DNA from: a virus | Lineage: Duplodnaviria; Caudoviricetes | Length of the DNA: 64,000 nucleotides | Virus record (IMG/VR): IMGVR_UViG_3300043410_001333 | Location: 2,170 to 66,169 of that record | Direction: 5' to 3' (one strand) | Shown: positions 1 to 64,000 of the stretch, one piece after another | How the letters are laid out: every line of letters begins with the position of its first letter | How positions within the stretch are numbered: position 1 is the first letter of the stretch | Made by a program: the position numbers and the translations under genes | The notes under the pieces: generated by a model | Databases searched by the model: none | Seen by the model: only the letters and a program-made list of their open reading frames with translations | What the model was told of the DNA's origin: nothing

Positions 1-66
1 TATGAGGACGCTGTGCATGACGCCGTGATGCGCGTCATTACGAATGTGGCCGACGACCGTGACTAA
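1..66 (+). CDS. 3' end of a gene starting before the window (YEDAVHDAVMRVITNVADDRD*)
   Basis: Open frame from base 1 to TAA at 64-66; partial. Confidence 0.4.
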   Translation, partial: YEDAVHDAVMRVITNVADDRD

Positions 67-205
67 AAACCAACGCCGCCGCTTCGTATTCTGGACGCGA
101 CGGGCACGGCTTCATCTGCTTCTCATGGATTCCGCACTTCTTACTGTTGCTTTTTTGTTCATAATGGCTATACTGAACGCACTTACAGTAAGATGATTTA
201 AAGCC

Positions 206-436
206 ATGTGGGATGTAGTATTTTATAGCTTTCTGTTTGTAGGCCCCGCCGCGGGATACGCGGTGGGTGCCTTCATGACCGATTCGTATTGGCGACTGTG
301 TGGCAATACGCCTGCAACTAGCCGCACGCCCGCCAACAGCGACGGGCGATATTACTACGTAGTCCCTGAAGACGAATACGTGGCGATGAAACTGTGTCAA
401 TGCCCTCCTGCGAAGAAGCAAGGAAATCCTTTATGA
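206..436 (+). CDS. hypothetical protein with N-terminal hydrophobic segment
   Basis: 76 aa ORF; stop overlaps the next ATG (ATGA). Confidence 0.55.
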   Translation: MWDVVFYSFLFVGPAAGYAVGAFMTDSYWRLCGNTPATSRTPANSDGRYYYVVPEDEYVAMKLCQCPPAKKQGNPL

Positions 437-660
437 GTCTCTATAATTGGCTTGGTATCGACGTTGAACTGCTTACCGTACCGGCTGGCGAAAACACAGC
501 GGCTGAAAACAAGCCTGTCGAGCGCGCCCGTGAAGTCATCACTGATCTGAAGTCGGGCCGCATTCCCCGTTCCGTTGTGCGGGATCTTGGCGAAGCCGTC
601 AACCATGCAAGCCGCGACCAGAGCGCGGCGGACGCTATCGGGCGTAACTGGAACAGGTAG
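433..660 (+). CDS. hypothetical protein
   Basis: ATG 433 preceded by AAGGA and coupled to the upstream stop. Confidence 0.55.
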   Translation: MSLYNWLGIDVELLTVPAGENTAAENKPVERAREVITDLKSGRIPRSVVRDLGEAVNHASRDQSAADAIGRNWNR

Positions 661-662
661 TA

Positions 663-2242
663 ATGTCAACAACATACAATGACGAAGACCTTAAACTTCT
701 GGACGATGCCGATCTGGCCGCGTTCGCGGCGCGTCGAAAGTGGCTTATCAGTGCGCGTCACCGCACTAATGACGGTGTTCTGCTTCCCGATGAAAGTCAG
801 GGAAAGCAGATACCGCCGATGGACGATAATGACTGGTCGATCCTGGTGTTTCGCGCAGGTAGAGGTTTGGCAAAACCGTTTCGCTAACGCAATGGCTTTG
901 GTGGGAAATGTGGCGTTTCCCCAACATGATCGGCCACTATGTAGCACCAACACTGTCCGACGTTCGCGGAACATCGTTTGAAGGCGCCGCCGGTCTGTGT
1001 TCGGTTATTCCAGCGGAATGTCTGAAAGACGGTTCGCTGGATAAAGCGTATAACAAATCCACGCATGAGATTAAACTGAAGAACGGATCACTGATCCGCG
1101 GTTTCGGTGCCGTTGAAGAAGCCAGCCGCTTGCGTGGTCCGCAGTGCCATGCCCTAGCGGCTGACGAGATAGCGCAATGGGATCGCCCGGCGGGCAATCT
1201 GGAACTGGCGATGAACAATGCGCTGTTTGGCCTGCGATTGCCTTATCCAGATGGATCACTCGGCCGAGCGGTGATGGGCACCACGCCGCTGTCCATCCCG
1301 TTCCTGAAACGCTTTGAAAAGCAAAAGGGCGTCCGCATCGTTCGCGGGTCCAGCTACGAAAACGTCGATAACCTGAACCAAATCTACCGTAATCAGTTAG
1401 AGCGGCTGGCAGGTACGCTGATCGGCAAGCAGGAAATCGAAGGTCTGTATATTGATGACGAATCGGACCTATCGATCATCAAGCGCCGCTGGATACAACT
1501 GTGGCCCCGCGGCAAACCCTTCCCTACCTTTACCTACATCATAGAAGCCTACGATTGCGCAGCGTCGGAGGAAAACTATGATATGAAGAAACAGACATCT
1601 GACCCCACGGCGTCTATTGTTTTGGGTGTGTTCGATACCTACAAGGAATTTTCGGAACAGGAACGCAAGCGCCGCGGTATCAAGTCGCGGTTCGCCGCGC
1701 TGTTGTGCGATGCCTGGGCGCAACGGATGGGTCTGCCGGAACTTCTGGAAAAGGCTCGCAAGCAGCATGCTATACGATGGGGTGAACCACCCAAGCGTTC
1801 TGATCTTGTGTTGATCGAGGACAAGTCGTCCGGTCCCGCGCTGCGGCAGTTTCTCGTCCAGTATGGCGTGCCAACCTTTGCCTACAACCCAGGACGCCAA
1901 AGCAAGGTCAACCGGCTACATACTGTATCGCCACTTATCAATCAATCCATGCTGTTTGTGCCGGAATCCTACCGCCCCGGCATGGAAGCGCAGCCCATTG
2001 AATGGGCAACCGACTTTCTGGAACAGGTCTGCGGCTACTACGGACCCGGATCTACCGAACACGACGACTATGTGGACACTCTGTCCAGCGCCTTCGCCGT
2101 GCTACGTGACCGTGGTATGCTGGAAAGCATGCCTGAAAACACATATGTTGACCGGGAAGACAAAATAGAGAAAGATCGGCGCGAAGCGGATCGTGTTTAT
2201 AAAAAGACCAATCTTAAACCTATACAAAACCCGTATTTATGA
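663..2242 (+). CDS. terL: terminase large subunit, split by a -1 frameshift at ~866-868 (ORFs 663..887 and 908..2242)
   Basis: Adding one T restores Walker A AGRGFGKT; then LRGPQ, Walker B ADEIA, coupling motif GTTP, and RNase H-like nuclease motifs (YD, IEDKSSG, HDDYVD). Confidence 0.9.
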
Positions 2243-2283
2243 GTATTATGCGGTTCCGACCGCTTTGAAAGACTATTTCAGGA

Positions 2284-5013
2284 ATGGCTCTATCCCCGAA
2301 TCGCAACCAGTTGCCGCCGGATCGCCGGGTTGAAGACGACGAAGATCGGTATCTGGACGCCGCAACACCGCTGACCGACCCTGATAACGGCGAATTTATC
2401 GATGTAGAGCCGGATTCGGACGATATCGTGCTGGAAGACGCCCCTGATGGCGGTATTCTCGCCCCGCCGCTGGACGGAGAAGGTGTTCTTGAGGTAGATA
2501 TTACTATTGAGAATACCTTCTATGCAAATCTTGCCGAATATATTCCAGAATCCGTTCAAAGTGCTATCGTAACCGACCTTATCAACAAAGTAGAGAATGA
2601 TAAGGAAGCACGCAAGAAGCGCGATGAACAATATGCGGAAGGTATTCGCCGCACAGGTCTAGGTAATGATGCTCCTGGTGGTGCCGAGTTTGAGGGAGCC
2701 AGCCGCGTCGTTCACCCGATGCTGACGGAAGCCTGTATCGATTACGAAAGCCGCGTCATCAAGGAATTGTGGCCACCGGCAGGCCCCGTGAAGCCCAAGA
2801 TCGTCGGCGCTGTTACAACGCAGAAGGTCGAACAAGCCAACCGTATCTCCGAACACATGAATTTCCAACTTACCACGCTGATGAAGGAAGCGCGGTCGGT
2901 CATGGAAGTGACACTGACACAGGTTCCCCTGGGTGGTAGTCAGTTTGTGCGTCTATGGTATGACGAACGGCTGCGGCGTCCGCGATGCGAGTTCCGCTCC
3001 GTGGACAAGATGTATATACCGTACGGAGCGGCTGATTTCTATTCGGCGGAACGCAAGACGTTTGCCGATACCGTGACGGAAATGGAGTTCACCAAGCGGG
3101 TGAACGAAGGTATGTACCGCGACACCAACATTGGTGGTCCCGGTGATATGCCAGAGGAATCCAAGTCAACGCAAGCCTCCAACAAGGTTGAAGGTGTTGA
3201 TGATCCCGGCGAGAACATTGACAATACGCGGCTGATCTACGAGATTTGCACGTATATACAGATGTCTCCAGAGATTCTGGACTCGATCAGTGACTGCGCA
3301 TGCGTGGAAAAGGAAGACGGGTTTTACCCGTATATCATTTCCATCGACACGACGACGCGCAAGATGCTGTCGATGTACCGAAACTGGGAAGAAGACGACG
3401 ACAAGTGCGAGCCTATCAACCACGATTTTGAATTCCCGTTCATTCCGTGGGATGGTGCGTTTGCCATCGGCTTTCCGCAGTTGATCGGCGGCCTGTCAGC
3501 AGCAGCTACAGGTGCGTTGCGTGCGCTTATGGACAGCGCCCATGCGCAGAACGCCTATGGCGGTCTGATTATGAAGGGTGCTGGCGTCAGCGGTCAGACG
3601 GTACGACCACAGATCGGTGAATTCGCGGAAATCGAAGTTGGTCTTGAGACCAAGGACATCCGCGACGTTATCATGCCGTTCTCGCCAACGCAGCCCTCCG
3701 GCGTGCTGTTCCAGTTGCTGCAGTTCCTGGTGGAATCGGCTCGTGGTGTGGTTCGGTCGTCCATGGACGATGTGCAGAACAACACGCCTGTTCCGGTGGG
3801 CACACAGATGGCCCGCATGGAAGAAGGGCTTGTTGTGTTCAGCGCGATCCACGGACGTGCGCATGCCGCCTTCAATCGGTTCCTGAGTGGCCTGCACCGG
3901 CTGAACCGTCTGCATCTGCCGCCCGTGGTGAAGATCGACGCCGAAGGCAAGGAACTGATCGTTCGGCGCAAGGATTACGAAGGTCCGTGCGTTGTGCAGG
4001 GTGTGTCGGACCCGACCATCTATTCCGACCAGCAGCGGTTCGCGCAGATGCAGTATCTGCAACAGCGCATACAGACGCTTCTGACCACACAGGTCAATAT
4101 CTACAAGATCCGCGAAGTCGAACTGTTCTGTCTGCGTCTGATGAAACTTCCGAATCCGGAAGGTTTCCTGGTAGAACAGCCAGAGCCGCAGGAACTGAAT
4201 CCTGTGAACGAAAATCTCAGTATGTCGCTTGGCCAGCCGGTCATGGTGTTCCCCGATCAGGATCACATGGCGCATCTACAGGTGCATCTGGATTTCATGA
4301 AAAGCCCGATGTTCGGTATGAGTCCGGTTATCGCGCCGAAGTTCCTGCCACAAGCGATCCAGCATGTGGCCGAGCATATCGCCTATCTGTATGTGGCACA
4401 GACGGTAGACACGATCAAGCAAGCCGCTGACGGTCGCGATCCGACCGAACTGATGGGCAAGAGCGTGGAAATCAAGCGGAAGTTTGATGGTCTATTGGCG
4501 AATGCGTCCAGTCTGGTTATCCCTGAACTGGAACAGCAACTGCAAGGCATCATGCCGATTATCCAGCAGGCCCAGCAAATGCTACAGCAGATCATGCCGA
4601 AGCCTCCGATGGACCCGGCACAAGCAGCGGTCCAGGCAGCCACGATGGAAACCCAGCGCAAGACAGCGGCGGATCAGCAGACCGCGCAGCACAACCAGCA
4701 GAAGTTGCAACTTGACGCGCAGAACGATCAGCAGACCAATGCTATTGCCGCGGAGCGCAACCAGATTGATCGTCAAGGGCAGTTCCTGCAGGCCCAAGCC
4801 GACGCCCAAAGCGATCAGGAAGCGAATGCACTGGAACGCGAACGTATGGCATCCGAGAACACGGGTCTGGCGGCTGATCTTGGCGTGCGGATGGACATCG
4901 CGCACCTGGACGCGAATACTCGGCTTGACATTGCCGACCGCAACGCCGAGTCTAAGGCAGAAGCCGCGCGAATGGCCGCGCGTGCTGCTGCCAACAGGAA
5001 TACAAGCGAATGA
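2284..5013 (+). CDS. portal protein
   Basis: 909 aa directly after terL; HPMLTEAC motif; Gln-rich coiled-coil C-terminal barrel as in P22-type portals. Confidence 0.85.
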   Translation: MALSPNRNQLPPDRRVEDDEDRYLDAATPLTDPDNGEFIDVEPDSDDIVLEDAPDGGILAPPLDGEGVLEVDITIENTFYANLAEYIPESVQSAIVTDLINKVENDKEARKKRDEQYAEGIRRTGLGNDAPGGAEFEGASRVVHPMLTEACIDYESRVIKELWPPAGPVKPKIVGAVTTQKVEQANRISEHMNFQLTTLMKEARSVMEVTLTQVPLGGSQFVRLWYDERLRRPRCEFRSVDKMYIPYGAADFYSAERKTFADTVTEMEFTKRVNEGMYRDTNIGGPGDMPEESKSTQASNKVEGVDDPGENIDNTRLIYEICTYIQMSPEILDSISDCACVEKEDGFYPYIISIDTTTRKMLSMYRNWEEDDDKCEPINHDFEFPFIPWDGAFAIGFPQLIGGLSAAATGALRALMDSAHAQNAYGGLIMKGAGVSGQTVRPQIGEFAEIEVGLETKDIRDVIMPFSPTQPSGVLFQLLQFLVESARGVVRSSMDDVQNNTPVPVGTQMARMEEGLVVFSAIHGRAHAAFNRFLSGLHRLNRLHLPPVVKIDAEGKELIVRRKDYEGPCVVQGVSDPTIYSDQQRFAQMQYLQQRIQTLLTTQVNIYKIREVELFCLRLMKLPNPEGFLVEQPEPQELNPVNENLSMSLGQPVMVFPDQDHMAHLQVHLDFMKSPMFGMSPVIAPKFLPQAIQHVAEHIAYLYVAQTVDTIKQAADGRDPTELMGKSVEIKRKFDGLLANASSLVIPELEQQLQGIMPIIQQAQQMLQQIMPKPPMDPAQAAVQAATMETQRKTAADQQTAQHNQQKLQLDAQNDQQTNAIAAERNQIDRQGQFLQAQADAQSDQEANALERERMASENTGLAADLGVRMDIAHLDANTRLDIADRNAESKAEAARMAARAAANRNTSE

Positions 5014-5213
5014 TCCCCGCGCATGAAGATATGGTGAAGCGTTACGCGGCACTTTCTGCGGACGAAAAGTTCTGGGTCAACACGCAGATGACCCAGGCTA
5101 TTCGTAATTTTCCGGAACGACTGAAGCAGGATCTGGATATGTTTCCCAACGCGGCCATGTGGGAGTTGGCCATGGTCCAACTGGAACACTCGAAAGCCAA
5201 TGGACGAACCTAA
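5010..5213 (+). CDS. hypothetical protein
   Basis: 67 aa, overlap-coupled to both neighbours. Confidence 0.55.
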   Translation: MIPAHEDMVKRYAALSADEKFWVNTQMTQAIRNFPERLKQDLDMFPNAAMWELAMVQLEHSKANGRT

Positions 5214-5856
5214 GCACTCCCGCCCCCTTCTTGAATCACTACTCGCGGGAGAGAAAGACACTCTTTCCCGCGAGGAAATGCTTTATCTGATGCAGGAAGC
5301 CGCACCGCGGCTGCGACCGAACCCCGGTCCAGATCAACCGCCTAACCCGTATAAATTGCCGTGGCTGGTTGTTGGAAGTGCGTCGTGTGTATACGACGAT
5401 CTGCGGTTCAAACCCTATACCGGTCCGACAATCGCTGTCAACCGCGCGATGCTGGACCTGGATATCCCCGTTGATATAGGCTGTACGCTGCATCACGAAA
5501 TCACTCGTGAATTGATGCTTGGCTACAATGGCCGGTTGTTCTGTTCGCGCGGCACTGATTATGTGACAGACGTATTGCCGGTCAAGGACGAATGGCGAAA
5601 CGGCACCAGCGGCTTGTACGCGGTGCAGATCGCGCTGCACTTCGGCGCTCCGGGTGTTATTTTGTGCGGAATGCCGATAGATGATTCGCCACATTTCCAT
5701 CGTGAAACAGGTTTAGCGCGCGGTATTCCAGAATTAGTTGCAATGCACCGTCAACCATGGATAGAATACGCCGATTTCTTGCGTAAAGCCGGGGTTCGCT
5801 CTATGAGCGGCTGGACACGCGAACTTCTGGGAAGTCCTTTGGACTATAACGCATAA
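5200..5856 (+). CDS. putative GT29/Maf/MptE-like Rossmann-fold transferase
   Basis: VVGSASC..IAVN..TSGLYAVQIA..GVILCGM pattern resembles sialyltransferase/Maf-like proteins. Confidence 0.5.
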   Translation: MDEPKHSRPLLESLLAGEKDTLSREEMLYLMQEAAPRLRPNPGPDQPPNPYKLPWLVVGSASCVYDDLRFKPYTGPTIAVNRAMLDLDIPVDIGCTLHHEITRELMLGYNGRLFCSRGTDYVTDVLPVKDEWRNGTSGLYAVQIALHFGAPGVILCGMPIDDSPHFHRETGLARGIPELVAMHRQPWIEYADFLRKAGVRSMSGWTRELLGSPLDYNA

Positions 5857-5869
5857 GGAAACATCACGC

Positions 5870-6040
5870 ATGAACGCAAACAGCGACAACGGCAATATGA
5901 GCCGTCCCAACAGCAGCGGCAAGGTCGATTCCAACATCAAGGGACCGTTGCCGATGCGCTGGCTTCACAAGACTGGTAAGTTGAATCTGGCAGAGCCGCA
6001 GGGCAAGCCGATTTCCAAGAAGGGCACCGCCGGAAAGTGA
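5870..6040 (+). CDS. small basic hypothetical protein (56 aa, not in ORF track)
   Basis: TAAGGA RBS, ATG 5870, MNANSDNG...KKGTAGK*; stop overlaps the next GTG. Confidence 0.65.
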   Translation: MNANSDNGNMSRPNSSGKVDSNIKGPLPMRWLHKTGKLNLAEPQGKPISKKGTAGK

Positions 6041-6225
6041 TTTTTCGCCAGTTTGAAAAACTGCTGGATAGAGAGATAGAGTCGCGCGTGCAAGCCATCC
6101 TGAAGGTGGAACCGGGCGACTCTTTCGCGCATGCTTCGTTGCGCGGGCAGCACATGGCCCTCATGAGGGTCAAAGAACTGCTGAAAGAAGCAACACGCAA
6201 CGACATTGATGATGACGAGGATTGA
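6037..6225 (+). CDS. hypothetical protein
   Basis: 62 aa, coupled to both neighbours. Confidence 0.65.
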   Translation: MIFRQFEKLLDREIESRVQAILKVEPGDSFAHASLRGQHMALMRVKELLKEATRNDIDDDED

Positions 6226-6710
6226 TGCCTTACGACGATTATCCGGTGAACAAGGTAGAGTTTGCCTACAACAGCGTTGAGGAAGCGTTTCCCGACGTGG
6301 ACGTTATGCACGAACCGAACGGTGAGTTCGTTATTGTGCAGATCCGCTGCCCCAAGCGCGTTACCAGCGGCGGTATCATTCTGTCAGAAGAATCCGTCAA
6401 GATTGAAAGCGACAACACACAGGTCGCCAAGGTCGTAGCTATCGGTCGCGCGGCTTTTCGCAATCGCGCCAATGGCGATAAATGGTTCGGCAATGAATGG
6501 TACAAGGTCGGTGATTTCGTGCGCGTGCCGCGTTACGGCGGTGATCGCTGGACGATTCCTTACACGTATAGGGAACCGGAACGGCAGTTACTGAGTGGTA
6601 TCAAGGTTCCCGCAAAGGAAATTACGACTGAAATCACGTTTGCCCTGTTCATGGACAAGGACATTCGCGCAAAGATCACGGACCCGCTGAAGATCAAGTC
6701 TTTTCTATAA
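6225..6710 (+). CDS. groES: GroES/Cpn10-like co-chaperonin
   Basis: Mobile loop TSGGIILSE, AKVVAIG, KVGDFV..PRYGG. Confidence 0.85.
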   Translation: MPYDDYPVNKVEFAYNSVEEAFPDVDVMHEPNGEFVIVQIRCPKRVTSGGIILSEESVKIESDNTQVAKVVAIGRAAFRNRANGDKWFGNEWYKVGDFVRVPRYGGDRWTIPYTYREPERQLLSGIKVPAKEITTEITFALFMDKDIRAKITDPLKIKSFL

Positions 6711-6742
6711 CACTTATAAACGGAATTGAGGATTAACCCTTA

Positions 6743-7900
6743 ATGTCAGGTACAATTTTAGACGATAAGGACGATGACGACGAAAAGCCGTTTACGTCCG
6801 TTCAGGGGTCTATGGTGGACTCCCTTCTTCCCGATGAAGAATACGAAGATTTTGATATTGTCGAAACAGACGATCAACTCAATCCAGTAGAACCTGCAAA
6901 GCCACAGCAACCGGCAGCGGAAACGACACCCGCTGCTACGGTTGACAATACAGCGTCTGACGATCAGAGCGACGATGAACACGAACGCAAGCGTCGTGAT
7001 CGCGCAGCGGAACGTCGTCGGCGTAAGGAAGGCCGTGAACGCACTTTTGCCGAGAACGCTCAGTTAAAGGACGAAGTCCAGCGGCTGAAGGAACAACTGG
7101 AAGGTATTGCACCGCGTCTGACGAAGTTGGACCAGGAGCGTATCCAGGACCAGATTTCGTTTACCGATAAGGAAATGGAAGCCGAAGCCAAGCGTGTCGC
7201 TGCTGCGAAACGTCGTATGGCAGAAGCTATCCAGACCGGTGATGCAGACGCCCATACAGCGGCACTGGACGAGTGGGAAGCGGCCAAGCAACGTGGTCAG
7301 GAACTGGCCCTTCAGAAGCAGCGGCTGGCTACAAGTGTCCAGACACCGGCTGCACCCGCGGCGGATCAGCGCCCTGCCGCGCCACAGCGCACCGAACAGC
7401 CGCGTGCGCCTACGCCACTTCCGCAGGAAGCCGTTGAATTTCTTGAAGATTTTCGCGCCAATCACAGTTGGATGAAGTTTGACGGCCAGGGCCGTCCGGC
7501 GGATTTCGATACGCAGTTGATCCTGCAACTTGACGCCCAGGTCGCGGCGGAAGGTTTTGATCCGCGTGAACAGGACTATTGGGACGAGTTGGAATCGCGC
7601 GGACGGAAGTATCTACCGCAGCATTTCAGCCGTCGCCAAGGTGCATCACCAGCCGCTGCACCCGCCGCGGCACCACAGCAAGCAGCAGATACACGACGGG
7701 GGCCGAAAGTGTCAGGTAGTTCTGAAAGACCTACGGGCAATGCGAATAACAAAGTATATCTAAGCCCGCAACGCAAGCAATTTCTTGTAGATGCTGGTGT
7801 TTTGGATAATTCTGGTAAGAATGTTGTTGACAAAAACCTTTATACACGATACATGCGAGCATATCAGAAATATGATCGCGAAAATGGTCGTAGTAACTGA
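6743..7900 (+). CDS. capsid scaffolding protein (putative)
   Basis: Acidic N-terminus, long coiled coil, located between portal and capsid genes. Confidence 0.65.
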   Translation: MSGTILDDKDDDDEKPFTSVQGSMVDSLLPDEEYEDFDIVETDDQLNPVEPAKPQQPAAETTPAATVDNTASDDQSDDEHERKRRDRAAERRRRKEGRERTFAENAQLKDEVQRLKEQLEGIAPRLTKLDQERIQDQISFTDKEMEAEAKRVAAAKRRMAEAIQTGDADAHTAALDEWEAAKQRGQELALQKQRLATSVQTPAAPAADQRPAAPQRTEQPRAPTPLPQEAVEFLEDFRANHSWMKFDGQGRPADFDTQLILQLDAQVAAEGFDPREQDYWDELESRGRKYLPQHFSRRQGASPAAAPAAAPQQAADTRRGPKVSGSSERPTGNANNKVYLSPQRKQFLVDAGVLDNSGKNVVDKNLYTRYMRAYQKYDRENGRSN

Positions 7901-7919
7901 TTGATAGCGGAGATTTAAG

Positions 7920-8525
7920 TTGGACGAACGTGATATGCAGGACGGTATGATGGAGGAAACGGTTCGTTCCGGTTCCGCGCGCCATGCTGCTTCTCGTGCC
8001 GCCTCTAGGGATGAGCGCTTGGAATCAGTTCGCAATCTATTTGATCGCGAAGACGAAAGTGACAGCGGTCGCGGTGACTTGGACGATGAACGTTTCGAGA
8101 TGTTCCGCGATTCGCTTACCCAGTCGGTTTTGCCGGATCTTCCTAAGATTCCCGGCTACCATGTGTGTTGGCTTTCAACGCAACATGCGTCAGACACAAT
8201 TCAACAGCGGATGCGTCTCGGTTATGAACTGATTCGCAAGGATGAAATTAATAAGGATTTCGGCCCCGCGACGCATTCTACAGGTGACTACGCAGATTTC
8301 GTGTCAGTTAAAGAAATGGTGGCCGCTAAGATTCCTATGCGTTTGTACAACAGATATATGCAGGAAGTTCACCACAGACAGCCGTTGGAATCCGAAGCCG
8401 GAATCCGGGCCAATGTTGAACAAATGAAGTACGAGTTGGGCGAACGCAACATCAATCTTATGGAAGGTAATGGCACGGCTGGTTTGGGCAAGGGAGCCAA
8501 ACCGATGCCGGTGTTTACTGAATGA
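7920..8525 (+). CDS. conserved head-module protein
   Basis: 201 aa; GGAG RBS before TTG; P..PGYH..W..GYE pattern typical of genes before capsid genes. Confidence 0.65.
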   Translation: MDERDMQDGMMEETVRSGSARHAASRAASRDERLESVRNLFDREDESDSGRGDLDDERFEMFRDSLTQSVLPDLPKIPGYHVCWLSTQHASDTIQQRMRLGYELIRKDEINKDFGPATHSTGDYADFVSVKEMVAAKIPMRLYNRYMQEVHHRQPLESEAGIRANVEQMKYELGERNINLMEGNGTAGLGKGAKPMPVFTE

Positions 8526-8585
8526 TAAGCACAGGGGAAACGTCGTTTTGGCTCCATGGTAATTCAACTATGGAGTTAACACAAA

Positions 8586-9176
8586 ATGGCTACTACTGCC
8601 GCACCTTACGGCTTTATTCCGATTAGCCACACTGCTGGTACTCCGCGGACAATTCGTATGTCCGGGGGTATCGCAAGTGGTCAGAGTGGGAACATCTTCA
8701 AGTATCAGCCGGTAAAGCTGGTAGCTGGATATCTGTCTCCCGTAACCGCCTCTACCGATAAGATTTTCGGCATTTTTGCCGGTGTGTCTTACGGGCCTGT
8801 TGGCGCACAGCCTACTGATTCGCCTATGTGGCCGACCGGTCAGACCTATGTAGACCCGAACATCGTTCCGATGTTTGTCTATGTATGGCCTGCTTGGGAC
8901 CCTGCGCTGCGACTGAAGGTTCAGGCTAACGGCGCTGTTGCTCAGGCGCTGATGGGCAGTCAGTTCAATGTTGCTTCTGTGGCGGGTAACACTACCACAG
9001 GGCTGAGTCAGGCGTCGGTAGACGCTGCTGGCGTCACAACGACATATCAGGGTCAGTTCTTCCTGTCGGAGTTCTTTGAAGGCCCGACAAGCACTCCTGG
9101 TGATGCGTATACCGATCTTATCGTCAGCGTTGCGTACCCGCAGGTTGGCCCGGCTGGTCAGAATTCTATTTACTAA
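8586..9176 (+). CDS. capsid decoration/cement protein (putative)
   Basis: Strong GGAG RBS; APYGFIP N-terminus; beta-rich; directly before the MCP. Confidence 0.6.
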   Translation: MATTAAPYGFIPISHTAGTPRTIRMSGGIASGQSGNIFKYQPVKLVAGYLSPVTASTDKIFGIFAGVSYGPVGAQPTDSPMWPTGQTYVDPNIVPMFVYVWPAWDPALRLKVQANGAVAQALMGSQFNVASVAGNTTTGLSQASVDAAGVTTTYQGQFFLSEFFEGPTSTPGDAYTDLIVSVAYPQVGPAGQNSIY

Positions 9177-9216
9177 TATGAATTTTGATCTAGTAATTAC
9201 TTTAGGAGATTAATAA

Positions 9217-10137
9217 ATGGCTATTCCGATGCGGAGTACCGATTTTCGTTCCATTGTCGAACCGATTTTGAACGAAGAATTCGACGGTATCTACGATCAG
9301 CGAAAGGACGAGTGGAAGGGTGTTTTCAAGGAAGTGCGTGGTATTCCTCGCTCTTATCATGAACGTCCCTACCTGTACGGCTTTACGATGGCGCCTGAAA
9401 TGCCTGACGGTGATCCGGTGTCGTATGACGCTGGTGGTCAGCTTTATGTGGCACGTGCCTTCTACCGTGTTTGGGGCCTTGGGTTTGCTATCACCAAGGT
9501 TCTGGTGGAAGACGGCGATCACATTGATATCGGGCGTACCTACGCTCGCCATCTTGCGCAGTCGCTGATTGAAACCAAGGAAACGCTGGCGGCGAACGTG
9601 CTGAACTTCGCGTTCAACGGTTCGTATCCTGGCGGCGACGGCGTGTCGCTTTGCAGCACGTCCCATCCGCTGGTGAACGGTACGTTCTCCAACCAGTTGG
9701 CGACCCCAGCGGCTCTTAGCCAGACTTCGCTTGAACAGATTCTGATTCAGGTTCGTCAGGCTGTTGACGCGCGTGGTAAGAAGATCAATCTTCAGCCGCG
9801 GTCTATCGTTTGCTCTCCCGCAAACGTGTTCCAGGCGGAAGTTCTTCTGAAGACTCCGCTGCGTACCAGCACTGCGAATAACGACATCAACCCTGTTATT
9901 AGTTCTGGGCTGCTGCCGGAAGGCCAGCACAACATGTCGCGTCTGACCAGCAATACTGCTTGGTGGGTTAGCACGAATGTTCCGGACGACGCAGGGTTGC
10001 AGATTGTTATGCGTCGTGGCCTGGAAAAGAGCATGGAAGGGGATTTTGAGACGGACTCCATGCGATTCAAATCGACCGAGCGATACGTCCCGTTCTGGGT
10101 GGACCCTCGTACCGTTTACGGAACGAGTGGGCTTTAA
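9217..10137 (+). CDS. major capsid protein (HK97 fold)
   Basis: 306 aa; AGGAG RBS; GGDGVSLCSTSHP and MEGDFETD..RFK..ERY motifs; followed by a terminator. Confidence 0.85.
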   Translation: MAIPMRSTDFRSIVEPILNEEFDGIYDQRKDEWKGVFKEVRGIPRSYHERPYLYGFTMAPEMPDGDPVSYDAGGQLYVARAFYRVWGLGFAITKVLVEDGDHIDIGRTYARHLAQSLIETKETLAANVLNFAFNGSYPGGDGVSLCSTSHPLVNGTFSNQLATPAALSQTSLEQILIQVRQAVDARGKKINLQPRSIVCSPANVFQAEVLLKTPLRTSTANNDINPVISSGLLPEGQHNMSRLTSNTAWWVSTNVPDDAGLQIVMRRGLEKSMEGDFETDSMRFKSTERYVPFWVDPRTVYGTSGL

Positions 10138-10157
10138 TACGTTGATTTGATTGAATT

Positions 10158-10192
10158 TTTCCTTCCGGCTAAAATGCCGGAAGGAAATTTTT
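10158..10192 (+). terminator. intrinsic terminator after MCP
   Basis: 12-bp stem TTTCCTTCCGGC/GCCGGAAGGAAA, 6-nt loop, TTTTT tail. Confidence 0.85.
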
Positions 10193-10210
10193 AAGAGGGA
10201 CATTTCAAGG

Positions 10211-10240
10211 TTGACTAACTAGTTCATCCCCGTGTAGTAT
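10211..10240 (+). promoter_or_regulatory. sigma70-like promoter for the endonuclease gene
   Basis: TTGACT-N18-TAGTAT, 30 nt before ATG 10270. Confidence 0.55.
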
Positions 10241-10269
10241 CGGGTTCTTGTTTTACACAGGAACGTAAA

Positions 10270-11454
10270 ATGCCCTCTAAACCGTGTATTATGTGTGGAT
10301 TAGCAAAACCTATATACGATGACGGTAAGTGTCGTTATTGCTATGCTGATTGGATTGTAACTACAGGGCGATCTGAAACAGAACTGCCTCCACGTTGCAC
10401 TGTTGCTAATTGCGACCGGTTTGCCGAAAAGAAAGGTATGTGTGATCGTCACTATAGACGTGTTGCGGACCACGGACATTCAGACAAGATAAGACAGCAA
10501 GGTCCTAGCGAATTACGACAACATCCTTATTTTAAGAATTGGGAATATCTGAAACGCAATAACGTATTGTGCGACGAGTGGAACGATTTTCGATCTTTTA
10601 TACGGCATGTAGGCGAGAGACCTACTGAATATCATAAAGCGTATAGACCAAGAAAAAACGAATTATACGGTCCTGACAATTTTGAATGGGTTTTAAGTCG
10701 TTCTAAGAATTTTGCTGCGCACTATGTAGAATTTAAGCCTTCTCGTGAAAAATCCGTACTAAATCGTTTTTACGGTATGTCACAACAACAGTATGACACG
10801 TTGTTAGCGGAACAAGGCGGAAAATGCGCTGTGTGTGATAAAAACACTGACGTATATGGTAAGGCTACTGAAGTAAACCAATCACTGTCTGTTGACCACG
10901 ATCATTCAACAGGCGAGATAAGAGGATTGTTGTGCAGAAAACACAATTTTGCTTTGGGTCAATTAGACGATAATCCTGATATTATAAGAAAACTTTTAGA
11001 ATATGTTACCAAACCTAACCACACTGGTTGGTTTGTTCCTGAAAAAAATTACTATGTAAAAGGCACCCCGGCGGCGTACAGAAAACCAAACACAAAAAAT
11101 AAAAATTGTTCTGTGAACGGATGTTATAATCCAGTTAAAGCAAAAAATTTGTGCAGTTCACACTATGCACAGAAAAGAATAACAGGTTCTACAACCGTAC
11201 CCGTGCGGTTACGTCCTTCCTGCTGCGTGGATGGCTGTAACGAGATATCTGTCGCTAAGTTGATGTGCCGTCCGCACTACAACGCAGACTACCAAAAAAG
11301 ATTGTCAGAAAAGAAACGATCCGAAAAAACATCATTTAAAAACTTGACCGTATCTTCTCTTGTATGTGATAATCCAACCCACAATTCCGTTAACATTCGT
11401 GGAGATACGGTCCCGAAAGAACGGCTATACCCACTAGGAGTTAACAATGCTTGA
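10270..11454 (+). CDS. free-standing endonuclease VII-type His-Me homing endonuclease with repeated Zn-finger-like modules
   Basis: QGGKCAVC..LSVDHDHSTGEIRGLLCRKHN; three C-x-V-x-x-C..C-x-x-HY repeats; AT-rich relative to flanks. Confidence 0.85.
   Translation: MPSKPCIMCGLAKPIYDDGKCRYCYADWIVTTGRSETELPPRCTVANCDRFAEKKGMCDRHYRRVADHGHSDKIRQQGPSELRQHPYFKNWEYLKRNNVLCDEWNDFRSFIRHVGERPTEYHKAYRPRKNELYGPDNFEWVLSRSKNFAAHYVEFKPSREKSVLNRFYGMSQQQYDTLLAEQGGKCAVCDKNTDVYGKATEVNQSLSVDHDHSTGEIRGLLCRKHNFALGQLDDNPDIIRKLLEYVTKPNHTGWFVPEKNYYVKGTPAAYRKPNTKNKNCSVNGCYNPVKAKNLCSSHYAQKRITGSTTVPVRLRPSCCVDGCNEISVAKLMCRPHYNADYQKRLSEKKRSEKTSFKNLTVSSLVCDNPTHNSVNIRGDTVPKERLYPLGVNNA
11344..11373 (+). promoter_or_regulatory. 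promoter inside the endonuclease 3' end, pointing at downstream structural genes
   Basis: TTGACC-N18-GATAAT with TGn extended -10. Confidence 0.45.
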
Positions 11455-12409
11455 CATCTCTACAACCAATTTTCCGAACGGCATCAGTTCTTACGGTATC
11501 CCGACGTTCGGCGTCGGCGGTATGCTGCCGTTCACGGGCCGTTACATCTTCGTTGACGCGACAAACGGCAACGACGGCAATCCAGGCACTCCGCAGAATC
11601 CTGTTGCTACACTGACGCAGGCCCTGACTTTGTGCGGCGATGGCGACAACAACGACGTTGTTTTTGTGACAGGCACCATCAGCATCACATCTACGCTGGC
11701 CTGGAACCTGAACAAGACCCACCTGATCGGCCTGACCGCTCCGTCGTCTAATGACCGGGCGCGCATCACAGGCGGCGGGTCTACCGTGTTCACCCCGCTT
11801 GTGAACGTGACGGGTCAGGGCTGTATCTTCGCCAACATCAGCACTTTCTACGGCTACGCGAGTGCGACGGCGCAGATTTGCTGGCTGGAAGCTGGCGGGC
11901 GTAACTACTACAGCAACTGTCAGTTCCTGGGCATGGGCAATGCCACAGCGGCGGCTCAGACCGGTGCGCGTAACCTGAAGGTGACGGGCGAAGGCGAAAA
12001 CGTTTTCGACCATTGCCGTGTGGGTTTGGACACGATCACCCGCAGTGCCGCGAACGCGTCGCTGGAATTCGCTTCCGGAACAGCGCGCAACGAGTTCCGC
12101 AACTGCGTGTTCCCGTTTGAGACAAACGCGTCTTCGCCGCTCGGTGTCATCGTCTCCGCAGCGGCTGGTTCGGACCGTTATCAGTTGTTCGACCGATGCG
12201 TGTTCATCAACAACGTTCAGTCTACATCTACTACGATGTCGGGTCTTTGCACCCTGGCCGCGTCCATGGGTGGGCTGCTGCTGATGAAGGATTGCACACT
12301 GGTCGGCATCACTGAGTTTGGCACGGACGCTACGTCTCGTGGTCAGATTTATGTTGATGGTGCGTCGGTTGTGGCAGCGACTTCGGGTATCGCTGTTAAC
12401 CCGACCTAA
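11447..12409 (+). CDS. virion protein, pectin-lyase-like beta-helix
   Basis: FVDATNGNDGNPGTPQNPVATL motif and repeated F.NC.F coils. Confidence 0.65.
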   Translation: MLDISTTNFPNGISSYGIPTFGVGGMLPFTGRYIFVDATNGNDGNPGTPQNPVATLTQALTLCGDGDNNDVVFVTGTISITSTLAWNLNKTHLIGLTAPSSNDRARITGGGSTVFTPLVNVTGQGCIFANISTFYGYASATAQICWLEAGGRNYYSNCQFLGMGNATAAAQTGARNLKVTGEGENVFDHCRVGLDTITRSAANASLEFASGTARNEFRNCVFPFETNASSPLGVIVSAAAGSDRYQLFDRCVFINNVQSTSTTMSGLCTLAASMGGLLLMKDCTLVGITEFGTDATSRGQIYVDGASVVAATSGIAVNPT

Positions 12410-12424
12410 GACTGACCTGTATAG

Positions 12425-12453
12425 ACTCCGGTTCTTACAATGAACCGGAGTTT
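12425..12453 (+). terminator. hairpin, possible terminator
   Basis: 10-bp stem ACTCCGGTTC/GAACCGGAGT; weak U tract. Confidence 0.55.
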
Positions 12454-12473
12454 CCCGCTATGGGAGTAGCGCT

Positions 12474-13130
12474 GTGACACATCCTATTTATCTTTCAGTA
12501 ACAGCAACGCCCGCGGATACGGCTGGCGTGGCAGCAAACCAGACGCGTCCTTCGGCGGGATATTTTACCCTAAACGGCACTTTCGTAACCGGCGGAACGG
12601 CTTCTTTTGCGTCGCCTACACAAATTAACGTTGTAAGTTTAGTAGTAGATACAAGCGACCGGACATTTACAATAACAGGTACTGACGTTCTTGGAAATCC
12701 ACTGACGGAAGAAGTTCTAGGCTCCGACAACACAACCACTTCCGTAGAGTTTTTCTCCACTGTCAGCAGCGTCTACGTTGATGGTATCGTTTCCGGTAAT
12801 GTGTCCATTGGAACATCCAACAACGTCGCTACACAGTGGGTTCCTTTCGATACCTACATGCCTGATTTCCAAGTGGCGTTCTATTTGGTAAGCGCTACTT
12901 TAGGCCCTCTGCCACAGATTGAAGTTACGTTTGACGATGTTTACGGAACGTGGCGCCCCGCTGCTGTGCCATATCCTCGCGGAGTAGCGCCTTCGGCTTT
13001 CAGTTTTACCGGAACAGCCAACGGCGTCATCAACGATAGCGTAGGCCCTGTGACAGCGGCGCGTCTTGTCGTTGATAGTTCAGGGTCTTATGGTAGCGTA
13101 AATGTTACCTTCATCCAGCAGGGATACTAA
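12474..13130 (+). CDS. virion structural protein
   Basis: 218 aa, Thr/Ser/Val-rich; FTITGTD..G..LTE motif; GGGAG RBS. Confidence 0.6.
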   Translation: MTHPIYLSVTATPADTAGVAANQTRPSAGYFTLNGTFVTGGTASFASPTQINVVSLVVDTSDRTFTITGTDVLGNPLTEEVLGSDNTTTSVEFFSTVSSVYVDGIVSGNVSIGTSNNVATQWVPFDTYMPDFQVAFYLVSATLGPLPQIEVTFDDVYGTWRPAAVPYPRGVAPSAFSFTGTANGVINDSVGPVTAARLVVDSSGSYGSVNVTFIQQGY

Positions 13131-13133
13131 CCC

Positions 13134-13709
13134 ATGGTAGTTAGATATTTCCGCAACGGTCAGGATTTTGACTTCGGTCCTCGCTACGCGAAGGGTGGTC
13201 CGGTTATCGGCACGAAGAAAGGCACCAAGATGTCTATTCCGTTGCCGGGTCCGGACAACATGAGCATGGACGCCGACAGCAGCGGGGTTGGCGAAGAACC
13301 GTCTGAAACCAGTCTCGGCCGTAGCGGACGGATCGCCCGCAGCCGTGCTGGTATGTCAGGTCTAGGCAATGCTGCACGACGCATTGCAACGGGGCCTGTC
13401 GGCCCGGTGGGCGCCGCTACGTCCCTGGCAGCCGCTCCACGTCCTGCTGTCAAGCGCGGTGGTGTTCCGGCTTTCGCCCGCGGTGGTCCGCTCACAGCGG
13501 CTGAACGCAATTCACTGCCGAAGTCTGATTTCGCGTTGCCGGGTAAGGGCGAAGGCAAGAATGGTAAAGGGTCGGGGTCCTACCCGATTCCGGATGCCAA
13601 CCACGCGCGCAATGCCTTGGCCCGTGTAGCGCAACACGGCACAGCCGCTGAGAAGGCCGCTGTTCGTGCCAAGGTTCACGCAAAATATCCAGATATCGGG
13701 AAGAAGTAG
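13134..13709 (+). CDS. basic internal virion protein (C-terminus resembles DUF6582)
   Basis: YAKGG and FARGG motifs; LPKSDFALPG..YPIPDANHARNALAR. Confidence 0.55.
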   Translation: MVVRYFRNGQDFDFGPRYAKGGPVIGTKKGTKMSIPLPGPDNMSMDADSSGVGEEPSETSLGRSGRIARSRAGMSGLGNAARRIATGPVGPVGAATSLAAAPRPAVKRGGVPAFARGGPLTAAERNSLPKSDFALPGKGEGKNGKGSGSYPIPDANHARNALARVAQHGTAAEKAAVRAKVHAKYPDIGKK

Positions 13710-13711
13710 TC

Positions 13712-14107
13712 ATGACCGTAGGACGTGTAAAATCCTTTTCACACCACCGCGCCGGTAAGGCGCAGGGTAAGGGTATGCCTCACTACGCCGAAGGCGGTTC
13801 TATGCGTCATGACGACGCCGCTATGGATCGCAAGATGATTTCAGCGGCTATGAAGGCTGACGAGAAGACCGACAAGCGTATGATTAAGAGCGCTGTCAGT
13901 CAACACGAAACGCAGGAACACGGCGGCAAGCATTCCAAGATTGAGTTGGCCTGTGGTGGTAAGGTTCGCAAGTACGCCCAAGGCGGTCCTGTCAAGCGCG
14001 CCCGTTCGGTGCCCGTCGCGCCGCAGCAGCCGATGATCGGTCCGATGCAGAGCGCGATGTCCGACACCTACGGCAACAACATGAAGCGGAGAATGCCGCG
14101 TGCATAA
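13712..14107 (+). CDS. basic internal virion protein
   Basis: YAEGG, LACGG and YAQGG motifs; Lys/His-rich. Confidence 0.6.
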   Translation: MTVGRVKSFSHHRAGKAQGKGMPHYAEGGSMRHDDAAMDRKMISAAMKADEKTDKRMIKSAVSQHETQEHGGKHSKIELACGGKVRKYAQGGPVKRARSVPVAPQQPMIGPMQSAMSDTYGNNMKRRMPRA

Positions 14108-14327
14108 AGCGGTAATGGAAGCACAGTCCCGCACCCTGGCAGAATGGGCTGAACTTTGGGAACGTGAATCTTTTGTAGGCGATTCCACCGGCTATAGTTC
14201 TGTTGTTGTAGCTTTGCGTAAAGCATCGTATAATATCGCCAAGGTCGTTGATCCAAACGCCAAGCAGAATTTAGGGTTGCACGAACTTCCGGAACCGGAA
14301 GTCGTGATGGAAGTTAGAGAAGATTAA
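14100..14327 (+). CDS. hypothetical protein
   Basis: 75 aa; GGAG RBS; stop overlaps the next ATG. Confidence 0.55.
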   Translation: MHKAVMEAQSRTLAEWAELWERESFVGDSTGYSSVVVALRKASYNIAKVVDPNAKQNLGLHELPEPEVVMEVRED

Positions 14328-15424
14328 TGGCAACCAGCGGGACAGTCAGCGGCTATAACTTCAATCTCGGCAAGGTTATAGATCACGCTTTCCGTCGCGC
14401 TGGTGTTCAGCCCGAACAGGTTTCATCTGAGCAACTGGAAGTAGCGCGGGATCTAGTGTTCACCCTGACAAGCGAATGGGTGAACGCTGGGTTTCCGTTA
14501 TGGACCCGTAAGTATTATCTTTTGAACACCCCTATCGGATCGCCCGATGTAGCAGCGCCGGTTGGCACGGTAGACATACGACAGGCTTACTGGCGTATCT
14601 TCAACCCTTATCGCGGCAACGCTACGACTTCAGCCGGTGCGGATGCGTCACCGCTGTTTACAGGCGAACCGAATGATACAGATGTTGTTATCGCAGGCCC
14701 AAACGCCGGGGTTATTGTAGATTTCGGTTCTGAAACCGAGATGGATACCGTAGGAGTGCTGCTGGGTGGTTCTTCGCCTATCACAGCAGCGCTTCAAATC
14801 AAAATTTCTGTGGATGGGTCTACCTGGACAACGTTCCAGACACTTGACAGCGCGACGTATACACCGGGGCAATGGACATATTTTGATCTGAACCCTACGT
14901 TATCCGCGCAGTTCGTTCAACTTGTGTTGCCCAGCGGCACGTTCACGTTGAACGCTTTGAATTTTTGTCTAGCCAACGGCAACGATATTCCTATCGGACC
15001 GTTAAACATAGACGATTATTACAACCTGCCAGATAAGATGTTTCGGTCCAACCAACCGAACTCGTCATATCTGGATCGTCAGTTGGCGCAGCCCGTGTTG
15101 AAGGTATGGCCTGTACTGAACGTGCAAGGCTTCTACCGTGGTACGGTCACAGCGCTTGCTCGCCGCTACATCCAAGATCCCGGTGAACTGACGAACGACG
15201 TGGAAGTCCCGCAGCGGTGGTTGGAAGCGTTGATTTGGCGGCTTGCGTCCATTCTGGTGCATGAGATACCGACACCTATTGAACAAAACGCACTTGCTGC
15301 TTGGCAGGCCCGTGTAGCTTTGACGGACAAGAACCGCCGTGAGGCGGAATTGCTGGCCTGGGCGGAAGAACGTGTGCGCGCACCGATCCGGTGGTCTCCC
15401 AACTTTTCTGTCTATACGAGGTAG
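14327..15424 (+). CDS. head-tail adaptor with an inserted discoidin-like domain (putative)
   Basis: MATSGT..IDHAFRRAG..EWVNAG..LW N-terminus; insert with DFG..SVDGSTWT; C-terminal VPQRWLEAL. Confidence 0.6.
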   Translation: MATSGTVSGYNFNLGKVIDHAFRRAGVQPEQVSSEQLEVARDLVFTLTSEWVNAGFPLWTRKYYLLNTPIGSPDVAAPVGTVDIRQAYWRIFNPYRGNATTSAGADASPLFTGEPNDTDVVIAGPNAGVIVDFGSETEMDTVGVLLGGSSPITAALQIKISVDGSTWTTFQTLDSATYTPGQWTYFDLNPTLSAQFVQLVLPSGTFTLNALNFCLANGNDIPIGPLNIDDYYNLPDKMFRSNQPNSSYLDRQLAQPVLKVWPVLNVQGFYRGTVTALARRYIQDPGELTNDVEVPQRWLEALIWRLASILVHEIPTPIEQNALAAWQARVALTDKNRREAELLAWAEERVRAPIRWSPNFSVYTR

Positions 15425-15430
15425 CGCACA

Positions 15431-16123
15431 GTGCCTCGGTTCCTAGACACTAGAGGCAATCCTACACTCGGCATCGGAATATGCGGCCGGTGTAGTCGAA
15501 AGATGCCTTTGCATGAATTGCATTCGGACCCGAACGCGCCGGGATTGCTTGTGTGCGTAGAGGATTTGGATCAATACGATCCTTATCGTCTTGCGCCACG
15601 CGAAACAGAAAATATCGCCTTGCGCTATCCGCGGCCTGATGTTCCGCTTTATCCAGGTCCCGTGCTTGATCCAGTTCTGCCGCTGCAAGGTGCTGTTGAC
15701 CCCAACACGATTCTTGTAACGCAGACCGATATCCTTATCGGCAGCGGAGACGACACGCCGACAGAAGTATTTACAACGCCCCCTGAAGTTATCGCTTCCG
15801 GCGAGACGCAAGAAACTGTTTATACAGGCAACAGCATTCTAGGTGTAAATCCCGCGACGACGCAAGGCGTGGCTGTGGCACCCCCAGTACACAAGGTCCG
15901 TGTGACAGTGCCTTGGGCACCAAACACGTATTATCCTGTCGGAGCGTCTGTAACACCTATAAATCCGGTAGGTATGCAAGCAGCGGGTTTAACTATTTAT
16001 ACTTTCACTTGCATAGCGCCCGGTATATCAGGTAATATAGCACCAGATTGGACTGTTTTTCCAGGCACAGGTGTATTAGATAATCAGGTGTTTTGGCTGA
16101 ACGCAGGATTTTATCAGCCGTAA
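15431..16123 (+). CDS. structural protein with N-terminal CxxC and C-terminal carbohydrate-binding-like module
   Basis: ICGRC..LVC; WAPNTYYPVGASV..YTFTCIAPG..P.W. Confidence 0.5.
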   Translation: MPRFLDTRGNPTLGIGICGRCSRKMPLHELHSDPNAPGLLVCVEDLDQYDPYRLAPRETENIALRYPRPDVPLYPGPVLDPVLPLQGAVDPNTILVTQTDILIGSGDDTPTEVFTTPPEVIASGETQETVYTGNSILGVNPATTQGVAVAPPVHKVRVTVPWAPNTYYPVGASVTPINPVGMQAAGLTIYTFTCIAPGISGNIAPDWTVFPGTGVLDNQVFWLNAGFYQP

Positions 16124-16138
16124 AAGGATATAGTTTCG

Positions 16139-18889
16139 ATGTCGGGTAGCACAACACCTGTTCTCATTCAGATACCTAGCCTCGGAACAGCCGGAACTCC
16201 GCTCAACACAGCCGCTGATCTTGTCGTTGTTTCGCAAAGCGGCATAGCGCGAAAGTTAACTGTAGACGAGTTTATCACGGGTGGTAAGTTCGCCACTCTC
16301 GGTACCAACACATTCACCGGTAAACAGACAATCGTTACATCCGGAACAAGTCTGGAAGTAACAGGACTTTCGCAGTTCAACACGGAAGTCTATCTACCTA
16401 TCAATGTGAACGCCGCTACTGGCATGGATATCAACAGCAGCCCGCCTTCTGGCTTTCCGCTGCTGATAAATTCTAATCTGACAGGAACCTATCCGGACCG
16501 ACCGAACCCGCTGATAGATTCTCCTTATCTGAACTACATCATTTGTAGAGACACGGCGGATTTCACGAACGCTCCCGCGAATTCAGGTGCTGTTGTTCAG
16601 ATCAGTCATAATCTGAACAACGGTAACGGCGGCGGACGAAACACGCTTCAGATTACCACAAATGTTCAGGGAACAAACATAAATGTAGACCCGCGGCTGA
16701 ACCAGTGGTCAGCAGCAGCGTTTTTCGGTAATGGTCTTGTTAATGTTGGTGGTACGGATGTCAGCAATCCTACGACTACTCGCGGAACAGTTTACGGTAT
16801 CTATCCGCAAGCTGTCTTGTATGGTCCTCAAGGCAGTTTCAACGGCGCTACAAACTGGTTCGGTGTAGCCGGGGGTGAGGTAGACGTTGGTATTCTGGCG
16901 GGAGCGTCGGCGTACCATAAGCGCGGTTTCTATGTGGGCTTGCTTGGACTGGATCGTGTATCCGGGGTAGGGGACGATTTCGGTTTTGGCCTTACCACTC
17001 TCGGGTCAACGGTAGGTTGGCGCAACGGCTATTCGGTGGGTCAGACTGGGGGCAGCGCGGGTTATATCATCAACCCGACAACAGGCGCGCTGTTCGGTAT
17101 CACGACGATGCAAAACGGTTCTGCATCAGGGCCGAAGTTCTCCCTGCAGCAGTCTCCTTACGGCATCAACATCGCTCAGTGGGTATCTACAGAAGGAGCG
17201 TTCATCTCTCCTGGTTTCCGCGTAAACAAGGACGGCGCGGTGCTTATAGGGGGCGCAAAAATATCGTATACGTCGCCCACCTTTGCTATTGACGCCAATG
17301 GCCGCACAACAACAGCCGCTACGGTAAGCGGATCGTCCGGTCTGAACACCGGCAACCGTGTCGGAGACCGTTTTTACGATACGAAATATTATGGTATATA
17401 CCAAGCGGCAACAATTGATGGTAACGGTGCCGTAACAAAGTTTTCTGTGGTAAGTCCATCGTTTACAGATGTTGTCGGGCCTGATACGACGCTGACGCTG
17501 ATCGGCGGTTCCGGCGGACAGCAGCAGGTAAAAGCGGATGTGACCTGGACCGACGCAACAGACATCTCGTTTGCCGCGTCAGGGGCCACAACGACGTTCG
17601 GCGGTAACGTGGATGCTACGGGCTATTTGATCGACGGTGCGCCGTTTGCGTCTGCCCCAGCAGCGGCGTCCAACGGTTATCAGACGGTTCTCGGCCGGGA
17701 TGCAGGGCTAACGTTGAAGTCTTCCGCTATTGAATCAACCATTGTTGGTTGGCGCGCGGGCGGCTCTGATGGCGTCGGTTTGACAGGTGCTGAAAACACC
17801 TTGATCGGCTGGCACTCCGGTAATCGTATGACCAGCGGCGCGTTCAACACGGCTGTCGGCGTCAATACGATGGGGTTTGAAACCACCGGCAGCAACAATA
17901 CCGCGGTGGGTGTAGACGCCATGCGCAACAGCGTAGGCATGATCGCCAATATCGCGATAGGCACGAACGCTCTGCGCAACGGTGCTGTTACCGTGTCCAG
18001 TGTGGCAGTCGGTTACGAGGCGCTGAAGGGCGATGAAACTGTTCCGTCTACTTCGGTAGGCAGCGACCTGATCGCCATCGGCTACGCGTCCATGACTTCC
18101 GCTACGCGCACAACAGCCGCTAACGTCGTAGCTATTGGTACACGTTCCGCGACCGCTATTACGACAGGCACAGCCAGCGTTTACGTAGGACACGAAGCGG
18201 GCAAAGCGGTTACATCATCGGCTAATGCTGTAGGTGTCGGTTATCAGTCTCTTTTGAAACTGACTACAGGCGGTGGTAACGTCGCTGTAGGCCGCAACAC
18301 ACTTAATGAAATAACAACAGAAACAGGCAACGTAGCGGCTGGTAATCAGGCCGGTAAGACCGTTATAGGTAAAGAGAACGTTTTTGTTGGGCTAAATTCC
18401 GGTATAACGGCTACTACAGCTAACTATAACGTTGCCATAGGCTCTGGAACAGGAACACTTCTACAATCCGACAACAACGTTATCTTGGGTGCCTATAGCG
18501 GTGTAAAAATTACAACCGGCGCCAACAACGTTCTGATCGGTCCTGCTGTTGGTTTGACGACGCTCGCTACCGGCAGCAACAATATCCTGATCGGTAACTC
18601 AAACTGCGATACAGCGACCAGTTCTACAAGCGGTACGCTGAAGATAGCCAACTCGACTGTTCCTGTTATGTCCGCCACGGGTATTACTGGAACAACGCCT
18701 GTTGTGTGTTTTGACGGCGGCACGGTTACGATAGGGCCTTCAGGTTCTCCCACTATTACCTTCGGCTCTGGTGCGCCTGCGTCTACGCAGCCTAAAGGGT
18801 CTGTTTATCTTCGCACGGGCGGCGGTGTCGGCTCCACGTTGTATGTCTCGCAAGGTGGCGGCACATGGAACCCGGTAGCGGGAGTTTAA
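16139..18889 (+). CDS. tail fibre/spike with YadA-head-like repeats
   Basis: 916 aa, Gly/Thr-rich; ~14-aa N[TV]A[VI]G repeats in the C-terminal half; C-terminal GSVYLRT.GG..LYV. Confidence 0.75.
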   Translation: MSGSTTPVLIQIPSLGTAGTPLNTAADLVVVSQSGIARKLTVDEFITGGKFATLGTNTFTGKQTIVTSGTSLEVTGLSQFNTEVYLPINVNAATGMDINSSPPSGFPLLINSNLTGTYPDRPNPLIDSPYLNYIICRDTADFTNAPANSGAVVQISHNLNNGNGGGRNTLQITTNVQGTNINVDPRLNQWSAAAFFGNGLVNVGGTDVSNPTTTRGTVYGIYPQAVLYGPQGSFNGATNWFGVAGGEVDVGILAGASAYHKRGFYVGLLGLDRVSGVGDDFGFGLTTLGSTVGWRNGYSVGQTGGSAGYIINPTTGALFGITTMQNGSASGPKFSLQQSPYGINIAQWVSTEGAFISPGFRVNKDGAVLIGGAKISYTSPTFAIDANGRTTTAATVSGSSGLNTGNRVGDRFYDTKYYGIYQAATIDGNGAVTKFSVVSPSFTDVVGPDTTLTLIGGSGGQQQVKADVTWTDATDISFAASGATTTFGGNVDATGYLIDGAPFASAPAAASNGYQTVLGRDAGLTLKSSAIESTIVGWRAGGSDGVGLTGAENTLIGWHSGNRMTSGAFNTAVGVNTMGFETTGSNNTAVGVDAMRNSVGMIANIAIGTNALRNGAVTVSSVAVGYEALKGDETVPSTSVGSDLIAIGYASMTSATRTTAANVVAIGTRSATAITTGTASVYVGHEAGKAVTSSANAVGVGYQSLLKLTTGGGNVAVGRNTLNEITTETGNVAAGNQAGKTVIGKENVFVGLNSGITATTANYNVAIGSGTGTLLQSDNNVILGAYSGVKITTGANNVLIGPAVGLTTLATGSNNILIGNSNCDTATSSTSGTLKIANSTVPVMSATGITGTTPVVCFDGGTVTIGPSGSPTITFGSGAPASTQPKGSVYLRTGGGVGSTLYVSQGGGTWNPVAGV

Positions 18890-18890
18890 T

Positions 18891-21800
18891 ATGGCTGATA
18901 ATCCAGTAGTACAAATACAAAACCTAGGGGCTGCTTCTACACCGCTGACGCCGGATAGCGATCTTATGATCGTGTCGCAGGGAGGCAAGGCCCGCAAGGT
19001 AACTGTAGCCAACTCGTTTCCTATTGCTGAATTTCCGGCGGTTGACGCGGCTGACATAACAGGCGATGAAAACGTTCCGTTTTCGCAAGAAGGGACTGTC
19101 AAGCAATCTACCTTTGCGCTGATTCGCAAGGCCCTTACAGATACATTCAATGTCAAGGACTACGGCTGGCGCGGCAATGTTGAAACGGACATGGCGGCGT
19201 ATCAAGCTTGCGTAGCGGATGCGGAAGCGTTTACGCTGTCAACCGGTATCGGAGCCACTATCATCATGCCTCGTGGCACCAGCATGGTAACGAACGAGTC
19301 GTGGATTCCGATCATCAGCGGCGCCCGCTATATCGGCTATGGTGAAGGTGCTACTATCTTTCAACACAACGACAAGGTATCTTCAACGCGCCGTGAGTTG
19401 TTCCAGTCACGTGATCTTATAACTGAAGCGCAGTATTCTGTTTCCAACGCGCAACTGAACGGTTTCACCTATATCGGCACTATGAACCCGGAAACAGGTG
19501 CTGACCCAAACCCGGATGATCCTACCCAGCCGCTGTTCAGATCCGGATGTTTTCGTATCGTCGCGTCCGACTTGGAAATGATGAACCTAGAAATTCTACT
19601 GAGCGCCTACCGCGGCGGCTTGGTGGAAATGACAGCCGAAGGTCGGTTGCTGCTGCAGAACATCTACATGAATTATACACTGGCAACGGGTATTCGGGTC
19701 AACAATCCAAAGTGGGTGTTTGCACAGAATATTACAGGTGTCAGCACGCGCGATCAGTTCATGGCGTTCTTGACCTTGGACGCGACGCCAGACGTTGACG
19801 CGGACGGCAACACGGTTCCGGTTCCTACCGGTGTATTTTTGAAAGACATTTTTGCCTCCGAGTCCTTTGGTATGGCGATAGGCGCTTTCCGTCAAGTTCA
19901 GATTGACAACTATCAAGCAGATCGTATGACATCATACGGTCTGTTCATGAGCAACTATAACTCGTTTGATAGCACACACGCCGGGCAGTTCGTTGCAGGG
20001 CTGCGCAACATTACTATGACTGATCTGTTGCTGGATTCAACAGTTGGTGACGACGTAACAGGACAGGACGGCTACATCATTCTCGGTGGTTACGGTCCGA
20101 AGGCTCGCACAGAAGACTCTGATGGTAATCCTGTAACCGAAGCAGCACCGTGGCGTTCTCTAGCGGGAGAGTTGAAAACTCCTTGGGAATCGTACTGGAC
20201 CAATGACAACATAGATAACCCGATGAATGATAATCCAGGAAACACGCAGTTTCTTATGGATAACGTGTTTATTGGTCGATACCATCCAGCGGTAAGTTCT
20301 ATTCTGAAATGGGGCTACGGTCCGTATCGTATTCGCATGGGCGATCCGTACGAAGGGCCTATTACTGAAACGGATCTTACGCGCCCTGGTATCCGTGTTC
20401 AAGGATATCTTCGCGATTCCATTTTCAGCAACTGCGTATTCGGCAACGGTGGTGTTGGTATAGATTTCCGTATGACCGGATCTGGTGTGCCTCTATACGC
20501 GGAAAACCGTGTGTGGGAGCGCGTTCAGATTATCAATCCGCTGTCTGTATGGAACCCTTCCGGATTCTTCAAATGCACCACAGCGACATCCATCACCAAC
20601 CAGGACATAACGATCATCAATCCTGTTGTTCGTTGTGATCCGTTTTATACAGCCACAGGGCGCAACACAGACGGTTCGTGGACTTCCGCCGCTACGCTGT
20701 CCGCTTTTGATACTGGTTACTGCAAAGGCATTCAGATAGTTGGTGGTGAAATCAGGGATGTTGCAAAGGTATACTCGTCGCAGGCTGGATGCGAGCCGTT
20801 GTTTCGTGGTGAGATAACCTTGTCTTGCTACCCGTATACCGTGGGTTACGATTCGCATAACCTGGGTATCGGAACCCTACCCGCGGCGGGACCATCCTTC
20901 CGCTATAGGTTCTTTGGTTGTGACCCGTTCGATGACGCGAACTACGACAAGTTCCTGCACGAACAGCCGGTAGAAGCAGCGGATATTCCAGACACGCTTC
21001 AAATGCAGGGGGCGGTTGTATATAACAGTGCGTTCGATCCTGATGCCAATCAGATCATGTGGTGGCGCAAATTAGCTACGAGTGACCAGACCACGGACTG
21101 GTTGTCGTGGAACGCGATTACCGGTGCTGGCAGCGTAAACCCACAGCGACAGTATCTGGATTTCATATCTCGACTTGACCCAGCACCTTCGCCTACGGTT
21201 CAGACGGCCTATGAAAATCTATTTGACTATCTGCAAGCACAAGGCGTTCTTGCCAAGTTGGATGTGCTGCAGGTGTATGTGGCGGAAACAACCCAAGCCG
21301 CTGCGCAGAATCTGGTGAGCAAATCGTATACGGCTACACTGTCCAATGGTGTGTTTACGTCTCTTGCCGGTTATGCTGGTAACGGGACAAACGCCTGGAT
21401 AGACACCGGTTTCAATCCGACAACAGCGCTGTACAAGAAGTTTTCTCGTGACTATGGCGCATTCGGTGTCTTCATCGGTAGCAACTCGCAATCATCAAAA
21501 CAGGACACAGGAACGACTGGCGGCGCTACGTCTACCTACATCATCACCCGCAACGGGTCCAATCTGCTTGAAGGCAAGATCAATGACAATTCTGGATCAC
21601 CGCTGCTGGCCGCTACAGGCATAACAACGTCTATCGGTCTTTCGTCCATGTCGCGCACAGGCAGCACGCGTAACATCTACAAAAACGGTGTTTTGCAGAA
21701 TTCCGATACCGATGCGTCGGACGGTCTTCCTACTACTGACCTTGCTGTTCTGCGTCACGGAACAAACTATTCGGCTAAGACAGCTTATGCTTGGTATGTA

Positions 21801-21902
21801 GGCGGCGGTACGGCTGATGAACCTTGGGACGCCGCGGACGAAGCCGCACTTAACACTGGACTTCGGACCTATTTTGCGGCAGTAGGACTTGTTGTTCCCT
21901 AA
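18891..21902 (+). CDS. tailspike/depolymerase (beta-helix) with C-terminal lectin-like domain
   Basis: FNVKDYG..G...D..A..A..IIMPRG beta-helix cap motif; 1003 aa. Confidence 0.75.
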   Translation: MADNPVVQIQNLGAASTPLTPDSDLMIVSQGGKARKVTVANSFPIAEFPAVDAADITGDENVPFSQEGTVKQSTFALIRKALTDTFNVKDYGWRGNVETDMAAYQACVADAEAFTLSTGIGATIIMPRGTSMVTNESWIPIISGARYIGYGEGATIFQHNDKVSSTRRELFQSRDLITEAQYSVSNAQLNGFTYIGTMNPETGADPNPDDPTQPLFRSGCFRIVASDLEMMNLEILLSAYRGGLVEMTAEGRLLLQNIYMNYTLATGIRVNNPKWVFAQNITGVSTRDQFMAFLTLDATPDVDADGNTVPVPTGVFLKDIFASESFGMAIGAFRQVQIDNYQADRMTSYGLFMSNYNSFDSTHAGQFVAGLRNITMTDLLLDSTVGDDVTGQDGYIILGGYGPKARTEDSDGNPVTEAAPWRSLAGELKTPWESYWTNDNIDNPMNDNPGNTQFLMDNVFIGRYHPAVSSILKWGYGPYRIRMGDPYEGPITETDLTRPGIRVQGYLRDSIFSNCVFGNGGVGIDFRMTGSGVPLYAENRVWERVQIINPLSVWNPSGFFKCTTATSITNQDITIINPVVRCDPFYTATGRNTDGSWTSAATLSAFDTGYCKGIQIVGGEIRDVAKVYSSQAGCEPLFRGEITLSCYPYTVGYDSHNLGIGTLPAAGPSFRYRFFGCDPFDDANYDKFLHEQPVEAADIPDTLQMQGAVVYNSAFDPDANQIMWWRKLATSDQTTDWLSWNAITGAGSVNPQRQYLDFISRLDPAPSPTVQTAYENLFDYLQAQGVLAKLDVLQVYVAETTQAAAQNLVSKSYTATLSNGVFTSLAGYAGNGTNAWIDTGFNPTTALYKKFSRDYGAFGVFIGSNSQSSKQDTGTTGGATSTYIITRNGSNLLEGKINDNSGSPLLAATGITTSIGLSSMSRTGSTRNIYKNGVLQNSDTDASDGLPTTDLAVLRHGTNYSAKTAYAWYVGGGTADEPWDAADEAALNTGLRTYFAAVGLVVP

Positions 21903-21916
21903 CATTGGAGTTTTGT

Positions 21917-22099
21917 ATGACCCCCGAAATCGCCCGCGCCACATTGCAGTTTCTGCAGCGTTGTTCTCTTATGCCGAACGAACGGCAGGTGTTCAACGAA
22001 GTAGAACAGGCACTTGTAGCTGTGGCGCAAAGCGCTGTCGTAATGACGGCACCTAACCCGATGGCAGCCCCCGCTGCTGATCCTAACATGACAGACTGA
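21917..22099 (+). CDS. small hypothetical protein (possible fibre chaperone)
   Basis: GGAG RBS before ATG 21917. Confidence 0.55.
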   Translation: MTPEIARATLQFLQRCSLMPNERQVFNEVEQALVAVAQSAVVMTAPNPMAAPAADPNMTD

Positions 22100-22104
22100 T
22101 ACTC

Positions 22105-22767
22105 ATGGCGACAAACACTACGTTTTCAAGCCTAAAGACGGATATCGCCAACTATATCGAGCGCGGCGGCAGTCTGACGACTGACGCAACTGTCTATGAA
22201 CAGATACCGCGTTTTATCAATATGGCTGAACGTATTTTGATTGAGGACTTGAAGTTGCTGGGAACCATTGAAGTTCTCAGCAACGCGCCCGTAGGTTTGT
22301 CGGAAGGAGTATCGGTTTACGCCAAGCCGGACCGTTGGCGTCAAACGGTATCTATGAACGTTGGGACAGGAACATACAAGAACAAACGTATTTTCCTGTT
22401 TCCACGTTCGTATGAATACGCACGTACTTATTGGCCTGATTCCACTTTGACAGATGTTCCGAGGTGGTATTCGGATTACGATTATTCGCACTGGATCATA
22501 ACTCCCACACCGGACGATAACTATCCGTGGGAAATTTTGTGTTACATGCAACCACCGTTGCTGGATGATGTAAACCAGACCAATTTCTGGACCGATTACA
22601 CCCCAGCAGCTTTGTTGTTCGGTTCACTTTTGCAGGCTACTCCTTTCCTGGGCGAAGACGCGCGCATATCCGTATGGGGCGCTGCATACCAAAAGGAAGT
22701 GGAAGCCCTTAGCGCACAAGATTTACAGCGACAACTTGACAGAAGCACTGCTAGAACGCGTGTTTGA
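22105..22767 (+). CDS. tail adaptor/connector protein (putative)
   Basis: LKTDIANYIER..IPRFINMAE..PTPD..LLFGSLLQA pattern of phage adaptor proteins. Confidence 0.65.
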   Translation: MATNTTFSSLKTDIANYIERGGSLTTDATVYEQIPRFINMAERILIEDLKLLGTIEVLSNAPVGLSEGVSVYAKPDRWRQTVSMNVGTGTYKNKRIFLFPRSYEYARTYWPDSTLTDVPRWYSDYDYSHWIITPTPDDNYPWEILCYMQPPLLDDVNQTNFWTDYTPAALLFGSLLQATPFLGEDARISVWGAAYQKEVEALSAQDLQRQLDRSTARTRV

Positions 22768-22782
22768 TAGAGGATAAATTAT

Positions 22783-24627
22783 ATGTCGGGTTCATCGTTC
22801 ACTAATATATTTGGAGGTACAACAGTCAGTCCTTCCAACCCGTCGTATCTGGCTCTAGCGCTGTCCGCCAACACGCAACTCTACTGGCCGTTGGAGACAA
22901 CGGAAAGCGTGCCTATCGTTGCGTCACAGATTGACGTAACACCGACGACAACCGGCTTGGCTGTCCTGATGCCTCCTGCCGATACCGGCTCTACCGGCAT
23001 AGCGACGATCATCACGAACGTCGGGGCTAGCACTTTCACGGTAAAGGACAGCACGGGCGTTGCTATCGCCACGGTAGATACAACCGAATCGTGGATTATT
23101 ACACTTACCGATAACACCACAGCGGCTGGTGTGTGGCGCGGCTATCAGTTGGCCAGCACAGCATCGTCTGCTGTGGCTGCGGATCTTGCTGGGGCTGGGC
23201 TACAGGCAGACGGAACACGTCTGCGTACCTATATGCCGCAGGTTTCGCTGAACGTAAATACAAATATCGGAGCGTCCTATCGCGCCAAGTCCATTGTTTG
23301 GACAGGCGGCGTTGGTACATTGCAACTGGCCGATATCGCTGTTTTGGGTGATGGATGGTATTGTGGTGTTGTGAACAACGGCACAGATGCACTTGTAATT
23401 ACAACAACGTCCAGCCAGCAGATAAACAACGACACGTCCCTTATCATGAACCCTGGTAACTCGGGGATCATTGTCGCGGGTCCTGTGCGATTCAATACGC
23501 TTGGCGTTTTGATCGGTCCTCTCGCGGTGGAAAACGGCGGGACAGGCGCCGATACGGCGAACCAAGCATTGACCAATCTTGGCGGCACAACCATCGGCAA
23601 GACGATCTTTACCGCGCCTAGCGCAGCCGCTGTTCGTGCTGCTATAGGTGTGTCAGCCGCGTTTACTGAACTTACCCTTGGCACAAGCACAGTGTTGACC
23701 GCAGGAAACGCTGGCGACGTTATAATTTGTACGTCAGGTATTGTTCTTACACTTCCTCTTACTTCTTCTGTGAACACTAATTTTGTAATACAAGTTAAAG
23801 CATCTAACGGAAACGTAACTGTAACACCAAACGGCGCGGATTCTATCAATGGTGGTAGTGTTGGAGTCGGCGTAACTGTACCTAATCTATCTAGCGCCCT
23901 GTTTACTACAGATGCGTCTGGAAAATGGTGGACCCTTTATGGTCCGGCTGTATCTGCTACCACTATTACAACTACAGGCTCCGCCGCTGTCGGAGGGTCG
24001 CTTGATGTAACAGGAACAGCGGCTGTTGGCGGCACGTTGACGGTAACGGGAAATGCCAGCGCAGCGAATTTTAACACAGCAGGCACCGTCGCGGCGACCG
24101 GCACTGTTACTGGCGGAAATATAAACACAGGTGGCACCGTAAACGCCACAGGTGCCATAACGGGTGGCGCGTTCAATACGTCTGGTACGCTTAACGTAGG
24201 TGGCGCCGCTGCTGTTGGTGCTATAAACGTAACTACAACTGCGAATATATCCGGTCTTGCTTCGGTCGGCAGCCTCAATACGACGGGAACGGTAGCAGCG
24301 TCCGGCGTCATCACCGCCGCAAATGGAACTGCTACCAATCAGGTTGTGAACTTTGCGCAGTTCAACCCTTCCGCTGCTACGAACGGTTATATTAAACTTC
24401 CCGGCGGTGTTACGTTTCAGTGGGGCAAAGTAGAACAATCGTCGTTGACGGTAGCCGTGTCATTTCCCGTAGCGTTCAGCGGAACGGCGTATTCTGTTAC
24501 TATGGGAGGCGGCGACGAAGGTTATTCGTGGGCGCCTAAGAGCATCACATCCAGTGGCTTTAACAGCGTGGCTGGTACTTTCTCCCCTGGTCTGTATGCG
24601 TATTGGCACGCGGTAGGACCGACGTAA
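22783..24627 (+). CDS. tail fibre protein
   Basis: LAVENGGTGA motif, Gly/Thr repeats, C-terminal NGYIKLPGGVTFQWG..FPVAF (gp53-like) domain. Confidence 0.8.
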   Translation: MSGSSFTNIFGGTTVSPSNPSYLALALSANTQLYWPLETTESVPIVASQIDVTPTTTGLAVLMPPADTGSTGIATIITNVGASTFTVKDSTGVAIATVDTTESWIITLTDNTTAAGVWRGYQLASTASSAVAADLAGAGLQADGTRLRTYMPQVSLNVNTNIGASYRAKSIVWTGGVGTLQLADIAVLGDGWYCGVVNNGTDALVITTTSSQQINNDTSLIMNPGNSGIIVAGPVRFNTLGVLIGPLAVENGGTGADTANQALTNLGGTTIGKTIFTAPSAAAVRAAIGVSAAFTELTLGTSTVLTAGNAGDVIICTSGIVLTLPLTSSVNTNFVIQVKASNGNVTVTPNGADSINGGSVGVGVTVPNLSSALFTTDASGKWWTLYGPAVSATTITTTGSAAVGGSLDVTGTAAVGGTLTVTGNASAANFNTAGTVAATGTVTGGNINTGGTVNATGAITGGAFNTSGTLNVGGAAAVGAINVTTTANISGLASVGSLNTTGTVAASGVITAANGTATNQVVNFAQFNPSAATNGYIKLPGGVTFQWGKVEQSSLTVAVSFPVAFSGTAYSVTMGGGDEGYSWAPKSITSSGFNSVAGTFSPGLYAYWHAVGPT

Positions 24628-24628
24628 T

Positions 24629-26206
24629 ATGACATCTGCAACTCCGTTTGCTTTCAATTTCAAGCCGGGTATCGCTCGCGACGGCACGACGTTTGACAGC
24701 GATCAGTACGCTGATGGTCTGTGGTGTCGCTGGCGTCTAGGGCGTCCGCGCAAGATGCGCGGATACAAACAGATCACCGATCAGTTGCTAGGCACCCCTC
24801 GGCGCATCCATTGCTTCTACCAGAACGGTCAGGTTATCTCGCATATTGGAAGTGTCAACGGTATTCAGCAGGTTGTGTTCAACCACCAAACCGGTGCGCT
24901 GATAAGCATCGCTGACAGAACACCCTCTAATTTCACGGCGGGTAGCAACATCGGGTTCACGATGGACGCTATATTTGACACAACAAGCAACGTTGTGCAG
25001 TTAGTTGTACATTTCGTTCCTGACATGGGGTCTATTGCCACTGACACGACAACCACACCGGTTATCGGTCAGATCGATAGCACAACGCCGCTGGCGGAAT
25101 TTTCCGACCCGTCGCCTTCAGATGGTGTGTGGACGCAGCCTAGCATATCCGGTGGTATTGTCTGCGTGCAGCCCTATGTGTTTGACTTTGACTCGTATGG
25201 TCTGGTGCAATGGAGCGCGCCGAACCTGCCGCTGTATCTAGGTGTGACCGGCGGTACGAGTGGAGCGGGTCAAGCCCGCATATCCGCGCAGAAGATCGTG
25301 GCAGGCGCTCCGTTGCGCGGCGGTGGCGCGCAGTCCCCCGCGGCTTTGTTCTGGTCGCTGTCCGAAGTTATCACGGCTAGTTTTGTAGGATCGGCAAACG
25401 GAACGTTTCGTTTTACGACGGTATCTCCATCCTCGTCCATTTTGTCCAGTCGCGCGGTCATTGAATACGATGGTCTTTATTTTTGGGTTGGTATTGATCG
25501 TTTTCTGGTGTTCAACGGCACTGTAACCGAAGTTCCCAATCCTACAAACCTTGATTGGTTTTTCAATAATCTGACGCCGAACTACGAAGATCGTGTGTTC
25601 GCGTTCAAGGTTCCGCGCTACGGGGAAATTTGGTGGTGCGCGCCGATGTTCGGATCTACTGAACCAAACTATGCGGTGATCTACAACACCCGAGACAACG
25701 TGTGGTACGACACCAAACTGCCTAACGGTGGCCGCGGAGCGGCTTATCCCGCACAGGGTTTTCATTATCCGATTATGGGCGGCCTGGCCGACGAAACCAA
25801 GTATCGTTTGTGGATGCACGAATTCGGTGTTGACGAAATAAGAGGCACTGAAACACGCGCTATCCGCAGTTATTTTGATACAGGATTGTTTGGCGGCATC
25901 AAGAATGATCCTCCTGACAACCAAGGTCTGAATTTTCGGACTATTTCTCCGGATATTGAACAGTCTGGCGATATGAACGTGTATCTGATCGGTCAAGCGG
26001 CTGCCAGGGCGCCAGAAGAAACGACAGGTCCGGTGCTGTTACCCGAAATCGCAGCGTCGCCGCAAGAACGCCAGATTTCGTTCACGCCCAAGACGCCTAT
26101 GCAGTTGGCGCGAGTGCGGTTTGAATCCAATGTTACCGGGGGTGATTACGTTGTTGGCCGCAACATCGGACGTGCGCAGCCGGGCAGCACACGAGTAACA
26201 ACATGA
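24629..26206 (+). CDS. tail nozzle/stabilisation protein (P22 gp10/T7 gp12-like, putative)
   Basis: 525 aa, aromatic beta-propeller-like; PRKMRGY and EIWW motifs; located before the ejection genes. Confidence 0.6.
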   Translation: MTSATPFAFNFKPGIARDGTTFDSDQYADGLWCRWRLGRPRKMRGYKQITDQLLGTPRRIHCFYQNGQVISHIGSVNGIQQVVFNHQTGALISIADRTPSNFTAGSNIGFTMDAIFDTTSNVVQLVVHFVPDMGSIATDTTTTPVIGQIDSTTPLAEFSDPSPSDGVWTQPSISGGIVCVQPYVFDFDSYGLVQWSAPNLPLYLGVTGGTSGAGQARISAQKIVAGAPLRGGGAQSPAALFWSLSEVITASFVGSANGTFRFTTVSPSSSILSSRAVIEYDGLYFWVGIDRFLVFNGTVTEVPNPTNLDWFFNNLTPNYEDRVFAFKVPRYGEIWWCAPMFGSTEPNYAVIYNTRDNVWYDTKLPNGGRGAAYPAQGFHYPIMGGLADETKYRLWMHEFGVDEIRGTETRAIRSYFDTGLFGGIKNDPPDNQGLNFRTISPDIEQSGDMNVYLIGQAAARAPEETTGPVLLPEIAASPQERQISFTPKTPMQLARVRFESNVTGGDYVVGRNIGRAQPGSTRVTT

Positions 26207-26445
26207 TCCCTGTTGATCCACGTTTTATGTCGGCTGTTAGTTGGGCGGATATGACGATAACGGTGTTGCTGGACGAAGCACCTATTCCACGGCTTATGAG
26301 TGAGGAAAAGTGGAAAGACTGGGCGGCCTACGTTATTTTGACACCTGATATCGCCGCGCTGAAACCAGCCCAGCCACAGAATTATGCTAACTGGTATGAC
26401 TGGGCAGCAGCGTTCAACGAAACATTAAGGCTTATCGCAAACTAA
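26203..26445 (+). CDS. hypothetical protein
   Basis: 80 aa, Trp-rich, ATGA-coupled to the upstream gene. Confidence 0.6.
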   Translation: MIPVDPRFMSAVSWADMTITVLLDEAPIPRLMSEEKWKDWAAYVILTPDIAALKPAQPQNYANWYDWAAAFNETLRLIAN

Positions 26446-26555
26446 TCGTTTACAAAAGACACACGTTTATACTATAGTATAATTACTGCGCGTGGTCCTT
26501 GACGACCGGCGGATGCTTAGTGTTTGCGTCCAGCCGCGAACGGAAAGGAAACCAC

Positions 26556-26684
26556 ATGCGTTCATCAGATTTTGGCTTGATTACCAGCCCCGCGATGATC
26601 GGGAAGTCAAAGCCCAAGCCAACGACCAAGCCATCTTCAAAACCGGTAAAGTCCGGCGGTAAAAAGTCCGGAAAGGGCCGATAA
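26556..26684 (+). CDS. small Lys-rich peptide (42 aa)
   Basis: AAAGGA RBS before ATG 26556; TAATG overlap with the next gene. Confidence 0.5.
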   Translation: MRSSDFGLITSPAMIGKSKPKPTTKPSSKPVKSGGKKSGKGR

Positions 26685-28564
26685 TGGCTATGTTTGATCC
26701 AAACGATCTGGTTCCTATTGACAATTCGCAATACGAGTTGAAGAACTGGACTGACGTAAAGTCCGACGAAGTTCCCGATTATGTCAAGCAGGCCATCGCA
26801 CGCGGCAACTATCCCGGCCTTGGTCTGACGCCCGAACTGTTGAAAAATGTCCAGTACGGAACATGGGACCTTAACGGTCAGAAGAATTACGGATTCAAGG
26901 TAAACCCTGACAACCGCGTCGAATATACCAGTGACAACGGCTACAAGGGTTACATGGATAAGGCCGGGAACATTCTCGGCAACACGCAGTTCAACACGTT
27001 TGGTGTTCCGCTGCCATGGACCGACGACGCTTGGCAGAATGCCAGTCGTTCTGATTACCTGCGTCCGGCTTTTGCTGGGCAGACTACCACGAACACAGCC
27101 GAGGGCGCACCGGCCTATGATGTTACGAACGGCATGGTATCGCCATCCGCGGCTATGGTGGATTATGCGACCCGTGCCAAGAAAGCCGCTGACATCGCAG
27201 GCAAGGTCAGTCCTTTGGCGTACCTTGCGCCGCTGTTCCCGCTTGCTGTCGGTCTAGGCGCAGGTGCGCTTGGCGGCGTAGGGATTGGTGGTGCCGGGGC
27301 TGGCGCGGGTGCAGGTGCGCTGGAAGGCGCTACGATGGGTGCCGGTGGCGGCGCTGCAGGACTAGGCGCGGGCACAACGGCGGCTGAACTATCAGGACCG
27401 TTGACGATCCTTTCGTCGGTATCGGAACCTGCCGCTGCTGGTGGGGGGTTGGGTGCTGTTGGTATCGGGTCCGACGCGATAGCCGCCCCCGCAGCTATCG
27501 GAAGCGGCGCACCTTTAGCCGCGGGGGGCGCAGGAAGTGTTGTTCCGGCTGCTATTCCTGCGCTCCCTTCGTCGGGTTTTCTAGGCGGCATCAACAGTGC
27601 CATCGCCAGCGGTATTGAAAGTGCTTTGACGCCGATTGTAGGCGCAGATACGGCTGTCAATATTGCTCCTATCGCGTCAAAGGCCGTTCTAGGTGCTGTA
27701 ACTAGCGGCGCTCTATCCGGTATCACAGGCGGTAATCCGCTGACAGGAGCCTTGACCGGCGCTGTTACCGGCGGCGCTTTGGGTGCTTTTGGCGGTGCTG
27801 GCGGTCCTCTGGCGTCGGCGCTGGACATCGCACCGAAGTACGCCGACATGTTGATCGGCGGCGCGACAGGTGGTCTAGGCGCTCTTGCCACCAAGCAGAA
27901 CCCTTTGATCGGGGCGTTGGGTGGCGTCGCGGCTGGCTATGCTAATGACGCCATGGGCAATACTACCCCGACAGATCCGACCGCCGCAACAGCGGCTGGG
28001 GGTGCGGGCGGCATCAAGGGCGGTATCAACGGCACGTCTCTTGCATTAGGCGCATTGGCCGCTGCGGCGTCCGCTATGGGTAACAAGAAGACAACGGCGC
28101 CGACAGGAACCACAACGACAAGTGGGGCAACGCCTGGACCGGAGTCTGTTTCTGGAACGCTTGGTCCTTACTTCAACAAGTCTCTGACAACTGTTGCACC
28201 GACGCGTGTAGCGCTAAATCCGTTTAGCGGCGGGGTTCCGAATTACTGGACCTATGGTGGACCGGAACAGACGTATTTCAGCGGGAACTCGCTTCGTTCG
28301 CTGGGTTATGCACAAGGTGGTTCGATTGACGGGGCGCCTACGGATGACGGTCGAGAGTTCTCTACGGACTACGGTGATACGCATGTTCGCGGACCTGGAA
28401 CGGGAACGTCTGACTCGATAGCAGCACGTCTGTCGGACGGGGAGTTTGTTCTACGCGCACGCGATGTGACCGCCGCCGGGGGCGGCGATAATGAGAAAGG
28501 CGCAGCTAAACTGGATCGTTTGATGCGCAGTGGCGCTTTGTCGCGGATGATCCGTGATGCTTAG
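26684..28564 (+). CDS. ejection/DNA-transfer protein with Gly/Ala hydrophobic region
   Basis: Glycine-zipper segments; C-terminal YAQGG..GPGTGTSDSI.ARLSDGEFV motif. Confidence 0.65.
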   Translation: MAMFDPNDLVPIDNSQYELKNWTDVKSDEVPDYVKQAIARGNYPGLGLTPELLKNVQYGTWDLNGQKNYGFKVNPDNRVEYTSDNGYKGYMDKAGNILGNTQFNTFGVPLPWTDDAWQNASRSDYLRPAFAGQTTTNTAEGAPAYDVTNGMVSPSAAMVDYATRAKKAADIAGKVSPLAYLAPLFPLAVGLGAGALGGVGIGGAGAGAGAGALEGATMGAGGGAAGLGAGTTAAELSGPLTILSSVSEPAAAGGGLGAVGIGSDAIAAPAAIGSGAPLAAGGAGSVVPAAIPALPSSGFLGGINSAIASGIESALTPIVGADTAVNIAPIASKAVLGAVTSGALSGITGGNPLTGALTGAVTGGALGAFGGAGGPLASALDIAPKYADMLIGGATGGLGALATKQNPLIGALGGVAAGYANDAMGNTTPTDPTAATAAGGAGGIKGGINGTSLALGALAAAASAMGNKKTTAPTGTTTTSGATPGPESVSGTLGPYFNKSLTTVAPTRVALNPFSGGVPNYWTYGGPEQTYFSGNSLRSLGYAQGGSIDGAPTDDGREFSTDYGDTHVRGPGTGTSDSIAARLSDGEFVLRARDVTAAGGGDNEKGAAKLDRLMRSGALSRMIRDA

Positions 28565-28643
28565 AGAAACAACATATGACGGACACAACGGCTGCAACGA
28601 ACAGCCGTTGGTCCTAACCTATCATCAAGACGAGGACTTGACT

Positions 28644-29390
28644 ATGGCTGACGACATTATAGAGACGCCTGTGTTTGTTTACAAGATTACATGCACGGTG
28701 AACGGAAAGGCTTATATAGGCATAACAAAAGGGTCCGTTGATAAGCGATGGAAATCTCATGTTAATGCTTCTAAAAGAAAAAATACAAAAAATAAAAAAC
28801 TATTTCAACACGCCATAGCTAAACACGGGGCGGATAAGTTTAAAATAGAAGTTATATACGAAGCAGTAAATAATGAAGAAGCGGCTGTAGTAGAACGTGC
28901 TGTTATAGCCGCGCATAATACATTTGTTCCTTTGGGCTATAATTTGTCTACCGGCGGTGAGTTTAGGAAATTTGTTAAACGTTCTAAGATAAGCAGACAA
29001 AAGTTAAGCGCTGCAAAAACAGGTGTTAAGCTTTCTGACGAAACAAGGCGCAACATGTCTGCTTCTAAAAAAGGAGTTCCTTGGACTGACGCTCAGCGTG
29101 AGTCTATAACGGCAACGCAGCAGACACCCGAATATCGCGAAAAAATGCGTGCTGCGAACGCCAAAAGAGGGAAACAGATTTACACTGATGAAACACGAAA
29201 AAGCATAAGCGAAAGTGTAAAAGCGTACCATAATCTTCCAGGTGTTAAAGAAAAACAAAGCGCTAGCGCTAAAAAAAGACTAGAAAATCCAGAACTAAGA
29301 GAAAAAATTTCTCAAGGTTTAAAAGAGTATAACGCTGCTAAACGCGCGGAAAAAGCGCTAGACCTAATTAGACAAGGATACGTTCTATGA
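28644..29390 (+). CDS. free-standing GIY-YIG homing endonuclease with NUMOD3-like repeats
   Basis: VYKITCTVNGKAYIGIT..RW..H..GYNL; S.ETR..MS repeats; GAGGA RBS before ATG 28644; AT-rich. Confidence 0.9.
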   Translation: MADDIIETPVFVYKITCTVNGKAYIGITKGSVDKRWKSHVNASKRKNTKNKKLFQHAIAKHGADKFKIEVIYEAVNNEEAAVVERAVIAAHNTFVPLGYNLSTGGEFRKFVKRSKISRQKLSAAKTGVKLSDETRRNMSASKKGVPWTDAQRESITATQQTPEYREKMRAANAKRGKQIYTDETRKSISESVKAYHNLPGVKEKQSASAKKRLENPELREKISQGLKEYNAAKRAEKALDLIRQGYVL

Positions 29391-30625
29391 GCGGATCAAC
29401 AAGCAATTTTTTGTGGCAGGGACAGCCGATCGCGCCTCAGCCAACAGGTAGTGACACCGCCAATTCATTTCCTTTATGGTTGCAAACATACACATATAAT
29501 TTAGCAAACGCGGCACAAAATCTAGCTGCTACGCCTTACACGCCGTTTCCAGGTCAGCAGGTAGCGACACCTTCGCAGACAACACAGAACGCGTGGGGTA
29601 TGGCCGAAAACAATGTGGGCAACTACACACCCGCGTTGAACGCCGCTGTGGCTAATACGTCTGCCGCTGCGGCGCCCATTCAGACGCCTTCTCCGCTTAC
29701 GGCGCAATCTATTACAGCCAACCGTATCGCTAACCCGCAGACCATTACGGCAAACCCGGTAACGTCTAACGCTATTTCAGCGTCTGATATCAACCAGTAT
29801 ATGAATCCGTATGAGAACAGTGTAGTCGGAGCGCTGCGTCAAGCGGCCAACGAAAACCTGTTTACCGACGTTCTGCCGAACGTGCAGGATCGTTTTGTCA
29901 GCGCGGGACAATCACGTTCGCCGCAGGAGATGCAGGCTACCAACAACGCGATATACAAGAGCCAACAGGCACTGGATCAGGCTATCGCTGGATCTTTGGA
30001 ACGAGGCTATAGCGGCGCGCTGAACACAGCCGCACAGCAGCAAGGGTTTTTGACAAACCTAGCCACACAACAGCAGGGCTTCCAGACGGGCCTCGCACAA
30101 CAGCAGCAGGGGGTGCAGCTAGGTCTGGATACTAATCAGCAGCAGTTCTTGACAAATCTAGCGCAGCAAGAGCGCGACAGACAGTTGGCGTTGGACCAGT
30201 ACAATCAAACAACCGGGTTGAATGTCGCGCAAGGCAACCGCGCTGCGGCGCAAGGCGCCGGGGCGCAGTACGGACAACTTGGCGCGCTGACACAGCAACT
30301 TGGCGCGGCGGATGTAGGACAGTTGGCGTCCGCTGGACAAGCACAGGATCAAACAAATCAAGCGAACATTAACGCTGCATTAAATAATTTTTATTCACAG
30401 CAACAATGGCCTTACCAGAACCTTGGTTTTGCCAGCAACGTCGTTCGCGGCTTGCCTGTCAATACCAACCAGCAGGTTGTCGGCCAGACATACAATGTTC
30501 CTTACAGCCCTTCGCCGCTATCGCAGTTCCTCGGAACCACGCTTGGCGCGTCGGCGCTAGGGCTGAAGGACGGTGGTCACGTACGGCGGCGTGACGGCGC
30601 ACTAGCGGTTTGGAAGAAGGTTTAA
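29387..30625 (+). CDS. ejection/internal virion protein (Gln-rich)
   Basis: YMNPY motif, QQQGF repeats, C-terminal LKDGGHV. Confidence 0.65.
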   Translation: MSGSTSNFLWQGQPIAPQPTGSDTANSFPLWLQTYTYNLANAAQNLAATPYTPFPGQQVATPSQTTQNAWGMAENNVGNYTPALNAAVANTSAAAAPIQTPSPLTAQSITANRIANPQTITANPVTSNAISASDINQYMNPYENSVVGALRQAANENLFTDVLPNVQDRFVSAGQSRSPQEMQATNNAIYKSQQALDQAIAGSLERGYSGALNTAAQQQGFLTNLATQQQGFQTGLAQQQQGVQLGLDTNQQQFLTNLAQQERDRQLALDQYNQTTGLNVAQGNRAAAQGAGAQYGQLGALTQQLGAADVGQLASAGQAQDQTNQANINAALNNFYSQQQWPYQNLGFASNVVRGLPVNTNQQVVGQTYNVPYSPSPLSQFLGTTLGASALGLKDGGHVRRRDGALAVWKKV

Positions 30626-30626
30626 C

Positions 30627-32246
30627 ATGGCGGGCGCACTTTCAGGCTACGACGTAAGTCCAGATACTTACAACGGTGATGACGACACCGATTATTCGGA
30701 TTCGCCGCTGTTCATAGGCGCAGCTACCAACGAGATGGTGACGCCTCCCGTACCGCCGCAGGGCGGTGCGTTGTCGGCGCAACCGCCGGATGTGACAGCC
30801 AAGATGAACGCGCTGGACGCGGCAAGCGCACGTCTGCAGGCTGCACGCGACGCCCGCAACGCGCAGCAGAATGGTGGCGTGAACCTACCGCTGTTAGCCG
30901 CAGCCGGGGCGTTGCTTGCGCCTACCCGCGGCGGGGGTTTTGGTGAATCGCTCGGCAACGCCATGACAGCGGCTGTTCCCGTAGCACAAAAACAGCAAGC
31001 GGTTGAAGAACAACGCGCTTTGCAAGCCGCACAGATGGATTGGAACAACGCGCTTCGCAAGGAACAGTTGGCTAATCAGACTTATGCGCGGCAGCAAGCG
31101 GATAAGCGAGAAGATCGCATACGTGAAGAAACAAAAGCGCGTGAAGATCGTATATTGGCGCATCAAGAACGTATGGCGAAACTGGCAGAAGACAAAGCAG
31201 GAACAGGTAAATACGAATATCAAGTATTTCAAGAAACGGACCCTAACGATCCTGAAGGCAAAAAGCAAATTCCTGTTTTGTATAAATTGGATAAGACGGG
31301 TAAAGAAGATCCTGTTCCTGTAAAAAATAACACTATGAAAGTTGGAGCGGTAAACCCCAACGCTAATACAGACCCCGACGCGGAACTATCCGACGACGCT
31401 GCGCAGTTAGCAGCAGAACGTGTAATGGCGGGCGATCCAGGGGCTATGACAAACATAGGCAGAGGTAAACAAGGAGCTAAAAACGTAGCAAAAGTGTACG
31501 AGAAACTGTCTCAAATGACTAAAAATGCAGGACAAACAGGAGCGGACGTGGCGGCAAACCGCGTAGAACTACAAGCCTCGGGAGCGGGAGCGCGATCCGC
31601 TGCGCAACGCGAATCTCTTATGGCTACTGCGATGTTGGAAGCACAAAAATTTGCTCCTATTGCAGTTGATTTATCACGTAAAGTGGATCGCACTAACTAT
31701 CCTGCGCTTAATACAGTTCTAAACGCCACAAAACGTAACACGGGTGATCCAAATATTATTCAGTTACAGATTGCCACAAATGGATTTTTGAACGCTTATG
31801 TAAAAGCTATTACACCAGTAGGTGTTACTACTGAAGGGGCACAGCAGCGTGCGCGTGAACTTCTGGATAGAGCGTGGTCACAAGGGCAGTATGAAGCAGC
31901 TATTAAACAGCTTCAAGTAGAGATGGACGCAGCCATGCAAGCGCCTACAGAAGTCAAGGCGCATATTTTGGATAACATTCGCAAAAGAAAGGTAACACCT
32001 ATTGATCCGTCTACGTTGAACGTTCCTTCGCAGCAGAACGACTCAGCATCTCCCGCAGGGAATACAACACCTTTCGGCACGCCGCGTAATACGCCCGCGC
32101 AACCACAACAGCAACAGAAAGCAGGTGCGGACGCGAGCAATCCTGTAATAGTCAGCACACCGGCAGAAGCGGAAGCGCTTCCACCAGGAACATTTTACGG
32201 TCGCAAAGACGCTAACGGTAATGTTAAAATATATCAGCGTAAGTAG
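30627..32246 (+). CDS. ejection/internal virion protein
   Basis: 539 aa, coiled coil; PTRGGGFGESLGNA; within the ejection cluster. Confidence 0.6.
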   Translation: MAGALSGYDVSPDTYNGDDDTDYSDSPLFIGAATNEMVTPPVPPQGGALSAQPPDVTAKMNALDAASARLQAARDARNAQQNGGVNLPLLAAAGALLAPTRGGGFGESLGNAMTAAVPVAQKQQAVEEQRALQAAQMDWNNALRKEQLANQTYARQQADKREDRIREETKAREDRILAHQERMAKLAEDKAGTGKYEYQVFQETDPNDPEGKKQIPVLYKLDKTGKEDPVPVKNNTMKVGAVNPNANTDPDAELSDDAAQLAAERVMAGDPGAMTNIGRGKQGAKNVAKVYEKLSQMTKNAGQTGADVAANRVELQASGAGARSAAQRESLMATAMLEAQKFAPIAVDLSRKVDRTNYPALNTVLNATKRNTGDPNIIQLQIATNGFLNAYVKAITPVGVTTEGAQQRARELLDRAWSQGQYEAAIKQLQVEMDAAMQAPTEVKAHILDNIRKRKVTPIDPSTLNVPSQQNDSASPAGNTTPFGTPRNTPAQPQQQQKAGADASNPVIVSTPAEAEALPPGTFYGRKDANGNVKIYQRK

Positions 32247-32255
32247 GAAAATTAT

Positions 32256-35200
32256 ATGGCCGAAGATCCGTGGGCGAAACTAGGAACACCTGTAGAGTCT
32301 GACTGGGACGCGCTGGGTACTGCCGTAACCCCCGCTTCTGAACGTACTATGGGCGACTATACGAAGGACATAGTTAAAAGCGCGGGTAAAGGTTTGTCGG
32401 AAGGCGCGGCTGCTGTCTTGGGTATTCCATCCGACGTGTGGAAACTGCTGGACCGAGGTTACCAGTACGCTTTGTCGGAAGTCGCTGAACGTGCTGGCGC
32501 GTTAAAGCCGGGAGACGCCGCGCGCATCCGTAAACCAATAGAAGGACTTGAAGACTACAATCTCACAACGGATGCGCTTACGGATCGTATGCGTAAGATG
32601 GGTGTGCTGCCAGACTACAAACCGCAAACGACAGCGGGAAAGTACGCTGAAACCATATCGTCTTTTGCACCAGGGGCTGTTGCGTTCGGCACACCGGGCG
32701 CGGCCAACATTCCAGGGTCCGTTCTAAAATACGCCGCTGTGCCAGGAGCGGTAAGTGAGACTGCAGGCCAGATTACGGAAGGCACCGAACTAGAACCAGC
32801 CGCTAGGGGTGTTGGTGCTTTGGCTGGTATGGCACCTTCCATGGTGTTTGACGTGTTTCGTTCACCTACGCGTCCTTTGCGCGAAGCGATTAGAAATGCT
32901 TCCGCCGCTGACATGACCGCGGCACAAAAACTGCTAGAAGAATCCCGTCTTTCGGGCGCTCCGTTAACGCTTGCTGAGGCTTTGGACTACACCACTAAAG
33001 GTGCTACGTCACTAGGTGACGTGATGCGGGTCATAGAACAAACCGCAACAGGTTCTCCGACTATGCGTCGGTTCTTTGCAGACCGCCCTGAACAAACGGC
33101 ACAGTTAACCGACAGAACGCTAACGAATATGGCGCCGGGGCAAATAGCGTCAGATACAATCCCGCCGCGCGTGCAAACAGCGGCGCAAAAGGAAATAGCG
33201 ACATCGCCAGAAGGGCAGGCGATGGATCAGAGTATGTTTGCTGTTGGTCCGAGGCTTACACCTGAAGAAACAGGAGCGGCAATTCGTCCTGAAATTCAGC
33301 AGACATACACAGGTCGAGAAGGTATGCGTGCGGCGCAGGCAGACGCAGACTACGCCGCTGCGCGCGCTGCTGACAACAATCCGGAAACTGGCGGTCCTGC
33401 CGAACCCGTGCAAATCGGACCTGTCATAAACTACGTGGACGATCTTTTAGCCAATGCTAAAGGTCCTGTAGCGGCGGCTTTAAGAAGTGTCAGAGAAACA
33501 CTGTTCAGCAACGGACAGCCAGATAAAACAGTTACAGGTCTAGGTAATGCGCGACAAGCTATAACAGGCATAATAAGCCGCGAAACAGCCGCTGGGGATA
33601 GAGTCACATCCCGTGTGTTGGAAGACGTGCTTGGTCAACTTGATAGCGCTCTTGAACAGGTTCCGGCTTACGGTCAAGCCAGACGTAACTTTGCGGCTAA
33701 CTCTGAACCACTACGGCCTTTTGAAGAAGGCACAGTCGGTGGGAAAATCGTAGAAAAAGATCAATACGGACGTAACTACACCCTACCGACAGAACAAATT
33801 CCGTCTACGATAGAAAAAGCGGGCGCTACAGGAGCGGATCAGTTTCTGGAAGCAGCGGCGAACAGTCCGAATGCGAAGAACGCTTTCAGTTGGTATTTTG
33901 CTAACAAAATGCTGGAAAACGCTCGCGATTCTGCGGGCAAAATAGACGTAGGTAAGTTGAAAACACTGCTTGCCGACAACGAAGATTTACTGAAACGTTT
34001 TCCAGATATACGCAACCGCTTGGGAAATGTTCAGCAAGCGCGAGAAGCGTTGGGCGTGCTGGAAACATCGCCTACAGGTAAACTTGCTGATACAGAATCG
34101 TTTTCAAAACAGATAAACGTGTTGTTTCCGCCTGCTAACAGCCGTGAACTTGTTCCTGGTATGGAAAAGACGGTTGGAAAAGCAGTGTCTGACGTAGTTA
34201 AACACGATCCCGAAGCGGCGTCACAACTTGTCAGACTTTACGCAGAACAAGCGTTCAATAAGGCTGCGGAAGTTAAGCAAGGAGTTGCTAATCAGTGGGC
34301 AGGACCACGTTTTGTAGCACAGTTGACCGGCAACACGCAGATGGCGGAAAACCTGAAAGCGGCTGTGACCGCACTTCCTAACGGTGGTGTTCGGTGGAAT
34401 GCTATGCAAAAAGCGTTGAAGATAATGCAAGCACAAGGCATGCGCCAGCCTGTAGGGTCTAAAACAGCTTTCAATACGCAAATGCAAAGCGAAATGAAAC
34501 AGGGATCGTTGGCTGCTGATGTAGCGGCTCACATACCGAGTCCGTCAGGTATGGCAGGGGCGGTTGCTAAATGGTTTGAAGAACTTCGCTACGGAAACAG
34601 AGCGTCTGAATTTGCGAAAGTATTTACGGAAGGCAACATAGACGATCTTCGTAAGTTGTCCAAGGCCCCCGTAGGTTCGTCTAAAGGCGTGACTGCGTTG
34701 AACGACGTACTTGTAGCAACAGACGAACCGGAACGTGCAAATTACGCACGCGGAGGCTCCGTAGACACGTCCCTTCCCTACTCGGACCCTTCCGATCCGA
34801 CTGAATCGTCCAGCGCACCTTCGCCCTATCTGATGACGGTGTTTCAGGAAGCGTCCAAGTCTTCGGGTGTTCCGCTTGACGTGTTGTTGGCGGTTGCGAA
34901 ACGAGAATCAAATTTCAACCCCAAGGCACGCGGCCGCAGCGGCGAGATGGGTTTGATGCAGATCATGCCGTCAACCGCACGCCAGCCTGGATATGGTGTA
35001 GCACCAGTTGACGACACGGAATTGTTTAATCCATCAACCAATATCAACTTCGGCGCGCAGTATCTCGCGGCACGTGCGAAGTCTGAAGGGGTGAAGGATT
35101 GGAACGATCCGATCCAACGTGCCAAGGCGCTGAAAGCCTACAACGGTGGGGGTGATCCGAACTACGTGGAAAACGTCAGCCGCTATCTACCGCAAACACC

Positions 35201-35837
35201 AACCGAGCCGGTGCAGCCCGTAGAGGAAACAGCCGAAACGACGGACAATACCATACCAGAAGTGACGGTTGGTGAACTACCACCTTTGCAGCCTGAAAGC
35301 CTGTCACCACAGCAGCGCGCACAGGTGCTGGCGTATGTCCAGAAACTTCTAGGTAATCAGCGGTATTTCGCAGAAGGCGGTCTTGTCCAATCGGACGTGC
35401 CGACAACACCTGAACCGCAGCGCGATATCGCAGCGCAAACCGACACCATGGCTGACCCAGCCGCTGGCAAGGACGCGGTGTTCATCGCGACAGGTTCGCC
35501 CCTGCCGTCTGATATTCCCGATGGTGCGATCCTGGTCAAGAGACCGGAGGGTTTCCTGCTGACCATGAATCCGCAAAAAGCAGCAGCCTATCAGGAAGCC
35601 CCTGAACTGACAGATACGTTCATGGCGGATATCCTCGGCTACTCGGAGCCGAAGTCACAGACCGAGAACCCCGTTGTCATGCAAGGCGTTCAACCGCCGG
35701 ACCAAGTGACATCGGAACAACTGGCCACACCCGGCAACGAAGACGCCGCGGTGCAAGCCATTCTAGCGCAAGATCCGACAGCGGCGCTGCGCGTAATGAC
35801 ACCAGACCAAGCACAGCAGCGGCGTGCCGCAGCCTAA
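32256..35837 (+). CDS. large ejection protein with lytic transglycosylase (SLT) domain
   Basis: ESNFNP..GLMQIMPST..NINFGAQYL..AYNGG; YARGG and FAEGG motifs flank the SLT domain. Confidence 0.8.
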   Translation: MAEDPWAKLGTPVESDWDALGTAVTPASERTMGDYTKDIVKSAGKGLSEGAAAVLGIPSDVWKLLDRGYQYALSEVAERAGALKPGDAARIRKPIEGLEDYNLTTDALTDRMRKMGVLPDYKPQTTAGKYAETISSFAPGAVAFGTPGAANIPGSVLKYAAVPGAVSETAGQITEGTELEPAARGVGALAGMAPSMVFDVFRSPTRPLREAIRNASAADMTAAQKLLEESRLSGAPLTLAEALDYTTKGATSLGDVMRVIEQTATGSPTMRRFFADRPEQTAQLTDRTLTNMAPGQIASDTIPPRVQTAAQKEIATSPEGQAMDQSMFAVGPRLTPEETGAAIRPEIQQTYTGREGMRAAQADADYAAARAADNNPETGGPAEPVQIGPVINYVDDLLANAKGPVAAALRSVRETLFSNGQPDKTVTGLGNARQAITGIISRETAAGDRVTSRVLEDVLGQLDSALEQVPAYGQARRNFAANSEPLRPFEEGTVGGKIVEKDQYGRNYTLPTEQIPSTIEKAGATGADQFLEAAANSPNAKNAFSWYFANKMLENARDSAGKIDVGKLKTLLADNEDLLKRFPDIRNRLGNVQQAREALGVLETSPTGKLADTESFSKQINVLFPPANSRELVPGMEKTVGKAVSDVVKHDPEAASQLVRLYAEQAFNKAAEVKQGVANQWAGPRFVAQLTGNTQMAENLKAAVTALPNGGVRWNAMQKALKIMQAQGMRQPVGSKTAFNTQMQSEMKQGSLAADVAAHIPSPSGMAGAVAKWFEELRYGNRASEFAKVFTEGNIDDLRKLSKAPVGSSKGVTALNDVLVATDEPERANYARGGSVDTSLPYSDPSDPTESSSAPSPYLMTVFQEASKSSGVPLDVLLAVAKRESNFNPKARGRSGEMGLMQIMPSTARQPGYGVAPVDDTELFNPSTNINFGAQYLAARAKSEGVKDWNDPIQRAKALKAYNGGGDPNYVENVSRYLPQTPTEPVQPVEETAETTDNTIPEVTVGELPPLQPESLSPQQRAQVLAYVQKLLGNQRYFAEGGLVQSDVPTTPEPQRDIAAQTDTMADPAAGKDAVFIATGSPLPSDIPDGAILVKRPEGFLLTMNPQKAAAYQEAPELTDTFMADILGYSEPKSQTENPVVMQGVQPPDQVTSEQLATPGNEDAAVQAILAQDPTAALRVMTPDQAQQRRAAA

Positions 35838-35851
35838 AGGAGATTAAACAC

Positions 35852-36526
35852 GTGAAGAAGTTCATTCTAGCTTTCATTTTCGGCGCATTGTTCGTGGCGT
35901 CCATTTCGGTAGCCAACGCGCAGCAGACGTATATTTGCATCAAAACGGGCAGCGGCTGTCAGATTGTTGACGCCACACACCCCCTCCCGGTAGGTGCTAC
36001 GATTTCTGGAACCGTGACTGTTACCGGCGATGTTACTGTTACCGGCGGCACCGTTACAGCCAATGTGGTCAACCCGAGCATCATATCGTCTCAATCTACT
36101 CCTACCGTAACCGCGGGTGCGTATTCCAGCGGCTACAGCCTGGGTGGTTTGCTGACGTTGGCCAATGTGGTTGCAGCAAACGGCAATCAGGTTTTCATCC
36201 AGTCCGCTACAGTGGCGTTCAAGTCCGGTGCTATTCCAGCCATGGACGTTATCTTCTTCAACGCCAATCCCACCTCGTCTACGATCACGGATAATCAGGC
36301 CATCGCGGTCAACTCGGCCGATCTGGGTAAGATTGTTGGTGTAGCGCATATTGCGGATTGCACCTTGGCAGCGGCGTCAACAGAATCCGTATGTCAGGCG
36401 CAGAATCTGGTTATCCCTGCCGTGTTGTCTACCACATCGCTGTATGCCGCTGTTGTTGTTCGGGCGTCAGTGACACCGGGCAGCACGTCGGACGTTATCG
36501 CAACTATTCGTTCTGTGCGGAACTAA
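35852..36526 (+). CDS. hypothetical beta-rich protein with predicted Sec signal peptide
   Basis: MKK + hydrophobic core + ANA cleavage site; AAGGAG RBS. Confidence 0.65.
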   Translation: MKKFILAFIFGALFVASISVANAQQTYICIKTGSGCQIVDATHPLPVGATISGTVTVTGDVTVTGGTVTANVVNPSIISSQSTPTVTAGAYSSGYSLGGLLTLANVVAANGNQVFIQSATVAFKSGAIPAMDVIFFNANPTSSTITDNQAIAVNSADLGKIVGVAHIADCTLAAASTESVCQAQNLVIPAVLSTTSLYAAVVVRASVTPGSTSDVIATIRSVRN

Positions 36527-36527
36527 C

Positions 36528-37580
36528 ATGTTCATGAAGCGCCTCTTAGCGGTTCTATTCGCCGCTGTCATGTATGTGACGGCGGCGCACGCGGGTTCGG
36601 CGGAATTCGTACGTCTGGAAGGCGCTGCTGTTCCGCCGCCTACTATCGATTTCAATTTTCTTACCATGGCACAAAAAGGTGTCATGGACAGCCGTATCGT
36701 GTGTTCTCGTGGCACGACAGCCACAGACGGCTTGTACACCGACGCCGCTGGGTCATCGTACAACAGTTACTTGGTAGACCAAGTGCGGCTCATTTCCGGA
36801 AAAGGCGTCCTTCTGGAAATGTCCAAGACGAACCGGTTACTAAACAGCGCCACACCCGCTACGCAAACGACAGGTTCTCTGGCTACAGGATCTTATATCC
36901 TTTGGGTTGTTGGCACTGGAAACGCCGCTGTTGCCGCTGCTACAGCTACCGGCACCGGTTTCGGGACAGCGACAGGCGGCAGTCCGGTCAGGTTTACCAT
37001 AACAGGGGCTGGTACAGTGACAGTCACTGTAACAGGTTCTTTGAATCGTTTTCAGTTAGAAGAAGGCTCTTTCGCCACGTCGTTCATTCCGACCGCAGGT
37101 GTTATAGCAACCCGCGGTGTAGACCGATGCGATATGACGTACGCCACTAAACAAGCGTTTTCTTTCTCTGTCACCGCCATGATGCCGGACGCCACAGCTA
37201 CAACCGTCATCGTGCGACATTTGGTCAATTTCAACAGCAGCGATTCATCGCGTGTTGGGATTCGTATACAAACGACCACCGCGTTTCCGCAGATGCAGAT
37301 TTTAGGTGGAACCGGAGCAACAGCGGGTGGCAATACAGGCGCTTACGTAAGCGGTCAGTATTTTACACAGACCGTGGTGCTGACGGGAACGAACTACGTT
37401 CAAACCAAGAGCCAAGGTAGCACGTTGTTCGCAGCCGCTACGGTGCCCAGCGGCAACACGACGATATCGTTTGGACAAACGTCTACGTCGTCTTCTACCG
37501 GATGGGGCGGCTTTATTTCACGTTTTCGCTACTGGCCCGCACCTATGGGCGTAAACCAAGCAATAGCGACGACTAGGTAA
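36528..37580 (+). CDS. spike/fibre-like ConA-type domain protein with predicted signal peptide
   Basis: MKRLLAVLFAAVMYVTAAHA signal; GVLLE.SKTNRL..QLEEGSFATSFIPT..TR..D motifs typical of phage spike fibres. Confidence 0.6.
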   Translation: MFMKRLLAVLFAAVMYVTAAHAGSAEFVRLEGAAVPPPTIDFNFLTMAQKGVMDSRIVCSRGTTATDGLYTDAAGSSYNSYLVDQVRLISGKGVLLEMSKTNRLLNSATPATQTTGSLATGSYILWVVGTGNAAVAAATATGTGFGTATGGSPVRFTITGAGTVTVTVTGSLNRFQLEEGSFATSFIPTAGVIATRGVDRCDMTYATKQAFSFSVTAMMPDATATTVIVRHLVNFNSSDSSRVGIRIQTTTAFPQMQILGGTGATAGGNTGAYVSGQYFTQTVVLTGTNYVQTKSQGSTLFAAATVPSGNTTISFGQTSTSSSTGWGGFISRFRYWPAPMGVNQAIATTR

Positions 37581-37712
37581 AATATAACCCTTTATTTTTT
37601 AGTAGCGCGCATGGTATATTTCAACTTGTGTCGAGAGGAAACAACCCCGTGCTATGTTCCACATAGTCGGTTTCTAGGAGAAATACAGTGACTTATATCA
37701 CGTATATCCGGG

Positions 37713-37931
37713 ATGCCGGTGCCTGAGAAAAGCGGGAATGGCCATGAGAATGCGAATGCTCAAATGCGAAAAGACGAAAAACGTGAAAAGATCGTCCAGA
37801 TCGCAAATCTGGCTAAGAGTGCCGTGCCGTGGATAGCGCTGAAACTTGGAGAGGCGTTTCTTTCGACCATTGGCGCAGTCATTGGCGGCGCCGTGGCGGC
37901 GTATGTGCTGCGCTATATTGCTGGGCCGTAA
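37713..37931 (+). CDS. small membrane protein (lysis-related?)
   Basis: C-terminal hydrophobic helix. Confidence 0.5.
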   Translation: MPVPEKSGNGHENANAQMRKDEKREKIVQIANLAKSAVPWIALKLGEAFLSTIGAVIGGAVAAYVLRYIAGP

Positions 37932-38001
37932 GCAGACACGGCTGCCGCTACTGCACACTTTTTACATTGTCGTTCATTATTACATCTGTAGCGGTGTGGT
38001 T

Positions 38002-38250
38002 ATGACAAGTGTCAATATTCTCGGTAGTCTTGTTCTAGCCGCTTTCGCTTTGGCGGTGTATCTGGTGTTGTCACGTTCCATTCCGCAAGGCTCTACAGAC
38101 GCCGCCAACGTGATGCTTGGCACGCTGGGCGCCATGGCACTCACAGTGGTTCAGTATACGTTCGGGTCCAGCGCTGGAAGTGCGGCTAAAGCGGCTCAGT
38201 TGGCCGAAGCACAGAAGACTTTGCTGGAAAAGACAAACCCGCAGGCGTAA
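38002..38250 (+). CDS. holin-like 2-TM protein
   Basis: Two hydrophobic helices and Y.FGSS.GS..K motif. Confidence 0.6.
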   Translation: MTSVNILGSLVLAAFALAVYLVLSRSIPQGSTDAANVMLGTLGAMALTVVQYTFGSSAGSAAKAAQLAEAQKTLLEKTNPQA

Positions 38251-38260
38251 CCTGCGGGTT
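38236..38260. terminator. hairpin at the convergent module boundary
   Basis: 10-bp perfect stem AACCCGCAGG/CCTGCGGGTT where + and - modules meet. Confidence 0.65.
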
Positions 38261-38265
38261 CGGTG

Positions 38266-38547
38266 TCAAAGAAACGGACGGATAAACGCTTCGCCGTCCG
38301 ATGTCAGATTGACGAATATGCTACGTGCGTCGCTGAAATTGGCTGTACGCTCAACCAGCGGCGGCTGTATTTCGTGTTCAAGTCGGTTAACCGCCTTGAC
38401 AACGGCTGACCTGGATAGCCCTAACCTTTCAGACAGATCCTTGACAGTGCGCTTGCGCACATTGCATTCAGCGAGAATGGCAACCTGACTGAATGTCAGA
38501 TTGACCCCGCGGCGGACAATCGTCAGGACTCCCAGTTCAAACTGCAT
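38266..38547 (-). CDS. MarR-type winged-helix DNA-binding protein
   Basis: LTFSQVAIL..TVKDLSERLGLSRSAVVKAVNRL..LVER..DARSIFVNLT.DG. Confidence 0.8.
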   Translation of the reverse strand: MQFELGVLTIVRRGVNLTFSQVAILAECNVRKRTVKDLSERLGLSRSAVVKAVNRLEHEIQPPLVERTANFSDARSIFVNLTSDGEAFIRPFL

Positions 38548-38900
38548 CAGGCTACCGCGCGACCGTTGCGGAACTGCTTGACGATAGTAGCATTGGCTGG
38601 CGTAGCCCAACCCGTGCCGTTCAGTGCGTCCAGAATGGTGTCCAGACTGGCCTTGTCGGCATGGTGCTGGCGCACCACAGCTTCCATATACAGGCCGTCG
38701 TCAGCGGTGGTGCCGTCGCGAGCGGCCTTGTTGGCGATGGTCTGCGACGAATAGAATCGCGTTACAGGCGCAGACGGCAAACCGGCATCCGCGTCGGCAC
38801 GGTTGCCCGTGAAACTTACACTGTAGGTCTTTGGCATGAAGGGGTCCGAAAAGGGCGGCGGTCTATTAAACCGCCGCGAGTTGGTAGGTGTGGATGACAT
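38547..38900 (-). CDS. hypothetical protein (start uncertain)
   Basis: ORF whose stop overlaps the MarR ATG. Confidence 0.5.
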   Translation of the reverse strand: MSSTPTNSRRFNRPPPFSDPFMPKTYSVSFTGNRADADAGLPSAPVTRFYSSQTIANKAARDGTTADDGLYMEAVVRQHHADKASLDTILDALNGTGWATPANATIVKQFRNGRAVA

Positions 38901-38959
38901 GCGTAGCAAGTCGCTACAGGTCGCGTATAGCCCAAGTAACGAAAGGTGTCAACGAAGTC

Positions 38960-41900
38960 CTAGCCAAACCGCGTTGAAATATCGCAAGCGGCTGCGATGG
39001 GTAGCCCGGCTGTCCAGGAGGGCTGGGTTACTAGGCACTGTTCAAATTCTGGCAGACGGCGTTCGGCGTATTCGCGGGGTATTTCAGCCGTGATAGAGTC
39101 ATGCACATGTAATACGATAGGAAATCCCGCGTCATACATATTACAGATTGCAGTAGCAAGCATGTCTGCAGCTATCGCCTGAACGCAATTAGACACTATA
39201 AACGGTTGTCCTTCCTTAGTTCTTACTGTGAAACGGTGATTAGGCCCTGCGTTTAGAATATCGTAAACTTCCCTAAACTCCCCGGAGGCGCAAACATTAA
39301 CTGTTCCGATAATCCTTGGTTCGCGCGGTAAATAAGAGTAGCTTTGTTTATTCCAGATAATTCTACGGCTTCTGCTACTAGCATCGGTCCGCGCGGAGTG
39401 TTTATCGTGTGGTTGCTTCGCTTGTTTCGCATTTGCGTACGACGAGTAGCCCAACGACAGTTCTCGCGTGAATACCCTCGTGAGTTGTCTATGCGATCCA
39501 ACGATAGTCCTTTCACATAATCTTTCCCTATGTCTGTCCAAAATATGTCGAAATTTTTCCACTCCGGACAAACAGTTATCCCGCGCCCTCCGTAATTTTT
39601 CCAACTGACGTTTTTTGTGTTGTAACATCTTGCGTGCATAGCTTTCCATATTTGATACACAGGCAGTTTGCATTTCCCGTGTGTTATCGCTTTTTTCCCG
39701 GCGCGCTTTAAGTCTGAAGTTTGACATCCGCAAGATTGCAGACGGTCTATAGTAAACGCCCGAACTGTTAGCTGGCGTGTATTCCCGCACTGACATCTTG
39801 CTAACCACACTGCCCTTCGGCTGTCCGACCCTAAATATCTTTCTGCCGTCAGGATACCTGTCTGGTAACCAGTGATGTCTAGCGAATGACGCGGTAGCTT
39901 CTCTCGCGCTTCCTTCAGAAGCATTTTTCCAACTAGCATTTATCAAAACCTTATGATCCGGAGTTATGTTTACTCCATCAAAATCTATTGTTTTTTGTTT
40001 ACCTCTATGAATGAGTCCATCATGGCTAACCCACCTATGACCGTCCCATAGAAGATCACGCCTAGTAACGTTTACTATAGGTACCCACCCCCTCGACGTT
40101 AATACATCCGTGTCTTCGGCTAAACAATTTTCCGTTGCTAACCCGCGCCAGAATGTTCTACGAAATATTGCACGTCCTTTGATTGTTAACATAGTCAAAT
40201 CTAAAGTTTTTTTAGGTGATCCGTCGTCCCAAAAACCCTGTTCTAGTCTAGGCGCCCAGTAGCGCATAACACGCCCAGACGGAAGACGACACATCAAACA
40301 ATTACCGTCCATACACCATGCTATATTGTGGAGGGGAGCTACGCTGAATGTAGACCCCGGATACATAACTGCGTTCACGGCAGCTTCTAAATTGGCGTTC
40401 CAAAAATTCACCAACATAGGATTGTCGGCTCGGTAACTCGCGACAATCGGAGCGCCTTCTTCCTTCGCGATCCGCAGCCCGTAGTTCATAGCCGCTGGGA
40501 TGAACGCGTTCACACCCCCAGCAAAACCCAAGAACAATGTCATGACCTTGCCAATCTGGCGTTCTGTTTTGGTCAACTCGTGTGGCAGTTTGCCGTAGGT
40601 GGGCGCGGCCTGGGCACGGTAGATGTCTTCACCGCGGCGGAACACTTCAACTTTGTCTAGCTGCTGTGCAAGCCACACTGGGATTCGTGCTTCAATCTGC
40701 GAGAAATCTCCGTTCAGGAACATATGACCTTCGCGCGCTGTCAGCGTACGTCGCAGCATGCGCCCGATCCACGGCAGCACACCTTCTACATAAGTGCGTT
40801 TCTGTGCGTCCTCGCGGGTCCATGTATAGAGCGTTTCTATTTCATCCCTATCACCGCGACGGCCGACTTCGATAGCGTTGCGCAACGCCATATCAGATAG
40901 CCGCTCAAACTCTTTTTTCTTTACTTTCGGATTAACTCCTGTTATCAACTCCACTTCATCCGGGTTGGCAACAACATCGCGGACGAAATTGTGCGGCTGC
41001 CACGCAGCCCCTGAAAATCGCCCTGTGCTTTGCGCGCCGAACAATATCAAAGCACCCCGCAACCGTCCGTCCGGGCTCATAGACGACAACATGCGTCGCA
41101 GCTTCTTGACGGACGCTTTGGCAGCTTCTGCGCGCCATTCCAGTGCCTGCCTGCAGTGATCGGGCACATCGTCGCGCGCCAGCAAATCGGCAATATCGGA
41201 CTTACGCAGCCGGTAAGCTATCTTCTTACCGTTGTCTTCGTCGTCCTCGTCTTCTTCCTCCGGTTCGACATCGATACCCGCTGAACCCTTCTTGGGCAAC
41301 ACAACGCCGTTGTCCATCAGCCAGACTTTGAGTTTTTCAATATTGGACGTGGACGGCACAGCGCCGCTCGTTAGCTTACGTATCTCCGCATCCAGCCGCT
41401 TGGTTTCTTCCGTAGCGGCTTTCTCCAACCCGCGCACCAGTTCAACGTCCATAAGAATGCCACGGTCGTTAATCTCGCGGTCAATCTCGCGCATCCTGTC
41501 CCACGGCGGCGTCGTGAACCATGGTGGCAAACGCTTTAGCGTTTCTTCCTCCATGATCGTGTCCTGGATACAGCGGTTCGTCAGCCATTCCAGGTCAGCA
41601 CCTTGGATAACTGGTGTCTTGTTCTTATTCGTTACACGCCGAAGAAGGTTGTTGTCTTTCAAATTTGATACATAATTAACCCCTACAGCTTTGGCGCAAG
41701 CGTCAAGCGCGCGGGGTAAGTTAGCTCCTGCGGCAAAATGCATGGAATCCAACCATTGCTCCGGTTTAACCGCAGGAAACCTATAGCGACGAGTTAAAAT
41801 TATATCCCATGCAAAACGATCGAAAAAAGTTACGTTCCACCCCGACAGCAAACCCCCGCTGTTCACGTGGTCAACCAGATCCTGCGGCGGCGGTTCGCCT

Positions 41901-42055
41901 TTATGCCATACACGCGGCGGTGACGGATCGCCTAGCGGGTGATAAGCAAACAGTATAACGTCTGTGTCAGGATCATTCAGGTATGCCACAGCGCCGACCT
42001 TTTTAAGATCGGCGCTGGCGTGAGTTTCTACGTCAAACGAATATACAGCGGTCAT
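38960..42055 (-). CDS. family A DNA polymerase precursor with one intein
   Basis: Exo I DVET, TGRFSG, motif A DFSQIEAR, motif B RQIGK..L..G, motif C LHVHDSI; intein between ATEN and CVQAIAAD. Confidence 0.92.
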   Translation of the reverse strand: MTAVYSFDVETHASADLKKVGAVAYLNDPDTDVILFAYHPLGDPSPPRVWHKGEPPPQDLVDHVNSGGLLSGWNVTFFDRFAWDIILTRRYRFPAVKPEQWLDSMHFAAGANLPRALDACAKAVGVNYVSNLKDNNLLRRVTNKNKTPVIQGADLEWLTNRCIQDTIMEEETLKRLPPWFTTPPWDRMREIDREINDRGILMDVELVRGLEKAATEETKRLDAEIRKLTSGAVPSTSNIEKLKVWLMDNGVVLPKKGSAGIDVEPEEEDEDDEDNGKKIAYRLRKSDIADLLARDDVPDHCRQALEWRAEAAKASVKKLRRMLSSMSPDGRLRGALILFGAQSTGRFSGAAWQPHNFVRDVVANPDEVELITGVNPKVKKKEFERLSDMALRNAIEVGRRGDRDEIETLYTWTREDAQKRTYVEGVLPWIGRMLRRTLTAREGHMFLNGDFSQIEARIPVWLAQQLDKVEVFRRGEDIYRAQAAPTYGKLPHELTKTERQIGKVMTLFLGFAGGVNAFIPAAMNYGLRIAKEEGAPIVASYRADNPMLVNFWNANLEAAVNAVMYPGSTFSVAPLHNIAWCMDGNCLMCRLPSGRVMRYWAPRLEQGFWDDGSPKKTLDLTMLTIKGRAIFRRTFWRGLATENCLAEDTDVLTSRGWVPIVNVTRRDLLWDGHRWVSHDGLIHRGKQKTIDFDGVNITPDHKVLINASWKNASEGSAREATASFARHHWLPDRYPDGRKIFRVGQPKGSVVSKMSVREYTPANSSGVYYRPSAILRMSNFRLKARREKSDNTREMQTACVSNMESYARKMLQHKKRQLEKLRRARDNCLSGVEKFRHILDRHRERLCERTIVGSHRQLTRVFTRELSLGYSSYANAKQAKQPHDKHSARTDASSRSRRIIWNKQSYSYLPREPRIIGTVNVCASGEFREVYDILNAGPNHRFTVRTKEGQPFIVSNCVQAIAADMLATAICNMYDAGFPIVLHVHDSITAEIPREYAERRLPEFEQCLVTQPSWTAGLPIAAACDISTRFG
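39188..40126 (-). mobile_element. intein (313 aa) in DNA polymerase
   Basis: Block A CLAEDTDVLT, block B ITPDHKV, block F VYDILNAGPNHRF, block G FIVSN followed by +1 Cys. Confidence 0.92.
39253..39939 (-). CDS. HNH homing endonuclease nested in the +1 frame of the intein
   Basis: DITG..W..RCQCG..SCGC..THG..IWKAMHARC..NYGGRGITVCPEW..LSLDRIDNSRGYSRENCRWAT; TAAGG 9 nt before ATG. Confidence 0.88.
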   Translation of the reverse strand: MLVGKMLLKEAREKLPRHSLDITGYQTGILTAERYLGSDSRRAVWLARCQCGNTRQLTVRAFTIDRLQSCGCQTSDLKRAGKKAITHGKCKLPVYQIWKAMHARCYNTKNVSWKNYGGRGITVCPEWKNFDIFWTDIGKDYVKGLSLDRIDNSRGYSRENCRWATRRTQMRNKRSNHTINTPRGPMLVAEAVELSGINKATLIYRANQGLSEQLMFAPPGSLGKFTIF

Positions 42056-42066
42056 ACGTAATCCTG

Positions 42067-42099
42067 AAACAAAACAAGCGGGAGCATAACCCCCGCTTG
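42067..42099 (-). terminator. intrinsic terminator just upstream of the polymerase
   Basis: Minus strand CAAGCGGGG-N7-TCCCGCTTG-TTTTGTTT. Confidence 0.65.
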
Positions 42100-42122
42100 C
42101 AATGTAAATACAAACGTATTCG

Positions 42123-42350
42123 TTAGCGGGTAATGGACTTGACCGTCCACATAACCGCTTCCTCTACCTTCGTCTTAGCCAGCGAAATTTCACGGCTAGG
42201 ACCAACGTCGTCCAGCAGTTCAAGGAACGCCAAACCATGGTCCTTGATCGCCTTTATCTGCTGCTTCTCAGCATCGGAAAGCACACGGTATTCGTGACGC
42301 ATAACGTTGTTTGCAACGCGGGCGTCAGATGTGGAAGACACCGTTTCCAT
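42123..42350 (-). CDS. Acb2/Tad1-like anti-defence nucleotide sponge (putative)
   Basis: YRVLSDAEKQQIKAIKDHG resembles the Acb2 N-terminal helix; REISLAKTKVEEAVMW resembles the Tad1-type helix. Confidence 0.65.
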   Translation of the reverse strand: METVSSTSDARVANNVMRHEYRVLSDAEKQQIKAIKDHGLAFLELLDDVGPSREISLAKTKVEEAVMWTVKSITR

Positions 42351-43225
42351 TACGCGCTCCTACCTGCAAACGGAGGGAACCCCGCACCGCCAGTCGGCGC
42401 CGCAAAAGCACCCTGCGGGACAGCCCCACTCTGCACAGGCGCGGTAGCGGCCGCCCCCGGCACACCGATAGGCTGCGACCCCCACGACGCTGCGCCACCC
42501 GGCGACGCAGCACCGTCAGCCTTCGGCAACTGGCCGAAAGCTGCCTGCGCAGCGCGCATCGGGTCATACGAACCCATCTTGTCTCCGCCCTTGGCAAACT
42601 GCACGGCGTTCAGCAGCACGCCGATACCACGGTTCGGAATAGACTGACCCGGCTGCGGAAACGCAAACACCGTAACCTGCGCACGAGCGTAGCAGCCGCT
42701 GTAGATCATGGACGGATCAAGCGGACGGCCTTCTTCGTTCAGACACACAGGCTGCTGGGATTCGCCCTTCTTGCTGACAGCCGTCACACCCATGTTCAGA
42801 ACGAACAGGCCACGGTATGGCTCATACTTGGCCGGGTCCTTGGTGTAGAACGCATCACCCTGACGCAGCGGGTTGTGCAAACCACCCTGTTCACGGGTCA
42901 GATACTGCAGCATCATCTCCCCGTTCATCATAACCATTTCGTCCGGCTTTTGCGGATTCGGACGGTTTTCGCCGGGCCAGCGGTGGTTGGCCACCATACA
43001 GATGGCCTTCCAAAGATCACCGCAATGTTCGGGTGCCAGCAGCAGCGTCATGCTGAAGCGCGGTTCCTGTCCAGGCTGTGCCGCACGGGCCTTAGCCAGA
43101 GTAACATACGACGCGCGACCGATAGGCGTCGTCAGACGAACATTACCGTACTTCGGATCAAGAACAAGTTCCTGTGCGGGGGCAGCGCAAGCAGCGCTGA
43201 AAAGATAATCATCGCGAGTAGACAT
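42350..43225 (-). CDS. ssDNA-binding protein (DUF2815/gp2.5-like)
   Basis: RASY..FSMTLL..PLRQGD..IYSGCYAR..GIGVLLNAVQF..GD. Confidence 0.85.
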   Translation of the reverse strand: MSTRDDYLFSAACAAPAQELVLDPKYGNVRLTTPIGRASYVTLAKARAAQPGQEPRFSMTLLLAPEHCGDLWKAICMVANHRWPGENRPNPQKPDEMVMMNGEMMLQYLTREQGGLHNPLRQGDAFYTKDPAKYEPYRGLFVLNMGVTAVSKKGESQQPVCLNEEGRPLDPSMIYSGCYARAQVTVFAFPQPGQSIPNRGIGVLLNAVQFAKGGDKMGSYDPMRAAQAAFGQLPKADGAASPGGAASWGSQPIGVPGAAATAPVQSGAVPQGAFAAPTGGAGFPPFAGRSA

Positions 43226-43241
43226 ACAAAATCCTAGATAT

Positions 43242-44534
43242 TTACTGTGAAGTTAATGCTTGGGTGCCACTACCCTTTTCGGGAGTAGTGCGTTTCAAGT
43301 ATAGCGCACCAAGCGGACGCTCTACAAGATCGTTCATCAAAAAACGCTTGTCCTTCGGCAAAAGTTTTTCAGCTTGTGCCGGGGACACCAGTTTCTGAGG
43401 CGGATACAGATCAGTCAGACTTGCGCCTGCCTTACGCAAGGTGTTAGCCGCTGACTGCGGATCAACCCACGCGCGGTTGCCCTGCCGCTGTCCCAGTTCC
43501 CAGCCGGGAACCGCCGCTCCTGCCTGCAACAACTTCATGGCGCGATCTTCGACCGCTTCAATCCAGGCGTCGTATACCTTACGGCGTTCAAGCACTGTTG
43601 CGATAGCTTCAACGCCCATCAAGGATGGTTCAACCAACACGGGCGCTTCCTTGGGGATAGGTGGCATCGGACTTGTGGCCTTCAACGCAGCCGATACCAT
43701 CCCACCGCGACTGGCACCAACAACCGCCATACCTGACGCCTGTAACGCGGGACAGATAGATTTGGCGGGACACCAACGGCACCACTTGCCGGTAGGATCT
43801 ACCGACAGCGACGGGTTTTCATCAAGTGCCGCGTCAAATGCCGATACAACCTTACCGGCAAAATCAATCAGCAAATCGTCAGGATGAAAGATGTGGCTAC
43901 GAACGCGGTCATTCTCGTCGCGTGAGCGCGGTTGGATGACGACCGATTCCACTTCTTCCCAACCACCATCTACGCCAAATGTGACCAGTCCCATCAGCGC
44001 GTAGTCGAGCAACTGCGGTGAATCACCTTCGACGCGTACGCCCTGACCGTACTTCAAGTCCATGATGGTCAGTTTGCGCGCCTTCTTGTCCACCAACGCC
44101 ACGTCCGCCGTTCCGCGGTTTTGCTGCAGAACAATATCGGACGGATCAAGCGGCGCTAGGGACAAAAAATATTCAAGGTGCTTTTCGGTGCTGTGAGTAA
44201 TCTTGTCTTCAACGACGCTAACAGCAAACTTGACGGCTTCCTCCATCTCCGCATCGACAAGCCAATCTTCGCCTGTCTTCTCGTCAATCTTGATGCGCCG
44301 ACCTGTCCATTCTTCCGGCATGCGGATTTCTGACAATGCTTCGTTGAACACCAGATGCGCCGCCGTGCCTTCCTTGGCAAACGACGAACTGGTGCGATCC
44401 CGCGGCAGAGTTGATGCAAGACTGACCGAACCTGGACAGTTCAGCCAGCGCGACGCCGACGAAGGGCGAAACAACGCCTCTCCGTCAGCCGCTGCTACGT
44501 AGCGGTTAAACCGCTCCAAACGCTCTGGCGTCAA
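43242..44534 (-). CDS. Cas4-like PD-(D/E)xK exonuclease (DUF2800)
   Basis: PSSASRWLNCPGS, EGTAAH, GTAD..DLKYG, QL..YA, IQPR, CRWCPAK..C. Confidence 0.88.
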   Translation of the reverse strand: MTPERLERFNRYVAAADGEALFRPSSASRWLNCPGSVSLASTLPRDRTSSSFAKEGTAAHLVFNEALSEIRMPEEWTGRRIKIDEKTGEDWLVDAEMEEAVKFAVSVVEDKITHSTEKHLEYFLSLAPLDPSDIVLQQNRGTADVALVDKKARKLTIMDLKYGQGVRVEGDSPQLLDYALMGLVTFGVDGGWEEVESVVIQPRSRDENDRVRSHIFHPDDLLIDFAGKVVSAFDAALDENPSLSVDPTGKWCRWCPAKSICPALQASGMAVVGASRGGMVSAALKATSPMPPIPKEAPVLVEPSLMGVEAIATVLERRKVYDAWIEAVEDRAMKLLQAGAAVPGWELGQRQGNRAWVDPQSAANTLRKAGASLTDLYPPQKLVSPAQAEKLLPKDKRFLMNDLVERPLGALYLKRTTPEKGSGTQALTSQ

Positions 44535-45283
44535 AGCTGCAACTCAGCCAGGATTTCCATCGCAAGCCGTTCGCGGTGTTCGGCCGGAACCTGTTCCAGC
44601 AGCGTCCAAGGCGCTTTCTCCGTGCCATCCTGCCACTGACGACGCCGCATGATCTGAAACGCAAAACCTGTCTTGGCTTTGTTTGCCTCAGCAATAACCG
44701 CGCGTAGATCCTCTACCGTAAAAGTACGGTCCGTCTCCGCTGCTGTGGACGTAACAGGGGGCATCGCTGCGGGCTGAACCTGCGACTGTGCGACCGGCGG
44801 CGTAAACACAGGCGTCGGCGCGACAGTAGCAGCACCCGGCGCCGGGAACGACGGCATCGTGTTGGTTGTGCTAGGCTGGAACATCGGCGGGGGCGCGGAT
44901 GCGACCGACTGCTGGAACGACGCGGAAGACATAAGCGTGTTTTCCGCGATACCGTAACCTATCGCTACGTCTGGTGTCGTCTCGGGCGCTGTCGTCTCTG
45001 CTTCCGGTGCAGGAGCCGTTTCCGCTACCTTCTTGGCGTTGCTGGGGCGTCCGCGCTTCTTCACGGGTGTCACAACAGCGGCATCCGATGCAGGGGCTGT
45101 GCGGATTTCCGGTTCGTCGCCGGTATCGTCCGTGTCAGTTTCGTCCGGAAGCGTTTCGGTAGCGGGTGTCGTCACACGGTCCGTGACAATACCGCGCGAA
45201 GCCAGCATCAGGCTCTTGGCGGCTTCGGAAACAAGATTGGGATATTCGGTTTCGAGTGTATCAAACTTGATTGTTACGCGCAT
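44531..45283 (-). CDS. hypothetical Pro/Ala/Thr-rich protein with AT-hook-like KKRGRP
   Basis: 250 aa ORF within the replication operon. Confidence 0.65.
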   Translation of the reverse strand: MRVTIKFDTLETEYPNLVSEAAKSLMLASRGIVTDRVTTPATETLPDETDTDDTGDEPEIRTAPASDAAVVTPVKKRGRPSNAKKVAETAPAPEAETTAPETTPDVAIGYGIAENTLMSSASFQQSVASAPPPMFQPSTTNTMPSFPAPGAATVAPTPVFTPPVAQSQVQPAAMPPVTSTAAETDRTFTVEDLRAVIAEANKAKTGFAFQIMRRRQWQDGTEKAPWTLLEQVPAEHRERLAMEILAELQL

Positions 45284-45296
45284 TGTATATCCTAAG

Positions 45297-46619
45297 TCAG
45301 TGCGTGGCTGTTAGAAGATCAAGAAACGATTGAGCGGCTACATGTTTACGTTGGATGACCGTAGCCATTATTTCATCCAACCAGCAACCAGAAGCCTGCA
45401 ACACATCGGCCGTTACAGGTTTTTCCTGGGTGATACGGTGAACTCGTTTGATAGCCTGAAACAAAGCGGTAGCTGTCCACGGTTGTTCGGCGACGATGGC
45501 GTTCTGTGATCGTGTCAGCGTCAAACCCATCCCACCTGCCTGCGTCTGCACCAGCAGCGCGTCAAGAGCGCCCTTTTGGAACCAATCCACAGCGGCTGTC
45601 AACTGCTTTCGCGTGCTGCTGCCGTCAATATAGGACACCCGCCGCCCTTGATCGGCTAGTGACTGCCCGATCAGGTCCCTGACACTTGTATGTTGGAAGA
45701 AAATGACTGAGGGTTTTGCGGTTTCCATGACGTGCTGAGTGACAGCCGCTGATTTGGCCACACCTAGTATGCGACGCACGCGCGACATTTCGTTGTCACG
45801 TATTTCGTCTTGCGTTTCCAGCATATCCGACACTTGCTGCGGTGTCCATTTTTCAAGAACCGGCGCTATTTCGTCGTATACGCTATCGTCTATATAAACC
45901 GGCTTGTTTTGTATAGTCAGCGGCGGAAGGTCGATACCGGCCGATTGAAGTGTACGCCGCAGGCAGAAAGGTCGAAACACAGCGGCTAGTTCTTCCGGGT
46001 TTTTCACACCCGACGCCTTCCAGCCTTCACGACCATCGGGACGCAATTCCGCAAAGCGCCTTACGAAGTCGAACCATGTAGGGGCGTCCCCGTAAAACCG
46101 CCGCAACGGCCCATAAGATATAGGGTACAAGTCAGCCGCTGAATTGACAATAGGCGTGCCGGTCAGAAACCAGATATGATTCGCACGTGTCCATAGGCCC
46201 TGATCCGCCAGCAGCACGCCAGTTCGCTGCGCTTCAAAACGACGAAACTCGGCCGATTCATCAACTATGATCGTGTCAAACGGATCAACACCAAACAGTT
46301 CGTAGGCCCTGCGCTTTTGCACAAGAGCGGCGTGAGACACGATACATACGCATGGACCCTTGGCCGGTATAACATCCTGTGGCGACGCTATGACTACCAC
46401 GGGGCGCTCTATATCCTGCTGCTGTTCGGCGGTGTTCGCCCAGTGATTTCGCACCAGCGCTGGCGATAAGATAAGGACGCGCTCGGCTTTGATGCGGTCA
46501 GCAGCCGCTATGGCTTGGCCTGACTTACCGACACCCGGTTCGTCAAGCAGCAGCGCAACACGACGTTCTGCCAGGAAATCCGCGCCGATTTCCTGATGCG
46601 GCATCAGTTTGTATTTCAA
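45297..46619 (-). CDS. SNF2-like superfamily 2 helicase
   Basis: PHQ, DEPGVGKS, IVDES, LTGTP, GGMGLTL, QAIKRVHRI. Confidence 0.88.
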   Translation of the reverse strand: MKYKLMPHQEIGADFLAERRVALLLDEPGVGKSGQAIAAADRIKAERVLILSPALVRNHWANTAEQQQDIERPVVVIASPQDVIPAKGPCVCIVSHAALVQKRRAYELFGVDPFDTIIVDESAEFRRFEAQRTGVLLADQGLWTRANHIWFLTGTPIVNSAADLYPISYGPLRRFYGDAPTWFDFVRRFAELRPDGREGWKASGVKNPEELAAVFRPFCLRRTLQSAGIDLPPLTIQNKPVYIDDSVYDEIAPVLEKWTPQQVSDMLETQDEIRDNEMSRVRRILGVAKSAAVTQHVMETAKPSVIFFQHTSVRDLIGQSLADQGRRVSYIDGSSTRKQLTAAVDWFQKGALDALLVQTQAGGMGLTLTRSQNAIVAEQPWTATALFQAIKRVHRITQEKPVTADVLQASGCWLDEIMATVIQRKHVAAQSFLDLLTATH

Positions 46620-46810
46620 AAGATAGTGGCGTACAGACGTTCGCGCGCTTCTTCGATCTGCGCATACTCATGATCGGTTAGATATCCTGTATGCGCAAAC
46701 CCTGGCTGTCCAACATCTTCCCGACGCGCAAGAAGAACATCAACCCAACGCGCGCCACACGAACATACACGTCCGTTAGGTGTTTCCGAGAACAAGTGTC
46801 CTGCAATCAT
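46616..46810 (-). CDS. hypothetical protein
   Basis: 64 aa, coupled to both neighbours. Confidence 0.55.
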   Translation of the reverse strand: MIAGHLFSETPNGRVCSCGARWVDVLLARREDVGQPGFAHTGYLTDHEYAQIEEARERLYATIF

Positions 46811-47232
46811 TGCACGGGTTCCAGAGGGATTACTGTTACGTCAACGCGGGGTGTGTCGCTGTAAAACTTGTCTGCTTCAATACGGACAACTTGAGCATCA
46901 TCACGCCACACAATGCAGTTAATAGCGTCTTTTACAAGTTTGATGATATTGTCCAGATCCGGCTTTGATGTAGGACGTTGCCAACTATCCATAGCCGCTT
47001 GGCGTTTCTTGGCGCTCCACGACACAGGAATAGGCATGTGGGCGGTCAGTTGAAACTTCAAAGGCCCTTCCAGTGGCGGTCTACCGGCCATGGCAGCGGC
47101 CGCAAACATGCGGACGGCCCCTTCCTCCGTTCTGGTCTGTTGGGGCGTAAACGCTACAGCGTGCCCAGCCACTTTACCGATACGAGGACGCTGCTTACCG
47201 CGGGGTTGTCCTGGAATACTAAATGATATCAT
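46807..47232 (-). CDS. rusA: RusA-family Holliday junction resolvase
   Basis: KQRPR..KPDLDNIIKLVKDAIN.IVWRDDAQVV..K.Y. Confidence 0.9.
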   Translation of the reverse strand: MISFSIPGQPRGKQRPRIGKVAGHAVAFTPQQTRTEEGAVRMFAAAAMAGRPPLEGPLKFQLTAHMPIPVSWSAKKRQAAMDSWQRPTSKPDLDNIIKLVKDAINCIVWRDDAQVVRIEADKFYSDTPRVDVTVIPLEPVQ

Positions 47233-47235
47233 ATA

Positions 47236-47457
47236 CTAATCTAAACTTTTGAATTCCAAATAGGGGAATTTTTTCCCAGCAACATGCTGTTCGTGTCCGC
47301 AAGCATTACACTTATGCGGAAACATGGGAAAATTGATATTAACCACAGCGCCTTCCGAATATTCCAACTCGCCTTCGCGGCAATGAGGACACAACGCCTT
47401 CACCTTCACAGGACGCATCGGCACTTCTACTACCCTCGGATCGTCGTCGGTCATCAA
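47236..47457 (-). CDS. small Zn-ribbon protein
   Basis: CPHC..CNAC. Confidence 0.55.
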   Translation of the reverse strand: MMTDDDPRVVEVPMRPVKVKALCPHCREGELEYSEGAVVNINFPMFPHKCNACGHEQHVAGKKFPYLEFKSLD

Positions 47458-47574
47458 TCACAATCAAAATAAAACGGTTGGCAACCGCCGCTGGGCTACG
47501 GTAGAAACGGTTCGCGCGTTTCCGCTCGGCCCCGGCAGACGGGCGCGTTCCCTCCATATACAGTTTTTACGGAA

Positions 47575-48003
47575 ATGGCAACCACTATGGAACACGACCT
47601 GAAAAGCCTGCCGGACGGCTTTGCGGACCTGATGAACGGCACTAAGACTTTTGAATTGCGTCTGGATGATCGTCCGTATGCCGTGGGTGACACGCTGCGG
47701 TTGCGGGAGTGGGTAGACGACGCCTACAGCGGCCGGACCGTCGTCAAGCGCATCAGCCACACGCTGCGGGGTTGCGAACATTTGCCCAAGGGCTTCGTCC
47801 TGATGGCCCTGGTGGACGCTAACAGCAACATTACCGATTTGTTAGATGACATGAGCGCCGTCATCCGAGTAGCCGAAGGCCGTGTCACCGATGACACGTC
47901 CTACACGATGCGCGAACGGTGGTTGACACTCGCTGACAAGGGGCGCGCTATGGTTAATAATCTGAAATCGCAAAACATTTTTATGGTGGCGGTGCAGAAG
48001 TAA
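47575..48003 (+). CDS. ASCH/PUA-like (DUF3850) protein
   Basis: HDLK..F..GTKTFELRLDDRPYAVGD.L.LREW. Confidence 0.8.
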   Translation: MATTMEHDLKSLPDGFADLMNGTKTFELRLDDRPYAVGDTLRLREWVDDAYSGRTVVKRISHTLRGCEHLPKGFVLMALVDANSNITDLLDDMSAVIRVAEGRVTDDTSYTMRERWLTLADKGRAMVNNLKSQNIFMVAVQK

Positions 48004-48344
48004 TGCGCGTGTTGGTGTGCGGCGGCAGAGACTACAGTGACTGGCAACACGTATGGGCTGTGTTAGACGAATATCATTCGTTGTATAACATAGACACTGT
48101 TATCCACGGCGCCGCGCGTGGCGCGGATACTTTAGCCAGCGACTGGGCGCATAATCGCAATGTGCGAGTAGAACCTTATCGCGCACAGTGGAACACGCAC
48201 GACAACGCTGCTGGTCCTATTCGCAACAAGCAAATGTTGGACGAAGGCAAACCCGATATTGTTATCGCGTTTCCAGGCGGAAGGGGCACAGAAAACATGA
48301 TCCAGCAAGCAACCGCTGCTGGTGTTCAGGTGGGGAGAGTATAA
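48003..48344 (+). CDS. YspA/SLOG-family protein (DUF2493)
   Basis: MRVLVCGGRDY..IHGAARGAD..AGPIRNKQML..AFPGGRGT. Confidence 0.85.
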   Translation: MRVLVCGGRDYSDWQHVWAVLDEYHSLYNIDTVIHGAARGADTLASDWAHNRNVRVEPYRAQWNTHDNAAGPIRNKQMLDEGKPDIVIAFPGGRGTENMIQQATAAGVQVGRV

Positions 48345-48348
48345 TTTG

Positions 48349-50325
48349 GTGCCGAGTGTCACGCTCCTTACCGGAGATGCTTTAGACCAACTCCGCAATC
48401 TTCCTGATGAAAGTGTGCATTGTTGTGTGACTTCCCCTCCTTATTTCGGGTTGCGGTCATATTTACCCGGCGTAGTTCGGTTAAAATTGAATATACCCGA
48501 CAACGTTTCAGCGGCGGTTATTGAAAAATTAACTGCGTATGGTATAATGCCTGTTTATAGTAATACAAATGAAATAAATGGTAGTTCGTGCGTAAATCAA
48601 ACGGTCAGTTTGCCGCAGGGTATCACTGGCGGAAGCACCAAGCATTCCGCGATAGAGAATGGCTTATCTACAACTACACAGACTTGGGGCGAAGTTCGGG
48701 AGACATCGCAGCAGAATTTGGTACAACCGGAGAAGCTATTTTATTTTGGTTGCGGAAGTACGACATTCCTCGCAGATCAATTTCCGAGGCGCGAAGTACT
48801 AAAAAATGGGGACTTAGCGGACAGAACAACCCCATGTGGAACAAACGCGGAGAACTTAACCACCGATGGCTTGGTGGAGTTACCGCCGAAAGGCAAGCGT
48901 TTTACGCAAGTTACGAGTGGAAACAAGCGTGTTCGACGGTCTGGAAACGCGACGACGCCAGATGTCGTAGATGCGGGCTGCACAAAAAAGATCAGCCAGA
49001 CTTGTCTTACCACATCCACCACATTATTAGTTTCGCCAACGTTGAAACACGAGCCGATCCGTCAAACCTCGTGTTGTTGTGTGAAAAATGCCACCGCTTT
49101 GTCCACTCTCGCGCTAACACAAACCGCGAATTTATTCTTAAAACGTGATATTCCTTGTAACTTGCTGCGCTATTTTGAACCGGCGGAAATAGGTTTAGAA
49201 CCCACACCCGACGAATATATCGCGCGTCTAGTTAGTGTGTTTCGTGAAGTGCGACGTGTGTTACGCAGCGACGGGTCGTTTTGGTTGAACATAGGCGATT
49301 CGTACGCGCGTAATCCATCAAAAGGTGGTAGCGGCCCTAGTGGTAAGAACAGCGCGTTCTACGGAGATTCCTATACGGATGCTCAAACAGCCGCCGATAG
49401 ATCATTCGGAGAAGCCAAAGAAAAAGACCTGCTAATGATACCAGCCGCTGTCGCCATCGCTTTACGCGCGGACGGTTGGTATCTTCGGTCCAACATCGCG
49501 TGGACCAAGGGTTCGGTTATGCCGGAAAGTGTGAAAGACCGACCTAGCAGCGCGCACGAAAGCATATTCATGCTGACCAAGACGACGCGATATTTCTATG
49601 ACGGGTTTGCTGTTGCTGAGTCCCCCGCTGAATCTTCCCTAAAACGGATAACGCAACCCAACTTCAAAAATCAAAAAGGTGGCGAGAAGGATTACGGAAA
49701 CGGCACTAACAGCAACCGAAGCGCGCGAAAGACCCTGGAAAACTTTGCGGCTAATCCAACCAGACAACTCCGCAACCACTGGCACATCAACCCTGAACCG
49801 CTGCGAGACGCACACTTCGCCGCTTTCCCAACCCGTCTTGCTAGTCGCTGTGTCCAAGCAGCTACGTCAGAATACGGCTGCTGCGGGGTGTGCGGGGCGC
49901 CGTATAAGCGTATCATCGCCCTAGGTGAACCGGATGCAGAACATATGGCCGCGTGCGGGGCTGACAGCAGCGGTGGTTATGATGGTGTATCGCAGAAAGA
50001 CTACGCCTCCGCGCAAGCCCAGGACGCTTCCGCTACCAAAGCCCGTATTCTGGCGGGTATGCGCAAGAAGGAAACGGTCGGTTGGGAAAAGACTTGCGCT
50101 TGCGATTGCACTGACGTAGTGCCCGCTTTGGTGCTGGACCCGTTTTCAGGAGCCGGAACGACAGCGCTGTGTGCTGTCAGATTAGGACGCGATGCTATCG
50201 GTATCGACCTTAACAGCGAATACCACGAAATAGGTGTGCGGCGTATCGCCAATCCAGACGCAAAGTGTCTGGACACAAACGGCGAACGACTTCCATTCAG
50301 AGAAGGAAAGGTGTTTGTGTCTTGA
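48349..50325 (+). CDS. N6A/N4C DNA methyltransferase (beta class) with a large in-frame insertion
   Basis: VTSPPY catalytic motif; EIGLEPTP..WLNIGDSY resumes after the insert; HFAAFP; LDPFSGAGTT. Confidence 0.85.
   Translation: MPSVTLLTGDALDQLRNLPDESVHCCVTSPPYFGLRSYLPGVVRLKLNIPDNVSAAVIEKLTAYGIMPVYSNTNEINGSSCVNQTVSLPQGITGGSTKHSAIENGLSTTTQTWGEVRETSQQNLVQPEKLFYFGCGSTTFLADQFPRREVLKNGDLADRTTPCGTNAENLTTDGLVELPPKGKRFTQVTSGNKRVRRSGNATTPDVVDAGCTKKISQTCLTTSTTLLVSPTLKHEPIRQTSCCCVKNATALSTLALTQTANLFLKRDIPCNLLRYFEPAEIGLEPTPDEYIARLVSVFREVRRVLRSDGSFWLNIGDSYARNPSKGGSGPSGKNSAFYGDSYTDAQTAADRSFGEAKEKDLLMIPAAVAIALRADGWYLRSNIAWTKGSVMPESVKDRPSSAHESIFMLTKTTRYFYDGFAVAESPAESSLKRITQPNFKNQKGGEKDYGNGTNSNRSARKTLENFAANPTRQLRNHWHINPEPLRDAHFAAFPTRLASRCVQAATSEYGCCGVCGAPYKRIIALGEPDAEHMAACGADSSGGYDGVSQKDYASAQAQDASATKARILAGMRKKETVGWEKTCACDCTDVVPALVLDPFSGAGTTALCAVRLGRDAIGIDLNSEYHEIGVRRIANPDAKCLDTNGERLPFREGKVFVS
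48521..48548 (+). promoter_or_regulatory. internal sigma70 promoter for the nested HNH gene
   Basis: TTGAAA-N16-TATAAT with perfect TGn extended -10, 40 nt before GTG 48588. Confidence 0.7.
48588..49148 (+). CDS. HNH endonuclease nested in the +2 (-1) frame of the methyltransferase
   Basis: HTH-like N-terminus, G..NPMW..N.RW.GG, RDDARCRRC..HIHHI..NLVLLCEKCHRFVH. Confidence 0.88.
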   Translation: MRKSNGQFAAGYHWRKHQAFRDREWLIYNYTDLGRSSGDIAAEFGTTGEAILFWLRKYDIPRRSISEARSTKKWGLSGQNNPMWNKRGELNHRWLGGVTAERQAFYASYEWKQACSTVWKRDDARCRRCGLHKKDQPDLSYHIHHIISFANVETRADPSNLVLLCEKCHRFVHSRANTNREFILKT

Positions 50326-51191
50326 CAATACGTTCTTCCGTTATTCTGCACAGCAAAAACCATGTAGGCGTTCCGCTGATAACCATGAACGCCTATTACC
50401 CTCGCATAATCCATGCTGAGCATCTTCGTCACAGATGTTTCTCGTTTTCCGTATCTTCCAGCCGCGCCATATCGGTTCATAAACTGATATCATCTGTTGA
50501 AGACGATCCCTATGTGCCGTTCGTGTGGCTGAAGACCGCTGGCCGCGGTATGGTGGCGGGTGAGGAACTGAAAGGCGCAGGACGCGTCATCGCGTACGAT
50601 TCATATATGCGCGCCATGGAAGCCGCGCTGACCGAAGCCCGTATCCTGGCCGCGCAGGAAGTCAGCAAGCAACAAGTCAACCGCATTCTGGAACCTTACG
50701 CCCATGTCAACGTCATCGTCAGCGGCACGTCATGGGCCAATTTCTTCGCGCTACGGCGGCACCCAGCCGCTGACCCGGTGTTTCAGGAACTGGCGAACAG
50801 TATGTGGAGCGCGATCCACAGCAGCGAATCGCAGCTAGTCGCTGATGGGAATCTACACCTTCCGTGTCTTAGTGAGGATGATACGGATCTTGTGTGGGTT
50901 TTGAATAACATGCGTCGCACTGAACATAATAACGCCTTGATGATGATTTGCGCCGCTCGGTGTGCTGGCGGCAGTTACACACTGGACGGCGTACGAACAC
51001 GCGATCCAGGTAAGGACTACGCACTCGGCAAAACGCTTACGGAAGGATCGCCTATGCACGCAAGCCCGCTGGAACACGTAGCTATTGCTGATAGTTGCAT
51101 GATGTATACACATCAGCATGGTAATTATTTCGGATTTAGACAATTCCGCAAGACGTTTGCTAACGAATGTGTGGAGGACGACTATCTGTGA
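50322..51191 (+). CDS. thyX: flavin-dependent thymidylate synthase
   Basis: RHRCFSFSVSSSRAI matches RHRxxSxxxxSxR; KQQVNRILEP; NFFALR; HASPLEH. Confidence 0.82.
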   Translation: MTIRSSVILHSKNHVGVPLITMNAYYPRIIHAEHLRHRCFSFSVSSSRAISVHKLISSVEDDPYVPFVWLKTAGRGMVAGEELKGAGRVIAYDSYMRAMEAALTEARILAAQEVSKQQVNRILEPYAHVNVIVSGTSWANFFALRRHPAADPVFQELANSMWSAIHSSESQLVADGNLHLPCLSEDDTDLVWVLNNMRRTEHNNALMMICAARCAGGSYTLDGVRTRDPGKDYALGKTLTEGSPMHASPLEHVAIADSCMMYTHQHGNYFGFRQFRKTFANECVEDDYL

Positions 51192-51367
51192 ATAAGCCGG
51201 AAAAAATAACCATACCGAACGGCACTATAATAAACGTCCTTAGTGTTGACCCAGATAAACAACACTGTGAGATAGCGATAGGCGATCCGCTTAATGACGT
51301 TTTTCGGGTTAGCGTAGACGAACTTATAAAACTAAAACTTGAAATTATAAAGCGGGGGTATGAATGA
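51188..51367 (+). CDS. hypothetical protein
   Basis: GGAGG RBS; GTGA coupling. Confidence 0.55.
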   Translation: MNKPEKITIPNGTIINVLSVDPDKQHCEIAIGDPLNDVFRVSVDELIKLKLEIIKRGYE

Positions 51368-51942
51368 AAATCATCCTTCTGAACGGACCACCCCGCAGCG
51401 GCAAGTCAACCTGCGCGCAGTTGCTGCAAGCGCACTTCACCCCGCAGCGGTGTGCGATTTTGGGTTTTACGCTGCACCTTAAACGCATGGTCCATGCTAT
51501 CTACGGGCTTGCGGCTGATACCGATCCGGAAGCCTTTGACGGTATCAAAGATACGTCCAACCCTTTGTTCATGGGTTTGTCGCCGCGGCAGGCGTATATA
51601 CTTTGGACAGACACACTGAAAGAAAAACACGGCAAGGAGTTCTTTGGCCGGATGTTTCTGCGCGTCGCTGAGCAATATGGCGTCGATATCGTCGTTGTGC
51701 CGGACGCCGGATATACGGATGAACCAGCCGCTGTTGTGGAGCGCCTGGGCGAAGAAAACGTATTGCTGGCGCGTATCGACAGACACGGCACCAGCTTCAA
51801 TGGCGACACCCGCACGCGTCTGGACCTGTCTAGTATGGGTGTAGCGGCGGTAGATGTGTTTAACGTTCCCTATGACGAATACCACATGGTCCGCGGTGTG
51901 TTGACCGCGATCAGAAAGACTTTTGGAGAAGAATACAAATGA
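51364..51942 (+). CDS. deoxynucleoside monophosphate kinase
   Basis: LNGPPRSGKST P-loop; F..LK; SPRQAYI; VVPD. Confidence 0.75.
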   Translation: MKIILLNGPPRSGKSTCAQLLQAHFTPQRCAILGFTLHLKRMVHAIYGLAADTDPEAFDGIKDTSNPLFMGLSPRQAYILWTDTLKEKHGKEFFGRMFLRVAEQYGVDIVVVPDAGYTDEPAAVVERLGEENVLLARIDRHGTSFNGDTRTRLDLSSMGVAAVDVFNVPYDEYHMVRGVLTAIRKTFGEEYK

Positions 51943-52127
51943 GTGACTACGCAGCAGACGACTTTGAATTTATCCGTCGTCGCCTGAAGGAAATCGAAGA
52001 CGAGACCGGGACCGAGTGCCCGATCTGCAACGGCAGCGGCTGGGAAGTTTCCGACGATCTGTTCGGTATTCCGGCAACCGTTGAATGCAGTGTGTGCGGT
52101 AATCCGCACGGGTTTCCGCGCCCGTGA
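51939..52127 (+). CDS. small DnaJ-like Zn-finger protein
   Basis: CPICNGSG..CSVCG. Confidence 0.55.
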   Translation: MSDYAADDFEFIRRRLKEIEDETGTECPICNGSGWEVSDDLFGIPATVECSVCGNPHGFPRP

Positions 52128-53224
52128 AAGGAACATGGCATCTTGAACAAGGCGACTGCCGGGAAGTAGTGACTCGGTGGGCGTCCGAAGGTGTGTTGTT
52201 CGACGCTATCATAACGGACCCTCCGTATGATCTTGTCAGCATCGTAAAGCGTTTCGGAAAGGAAGGTTCAGCCGCTGCCAAGAGCAATGGCGCTACAGGT
52301 GTTTATGGACGCGCATCCAAGGGATTCATGGGTCAGCAATGGGATGGAACCGGAGTTGCTTTTGATCCCGAAACATGGCGTGTCATGTACGACGCTATGA
52401 AGCCGGGTGCGCATATAGCAGCGTTTGGCGGAACACGAACGTTTCACCGGATGGCGGTTGCTATTGAAGACGCCGGATTTGAAATCCGTGATACTTTGAT
52501 GTGGATATATGGAACAGGATTCCCGAAATCTCACAGTGTTAGTAAAGGTCTTTCAAAGAAAGGTGACGAAACAACCGCTGCATGGGAAGGATGGGGCACA
52601 GCGTTAAAGCCTTCTTTTGAGCCGATCATCCTCGCCCGCAAACCGCTGGATGGAACTGTTGCGGCTAATGTGCTGGCGCACAGAACGGGCGCTATAAATA
52701 TTGACGGTTGTCGGGTATCAGTGGAGTCTACAGATTCCGACCAAGACGGACGTTGGCCCGCCAACCTACTGCACGACGGTTCGCCAGAGGTTATCGCAGC
52801 GTTCGGAAATTACGGAACCACAACCTCAAACGCCGGAACACGCCATAACAACGAACGCCCTGGTTCACGCGCGAAAGGTGCCGACAAACCACACGAAACG
52901 TCCGGTTTTTCAGACAGCGGCACGGCAGCCCGCTACTTCTCCGCGCTCGGTTTCACGGACGACGACACACGCTTCCACTACAGCGCCAAAGCATCCAAAG
53001 CCGACCGCGCCGGATCTGGTCATCCTACCGTCAAGCCGCTGTCCCTGATGCGGTGGTTGACGCGTCTTATCTGCCCGCCCGGCGGTTTAATTCTGGAACC
53101 GTTCGCGGGGTCAGGCACCACGCTCCAAGCCGCTGTGGAGCAAGGGTTTGACGTTATGGGTGTTGAAATGGGTGAACCGTATTGTGCCGATATTCGGCAA
53201 CGAATGGAGAACATGAAGTCATGA
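52124..53224 (+). CDS. second N6A/N4C DNA methyltransferase (beta class)
   Basis: ITDPPY, GFPKS, GRWPAN, HPTVKP, LEPFAGSGTT. Confidence 0.9.
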   Translation: MKGTWHLEQGDCREVVTRWASEGVLFDAIITDPPYDLVSIVKRFGKEGSAAAKSNGATGVYGRASKGFMGQQWDGTGVAFDPETWRVMYDAMKPGAHIAAFGGTRTFHRMAVAIEDAGFEIRDTLMWIYGTGFPKSHSVSKGLSKKGDETTAAWEGWGTALKPSFEPIILARKPLDGTVAANVLAHRTGAINIDGCRVSVESTDSDQDGRWPANLLHDGSPEVIAAFGNYGTTTSNAGTRHNNERPGSRAKGADKPHETSGFSDSGTAARYFSALGFTDDDTRFHYSAKASKADRAGSGHPTVKPLSLMRWLTRLICPPGGLILEPFAGSGTTLQAAVEQGFDVMGVEMGEPYCADIRQRMENMKS

Positions 53225-53799
53225 TAATTCGCTGGGCACAAAATCCGTTGGTTACGGTTGTTGAACTGGATGATAAAGATATTCAAATTCTTGAACTACA
53301 TACACAAATAGAATGTCTAAAAGATAGACTTTACGGGGCGTACGTAAAGTTACACGACAAACGAGATATCGACGCTGCTATTGAACGTTTAAACCTTCCA
53401 CTAATCGAAGGTGACGATCGTATTGAACGCCGGGTAAAAGAAATTGCGTCATCCTACATTGAAGCGCTTACGAAGGAATCTCACGAAGGCGATTGCACCT
53501 GTGTTCCTTGCACATGTTCTAAATGTCTAGCTGAAGAATATCTCGGCATAGATACGATAAAAGGACTAGGCAAACACGAAGCGTATAAAATTAACGCCGC
53601 TTTTGCTGCAACGAACGGTTCAATCGTAGCGGCAATGCAGCATTTGGACAACTACAACCCAACACCAAACGGTAATTGGAAGCGTAACTTAGATGCGTGG
53701 AACGAGTGTTTACCTAGATGGAAGACAGAAGCGGCAAACGCCGCTGTGTGGCTACGCAACTACCAGAACGAACATTTTCCGGAGACTGTAGATGCTTGA
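53221..53799 (+). CDS. hypothetical protein with Cys cluster
   Basis: HEGDCTCVPCTCSKC. Confidence 0.6.
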   Translation: MIIRWAQNPLVTVVELDDKDIQILELHTQIECLKDRLYGAYVKLHDKRDIDAAIERLNLPLIEGDDRIERRVKEIASSYIEALTKESHEGDCTCVPCTCSKCLAEEYLGIDTIKGLGKHEAYKINAAFAATNGSIVAAMQHLDNYNPTPNGNWKRNLDAWNECLPRWKTEAANAAVWLRNYQNEHFPETVDA

Positions 53800-54307
53800 C
53801 AAAGCGGTAATCGACGCGTTCGTTTTTCCTATCATGCCTCACGCTATGGCGGCTTTTGTTAAAGGCAGTCTGGAAATCGAAGGTATCTATCGTGACCCAA
53901 CACACGAAGAACTGCAAGCCACTACCAAATTCCTTAGCCACGCGTTAGCGATCAATTCAGTTTGTAAACTGCAGCAAGCGTACGCTCCGGGATGTCCGAT
54001 GCGGTCGCGCGAAGGCATGAACGTGCGCGTCGGCCAGCAGATCGCACCAAAGGGTGGCAAAGACATCCGCAAAATGACAGCCGTTGTGCTGGAAATAACG
54101 GACCCGTGGCGTTGTCATGTCGAGTTTGAACATCTGCATCCGTTTATGGACGGCAACGGTCGCACAGGGCGTGCAGTATGGGCGTGGAAGATGTTTGCGA
54201 ACAACAGAGACCCCTTCAACCTGCCCTTCCTGCATCGGTTCTATTACCAGACCCTACACGCCTACGAGACATCGGGGATATTTTCGGATGTACCCACGCA
54301 ATCCTAA
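53792..54307 (+). CDS. Fic-domain protein
   Basis: Intact HPFMDGNGRTGR motif. Confidence 0.88.
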   Translation: MLDKAVIDAFVFPIMPHAMAAFVKGSLEIEGIYRDPTHEELQATTKFLSHALAINSVCKLQQAYAPGCPMRSREGMNVRVGQQIAPKGGKDIRKMTAVVLEITDPWRCHVEFEHLHPFMDGNGRTGRAVWAWKMFANNRDPFNLPFLHRFYYQTLHAYETSGIFSDVPTQS

Positions 54308-54572
54308 CGGCAGACCGCCTGTTGACGACATCATAGACAAATGCTGGGTGGAAGAAGACTACACGGCTTGGTATCAGATCCACGGCGGCAAAAAGAAAGG
54401 ACCGTGGCGCGATATCGTCCAGGCATATGTCGAAATGGAAAAAGCACAGAAGAAACGCGACGCCAAGATGTCGATAGAAGAACAACTAGCGGCATTGGAC
54501 AGAACACTAAAGAGACGCAGAGCAAGACATTACAAACGCAGGACAGACGAAAGAAAAAACTCAAGTGAATAA
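54288..54572 (+). CDS. hypothetical basic protein
   Basis: ORF filling the gap and overlapping both neighbours. Confidence 0.45.
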   Translation: MYPRNPNGRPPVDDIIDKCWVEEDYTAWYQIHGGKKKGPWRDIVQAYVEMEKAQKKRDAKMSIEEQLAALDRTLKRRRARHYKRRTDERKNSSE

Positions 54573-55176
54573 CAATATACTCGTATTCGACGTAGAGACA
54601 ACGGGATTGCCGCTGAAAGGCACGCCCTCGGACGACCCACGCCAGCCACATATCGTGCAGATAGCCGCTACCGTCATCAATCGTGATACACGCGAAGCGG
54701 TCGATTCCATCAACGCCATCGTCAAACCCAGCGGCTGGTTTGTGCCTCCGGAGACGACAGCCTTGCACGGTATCAGCCACGCTCTGGCCGTGGCACGGGG
54801 CGTACCAGAACAAGATGTAGTGCAAAAATTCGTGTCAATGCACAATAACTCTGTCCTGACTGTCGCGCACAACATCCAGTTTGACCTTCAAATCCTGCGC
54901 ACGGCTATGCTACGATATGGCATGTCGCGCTCGGATGTTGACGACATTTGTCTGAAACCTACGGCGTGTACCATGCAGATGTCTTCTCCCATTTTGAATT
55001 TGCCGCCGACCGAACGCATGAAAGCGGTCGGTATACACAGTCCGAAGTCCCCCAAGTTGGAAGAATGTGTGCGGCACTTCTTTGGTGAAGAACTGCAAGG
55101 CGCTCACGACGCGTTCCACGATGTAAACGCTTGTGCGCGTGTGTATTTCCATTTGATTGAAAACTACAAGTTCTAA
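54565..55176 (+). CDS. DEDDh 3'-5' exonuclease (DnaQ-like)
   Basis: FDVETTG, AHNIQFD, AHDAFHD. Confidence 0.88.
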   Translation: MNNNILVFDVETTGLPLKGTPSDDPRQPHIVQIAATVINRDTREAVDSINAIVKPSGWFVPPETTALHGISHALAVARGVPEQDVVQKFVSMHNNSVLTVAHNIQFDLQILRTAMLRYGMSRSDVDDICLKPTACTMQMSSPILNLPPTERMKAVGIHSPKSPKLEECVRHFFGEELQGAHDAFHDVNACARVYFHLIENYKF

Positions 55177-55187
55177 AGGGAAACAGA

Positions 55188-57860
55188 ATGGACGTTAACG
55201 TACCCGTGAACCTGCCTGCTTATGTGGTGCCTGATGGCATGGCGCGAAGCGTTTTTGAAAACAAGTACAGCCGTCGCAAGGCTGACGGCACGATGCAGTC
55301 GTATGAAGAACGAATGCGTGAAGTCGTGCTGGGGAATTTTATGTTGGACCCTGCGTGGCTTCCTGAAATGGAGACAAACAGCGCAGCACACGCGGACTGG
55401 TCCGAAAAACAGGTAGCGCTGTTTAACGATTTCCAGAATACGACTGCTTTGGCGGTGGCGGGTATTATGCCTACCGCGGGGCGGCATATCCAGCATGGCG
55501 ATACCGACCAGCCCGGCAAGATCATGGAGTTGCACACTAACTGCAGCACAGCGGCATTCAGTTTCATGCTTATGCGACTGCTGCTGCGGGGATCTGGTGT
55601 GGGTCGCGACTACAGCGCAGAGACATGCCGTGTAAACTGGGACAATATGCCAGACGTGCGGCTGGTGCTGGATGAAAGCCATCCAGATTTTCATAAGACA
55701 GGCATGTACGGCTGGGTAGAGTCGTTGCGGGACGCGCGACATAAGTATGATTCTTCGTCAGAAAACACACGCTGGTTTGTCGTTGAAGATTCTCGCGAAG
55801 GCTGGTCGAAGGTCGTTGAAATCCTTGAAACAGCCGCTTGGCAAGAGAAGCACAAGAACAAGTTGTTTGTGTTTGACTTCTCCCAGGTGCGGCCGGAAGG
55901 CGCTCCTATCATGGGCCTGCAAGGGCGCCCTGCGTCGGGACCGCTGGCGTTCATGAAGGCGGTCAATCAAGTAGCGTCTGTCAAGGGCGTCGGCATGAAG
56001 CCGTGGAAGCAGGCGTTGTTCATCGATCACTATATTGCAAGCGCGATTGCGTGGGGCGGCGCACGTCGCGCTGCCAGAATGGCTACGAAGAACTGGCGTG
56101 ACCGAGACGTTATCGAGTTCATTGACATCAAGCGCGGCGGTTTTCTATGGTCCGCCAACAATTCTATCCTTGCTGACAAAGAGTTTTGGGAAGCAGCACG
56201 TGAGCCGCGTCCGTCACACGGACGCCGTGTATTTGAGGCTATCGTAGGTGCGGCTTATTGGGACGCCTCTGGCGAACCCGGTATCATCAACGTAGACATG
56301 TTGAACCTGAACACGAACGGCATGGATAAGATAACCGGCGCAACTCTTATCAATGAAAACGTATATACAGACTTACACCACAAGACAAAGGAAATGATCG
56401 ATAACGTATTAGCGCATGTGAAGCAGGTTAGTTATCCGTTTATCACTAATCCTTGCTTTGCGGCTGATACTCTTATTGTGACCGACAAGGGTGCGTTTCC
56501 TATCAAGGACTTGGTAGGAAAAGAAGTTAACGTATGGGACGGCACTAACTGGCGCACGGTGAATAATTTCCGTGTTACGGGGACCGATCAGCCGATGTTG
56601 AAGATCACGTTGACTAGCGGTGATGTTTTGCGCGTTACACCCGCCCATACTATGTACCTCGCGGATAATACTAAACTAACCGCCGCTGATTTGGTTCCTG
56701 GTTCTGTGCTGCTTACGGCGCCTCATATTGCTGAGACACCGTTTACAGTCGCGTCTGTAGATACAGACGGAATAGACGCGGAAGTATACTGTTGCACTGT
56801 GTACGGAACACACAAAATAACAACTGCTATAGGAATTACAACCGGACAGTGCGGCGAAATAGTTTTGAGCAACTACGGAGGATACTGCGTTATCGGTGAT
56901 GTCAATCTTGCACGTGTTACACACATGAAGCAAGCACTTGACGCAGTTAGCCTGATGTCCAAGTTCCTTGTGCGTGTCAATCGTATGCGTTGTGAATACG
57001 CCGCTGAGGTAGAACGGACCAACCGTATCGGAGTAAGCTTGACAGGCATCCACGAGTTCGCCTGGAACCTTTACGGTCTTACGTTTTGGGACCTTATCGG
57101 ATATTACGACGTTATGGGAACCCCGGCCGCTGTGCAGCACAAGGCACATCTGTTCTGGTGGGGTCTTCATCACATGCAGCGGGAAGCGGAGAACAGCGCC
57201 ACCGTCACCGCTGACAGGTTTGGGATGGTATCGCCGCACACGGTCACGACTATCAAGCCGAGCGGCACTGTATCAAAGGTCATGAACGTAACGGAAGGTG
57301 CCCATCTTCCGGCACTGAAGCACTATCTGCGGTGGGTCCAGTTCAAGATCGGAGACGCTGACATTGATACCTTGACCGCTCGGGGCTACCCGTTCAAGGA
57401 CATATCGCATCGCTACAGTGGACATGTCGCTATTGGATTTCCCACCAAGCAGCCTATCGTTGATTTGATGGGCGATAAGGTAGTTACGGCCGACGAAACA
57501 ACGCCTGAACAGAACTTCAAGTGGCTGCGGTTGCTGGAACATTTCTGGCTGGGCGAAAACGGTCGGAACAACCAAGTCAGCTACACATTGAAGTACGATT
57601 CCAAAACCACGTCATATCAAGATTTCATGGACATGATCCTTGAATGGCAGCCCCAGGTCCGCTGCTGTTCGGTCATGCCACAGTCCGACTGGCGTGAGTC
57701 TGAACGTATCTACGGCTACGTTCCCGAACAGCCGATCACCAAGGATGAATATGAAGCCTACATGGCGGTCATTAATCCGGTTGCCAAGGAAGCCTACGAC
57801 GACGAACAACTGATGTGCGAGGGCGGCGTGTGCCCGATTGAGATGGATATCAACCGATGA
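55188..57860 (+). CDS. nrdJ: class II (B12-dependent) ribonucleotide reductase precursor with mini-intein
   Basis: TNC, GSGVG, GEPG, NPC/GEI split by the intein, TIKPSGTVS, C-terminal CEGGVC; no small-subunit gene nearby. Confidence 0.88.
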   Translation: MDVNVPVNLPAYVVPDGMARSVFENKYSRRKADGTMQSYEERMREVVLGNFMLDPAWLPEMETNSAAHADWSEKQVALFNDFQNTTALAVAGIMPTAGRHIQHGDTDQPGKIMELHTNCSTAAFSFMLMRLLLRGSGVGRDYSAETCRVNWDNMPDVRLVLDESHPDFHKTGMYGWVESLRDARHKYDSSSENTRWFVVEDSREGWSKVVEILETAAWQEKHKNKLFVFDFSQVRPEGAPIMGLQGRPASGPLAFMKAVNQVASVKGVGMKPWKQALFIDHYIASAIAWGGARRAARMATKNWRDRDVIEFIDIKRGGFLWSANNSILADKEFWEAAREPRPSHGRRVFEAIVGAAYWDASGEPGIINVDMLNLNTNGMDKITGATLINENVYTDLHHKTKEMIDNVLAHVKQVSYPFITNPCFAADTLIVTDKGAFPIKDLVGKEVNVWDGTNWRTVNNFRVTGTDQPMLKITLTSGDVLRVTPAHTMYLADNTKLTAADLVPGSVLLTAPHIAETPFTVASVDTDGIDAEVYCCTVYGTHKITTAIGITTGQCGEIVLSNYGGYCVIGDVNLARVTHMKQALDAVSLMSKFLVRVNRMRCEYAAEVERTNRIGVSLTGIHEFAWNLYGLTFWDLIGYYDVMGTPAAVQHKAHLFWWGLHHMQREAENSATVTADRFGMVSPHTVTTIKPSGTVSKVMNVTEGAHLPALKHYLRWVQFKIGDADIDTLTARGYPFKDISHRYSGHVAIGFPTKQPIVDLMGDKVVTADETTPEQNFKWLRLLEHFWLGENGRNNQVSYTLKYDSKTTSYQDFMDMILEWQPQVRCCSVMPQSDWRESERIYGYVPEQPITKDEYEAYMAVINPVAKEAYDDEQLMCEGGVCPIEMDINR
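56454..56849 (+). mobile_element. mini-intein (132 aa) with C-terminal Gln
   Basis: CFAADTLIVT (A), VTPAH (B), VYCCTV..H (F), ITTGQ then +1 Cys of CGEI. Confidence 0.9.
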
Positions 57861-58258
57861 AAAAGTTGCTTGACGACGTTACAGATTTTCATATGGCTAC
57901 AGGGGTGCCGGTTTGTCCAACGCCCAAGGTGCCTTCACCAGAACGCGTGAAACTTCGTGCTACGCTGATTAGCGAAGAACACAAGGAAGTGCAAGAAGCG
58001 CTTTTGGGGAATGACCTAGCGGCTATAGCGAAAGAATTGGCTGATTCAATTTACGTACACGTAGGCACAGCACTTGAATATGGCATTCCCTTGGACCGCG
58101 TGTGGGACGAAGTGCAGCGGTCCAACATGGCCAAGGTGGACCCTGTGACGGGCCTTGTGAAGCGACGTGAAGACGGCAAGATCCTGAAGCCTGATGGCTG
58201 GCAGCCGCCGGATATCGAGGGCGTTTTGTTTGGTAAGAAAGGTATAGAACATGTCTGA
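57857..58258 (+). CDS. MazG-like nucleoside triphosphate pyrophosphohydrolase
   Basis: LISEEHKE..KELAD..EVQRSNMAK..REDGKILKP. Confidence 0.85.
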   Translation: MKKLLDDVTDFHMATGVPVCPTPKVPSPERVKLRATLISEEHKEVQEALLGNDLAAIAKELADSIYVHVGTALEYGIPLDRVWDEVQRSNMAKVDPVTGLVKRREDGKILKPDGWQPPDIEGVLFGKKGIEHV

Positions 58259-58580
58259 ATATTTTGACTACCGTTATCGGTTCCCGCTGTCGGGTCTTGT
58301 CAAGGCGCTGTCCGTGATGGACGCGCTGCGGAACGCGAACCTGATGTTGGGCAACCGACCGCTGAACATGCTGGGCGGTCCGCTGGATGAACACGCGGAA
58401 CCGACAGATGCTGACACCGCGGCATTCCTGGGAGCGGTGCAGGACGGTTATGTCTACGTCCACGTGCGCAGCGTGATCCGGCCTGAACTGGTGCCCGACC
58501 CGACTCAATACGGCATGGAGCCGGTCAGCAAGCAGGATTCAGCCGCTGTTCTTGGCGTGTGGGCCGGGGACGAACTGTAG
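58251..58580 (+). CDS. hypothetical protein
   Basis: 109 aa, coupled to the upstream gene. Confidence 0.6.
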   Translation: MSEYFDYRYRFPLSGLVKALSVMDALRNANLMLGNRPLNMLGGPLDEHAEPTDADTAAFLGAVQDGYVYVHVRSVIRPELVPDPTQYGMEPVSKQDSAAVLGVWAGDEL

Positions 58581-58583
58581 TTT

Positions 58584-58628
58584 TATGCGCCTTAGCGTAT
58601 ATTTGATAGATATACGCTAAGGCGTATA
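58584..58628. repeat. long intergenic inverted repeat
   Basis: 15-bp perfect arms CGCCTTAGCGTATAT/ATATACGCTAAGGCG, ~21 bp with G-U pairs. Confidence 0.85.
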
Positions 58629-58803
58629 CTAGTAGAAAAGAAGCCTTATGTGACTGACCTTATCTTGTTCGCCGCTCTGTGCGGCCTACTCGCTATCCTT
58701 GCGTATTCGTATTGGTTCTGGACAAATTTCAAGTAACTCTCGCTTGATTTGTCCGCAGGAACGGTGCTATGCACAGACTTATCCACAACAGGATCAATCT
58801 CTC

Positions 58804-59955
58804 ATGCCCGCAGCGGCTCCCCTGACACTTGACGACTTGCGTGCCCGACTGAACAAGGCCAAGCCTCCTACTCCCCCTCCCGACACTCCGAAGACGCCGC
58901 CTCCTTCCTTGAACGAACGCGTCGAAATCACGTCGCTGCGTTCGGCCAACAATGATCTGAAGCGGCGCTTGGACGAAACCGAAAAGGCTCTTGCGACCGA
59001 GCGACACGTCAACAAGACGATCCTTGGTATCAAGGAAGGGCCAGTCCACCCTATTGTCCTGCCGCCGGTAGTTCACAGCGGCGGTTCACCAGGAGTGCCG
59101 ATGTTTCTGTGGAGCGATTGGCACGTGGGAGAATTCGTAGATCCTGAACAGGTATACGGATACAACGAGTTCAACATTGAAATCGCCAAGCGGCGTGTAG
59201 AGCGGCTGGTCAACAAGTCCATCGACCTTGCCACTACACACGTCACGCATCCTGACTACGAATACGCCGTAGTGATCCTCGGTGGGGATTTCGTCAGCGG
59301 TTGGTTGCACGAAGAACTGGTAGCGACGGATTGCTGCACACCGCTACAAGCGGCACGCTACGCGATTCAGATGTTGTGGGGGGCACTACAGCGCATGGCT
59401 GACGCCTTCAAACGCCTGACGGTAGTCTGTGTGCCCGGCAACCACGGGCGCCTCATGAAGCGTCCTCCTGCCAAACTGGGAGCCTATCAGGCGTTTGATT
59501 GGCTGATCTACGGAGCGCTGCAGGACTTCTTCCTGTCTGATACTCGCATGTCGTTCATCGTGCCCGCAGAAGGCGACGTGGTGTTGAACGTCGCCGGTAC
59601 GCGCTACCTGATTATGCACGGCCATGAACTAGGCGTGAAGGGCGGTGACGGGCTGATCGGGTCCATCGGCCCGATGATGCGCGGCAGGTTGAAGGCAGGC
59701 CGTGCAAACGCCTCCCTGGGCCGAGACTTTGATGTCTTGGTGCTGGGACACTTCCACCAAAGCATCTGGCTTCCAGGCAGCGGATTGATTGTGAATAACA
59801 GTCTGATCGGGTACAGCGAATACGGGCGTCAGATGCGGTTCGTAGCTACACCGCCCAGCCAGACCATGTGGTTCAGCCACGAGAAGTATGGGCCGATCCG
59901 CGGCGATCAGATTTTCCTTGAGGATAATGTTGACAAGCCGCTGCTGGTAGCCTAG
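58804..59955 (+). CDS. calcineurin-like metallophosphoesterase with N-terminal coiled coil
   Basis: SDWH, GGD, GNHGR, HGH, GHFH motifs. Confidence 0.85.
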   Translation: MPAAAPLTLDDLRARLNKAKPPTPPPDTPKTPPPSLNERVEITSLRSANNDLKRRLDETEKALATERHVNKTILGIKEGPVHPIVLPPVVHSGGSPGVPMFLWSDWHVGEFVDPEQVYGYNEFNIEIAKRRVERLVNKSIDLATTHVTHPDYEYAVVILGGDFVSGWLHEELVATDCCTPLQAARYAIQMLWGALQRMADAFKRLTVVCVPGNHGRLMKRPPAKLGAYQAFDWLIYGALQDFFLSDTRMSFIVPAEGDVVLNVAGTRYLIMHGHELGVKGGDGLIGSIGPMMRGRLKAGRANASLGRDFDVLVLGHFHQSIWLPGSGLIVNNSLIGYSEYGRQMRFVATPPSQTMWFSHEKYGPIRGDQIFLEDNVDKPLLVA

Positions 59956-59958
59956 ATA
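59930..59958 (+). promoter_or_regulatory. sigma70-like promoter
   Basis: TTGACA-N17-TAGATA at the end of the phosphoesterase gene. Confidence 0.55.
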
Positions 59959-59964
59959 GGGGTC

Positions 59965-60045
59965 AGCCCTAGTCGGGAAGGGCGGCTTGCTCCTTCACCG
60001 AATCCCGACAGCCCCCGGTTTGCCAGAGCCGGGGGTTTTCTTTTG
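59965..60045 (+). ncRNA. candidate ~80-nt small RNA
   Basis: Bounded by promoter and terminator; GTCGGGA/TCCCGAC stem; no ORF. Confidence 0.4.
60011..60044 (+). terminator. intrinsic terminator
   Basis: GCCCCCGGTT-N6-AGCCGGGGGT-TTTCTTTT. Confidence 0.85.
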
Positions 60046-60175
60046 TCAGGCTTGAAGTTCGCTAGACCAGTAAAGCCACGACGCAAAATCTTCCTTGGTG
60101 GCAGGATCAAGGAAGTCCAGTCCCGCGCGCAGCAACTCCATAGTAGTCGGTTGGCGTGGCTGTTTCAACGTTTTA

Positions 60176-60244
60176 ACCTGCGCGTGTGAATCGAACACAC
60201 CGTTACGAGTTTAGAACACTCATGCCGTTCCCAGCGGGCGCAGG
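60176..60244 (-). tRNA. atypical tRNA, best read as Arg(TCT), short D-loop
   Basis: Acceptor CCTGCGC/GCGCAGG; T arm GTGTG-TTCGATT-CACAC; anticodon arm TGAGT-GTTCTAA-ACTCG; 4-nt D-loop. Confidence 0.6.
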
Positions 60245-60254
60245 ATAGGGGGTA

Positions 60255-60326
60255 TAGACGCGGCCGGGGTCGAACCGACGACATCAGCCGTGTAAAGGCT
60301 GCGTTCTGCCACTGAACTACGCGTCT
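60255..60326 (-). tRNA. tRNA-Val(TAC)
   Basis: Full cloverleaf; CAGCC-TTTACAC-GGCTG. Confidence 0.9.
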
Positions 60327-60404
60327 TCACATTCATGTATTGACATTAGCAGGTAGTAGGTGATAAGACAACATATATCTTAACTACATGTTGTTAAAAT
60401 TTAT

Positions 60405-60935
60405 ATGAAAAAACATCCAGGTTCGTCAATATGGTGGGCTTCTTTGCCTTTAGCGGATCAAATATCTTACAGGGTAAGTCAGAGCGAAAACGGAATAACT
60501 ACAGGAACCACTCAAACCCGTAGAGCGCGTCAAAACGCAAACAGTTACTACAAGCGGCATACGGACGACATACAAAACCTATCACCCGCCGCTGTTCGTT
60601 TACGTGTTATGGAAGAACAAAATTTTGCGTGCGCCGCGTGTTCTATTAGAGTTTGGATGAACAAACCTATCATATTAGAATTAGAACACATAGACGGGAA
60701 TAACAAAAATAACACTAGGCACAATATACACGCTTTGTGTCCTAATTGTCACAGTATGACACCGACATGGCGAGGGCGAAACAAACGAACCAAAGTGTCG
60801 GACGAAGAAATGAAAATAGCGCTTAAAGAAGAAAAAACCATCCACGCCGCGTTGTCTAGACTTCATATGGCGGCAAAGGGCGGCAACTACAAAAGAGCTA
60901 CACGTCTACTACGAGAAATATTAAACGATATGTGA
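60405..60935 (+). CDS. HNH endonuclease inside the tRNA array, opposite strand
   Basis: CAAC..LELEHIDGNNKNN..NIHALCPNCHS; AT-rich; TTGACA at 60340. Confidence 0.88.
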   Translation: MKKHPGSSIWWASLPLADQISYRVSQSENGITTGTTQTRRARQNANSYYKRHTDDIQNLSPAAVRLRVMEEQNFACAACSIRVWMNKPIILELEHIDGNNKNNTRHNIHALCPNCHSMTPTWRGRNKRTKVSDEEMKIALKEEKTIHAALSRLHMAAKGGNYKRATRLLREILNDM

Positions 60936-60936
60936 A

Positions 60937-61018
60937 TGCGGGCAACAAGATTTGAACTTGCACGCTCTAAGAGCAAAGGATTTTAAATCCCCAGCGTCTA
61001 CCTTTCCGCCATACCCGC
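60937..61018 (-). tRNA. tRNA-Leu(TAA)
   Basis: GGGGA-TTTAAAA-TCCTT; long variable arm GCTCTTAGAGC. Confidence 0.9.
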
Positions 61019-61029
61019 ACAGGAAAGTT

Positions 61030-61097
61030 CAGCGGTTGTTGGAATCGAACCGACCAGACTGGGGTCAAAGTCCAGCACACCCCCAGGGCGAACCGCT
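61030..61097 (-). tRNA. atypical tRNA-Gln(TTG), shrunken D-arm
   Basis: Acceptor AGCGGTT/AACCGCT; loop CTTTGAC; T loop TTCGATT; one mismatch each in the anticodon and T stems. Confidence 0.65.
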
Positions 61098-61110
61098 ACA
61101 GAAAAAGATA

Positions 61111-61182
61111 TGCCCGCGGCAAGGTTTGAACTTGCGACCTTCACTTTACAAAAGTGCTGCACTGCCACTGTGCTACACGGGC
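61111..61182 (-). tRNA. tRNA-Thr(TGT)
   Basis: Full cloverleaf; loop TTTGTAA. Confidence 0.9.
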
Positions 61183-61183
61183 T

Positions 61184-61281
61184 TGGTTCGGAAACCCCCA
61201 CTTCTGCGCGTCCACAGAACGGTCCTGTTATTTCAGGACTGGCGTATATCTGGGCGTTCCCTGATACAGTGGCCGGAGGCA
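61184..61281 (-). ncRNA. unidentified structured RNA inside the tRNA array
   Basis: Closing stem CCACT/AGTGG encloses three hairpins; ends ...GAACCA. Confidence 0.45.
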
Positions 61282-61287
61282 TGTTTA

Positions 61288-61360
61288 TTGGCGGAACCGG
61301 ACTTGAACCGATACCCGAACTGTTATGAGCAGTTTGCTCTACCCATTAAGCTATCCGCCA
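61288..61360 (-). tRNA. tRNA with CAT anticodon (Ile2 or elongator Met)
   Basis: Full cloverleaf; AACTG-CTCATAA-CAGTT; discriminator A. Confidence 0.85.
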
Positions 61361-61407
61361 TCAGTGTGTATGCTTGTGTATCTACAACTCCTTCCCGTTG
61401 TTCTTGT

Positions 61408-61436
61408 TGTTTACAAAAACGCGGTCGGTCCGTCAA
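61408..61436 (-). promoter_or_regulatory. promoter for the tRNA array
   Basis: Minus strand TTGACG-N17-TAAACA, ~50 nt before the first tRNA. Confidence 0.5.
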
Positions 61437-61469
61437 CCTGAAAAATGATCCCGCTCGGGAACACACTCG

Positions 61470-61718
61470 TCACCACTCCGAATACCCTGGACCAGTCAGC
61501 GCCTTCTTACCCAACTCAAACAGCCCCACCGTCTGCAACCAGTCTGCGCGGCCCCAACTGAACACTTCAATCTTACCGTCCTCCGTCATCAGAACAGCAG
61601 CACCACGAACGACATTTCCATAATAGCCCTCCCGCAGCGCCTGAGCGATAATTTCCATGCACTGCGGGATGTCGTTCAGATTTCCGCCTGGAAATTCAAC
61701 GAGTTTAACGTCTGTCAT
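61470..61718 (-). CDS. hypothetical protein
   Basis: ATG 61718 coupled to the upstream stop. Confidence 0.55.
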   Translation of the reverse strand: MTDVKLVEFPGGNLNDIPQCMEIIAQALREGYYGNVVRGAAVLMTEDGKIEVFSWGRADWLQTVGLFELGKKALTGPGYSEW

Positions 61719-61993
61719 GGCGCGATTTCCGTGTCTATCTTTTCGCGATACGGGTTTTCCTTCCATCCGTCACCACCGCACATACTACACGTAACTTCCA
61801 ACACGGTATCGTATCCTCCCGCTAATTCTTCAACGCCGCTACCAAAACAAGACGGACATTGATATAGATCTTCTTCGTCGCTCCCGAAAAATGGCGACTC
61901 CCACATCGGACACGACGCATAACGTTGCTCACACTGGCTCCAGTTATTGCCACTAGTAGCGCCGCATTTAGGACAGTATCGCACTCTGGTCAC
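61715..61993 (-). CDS. Zn-finger protein
   Basis: CPKC, CPSCFGSG..CSMCGGDG. Confidence 0.6.
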   Translation of the reverse strand: MTRVRYCPKCGATSGNNWSQCEQRYASCPMWESPFFGSDEEDLYQCPSCFGSGVEELAGGYDTVLEVTCSMCGGDGWKENPYREKIDTEIAP

Positions 61994-62313
61994 GGCAACA
62001 CCCTACTGACCGGACCACCGCTGTAGTTCAGCCGCTGTAGCACCTTAATGCCATCTTCCTGCGACAGATCCGGCCAGATATGTCGCATCATGCGGTCAGC
62101 TTCATCCAGCGACACGTACACCCCTCGCGCCTCCTTCTCACCTTTCCAGGCTTTCAGGAACACAGCGGCGGCTTCCAGCGTTTCGTCCATGTGTTGATCC
62201 CAGCAACGGTTAAATTCGTCTTCGGTTAACGGCTCCGCCACAACAGTCCACTGTGCCGCGCGGGCCTTTAACTTTTTTGGACCGTCAACAGCGCGTCTAG
62301 GATTTTTTACCAT
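61990..62313 (-). CDS. hypothetical protein
   Basis: 107 aa, coupled to both neighbours. Confidence 0.6.
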   Translation of the reverse strand: MVKNPRRAVDGPKKLKARAAQWTVVAEPLTEDEFNRCWDQHMDETLEAAAVFLKAWKGEKEARGVYVSLDEADRMMRHIWPDLSQEDGIKVLQRLNYSGGPVSRVLP

Positions 62314-62555
62314 TACATCCCCAACGCACGCATATATACATCCGTCAGCGTCTGCTGTTCTTCGGCTTCCGCGCTGTCCAACTTGCGCATCCGGATCACC
62401 AGCCGCAGAACCTTGGGATTGAATCCCGATGCCTTCCCTTCTGCGTAGATGTCCTTGATATCGCTGCTGATCGAACGCTTTTCTTCTTCCAAACGCTCAA
62501 TCCGGTCAATCAACGACCGCAGCCGATCCACGGCTACTCCACCAACGTCGGCCAT
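62313..62555 (-). CDS. gapR: GapR (DUF2312) nucleoid-associated protein
   Basis: LRSLIDRIERLEEEKRSISSDIKDIYAEGKASGFNPKVLR..IRMRK..Y..ALGM. Confidence 0.92.
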   Translation of the reverse strand: MADVGGVAVDRLRSLIDRIERLEEEKRSISSDIKDIYAEGKASGFNPKVLRLVIRMRKLDSAEAEEQQTLTDVYMRALGM

Positions 62556-62731
62556 AGGTTTACCTTTCCTGTGTCAAGAATTTCCTGAGTCTTTATAATA
62601 TGGTCGCGCAGAGTGAGCAAATCGTCAGGTTTTAGTTTACGGCTAAGGAACATCGCTACAAACATATCTTGTATGTCTAGCGCAGCTTTCAAAGCCTTTT
62701 CAAGTCTGTCTAACCGTTCATCTATATTCAT
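62534..62731 (-). CDS. hypothetical protein
   Basis: 65 aa, helical; AGGA RBS. Confidence 0.5.
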   Translation of the reverse strand: MNIDERLDRLEKALKAALDIQDMFVAMFLSRKLKPDDLLTLRDHIIKTQEILDTGKVNLWPTLVE

Positions 62732-62732
62732 T

Positions 62733-62921
62733 CTATCCTACTTTCAACTGACCTGCCGCGATCTGCCGCAGCCGCCGGGCTACTTCACGCTTACCATTCT
62801 GCGGTGGCACATACAGAACGCCTACCATGCTACCCATACGCGCCCGTTGCCTGCGGCGGCGCTTGACCATCTCTATAGCGTGCAGTTCCTGCGCAACAGC
62901 ACGCCCGATGCTAATGACCAT
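62733..62921 (-). CDS. Arg-rich hypothetical protein
   Basis: NGKREVARRLRQIAAGQL; coupled to the upstream gene. Confidence 0.55.
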   Translation of the reverse strand: MVISIGRAVAQELHAIEMVKRRRRQRARMGSMVGVLYVPPQNGKREVARRLRQIAAGQLKVG

Positions 62922-63364
62922 CAGAAATCCCCCTCCGCTACATGCGCCACGATCAAACCGCGGCGGCGAAACATGTCTGCTACACGCTTGCGATCTTCAA
63001 ACACCAACTTGGGCTGGTATCCCATCAACAGCAGCGTGTCCAACATTTCTTCCTTCACGATGTCGTCGTTGCGGTGGTCGCCTTCCTTGCGCATGCACAA
63101 AGTAATAGACTCTGCATACGCTGTTACATGTGCGCTTAACCAGTTGATCGTGGTATTTCGCAGCCGTTCTGGACGGCCAGTGCAAAAAATAATGTCGTGA
63201 CCAAACGAGTAAGCCGCGCGAAGAATGTCTTTGATAGGTTCTATCACTGCGTCGTCTATCGAATCATCATAAAACGCATCCCAATCCTTAGGCGTCTTTT
63301 GCAGATGATGGATACGATGCGACGTATCGGCCAGCGTGCCGTCGATATCGAATAGTATGTCCAC
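62921..63364 (-). CDS. HAD-family phosphatase (like the phosphatase domain of T4 Pnkp)
   Basis: FDIDGTLAD, CTGRPE, MR..DHRND..VK, VFEDR. Confidence 0.85.
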   Translation of the reverse strand: MDILFDIDGTLADTSHRIHHLQKTPKDWDAFYDDSIDDAVIEPIKDILRAAYSFGHDIIFCTGRPERLRNTTINWLSAHVTAYAESITLCMRKEGDHRNDDIVKEEMLDTLLLMGYQPKLVFEDRKRVADMFRRRGLIVAHVAEGDF

Positions 63365-63480
63365 CGTCTATTCCTCTATATCTACAGGACAACTGTGTCT
63401 CAGCGCTATCAACACCGTAGCGGCTACGCCCAGGAGAAACCCCCAGAACATGTAGAACGTCGCCGTCAGGAACGCTGACA

Positions 63481-63648
63481 TCAATCTTCGTCCTCGTCAT
63501 CGTCGCCGTGCAACTGCCGCATAACCTCGTCGTAGCCTTCCCAGTTGTCCACACCAGCGGCGTACAAAGCCCGCAACTCGTCGCGTGCTTCGATCAAATT
63601 CTTGAACTGCCGTTTGGGGATAGTAACCGTTTCCTGATCGTCGCTCAT
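63481..63648 (-). CDS. small phage protein with GVDNWEGY motif (55 aa, not in ORF track)
   Basis: AGGA RBS, ATG 63648, MSDDQETVTIPK...GVDNWEGY...DED*. Confidence 0.65.
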   Translation of the reverse strand: MSDDQETVTIPKRQFKNLIEARDELRALYAAGVDNWEGYDEVMRQLHGDDDEDED

Positions 63649-63664
63649 ATTGCTTTTCCTAACA

Positions 63665-63910
63665 TCAGAACGGAATATCGGTATCTATTTTCTGTGCGTC
63701 AGTACTGTCAGCAGCATCGTAACTGCGAACAAGATCCAGCGCGTCCTTCACAGTCATGCCTACGCGTAACGGTCTTTCTGTGCCGTATAAATGTACATAC
63801 GACCATTGTTTATACTGGTAGTCTACACGAATGGCCTGAATGTCGTTGCGCCGGACAACAAGCGGAAATTCTCCGTATGTGCCAGGAAAATACAAAAAAT
63901 CGTCGCTCAT
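63665..63910 (-). CDS. hypothetical protein
   Basis: 81 aa ending in DTDIPF, an SSB-tail-like motif. Confidence 0.55.
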   Translation of the reverse strand: MSDDFLYFPGTYGEFPLVVRRNDIQAIRVDYQYKQWSYVHLYGTERPLRVGMTVKDALDLVRSYDAADSTDAQKIDTDIPF

Positions 63911-64000
63911 GTCAACGCGCCCTCACACCATACTTGTCACGAAGATAGTCCGCTGCTTGCTGCGGGGTGTATTTCTTTTGCGCACTGACATAGCCTATCG

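What the first reader, a model, noticed from the sequence alone, without database searches (positions are those of the whole stretch)
39253..49148. Shared strategy: homing endonuclease genes overprinted on host genes without breaking them
Seen: two different HNH subfamilies, in opposite frame offsets (+1 in the polymerase intein, -1 in the methyltransferase), each lie entirely within a stop-free host frame. Each has its own expression signal (SD-like element or promoter). Known: homing endonucleases avoid harming hosts by sitting in introns, in frame in inteins, or between genes. Inference: dual coding is a further route, and two independent cases in one genome suggest it is recurrent. Gene callers would miss it because they suppress nested ORFs.
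Basis: inference. Interest (0 to 1): 0.88.

Follow-up and report, generated by a model that had tools for sequence, protein, structure and literature searches.

The report
Two overprinted homing-endonuclease genes, one phage
This phage carries two selfish DNA-cutting-enzyme genes written in a second reading frame inside a polymerase intein and inside a methyltransferase gene; both layouts are real, but the idea is already published and only the intein case is clearly kept by selection.

Summary
Both nested ORFs exist as described. 39253-39939(-) lies +1 inside the Pol A gene and 48588-49148(+) lies -1 inside the N6/N4 methyltransferase gene. Both host frames are stop-free.

The polymerase case is solid. 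A mini-intein with a Hint fold has a roughly 210-aa unfolded linker. That linker is overprinted by a separately started PacI-like HNH-family gene. Synonymous shuffles never reproduce the open host frame (0 of 5000). The same +1 layout recurs in APSE phages, Shewanella SFCi1, Caulobacter phages and IMG/VR contigs, and once in a helicase intein. One relative is a fractured version.

The methyltransferase case is weaker. Its insert belongs to a large HNH cassette family that sits at one fixed site and normally breaks the gene into two ORFs. Of 81 loci, only this window has a single open frame, which matches the shuffle null of 1.2-2.2%. However, the window and its nearest relative have both lost the C-piece start codon, which suggests read-through is used.

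The concept is already in print (2015, 2025, 2026 listing), and this scan has met both layouts on other DNA.

The parts
38960..42055 (-). Family A DNA polymerase gene (1031 aa precursor, 718 aa after intein removal)
   Evidence: Pfam DNA_pol_A E 8.4e-16; tblastn to phage polymerases
39188..40126 (-). Intein, 313 aa (precursor residues 644-956). It starts with Cys, has TPDH in block B, and ends in Asn followed by Cys.
   Evidence: Residues 1-72 and 283-313 of the host-frame model have pLDDT 64-85. The top 27 VIA rows are all inteins or Hint domains; the best is 6riz_A, Z 12.3, rmsd 3.0 over 110 aa.
39281..39910 (-). Host-frame linker of the intein: Arg/Ser-rich, predicted unfolded, kept only stop-free
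   Evidence: pLDDT under 50 for model residues 73-282; composition R 32 and S 26 of 229; 0 stops against a shuffle mean of 10
39253..39939 (-). Nested +1-frame gene for a 228-aa PacI-like HNH-family (His-Me finger) homing endonuclease: Zn beta-domain, nuclease core and C-terminal HTH
   Evidence: PHROG 374 E 2.4e-58. Model pLDDT 83. PacI 3m7k_A Z 6.3, rmsd 2.1 over 73 aa; I-TevI DNA-binding domain Z 3.4. Weak I-HmuI alignment.
39949..39952 (-). SD-like AAGG, 9 nt before ATG 39939. A second ATG at 39924 lies in the conserved GWK-codon context.
   Evidence: Sequence. The start context is conserved in 7 genomes.
48322..50325 (+). N6/N4 (DPPY-class) DNA methyltransferase ORF, 667 aa, read through the cassette
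   Evidence: Pfam N6_N4_Mtase E 7.4e-35. The insert-free relative P0128 is 85.5% identical over 387 aa.
48463..49188 (+). Mobile HNH cassette (242 host-frame codons) that replaces the 5 codons GIDGQ of the empty site. Ends are uncertain by a few codons.
   Evidence: Alignment with uninterrupted homologues and P0128. The same site is occupied in 81 loci. A foreign contig diverges at 48455.
48463..48555 (+). Cassette-encoded N-tail peptide (LPGVVRLK...GIMPV) fused to the MTase N piece
   Evidence: Conserved as a peptide in relatives. Codon-position variability is 0.49/0.39/0.67.
48521..48548 (+). Sigma-70-like promoter TTGAAA-16-TGgTATAAT inside the N-tail codons
   Evidence: 11 of 12 matches plus TG, the best site in 11.7 kb. 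No comparable element seen by eye at the matching place in L104 (sequence printed); no promoter scan was run on L104.
48588..49148 (+). Nested -1-frame gene for a 186-aa HTH + HNH endonuclease (GTG start, TGA stop)
   Evidence: Pfam HNH E 8.7e-11. 416 relatives, up to 74% identical. Against L104, differences by codon position are 46/27/99.
49129..49188 (+). Cassette-encoded C-head peptide (NLFLKRDIPCNLLRYFEPAE). Its usual ATG/GTG start is replaced here by GCG.
   Evidence: Codon-position variability in relatives is 0.27/0.23/0.65.

Best explanation
There are two separate selfish elements, and they stand on different footing.

(1) Polymerase. A mini-intein sits just before the conserved Q-A-x-A-x-D motif of the family A polymerase. 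A free-standing-type, PacI-like HNH-family endonuclease gene lies in the +1 frame over the intein's linker. It is translated on its own from a start codon embedded in the G-W-K codons that follow splicing block B. The polymerase precursor must be read through this stretch. Selection therefore keeps the host frame free of stops, although the peptide it encodes is an unfolded linker that leaves with the intein. The endonuclease presumably cuts intein-less polymerase alleles (inferred).

(2) Methyltransferase. A mobile cassette has replaced five codons, six codons after the catalytic SPPY motif. The cassette consists of an N-tail peptide, an HNH gene and a C-head peptide. In nearly all relatives the cassette splits the gene into two separately translated pieces. 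In this phage it is in phase and stop-free and the C piece has lost its own start. The enzyme can therefore be made as one chain with a looped-out linker of about 190 aa. Whether that fusion is selected or accidental is open.
For: Intein. The host frame is open in 7 of 7 genomes with the nested gene (window, APSE-1, SFCi1, L004, L007, L017, Caulobacter RW). Shuffles reach zero stops in 0-20 of 2000 each. The offset is +1 in all of them, and the start lies at the GWK codons in all. L004 against L007 (93% identical, no indels): in the N-extein 109 of 129 differences fall at host codon position 3. In the overlap 22 of 40 fall at nested position 3, with host frame 9 synonymous to 28 non-synonymous and nested frame 18 to 18. 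The Hint fold is supported at Z 12.3, with the linker pLDDT under 50. The same unit occurs in an SNF2 helicase.

MTase. Of 81 loci at the same site, the window is the only one with 0 stops. The empty-site homologue P0128 exists. In 32 sampled split loci the N piece ends in a stop in 32 of 32 and the C piece has ATG (18) or GTG (14) at the same place in 32 of 32. The window and L104 both carry Ala there instead. In L104 the C frame is open 615 nt back through the HNH gene. The HNH frame is under purifying selection, with differences 46/27/99 by codon position.
Against: No expression, splicing or cleavage data exist for either element. The nested intein protein lacks the catalytic His: Arg is invariant at that place in 19 of 19 sequences. 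Its nuclease status rests on a modest fold match to PacI (Z 6.3). For the MTase, one open frame among 81 loci is what chance predicts (58-108 of 5000 shuffles). L104's open frame is weak evidence, since 1253 of 5000 shuffles are also open. The window promoter has no visible counterpart in L104 (by eye). Loci in the 81 were not de-duplicated. Junction coordinates were projected from ungapped ends of tblastn matches.
Confidence: 0.7

Rival explanations
1. The open MTase frame in this window is a coincidence. The enzyme is either dead or made in pieces from other starts (for example the GTG that the source's gene caller used for a 414-aa product), as in its relatives.
For: 1 of 81 loci is open, against a null of 1.2-2.2%. 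Phase across the family is random, 28/28/25. The collection's own gene call for this window is a 414-aa C piece (P0007).
Against: The canonical C-piece start is missing in the window and in L104 but present in 32 of 32 split relatives. The usual N-piece stop is also missing. The exteins are intact and 85.5% identical to an uninterrupted homologue.
Confidence: 0.3
2. The MTase insert is a self-splicing intron carrying an HNH gene, removed at the RNA level, so the host frame is irrelevant.
For: Insert length is random modulo 3, and stops occur in 79 of 81 loci. This is the pattern expected of introns.
Against: There is no group I or II intron match in the window or in 20 related loci, both at E up to 1. 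Only about 13-45 nt follow the HNH stop. The flanking insert parts are conserved as in-frame peptides with third-position variability. Stops and restart codons are conserved.
Confidence: 0.1
3. The nested intein ORF is no longer a nuclease. It is a DNA-binding relic or a regulator, so the intein is not mobile now.
For: The catalytic His is replaced by Arg in 19 of 19 family members. There is no Pfam hit. No insert-free reads were seen in 4 runs.
Against: PacI also lacks the His and uses a loop tyrosine (PMC5714182, passages read). A loop Tyr (Y156) is invariant here. The ORF is intact in all 7 genomes and shows third-position bias. The unit sits in two different host genes. L004 and L007 share a 100% identical tract of about 600 nt at the intein's 3' end.
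Confidence: 0.15
4. The nested intein protein is made by programmed +1 frameshifting as a fusion to the N-extein and Hint-N, not from its own start.
For: The offset is +1 in all 7 genomes.
Against: A start codon with a purine-rich stretch lies at the same place in all 7. The same family is mostly free-standing: 16 of 21 IMG/VR loci show no intein motifs nearby.
Confidence: 0.04

Closest known systems
Non-canonical actinobacteriophage inteins with a homing endonuclease in a separate frame (Gosselin, Arsenault & Gogarten, bioRxiv 10.1101/2025.01.02.630785; sections 8 and 15 read)
   Same: A same-strand endonuclease ORF lies between the splicing blocks in another frame. The host frame is open. 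The proposed origin is invasion of an intein by a free-standing endonuclease gene.
   Different: Their case is an endonuclease VII-like gene in 'frame 3' in actinophage terminase, capsid, polymerase and ThyX genes. Here it is a PacI-like HNH-family gene in the +1 frame in Pol A (and SNF2) of phages of Gram-negative hosts, with the start built into the GWK codons.
Brucella phage terminase intein with an out-of-frame HNH gene (PMC4422536, 2015; one passage read)
   Same: An intein-associated HNH gene lies out of frame inside an essential phage gene.
   Different: The host gene is different (TerL). I did not compare the sequences.
APSE-1 P45/P46 (NC_000935, annotated since the 1999 genome paper, which I did not read)
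   Same: This is the homologous element: same polymerase site, same +1 offset, and a nested protein 41% identical to P0002.
   Different: RefSeq annotates only the last 140 aa. The frame is open from 3509, and a GTG at 3527 gives 216 aa that include the Zn domain.
ShiLan domain / hidden HNH in mycobacteriophage methylases (Arsenault et al. 2025, PMC11855218; abstract and sections 3, 12, 18, 19, 32 read)
   Same: An insert in a phage methylase is open in the host frame and has an HNH gene in the third frame with a GTG start. No intron or intein signals are present. A short repeat of the downstream host sequence occurs at the insert's 5' end.
   Different: In ShiLan the ORF fills the insert (start 18 bp in, stop in the last 4 bases). 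Here 125 nt of conserved tail codons with a promoter-like site precede the ORF and a conserved head peptide follows it. The family as a whole splits the gene. No mycobacteriophage was among the 2 records that the tblastn of P0004 found at E up to 1e-5.
Fractured genes / genes in pieces (Dassa et al. 2009, PMC2677866, passages read; Aeh1 nrdA-mobE, as cited there)
   Same: An endonuclease gene lies between two separately translated halves of a host gene. This holds for 79 of 81 MTase relatives, and for locus L006 of the polymerase intein family.
   Different: In the window both host genes are single ORFs. The MTase cassette has no split intein; it has two short conserved peptides instead.

Membership tests
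Intein (Hint domain) | N-terminal Cys/Ser, block B T-x-x-H, C-terminal Asn followed by Cys/Ser/Thr | tested here: met
   C644, TPDH, and ...FIVSN followed by C957. The same residues occur in L004, L007 and L017.
Intein (Hint domain) | Hint fold | tested here: met
   The model's N and C parts together align to mini-inteins: 6riz_A Z 12.3, 4o1r_A Z 12.1, and ranks 1-27 are all inteins or Hint domains. Pfam gave nothing for the window and only Hint_2 at E 0.059 for L004.
Intein (Hint domain) | Protein splicing | not testable with these tools
   Inferred from an intact essential polymerase.
Intein with out-of-frame homing endonuclease | A complete endonuclease ORF on the same strand in another frame between blocks B and F, with the host frame stop-free beyond chance | tested here: met
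HNH (Pfam PF01844), protein P0004 | Profile match above the gathering score, with the HH...N...H motif and Cys pairs | tested here: met
   42.2 bits against a cutoff of 21.4. H142, H144, H145, N160, H169, H173, C126, C129, C165 and C168 are invariant in 34 sequences.
PacI-like His-Me finger, protein P0002 | Beta-beta-alpha-metal core without the catalytic His, with a loop Tyr in its place | tested here: inconclusive
   3m7k_A Z 6.3, rmsd 2.1 over 73 aa. R149, Y156, N160 and N172 are invariant or nearly so. Foldseek gave no match at E up to 0.001. There is no activity test.
ShiLan-type hidden HNH insertion | Methylase frame open through an insert that encodes an out-of-frame HNH, without splicing signals | tested here: met
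   for the window only.
ShiLan-type hidden HNH insertion | The open host frame is the rule among members of the element family | tested here: not met
   1 of 81 loci is fully open.
Genes-in-pieces endonuclease cassette | Host gene split into two ORFs with the endonuclease gene between them | tested here: not met
   The window has one ORF. The feature is met in 79 of 81 relatives.
Group I/II intron | Match to an intron covariance model | tested here: inconclusive
   No match at E up to 1 in window 37000-52000 or in 20 related loci. ORF-bearing introns can escape these models.

The most novel reading that the evidence does not exclude
The MTase cassette is a homing element that brings its own repair kit. 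Its two conserved peptides (an N-tail of about 33 aa and a C-head of about 20 aa) would hold together the two halves of the enzyme it splits. This window would then show the next step, in which the halves were re-fused by reading through the HNH gene. With the polymerase intein family, which has both overprinted and fractured (L006) members, the two elements would show that gene-in-pieces and overprinted single-chain states interconvert.
Probability: 0.3. Interest if true: 0.7.

Novelty: new member of a known kind. Interest (0 to 1): 0.4.

Why it matters
Nested same-strand endonuclease genes are mostly missed or truncated in phage annotation. Knowing their fixed positions lets them be annotated: the start at the GWK codons after intein block B, and the cassette six codons after the SPPY motif. 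The polymerase intein family supplies natural intermediates for the old model that inteins gained their endonucleases by invasion of a mini-intein. It includes free-standing, overprinted and fractured states of one gene family. The methyltransferase cassette family offers an experimentally simple system for testing how an enzyme tolerates being cut, or being given a 240-aa loop, next to its catalytic motif. It has an empty-site allele, about 80 split alleles and one fused allele.

Tried and rejected
Assembly artefact: rejected, because contigs from runs of two further studies are 100% identical over the junctions. No joint that skips either insert was seen in the 4 runs. These are contigs, so rare insert-free variants could be lost. 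No RNA holder was listed, so nothing can be said on expression.

Close relatives of this phage: none by blastn in INPHARED and none by pattern scans of IMG/VR with P0001 or P0003. No near empty-site polymerase allele was therefore found.

The host-frame peptide of the MTase insert has no relative among 5.8 billion proteins except the window's own 414-aa call.

Foldseek of the P0002 model against PDB gave no match at E up to 0.001. Sequence searches of PDB gave only a weak I-HmuI match (E 0.22-0.36). Pfam found no intein family in the window's intein.

Complex prediction on the N-tail and C-head alignments (A5, A6) gave no verdict: score 0.26, mark 0.32. This is neither for nor against binding.

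A tblastn of a C5-group HNH against INPHARED found no mycobacteriophage at E up to 1e-8. I could not link that group to the ShiLan domain, and I never obtained the ShiLan sequence itself.

The alignment-based IMG/VR scan with A2 returned the same 21 loci as the single-protein scan. The genome-contig scan gave 4 loci that I did not analyse.

Not-in-print claims rest on searches only. Supplements were closed, and they may list further out-of-frame cases in the Gosselin and Arsenault papers.

Full report
OBSERVATION. The window is a complete IMG/VR virus record. ORF 38960-42055(-) is a family A DNA polymerase. It contains 39253-39939(-) in the +1 frame. ORF 48322-50325(+) is an N6_N4 methyltransferase. 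It contains 48588-49148(+) in the -1 (+2) frame. Over the nested stretches the host frames have no stop, while the third frames have 21 and 11. Synonymous shuffles of the nested genes reach a stop-free host frame in 0 of 5000 trials for the polymerase and in 58 of 5000 for the methyltransferase.

THE POLYMERASE ELEMENT.
- Residues 644-956 of the precursor form an intein: Cys1, TPDH, and a terminal Asn followed by Cys.
- In a model of the host-frame intein, residues 1-72 and 283-313 fold with pLDDT 64-85, while residues 73-282 score below 50.
- The folded parts together match mini-inteins. The best match is 6riz_A at Z 12.3, rmsd 3.0 over 110 residues, and the top 27 rows are all inteins or Hint domains.
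- The host-frame linker is Arg/Ser-rich.
- The +1 frame over that linker encodes P0002, which matches PHROG 374 'HNH endonuclease' at E 2.4e-58 but has no Pfam hit.
- The P0002 model (pLDDT 83) has three parts: an N-terminal beta domain with Cys pairs, a core whose best structural match is PacI (3m7k_A, Z 6.3, rmsd 2.1, 73 residues), and a C-terminal part like the I-TevI DNA-binding domain (Z 3.4).
- The family lacks the catalytic His. Arg is invariant there in 19 of 19 sequences, and a loop Tyr is invariant. In PacI a loop tyrosine replaces the His (PMC5714182, passages read). I therefore call the protein a PacI-like His-Me finger nuclease. Membership is inconclusive and activity is untested.

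CONSERVATION OF THE POLYMERASE ELEMENT.
- The same arrangement occurs in APSE-1 (P45/P46), Shewanella phage SFCi1, Caulobacter phage RW, and IMG/VR loci L004, L005 and L007. The site is the same, just before the Q-A-x-A-x-D motif, and the offset is +1.
- In L017 the unit sits in a different host gene, an SNF2-related helicase.
- In the 60 listed INPHARED rows of a tblastn with P0002, 17 place the match under an annotated DNA polymerase: 12 APSE rows, SFCi1 and 4 Caulobacter phages. There were 889 matching records in all.
- All 7 genomes analysed keep the host frame open, against 0-20 of 2000 shuffles each.
- In all 7 the nested start lies in or next to the G-W-K codons that follow block B. Those codons supply a purine-rich stretch before the ATG or GTG.
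- L004 and L007 are 93% identical without indels. In their N-extein, 109 of 129 differences fall at host codon position 3. In the overlap, 22 of 40 fall at nested-frame position 3, and 28 of 37 changed host codons are non-synonymous. The nested frame therefore carries the protein constraint, and the host frame is only kept open.
- Of 21 IMG/VR relatives of P0002, 4 are nested in an open host frame, and 16 show no intein motifs nearby by a crude motif test.
- The remaining locus, L006, is a fractured version. It has the same polymerase site and the same +1 offset, but four stops in the polymerase frame inside the overlap and an ATG just before block F.
- Annotation: the nested ORF is absent from the SFCi1 and RW records. 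In APSE-1 it is truncated to 140 aa, although the frame is open from a GTG that gives 216 aa.

THE METHYLTRANSFERASE ELEMENT.
- Uninterrupted homologues read SPPY-x-G-L-R-x-Y, then about 5 residues, then I-G-L-E.
- P0128 is 85.5% identical to the window's C-extein over 387 residues and reads SPPYFGLRNYGIDGQIGLE. It is an empty-site allele.
- The window has 242 codons in place of GIDGQ. P0004 (Pfam HNH) lies in them after 125 nt, and it stops 40 nt before their end.
- P0004 has 416 relatives, up to 74% identical.
- I fetched 59 IMG/VR and 80 metagenome loci with an alignment of these relatives. In 81 sources including the window, the HNH gene is flanked by both methyltransferase pieces at the same site.
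- Across these 81, the distance from the SPPY Tyr codon to the IGLE Ile codon is spread evenly modulo 3 (28/28/25). The HNH frame relative to the N piece is also evenly spread (27/29/25).
- The N-piece frame carries 0 stops only in the window, 1 in L104, and 2-28 in the other 79. The loci were not de-duplicated.
- The family therefore does not keep the host frame open. One in 81 is what the shuffle null predicts.
- No intron model matches the window or 20 related loci.
- In 32 sampled split loci the N piece continues into a conserved peptide (LPDGVRLK...EL..LGI.PI) and then stops.
- In the same 32 loci the C piece begins with ATG (18) or GTG (14), 20-22 codons before IGLE, followed by a conserved peptide (NIYRKSDIP.HL..YFEPAE). 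The script picked the last start codon at least 17 codons upstream.
- Both peptides vary most at the third codon position: 0.49/0.39/0.67 for the tail and 0.27/0.23/0.65 for the head. They are absent from P0128, so they belong to the cassette.
- The window and its nearest relative L104 (HNH 74% identical) both have Ala in place of the C-piece start. In L104 the C frame is open 615 nt back through the HNH gene, to an ATG just after the N-piece stop.
- This shared loss is the only argument that read-through is used in this small clade. L104's open frame alone is weak, because 1253 of 5000 shuffles are also open.

A SECOND METHYLASE GROUP.
- Twenty IMG/VR loci carry a homologue of the C-terminal half of P0004 inside long ORFs at the same offset.
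- I examined 17 distinct loci from this part of the hit list: 16 of the nested loci plus L086, a locus that one search had not flagged as nested, kept as a comparison.
- In the 16 nested loci a Zn-ribbon plus HNH ORF of about 191-227 aa lies -1 inside the host frame with 0 host-frame stops. The third frame has 10-33 stops in 15 of these loci and 2 in the G+C-rich L090. Per-locus shuffles are open in 0-37% of trials, and in 95% for L090.
- L086 has 9 stops in that frame and lies in no long open host frame.
- Four of four hosts tested are C-5 cytosine methylases.

READS. Four runs from three studies hold the stretch, and one sample may be the source. Contigs from the other two studies are 100% identical and bridge the MTase-insert junctions and the intein C-junction. 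No joint skips either insert. A foreign contig in the source sample shares only 48414-48455 and then continues as an uninterrupted L-R-D-Y-G... site. This marks the 5' edge of the cassette.

WHAT IS KNOWN.
- An intein-associated HNH gene out of frame within the brucellaphage terminase was stated in 2015 (PMC4422536, passage read).
- A 2026 preprint title reports an out-of-frame endonuclease in the cyanobacterial dnaX intein. I saw only the search listing; the text is not held.
- Arsenault et al. 2025 describe hidden out-of-frame HNH genes in mycobacteriophage methylases (PMC11855218).
- Differential loss of the APSE polymerase intein is noted in PMC7313666 (passage read).
- This scan's notes list many earlier follow-ups of overprinted intein endonucleases. 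They also list several follow-ups of the methyltransferase-splitting cassette with its two peptides, on other genomes. I reached the split-cassette reading, before reading those notes.
- My searches found no paper on this PacI-like family in Pol A inteins, and none on the splitting cassette.

VERDICT. The window adds new members of known kinds. It also adds one unusual allele, a fused single-frame copy of a cassette that otherwise splits its host gene.

Noticed in passing
L006:2179-4953: Fractured version of the same polymerase intein family. The N ORF ends in Hint-N, the HEN gene lies +1, there are four stops in the polymerase frame (4012, 4138, 4204, 4318), and an ATG lies directly before block F of the C piece. 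It is either a possible natural split intein or a pseudogene.
   Followed up: partly
L074, L078-L085, L088-L098 (IMG/VR): C-5 cytosine methyltransferase genes with a Zn-ribbon + HNH ORF of about 205 aa overprinted in the -1 frame, between the RRLTPxECERLQGFP motif and motif X. The host frame is open in all 16 distinct loci of this group that were examined. L086, kept as a comparison, is not nested and has 9 stops. No relation to INPHARED mycobacteriophages at E up to 1e-8.
   Followed up: partly
L002:3509-4177 (APSE-1) and L044:3004-3642 (Caulobacter phage RW); L003:3593-4267 (SFCi1): The nested endonuclease gene is truncated in the RefSeq annotation of APSE-1 (140 of about 216 aa). It is not annotated at all in RW and SFCi1.
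   Followed up: yes
L004:~4500-5100 against L007: A 100% identical tract spans the 3' end of the intein and the start of the C-extein, flanked by about 93% identity. It looks like a recent gene-conversion (co-conversion) tract.
   Followed up: no
L053, L063, L064, L161, L170, L178, L181: The HNH gene lies upstream of the methyltransferase start, and the N-piece frame stops right after SPPYY/SPPYW, with about 200 nt before the C-extein resumes. This is a different, ORF-less interruption at the same catalytic-site position.
   Followed up: no
window 48322-50325: The protein collection's own call for this gene is a 414-aa C-terminal product (P0007) that starts inside the cassette. The gene caller therefore did not report the 667-aa frame.
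   Followed up: partly
window 48451-48465 and 49159-49173: A short imperfect repeat of the target occurs at both ends of the cassette (G-L-R-S-Y / L-L-R-Y in the host frame). The ShiLan paper reports the same feature for its insert.
   Followed up: no
L040-L043 (bacterial genome contigs): Four relatives of the PacI-like endonuclease occur in Spirosoma, Pedobacter, Pseudonocardiaceae and Desulfovibrio assemblies. Their contexts were not examined.
   Followed up: no

Follow-up and report, generated by a model that had tools for sequence, protein, structure and literature searches.

HNH endonuclease genes of phage group I introns, such as that of I-PfoP3I, lie within conserved genes at the catalytic site and sometimes have a promoter of their own. 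The ShiLan domain of actinophage methylases hides an out-of-frame HNH gene (Arsenault, Gosselin, Gogarten 2025, PMC11855218; Gosselin et al. 2023, PMC9957025), and the nrdA gene of the Aeromonas phage Aeh1 is split by the free-standing mobE, with tails at the break that are needed for assembly (Crona et al. 2011, PMC3045599). The locus analysed here lies in a window of 64,000 nucleotides from a virus of the Caudoviricetes (IMG/VR record IMGVR_UViG_3300043410_001333, positions 2,170 to 66,169) and, as far as the published accounts of ShiLan go, shares that layout: a stop-free in-frame insert of about 200 residues in a phage PF01555 methylase, most of it taken up by an entire HNH gene that is read in a different frame on the same strand, with its GTG near the 5' end and its stop near the 3' end of the insert. 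Intron and intein signatures are likewise lacking in both, both are scattered disjunctly among methylases, disorder is predicted for both read-through loops, and a separate transcript or start is suspected for the HNH gene. The novelty implied by a preliminary description of the locus was consequently too high, since the same arrangement had been published for actinophage methylases (PMC11855218, PMC9957025).

The methylase frame and the gene within it

The features referred to below are as follows.

48346..50325, plus strand: fused PF01555 DNA methyltransferase ORF (ORF list, Pfam, alignment and AlphaFold2 model)
48433..48462, plus strand: SPPYFGLRSY codons, the final host residues ahead of the cassette (alignment)
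48463..49188, plus strand: entire cassette (tail, HNH gene and head), by alignment with the insert-free methylase P0002
48463..48573, plus strand: "tail", 37 codons (LPGVVRLK...GIMPVYSNTNE), homologue of the tail at the C-terminal end of N fragments from split relatives
48521..48548, plus strand: sigma-70-like site TTGAAA-16-TATAAT with TG extension, within the tail codons (pattern scan)
48574..48576, plus strand: ATA codon aligning with the TGA that ends the N fragment in L004, the closest relative (by-eye alignment)
48574..49125, plus strand: methylase-frame "bridge" over the HNH gene, 184 codons, no stop, predicted disordered
48588..49148, plus strand: HNH endonuclease gene, 186 aa, GTG start, TGA stop (Pfam, alignment)
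49110..49128, plus strand: lost restart signals (comparison with relatives)
49126..49188, plus strand: "head", 21 codons (ANLFLKRDIPCNLLRYFEPAE), homologue of the head at the N-terminal end of C fragments from split relatives
49189..50322, plus strand: C part of the host methylase, IGLEPTP onward, 90% identical to cassette-free P0002 over the first 120 aa

Counted from its first GTG the methylase frame extends over 48322-50325 (667 aa, stop at 50323-50325), and alignment with the start of P0002 makes TTG 48346 or GTG 48349, behind GGGGAGAG at 48332-48339, the likely initiation codon. The frame matches PF01555 (N6_N4_Mtase, Pfam, E 7e-35) and has the beta-class order, in which SPPY (motif IV) near the N end precedes the FxGxG motif (motif I, here DPFSGAGT) near the C end. 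Insert boundaries were taken from an alignment with nine insert-free homologues (P0002, P0003 and seven others); P0002, which is 86% identical to the methylase of the window over the alignment, has five residues where the window has 726 nt, and the extra residues noted previously between the two motifs thus amount to about 242 in-frame, stop-free codons between SPPYFGLRSY and IGLEPTP. Contigs from two further studies (runs X3 and X4), spanning parts of 48200-49400 with both junctions included, differ from the window by no letter, so that three studies are identical, and the insert is not an assembly slip. Neither a joint nor a cassette-free form of this phage was found in the contigs covering the stretch, no RNA run was among the five found for the stretch, a near-identity DNA search of a phage collection with 47500-50500 gave no match, and a search of viral contigs with P0002 gave no locus. 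It should also be mentioned that gene callers have cut the methylase to a 414-aa fragment (P0001).

The nested gene is, as described previously, complete and out of frame with the methylase. Its GTG comes directly after an in-frame TAG, its product matches PF01844 (HNH, Pfam, E 9e-11), and it keeps all 67 columns that are invariant in an alignment of 20 HNH sequences, the window included. Among these are the CxxC pairs and the conserved histidines and asparagine of the nuclease (C126, C129, H144, H145, N160, C165, C168, H169), and profile match and residues together place the protein in the PF01844 HNH nucleases; the helix-turn-helix that had been assigned to it as well has no Pfam match at E<=0.1. 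The source labels of its relatives read "McrA". A search with the window HNH protein gave two matches at E<=1e-5, with no Mycobacterium phage among them, and in a quick tree it sits on a long branch (0.40, compared with 0.06 for L004). The promoter pattern claimed for the gene is likewise present, with 11 of 12 consensus matches and its end 39 nt upstream of the HNH GTG, and a scan of the region at the threshold used gives two such sites against 2.7 expected from shuffles. The promoter that the HNH family itself carries is degraded in the window, where ATAAAT at 48574-48579 is what remains of the family's -10 box (by-eye alignment), and the stronger site, a single consensus match, lies 30 nt upstream.

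In the AlphaFold2 model of the fused protein, residues 1-40 have block-mean pLDDT values of 87-98, and from residue 281 onwards the values are mostly above 90, falling to 48-66 at residues 321-350 and to 54-57 at residues 441-460; residues 72-254 are below 50 and devoid of secondary structure. The C part keeps every one of the 23 columns found invariant across 54 aligned sequences.

Split relatives and mobility of the cassette

Five scans yielded 117 related loci (80 metagenome, 10 genome, 26 viral and one from the window's own record), and P0002 matches 100 of the 118 sequences searched (tblastn). The same HNH family is found at the same site of this methylase family across the related metagenome and virus loci. 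Phases and stops were counted in 65 rows having both flanks, duplicates included, and the two methylase parts are in phase (0 nt) in 22 of these, offset by 1 nt in 25 and offset by 2 nt in 18. A stop in the frame of the N part follows 29-140 nt past SPPY in 64 of the 64 non-window rows and is absent only in the window, and in all 64 comparable rows the gene is split into two ORFs by the HNH gene. The second ORF restarts at one conserved position of the head, within the 3' end of the HNH gene, in 53 of 57 distinct loci, the exceptions being the window, L004 and two loci of other layout. The restart codon is GTG in 28 of the 53, ATG in 17 and an ATG one codon upstream in eight; it is preceded at 7-10 nt by a GGAGGA- or AAGGA-like Shine-Dalgarno (SD) sequence, and wherever valine stands at the restart position its codon is GTG (28 of 28). 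The relatives thus have two ORFs, a stop and an independent start, and the window has none of this arrangement: CGCGCT occupies the position of the SD GGAGGA, CAA (49120-49122) that of the stop and GCG (49126-49128) that of the GTG or ATG. Judged from this comparison, stop, SD and restart have been lost in the window, and in part also in L004. The two are sisters in a quick tree (SH-aLRT 98) and have HSRANT in the HNH protein in common, where the others have HSRGNV or similar, which implies that SD, stop and start were lost together.

Tail and head are contiguous in uninterrupted methylases and so, instead of new sequence, may represent a native subdomain or a scar. The N and C fragments of one split relative, L099, are predicted to dock, with a score of 0.86 compared with 0.00 for the best control, by a mark that is reached by 58 of the 80 solved complexes, compared with 2 of the 110 mismatched pairs; the runs share at least 75% of their contacts, the partner pLDDT is at least 73, and the predicted interface includes head residues 2-22 and tail residues 40-70. 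This pass may however reflect mere likeness, since the fragments are halves of one fold of which intact relatives have been solved.

The methylase of the window is 90% identical to cassette-free P0002 (over 120 aa) and 36-61% identical to 36 cassette-bearing methylases, and HNH and methylase identities correlate with an r of just 0.17 over 666 pairs. The cassette is disjunct in its distribution and its history differs from that of the methylase. The low correlation, together with a closest methylase that lacks the cassette, is the pattern of a mobile, homing-type element. Some longer methylases (P0087, P0095, P0096, P0089 and P0008) were considered as fused forms and rejected, since they hold other inserts, namely a zinc-ribbon loop, a LAGLIDADG-like insert or an intein.

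We consider it probable that a homing-type HNH cassette resides in the methylase loop after motif IV, that it is removed neither as RNA nor as protein, and that the fused product is read through. The site is a variable loop that comes after SPPY, the catalytic motif IV, in a phage DNA methyltransferase of the N6/N4 type. Most relatives have their methylase cut by the cassette into two genes, with products that would reassemble, in the order N fragment with tail, stop, promoter, HNH gene, SD with GTG or ATG restart in the HNH 3' end, and head with C fragment. The window lacks this stop, SD and restart, its halves share one frame and the frame overlapping the HNH gene is open. As there is no stop from the methylase start onwards, the ribosome has to read the 242 cassette codons, and the product would be one polypeptide of about 659 aa, some 185 residues of it forming an unstructured loop between tail and head, while the HNH protein would be made separately, in the +2 frame, from a transcript of the internal promoter. 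While the anatomy, the series of relatives, the surplus of open frames and the lack of intron and intein signatures are demonstrated, it is by inference that the phage makes the fused protein in active form, transcribes from the internal promoter and has an HNH protein that still homes. A large tolerated loop, the first option put forward in the preliminary description, is hence the best reading for this phage, the insert being neither an intein nor a recognisable intron. Nonetheless, a loop of 185 residues beside the catalytic motif might render any enzyme that is produced inactive, and the long branch of the window HNH may indicate that the element, or the locus, is decaying.

The open frame and competing explanations

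The methylase frame is indeed open across the HNH gene, as had been pointed out, but the accompanying estimate of (61/64)^187 used the wrong null, in that it disregarded the coding gene which the frame overlaps. Synonymous-codon shuffles of the HNH gene, which preserve amino acids and codon usage and leave codon-pair bias free, give a chance of no stop of P 0.009-0.036 for the window and of P 0.23-0.28, not significant, for L004 alone, in which the bridge frame is also open and the HNH gene has 69% DNA identity to that of the window. With the last 30 nt of the gene left out of the count, 20 of 68 distinct HNH genes are open in the bridge frame compared with 2.17 expected from the shuffles, and 17 of 57 compared with 2.0 when clustered at 85% nucleotide identity. 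The 20 open genes have a median nucleotide identity of 0.67 but are related, and P values that treat them as independent sequences are therefore too small; still, an excess of this size (20 of 68 against 2.2) points to selection on the overlapping frame. A pooled codon test (0 of 107 risky codons) was dropped as circular, the group having been chosen for lacking stops.

In the relatives a separate ORF is found at the bridge position, starting 5 nt before the HNH ATG and 8-11 nt past the N-fragment stop, and ending 0-3 nt short of the codon at which the C fragment restarts; 15 aligned bridge ORFs likewise start beside the HNH start and end at the restart site. A search with the bridge peptide gave 50 representatives, 48 of them of 152-214 aa, and no convincing long fused relative was found among the 50, the two long matches (582 and 871 aa) consisting of 6-8 short stretches that look low-complexity. 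Some gene callers annotate the bridge frame in place of the HNH gene. It is possible, and we propose it tentatively, that selection keeps an overprinted bridge ORF open in about one third of the HNH family, in the frame of the C fragment, and that this ORF could relay ribosomes between the methylase halves by termination-reinitiation while HNH expression remains separate. L004 and then the window would be successive healing steps, the bridge being fused to the C fragment in the former and N fragment, bridge and C fragment all being fused in the latter. If this holds true, a gene fragmented by a selfish element would have been healed without excision, by translation through the element, and the bridge series would also account for the origin of ShiLan-type stop-free inserts.

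A different view of the same data is that the methylase is dead or dying, its cassette being that of a split gene in which the restart signals have decayed and the frame has been left open by lineage chance. Loss of SD and restart is also what is expected of a dying gene, the long branch of the window HNH and the open frame of L004, which is not significant by itself, fit as well, and phage methylases are often dispensable, as argued for ShiLan (PMC11855218). Such decay is however rendered rather unlikely by the facts that no stop occurs over the 184 overlapping codons of the window (at the shuffle probability given above), that the frame of L004 is open too despite the limited DNA identity of the two HNH genes, and that the C part keeps all its invariant columns, is modelled with high confidence and is 90% identical to P0002 over the first 120 aa. 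Furthermore, since no stop follows the methylase start, the long product is made whenever the mRNA is. The notion that HNH and methylase are kept together as a compact restriction-modification-like or exclusion pair, also raised in the preliminary description, draws on the occurrence of this HNH family solely with this methylase family in the fetched loci, inside or directly upstream of it, on the "McrA" labels and on HNH genes noted upstream of related methylases (PMC11855218). "McrA" is nonetheless a label given to HNH proteins generically, the association is explained, as with any homing endonuclease, by a target within the methylase gene, and the cassette comes and goes among close methylases with discordant gene histories (r 0.17; the closest, P0002, at 90% over 120 aa, is without it), which makes a functional pair quite improbable and speaks against the earlier suggestion.

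Removal of the insert, from RNA or from protein, or its avoidance by the ribosome finds even less support. HNH genes are common in phage group I introns, and the insert sits at a conserved catalytic site, as introns often do, yet a self-splicing intron, of group I or another kind, is very improbable: 48200-49500 has no Rfam match at E<=10, in agreement with the earlier view that the flanks look too short for a group I core, and none of 20 related loci has an intron family, by models that can miss introns holding large ORFs. The HNH flanks are moreover coding rather than a P1-P9 core, both being conserved as peptide in the relatives and furnished with stop and SD/restart signals, and, tail and head being contiguous in unsplit methylases, a ribozyme would have about 15-25 nt and the ORF itself to draw on. 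An atypical intein, or tail and head acting as a split intein, would explain why the insert is in frame, stop-free and at a conserved site; inteins do occur elsewhere in the methylase family (L034, L050, P0091, P0251) and in known "fractured genes" (PMC2677866) a free-standing endonuclease is flanked by split inteins. However, no intein or Hint family is found by Pfam in the window ORF at E<=0.1, nor an intein domain in 31 N fragments and 22 C fragments, as the preliminary description had it for the window. The tail begins with Leu-Pro where a Cys, Ser or Thr nucleophile would be needed, the head lacks a terminal His-Asn, the endonuclease is encoded in a different frame, and tail and head belong to the mature protein of unsplit homologues, so that protein splicing is hardly credible. 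Ribosomal bypassing or frameshifting across the cassette merits equally little credence: a mobile bypass cassette does lie beside an HNH gene in T4 gene 60 (bioRxiv 10.1101/2022.08.31.505936) and small frame-breaking inserts follow SPPY in some related loci, but the gap here would be 726 nt (50 nt in gene 60), take-off is forced by no stop in the window and the relatives have ordinary stop and restart signals. Indeed, that the parts of the relatives lie in all three relative frames, each with its own stop and start, argues for a split gene as the solution and not for RNA removal, and hence against the atypical splicing or bypassing envisaged earlier.

Comparison with known systems

Unlike the HNH genes of group I introns, the gene in the window is without a detected ribozyme, and its flanks are coding and carry stop and start signals in the relatives. 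The relatives are reminiscent of nrdA/mobE of Aeh1 as reported, in that an enzyme gene is split by an endonuclease gene, both products bearing an extra tail, C- or N-terminal, at the break and with neither RNA nor protein splicing, but in the window the pieces are re-fused, and both endonuclease and host enzyme differ. From the fractured genes as described in PMC2677866 the family differs in that no fragment searched has an intein domain and that the halves would associate without ligation.

With ShiLan the resemblance is one of layout and not of homology. Totinger gp66, which carries the same insert as ShiLan and was used for the comparison, has it after ..HEPVVVARKP, far downstream of DPPY, whereas the insert of the window follows SPPYFGLRSY, and the Totinger HNH is of the zinc-finger-flanked HHINHD..N type, unlike that of the window; neither site nor HNH family is thus that of ShiLan, Mantra and Totinger, and the family of the window furthermore stems from freshwater metagenomes. 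The survey of "other phages and prokaryotes" announced in PMC11855218 may already include relatives of this family. What is new with respect to ShiLan is that most relatives are, as read from their sequences, split genes with a conserved stop, promoter and restart, from which the fused form can be derived, and that the open overlapping frame is statistically testable. Annotators should be warned that gene callers shorten the methylase or call the bridge over the HNH gene. The window is accordingly an independent case of a hidden HNH gene, with another HNH family, site and habitat than ShiLan, and its dozens of related loci form a series from clean split gene through bridge ORF to full fusion, which makes it testable how a host gene survives invasion by an endonuclease gene without splicing machinery, and whether long stop-free alternative frames over such genes are selected.

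The HNH cassette of the window methylase

The virus record that contains the window (64 kb) has 66,169 bases and is rated complete, and the genes around the window methylase (helicase, RusA, thymidylate synthase and dNMP kinase) form a phage DNA-metabolism set. The methylase-frame ORF (48322-50325) matches PF01555 (N6_N4_Mtase) in Pfam, and its start is likely TTG 48346 or GTG 48349, 3' of GGGGAGAG, judging by the start of the cassette-free database protein P0002, which is the nearest homologue with 86% identity across the alignment. Alignment with nine insert-free homologues, a check called for in the preliminary description, reveals an extra stretch between ..SPPYFGLRSY and IGLEPTP.., amounting to 242 codons (48463-49188, here termed the cassette) where P0002 has five residues. 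The out-of-frame HNH gene described there is real, as seen from the ORFs, the Pfam matches and the homologue alignment, and the observation is confirmed by contigs from two other studies, which cover both cassette junctions with 0 differing letters.

Genes and signals in the window cassette
48588-49148, HNH gene of 186 codons in another frame than the methylase (PF01844, E 9e-11; PHROG 8446)
48521-48548, TTGAAA-16-TATAAT with TG, a consensus match 5' of the HNH gene

The database protein P0001 (414 aa, 100% identical; window 49081-50325) is a truncated call, which from its length would start at the internal GTG 49081, and automatic annotation thus misses both the N part and the fusion. It should also be mentioned that a 245-nt contig from the source sample (run X2, record 4) matches 48414-48455 over 42 bases with 5 differences and then, in our own translation of its loose end, reads ..DYGHSGQMG..; by its sequence it is a related cassette-less methylase from another phage.

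Rfam gives 0 matches over 48200-49500 even at E≤10, hence no group I intron match of the kind that the preliminary description had named as contrary evidence, and no intron family across 20 related loci, and an intron is rejected on these grounds. The absence of an intein noted there likewise holds, since Pfam finds no intein domain in the window ORF or in 31 N fragments and 22 C fragments of split relatives, and this reading is rejected as well. Nor do we retain its suggestion of splicing or ribosomal bypassing, the relatives being split genes with a stop and a restart.

Split relatives and the fused exception

The window HNH family is large: a database search gives 416 proteins at E≤0.001, and identity is 60-75% for the top 120. 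Scans with a 20-member HNH alignment gave 80 loci from metagenomes, 10 from genomes and 24 from viruses, and 65 rows (duplicates included) combine, in this order, a methylase N part that ends in SPPYxGLRxY, an HNH gene with 50% or more identity to that of the window, and a C part from IGxE. The distance between the two motifs modulo 3 is 0 in 22 rows, 1 in 25 and 2 in 18, a spread that makes read-through impossible in most of them. In 64/64 non-window rows a conserved tail, LPDxVxLKxDLPxxVxxxVxxELxxLGIxP.., continues the N-part frame after SPPYxGLRSY and is followed by a stop, which is found 113-140 nt past SPPY in 63 of the 64 and mostly 13-22 nt 5' of the HNH match (overlapping it in few, up to ~100 nt upstream in others). 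A conserved head, x[V/M]NIYRKSxIPxHLxxYFEPAE, precedes IGLE in the C-part frame; its V/M position is GTG in 28 and ATG in 17 of 57 distinct loci, ATG stands one codon upstream in 8 more, and GGAGGA-like or AAGGA-like sequence occurs 7-10 nt upstream of this restart, within the HNH codons for HSRxN. The head valine is GTG in every case, as expected of a start codon rather than of a spliced exon, and the conserved stop, SD and GTG/ATG restart argue that a split gene is the normal state of the element.

The N and C fragments of one split relative, the viral contig L099, obtain a docking score of 0.86 in complex prediction vs 0.00 for the best of three controls, beyond a mark passed by 58/80 solved and 2/110 mismatched pairs; the runs have at least 75% of contacts in common, partner pLDDT is at least 73, and the predicted interface includes head and tail. 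Intact enzymes with the fold that the two fragments make up are known, and the passing score may reflect no more than likeness to it. A tRNA gene (863-936; Rfam RF00005, 57.8 bits) is found upstream of the split methylase in this contig.

The loop after motif IV varies naturally, from five residues in P0002 over a Cys-rich insert in P0008 and P0089 to tail and head in the window. Since tail and head are contiguous, without HNH, in the unsplit database methylases P0241, P0244 and P0247-P0251 (P0251 also has an intein at another place), the HNH break falls in the middle of a small subdomain, which is either native to a methylase subfamily, and then the ancestral host form, or a scar from HNH gene loss.

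Upstream of the HNH start a putative sigma-70-like promoter recurs in the family, with its -35 TTGACx within the tail codons for P-[IL]-D and its -10 directly 3' of the N-fragment stop, 3-10 nt before the HNH ATG, a spacing at which the mRNA would be leaderless or nearly so. By consensus matching, used for family and window alike, at least 9/12 positions agree in 44 and at least 10/12 in 33 of 67 distinct upstream regions. The window copy is degraded (GTTTAT..ATAAAT), and the TG-extended site, which matches at 11/12 positions, is found 30 nt upstream of it.

In the window the methylase halves are in phase and the frame is uninterrupted.

Window sequence at the signal sites of relatives
48574-48576, ATA at the N-fragment stop
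Upstream of the restart position, CGCGCT at the SD
49120-49122, CAA at the stop preceding the restart
49126-49128, GCG at the restart codon

The closest relative, L004 (74% HNH protein and 69% DNA identity), is its sister with support 98 in a quick tree. Both have lost the SD, the stop and the restart, and both carry HSRANT where HSRGNV or similar occurs elsewhere; L004 retains a single TGA after the tail, followed by a methylase-frame ATG 5 nt before the HNH ATG. As all signals are present in the other members of the group in which the pair is nested, the fused state looks derived.

The frame overlapping the HNH gene

The C-fragment frame is the HNH +1 frame in 56/57 distinct loci. Stops in this frame were counted over 68 distinct HNH genes, omitting the final 30 nt, where the conserved stop 5' of the restart falls, and 20 genes are stop-free vs 2.17 expected from shuffles keeping protein and codon usage; for clusters at 85% DNA identity the figures are 17/57 vs 2.0. 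The P values of 8e-22 and 6e-18 treat sequences as independent and overstate the case, since the genes are related and codon-pair bias lies outside the shuffle model, but even so the excess is large. DNA identity among the open-frame genes is 60-92% (median 67%), which implies many turnovers of synonymous sites. Taken singly, the chance of no stop in synonymous shuffles is 0.009-0.036 for the window and 0.23-0.28 for L004. The remaining 48 genes have 2-14 stops, about the expected number or above. In the 46 genes with at least 3 stops, Leu/Val/Ile codons followed by one with initial A have TA or TG as their last two bases in 220/347 cases vs 383/866 elsewhere, meaning that +1-frame stops are enriched in closed-frame genes, and on this ground the family looks two-state, open or closed.

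In the 18 open-frame genes besides window and L004 the open stretch is a separate ORF, the bridge, running from an ATG 5 nt 5' of the HNH ATG and 8-11 nt past the N-fragment stop to a stop 0-3 nt upstream of the restart. The corresponding window peptide (48574-49125) has 50 matches among 1.84 billion representative proteins, 48 of them 152-214 aa long, and the 15 aligned match end-to-end with the same ATG start and end point. Gly and Cys are the sole invariant residues, as we would expect from invariant HNH codons in the overlapping frame, and no folded-protein signature was seen in the aligned peptides; the pattern fits a translated spacer. In an AlphaFold2 model of the fused protein (54-row alignment), block-mean pLDDT is 87-98 at residues 1-40 and, apart from lower stretches at 321-350 and 441-460, mostly >90 from residue 281 onwards; residues 72-254 fall below 50 and lack secondary structure. 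A tolerated loop agrees with this model, which does not speak to activity.

We consider it probable that the cassette is a homing-type HNH element removed neither by splicing nor by bypass, through which the ribosomes of the window phage would read in the methylase frame, and that the fusion would be a derived re-fusion of a gene split by the same cassette in most relatives. The main rival, that the uninterrupted window frame belongs to a decaying methylase, seems unlikely.

Mobility and known systems

In the 120 residues that follow IGLE, the window methylase shares 90% identity with cassette-free P0002 and 69% with the database methylase P0003, against only 36-61% with the 36 cassette-bearing methylases in the comparison. 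HNH and methylase identities correlate with r 0.17 (666 pairs, 37 loci), and the cassette, tail and head included, has evidently moved between methylase lineages.

HNH genes also lie directly upstream of the methylase in six distinct loci (L049/L102 ~3138, L066 ~874, L116 ~2760, L065 ~779, L051 ~795, L056 ~1022), where the methylase frame is broken after SPPY[YWF] by 1, 4, 4, 4, 7 or 8 added bases, mostly beginning with in-frame TGA or TAA (e.g. TAC TAC TGA TGG..), and the conserved GLRDYG.. resumes in the shifted frame. These breaks could be programmed frameshifts or short bypasses, repair scars at a nuclease target, or dead genes; L101 and L104 have the same layout with the methylase frame intact. 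The methylase C parts of relatives hold a second insert of 530-630 nt hiding another ORF.

ORFs in the second insert
L016 1297-1836, L055 1165-1785, L027 1713-2342 and L007 833-1408, minus strand, weak PF01844 (E 3e-4 to 5e-3)
L007 1580-2131, plus strand as the methylase, HNH (E 2e-12)
L079 3460-3975, plus strand as the methylase, no Pfam match

This insert is open in the methylase frame in L016, L017, L027, L055 and L079, it sets apart L014 and L016, whose upstream part is identical, and LAGLIDADG inteins take its place in L034 and L050.

The literature search, which included the main sections of PMC11855218, gave no paper on a bridge ORF or on a series from split to fused genes. Among known systems, the split relatives are similar to Aeh1 nrdA/mobE, 'genes in pieces' whose tails are essential (PMC3045599), and to the 'fractured genes' (PMC2677866), but without the split inteins of the latter. 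According to Gosselin et al. (2023, PMC9957025) and Arsenault et al. (2025, PMC11855218), the ShiLan domain of actinophage methylases is a stop-free insert of 202 aa with an out-of-frame HNH hidden inside; its distribution is disjunct, it lacks intron and intein signatures, and in the authors' proposal the loop is tolerated and the HNH translated from a leaderless start. The same papers describe LAGLIDADG-type and ShiLan inserts together in the methylase family of the phage Totinger, whose gp66 (L121; Mycobacterium phage) is a single 772-aa methylase ORF with a LAGLIDADG-type insert after DPPYNLSF.. plus the ShiLan insert. The window insert is the same kind of object; however, the Totinger insert lies at ..HEPVVVARKP, well 3' of DPPY, and that of the window after SPPYFGLRSY, and the Totinger HNH is zinc-finger-flanked and of a different type. 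At E≤1e-5 the window HNH finds two phage records only, neither mycobacterial, and judging by these sequences the two are different elements. The comparative split-to-fused series gives the published ShiLan puzzle a testable mechanism.
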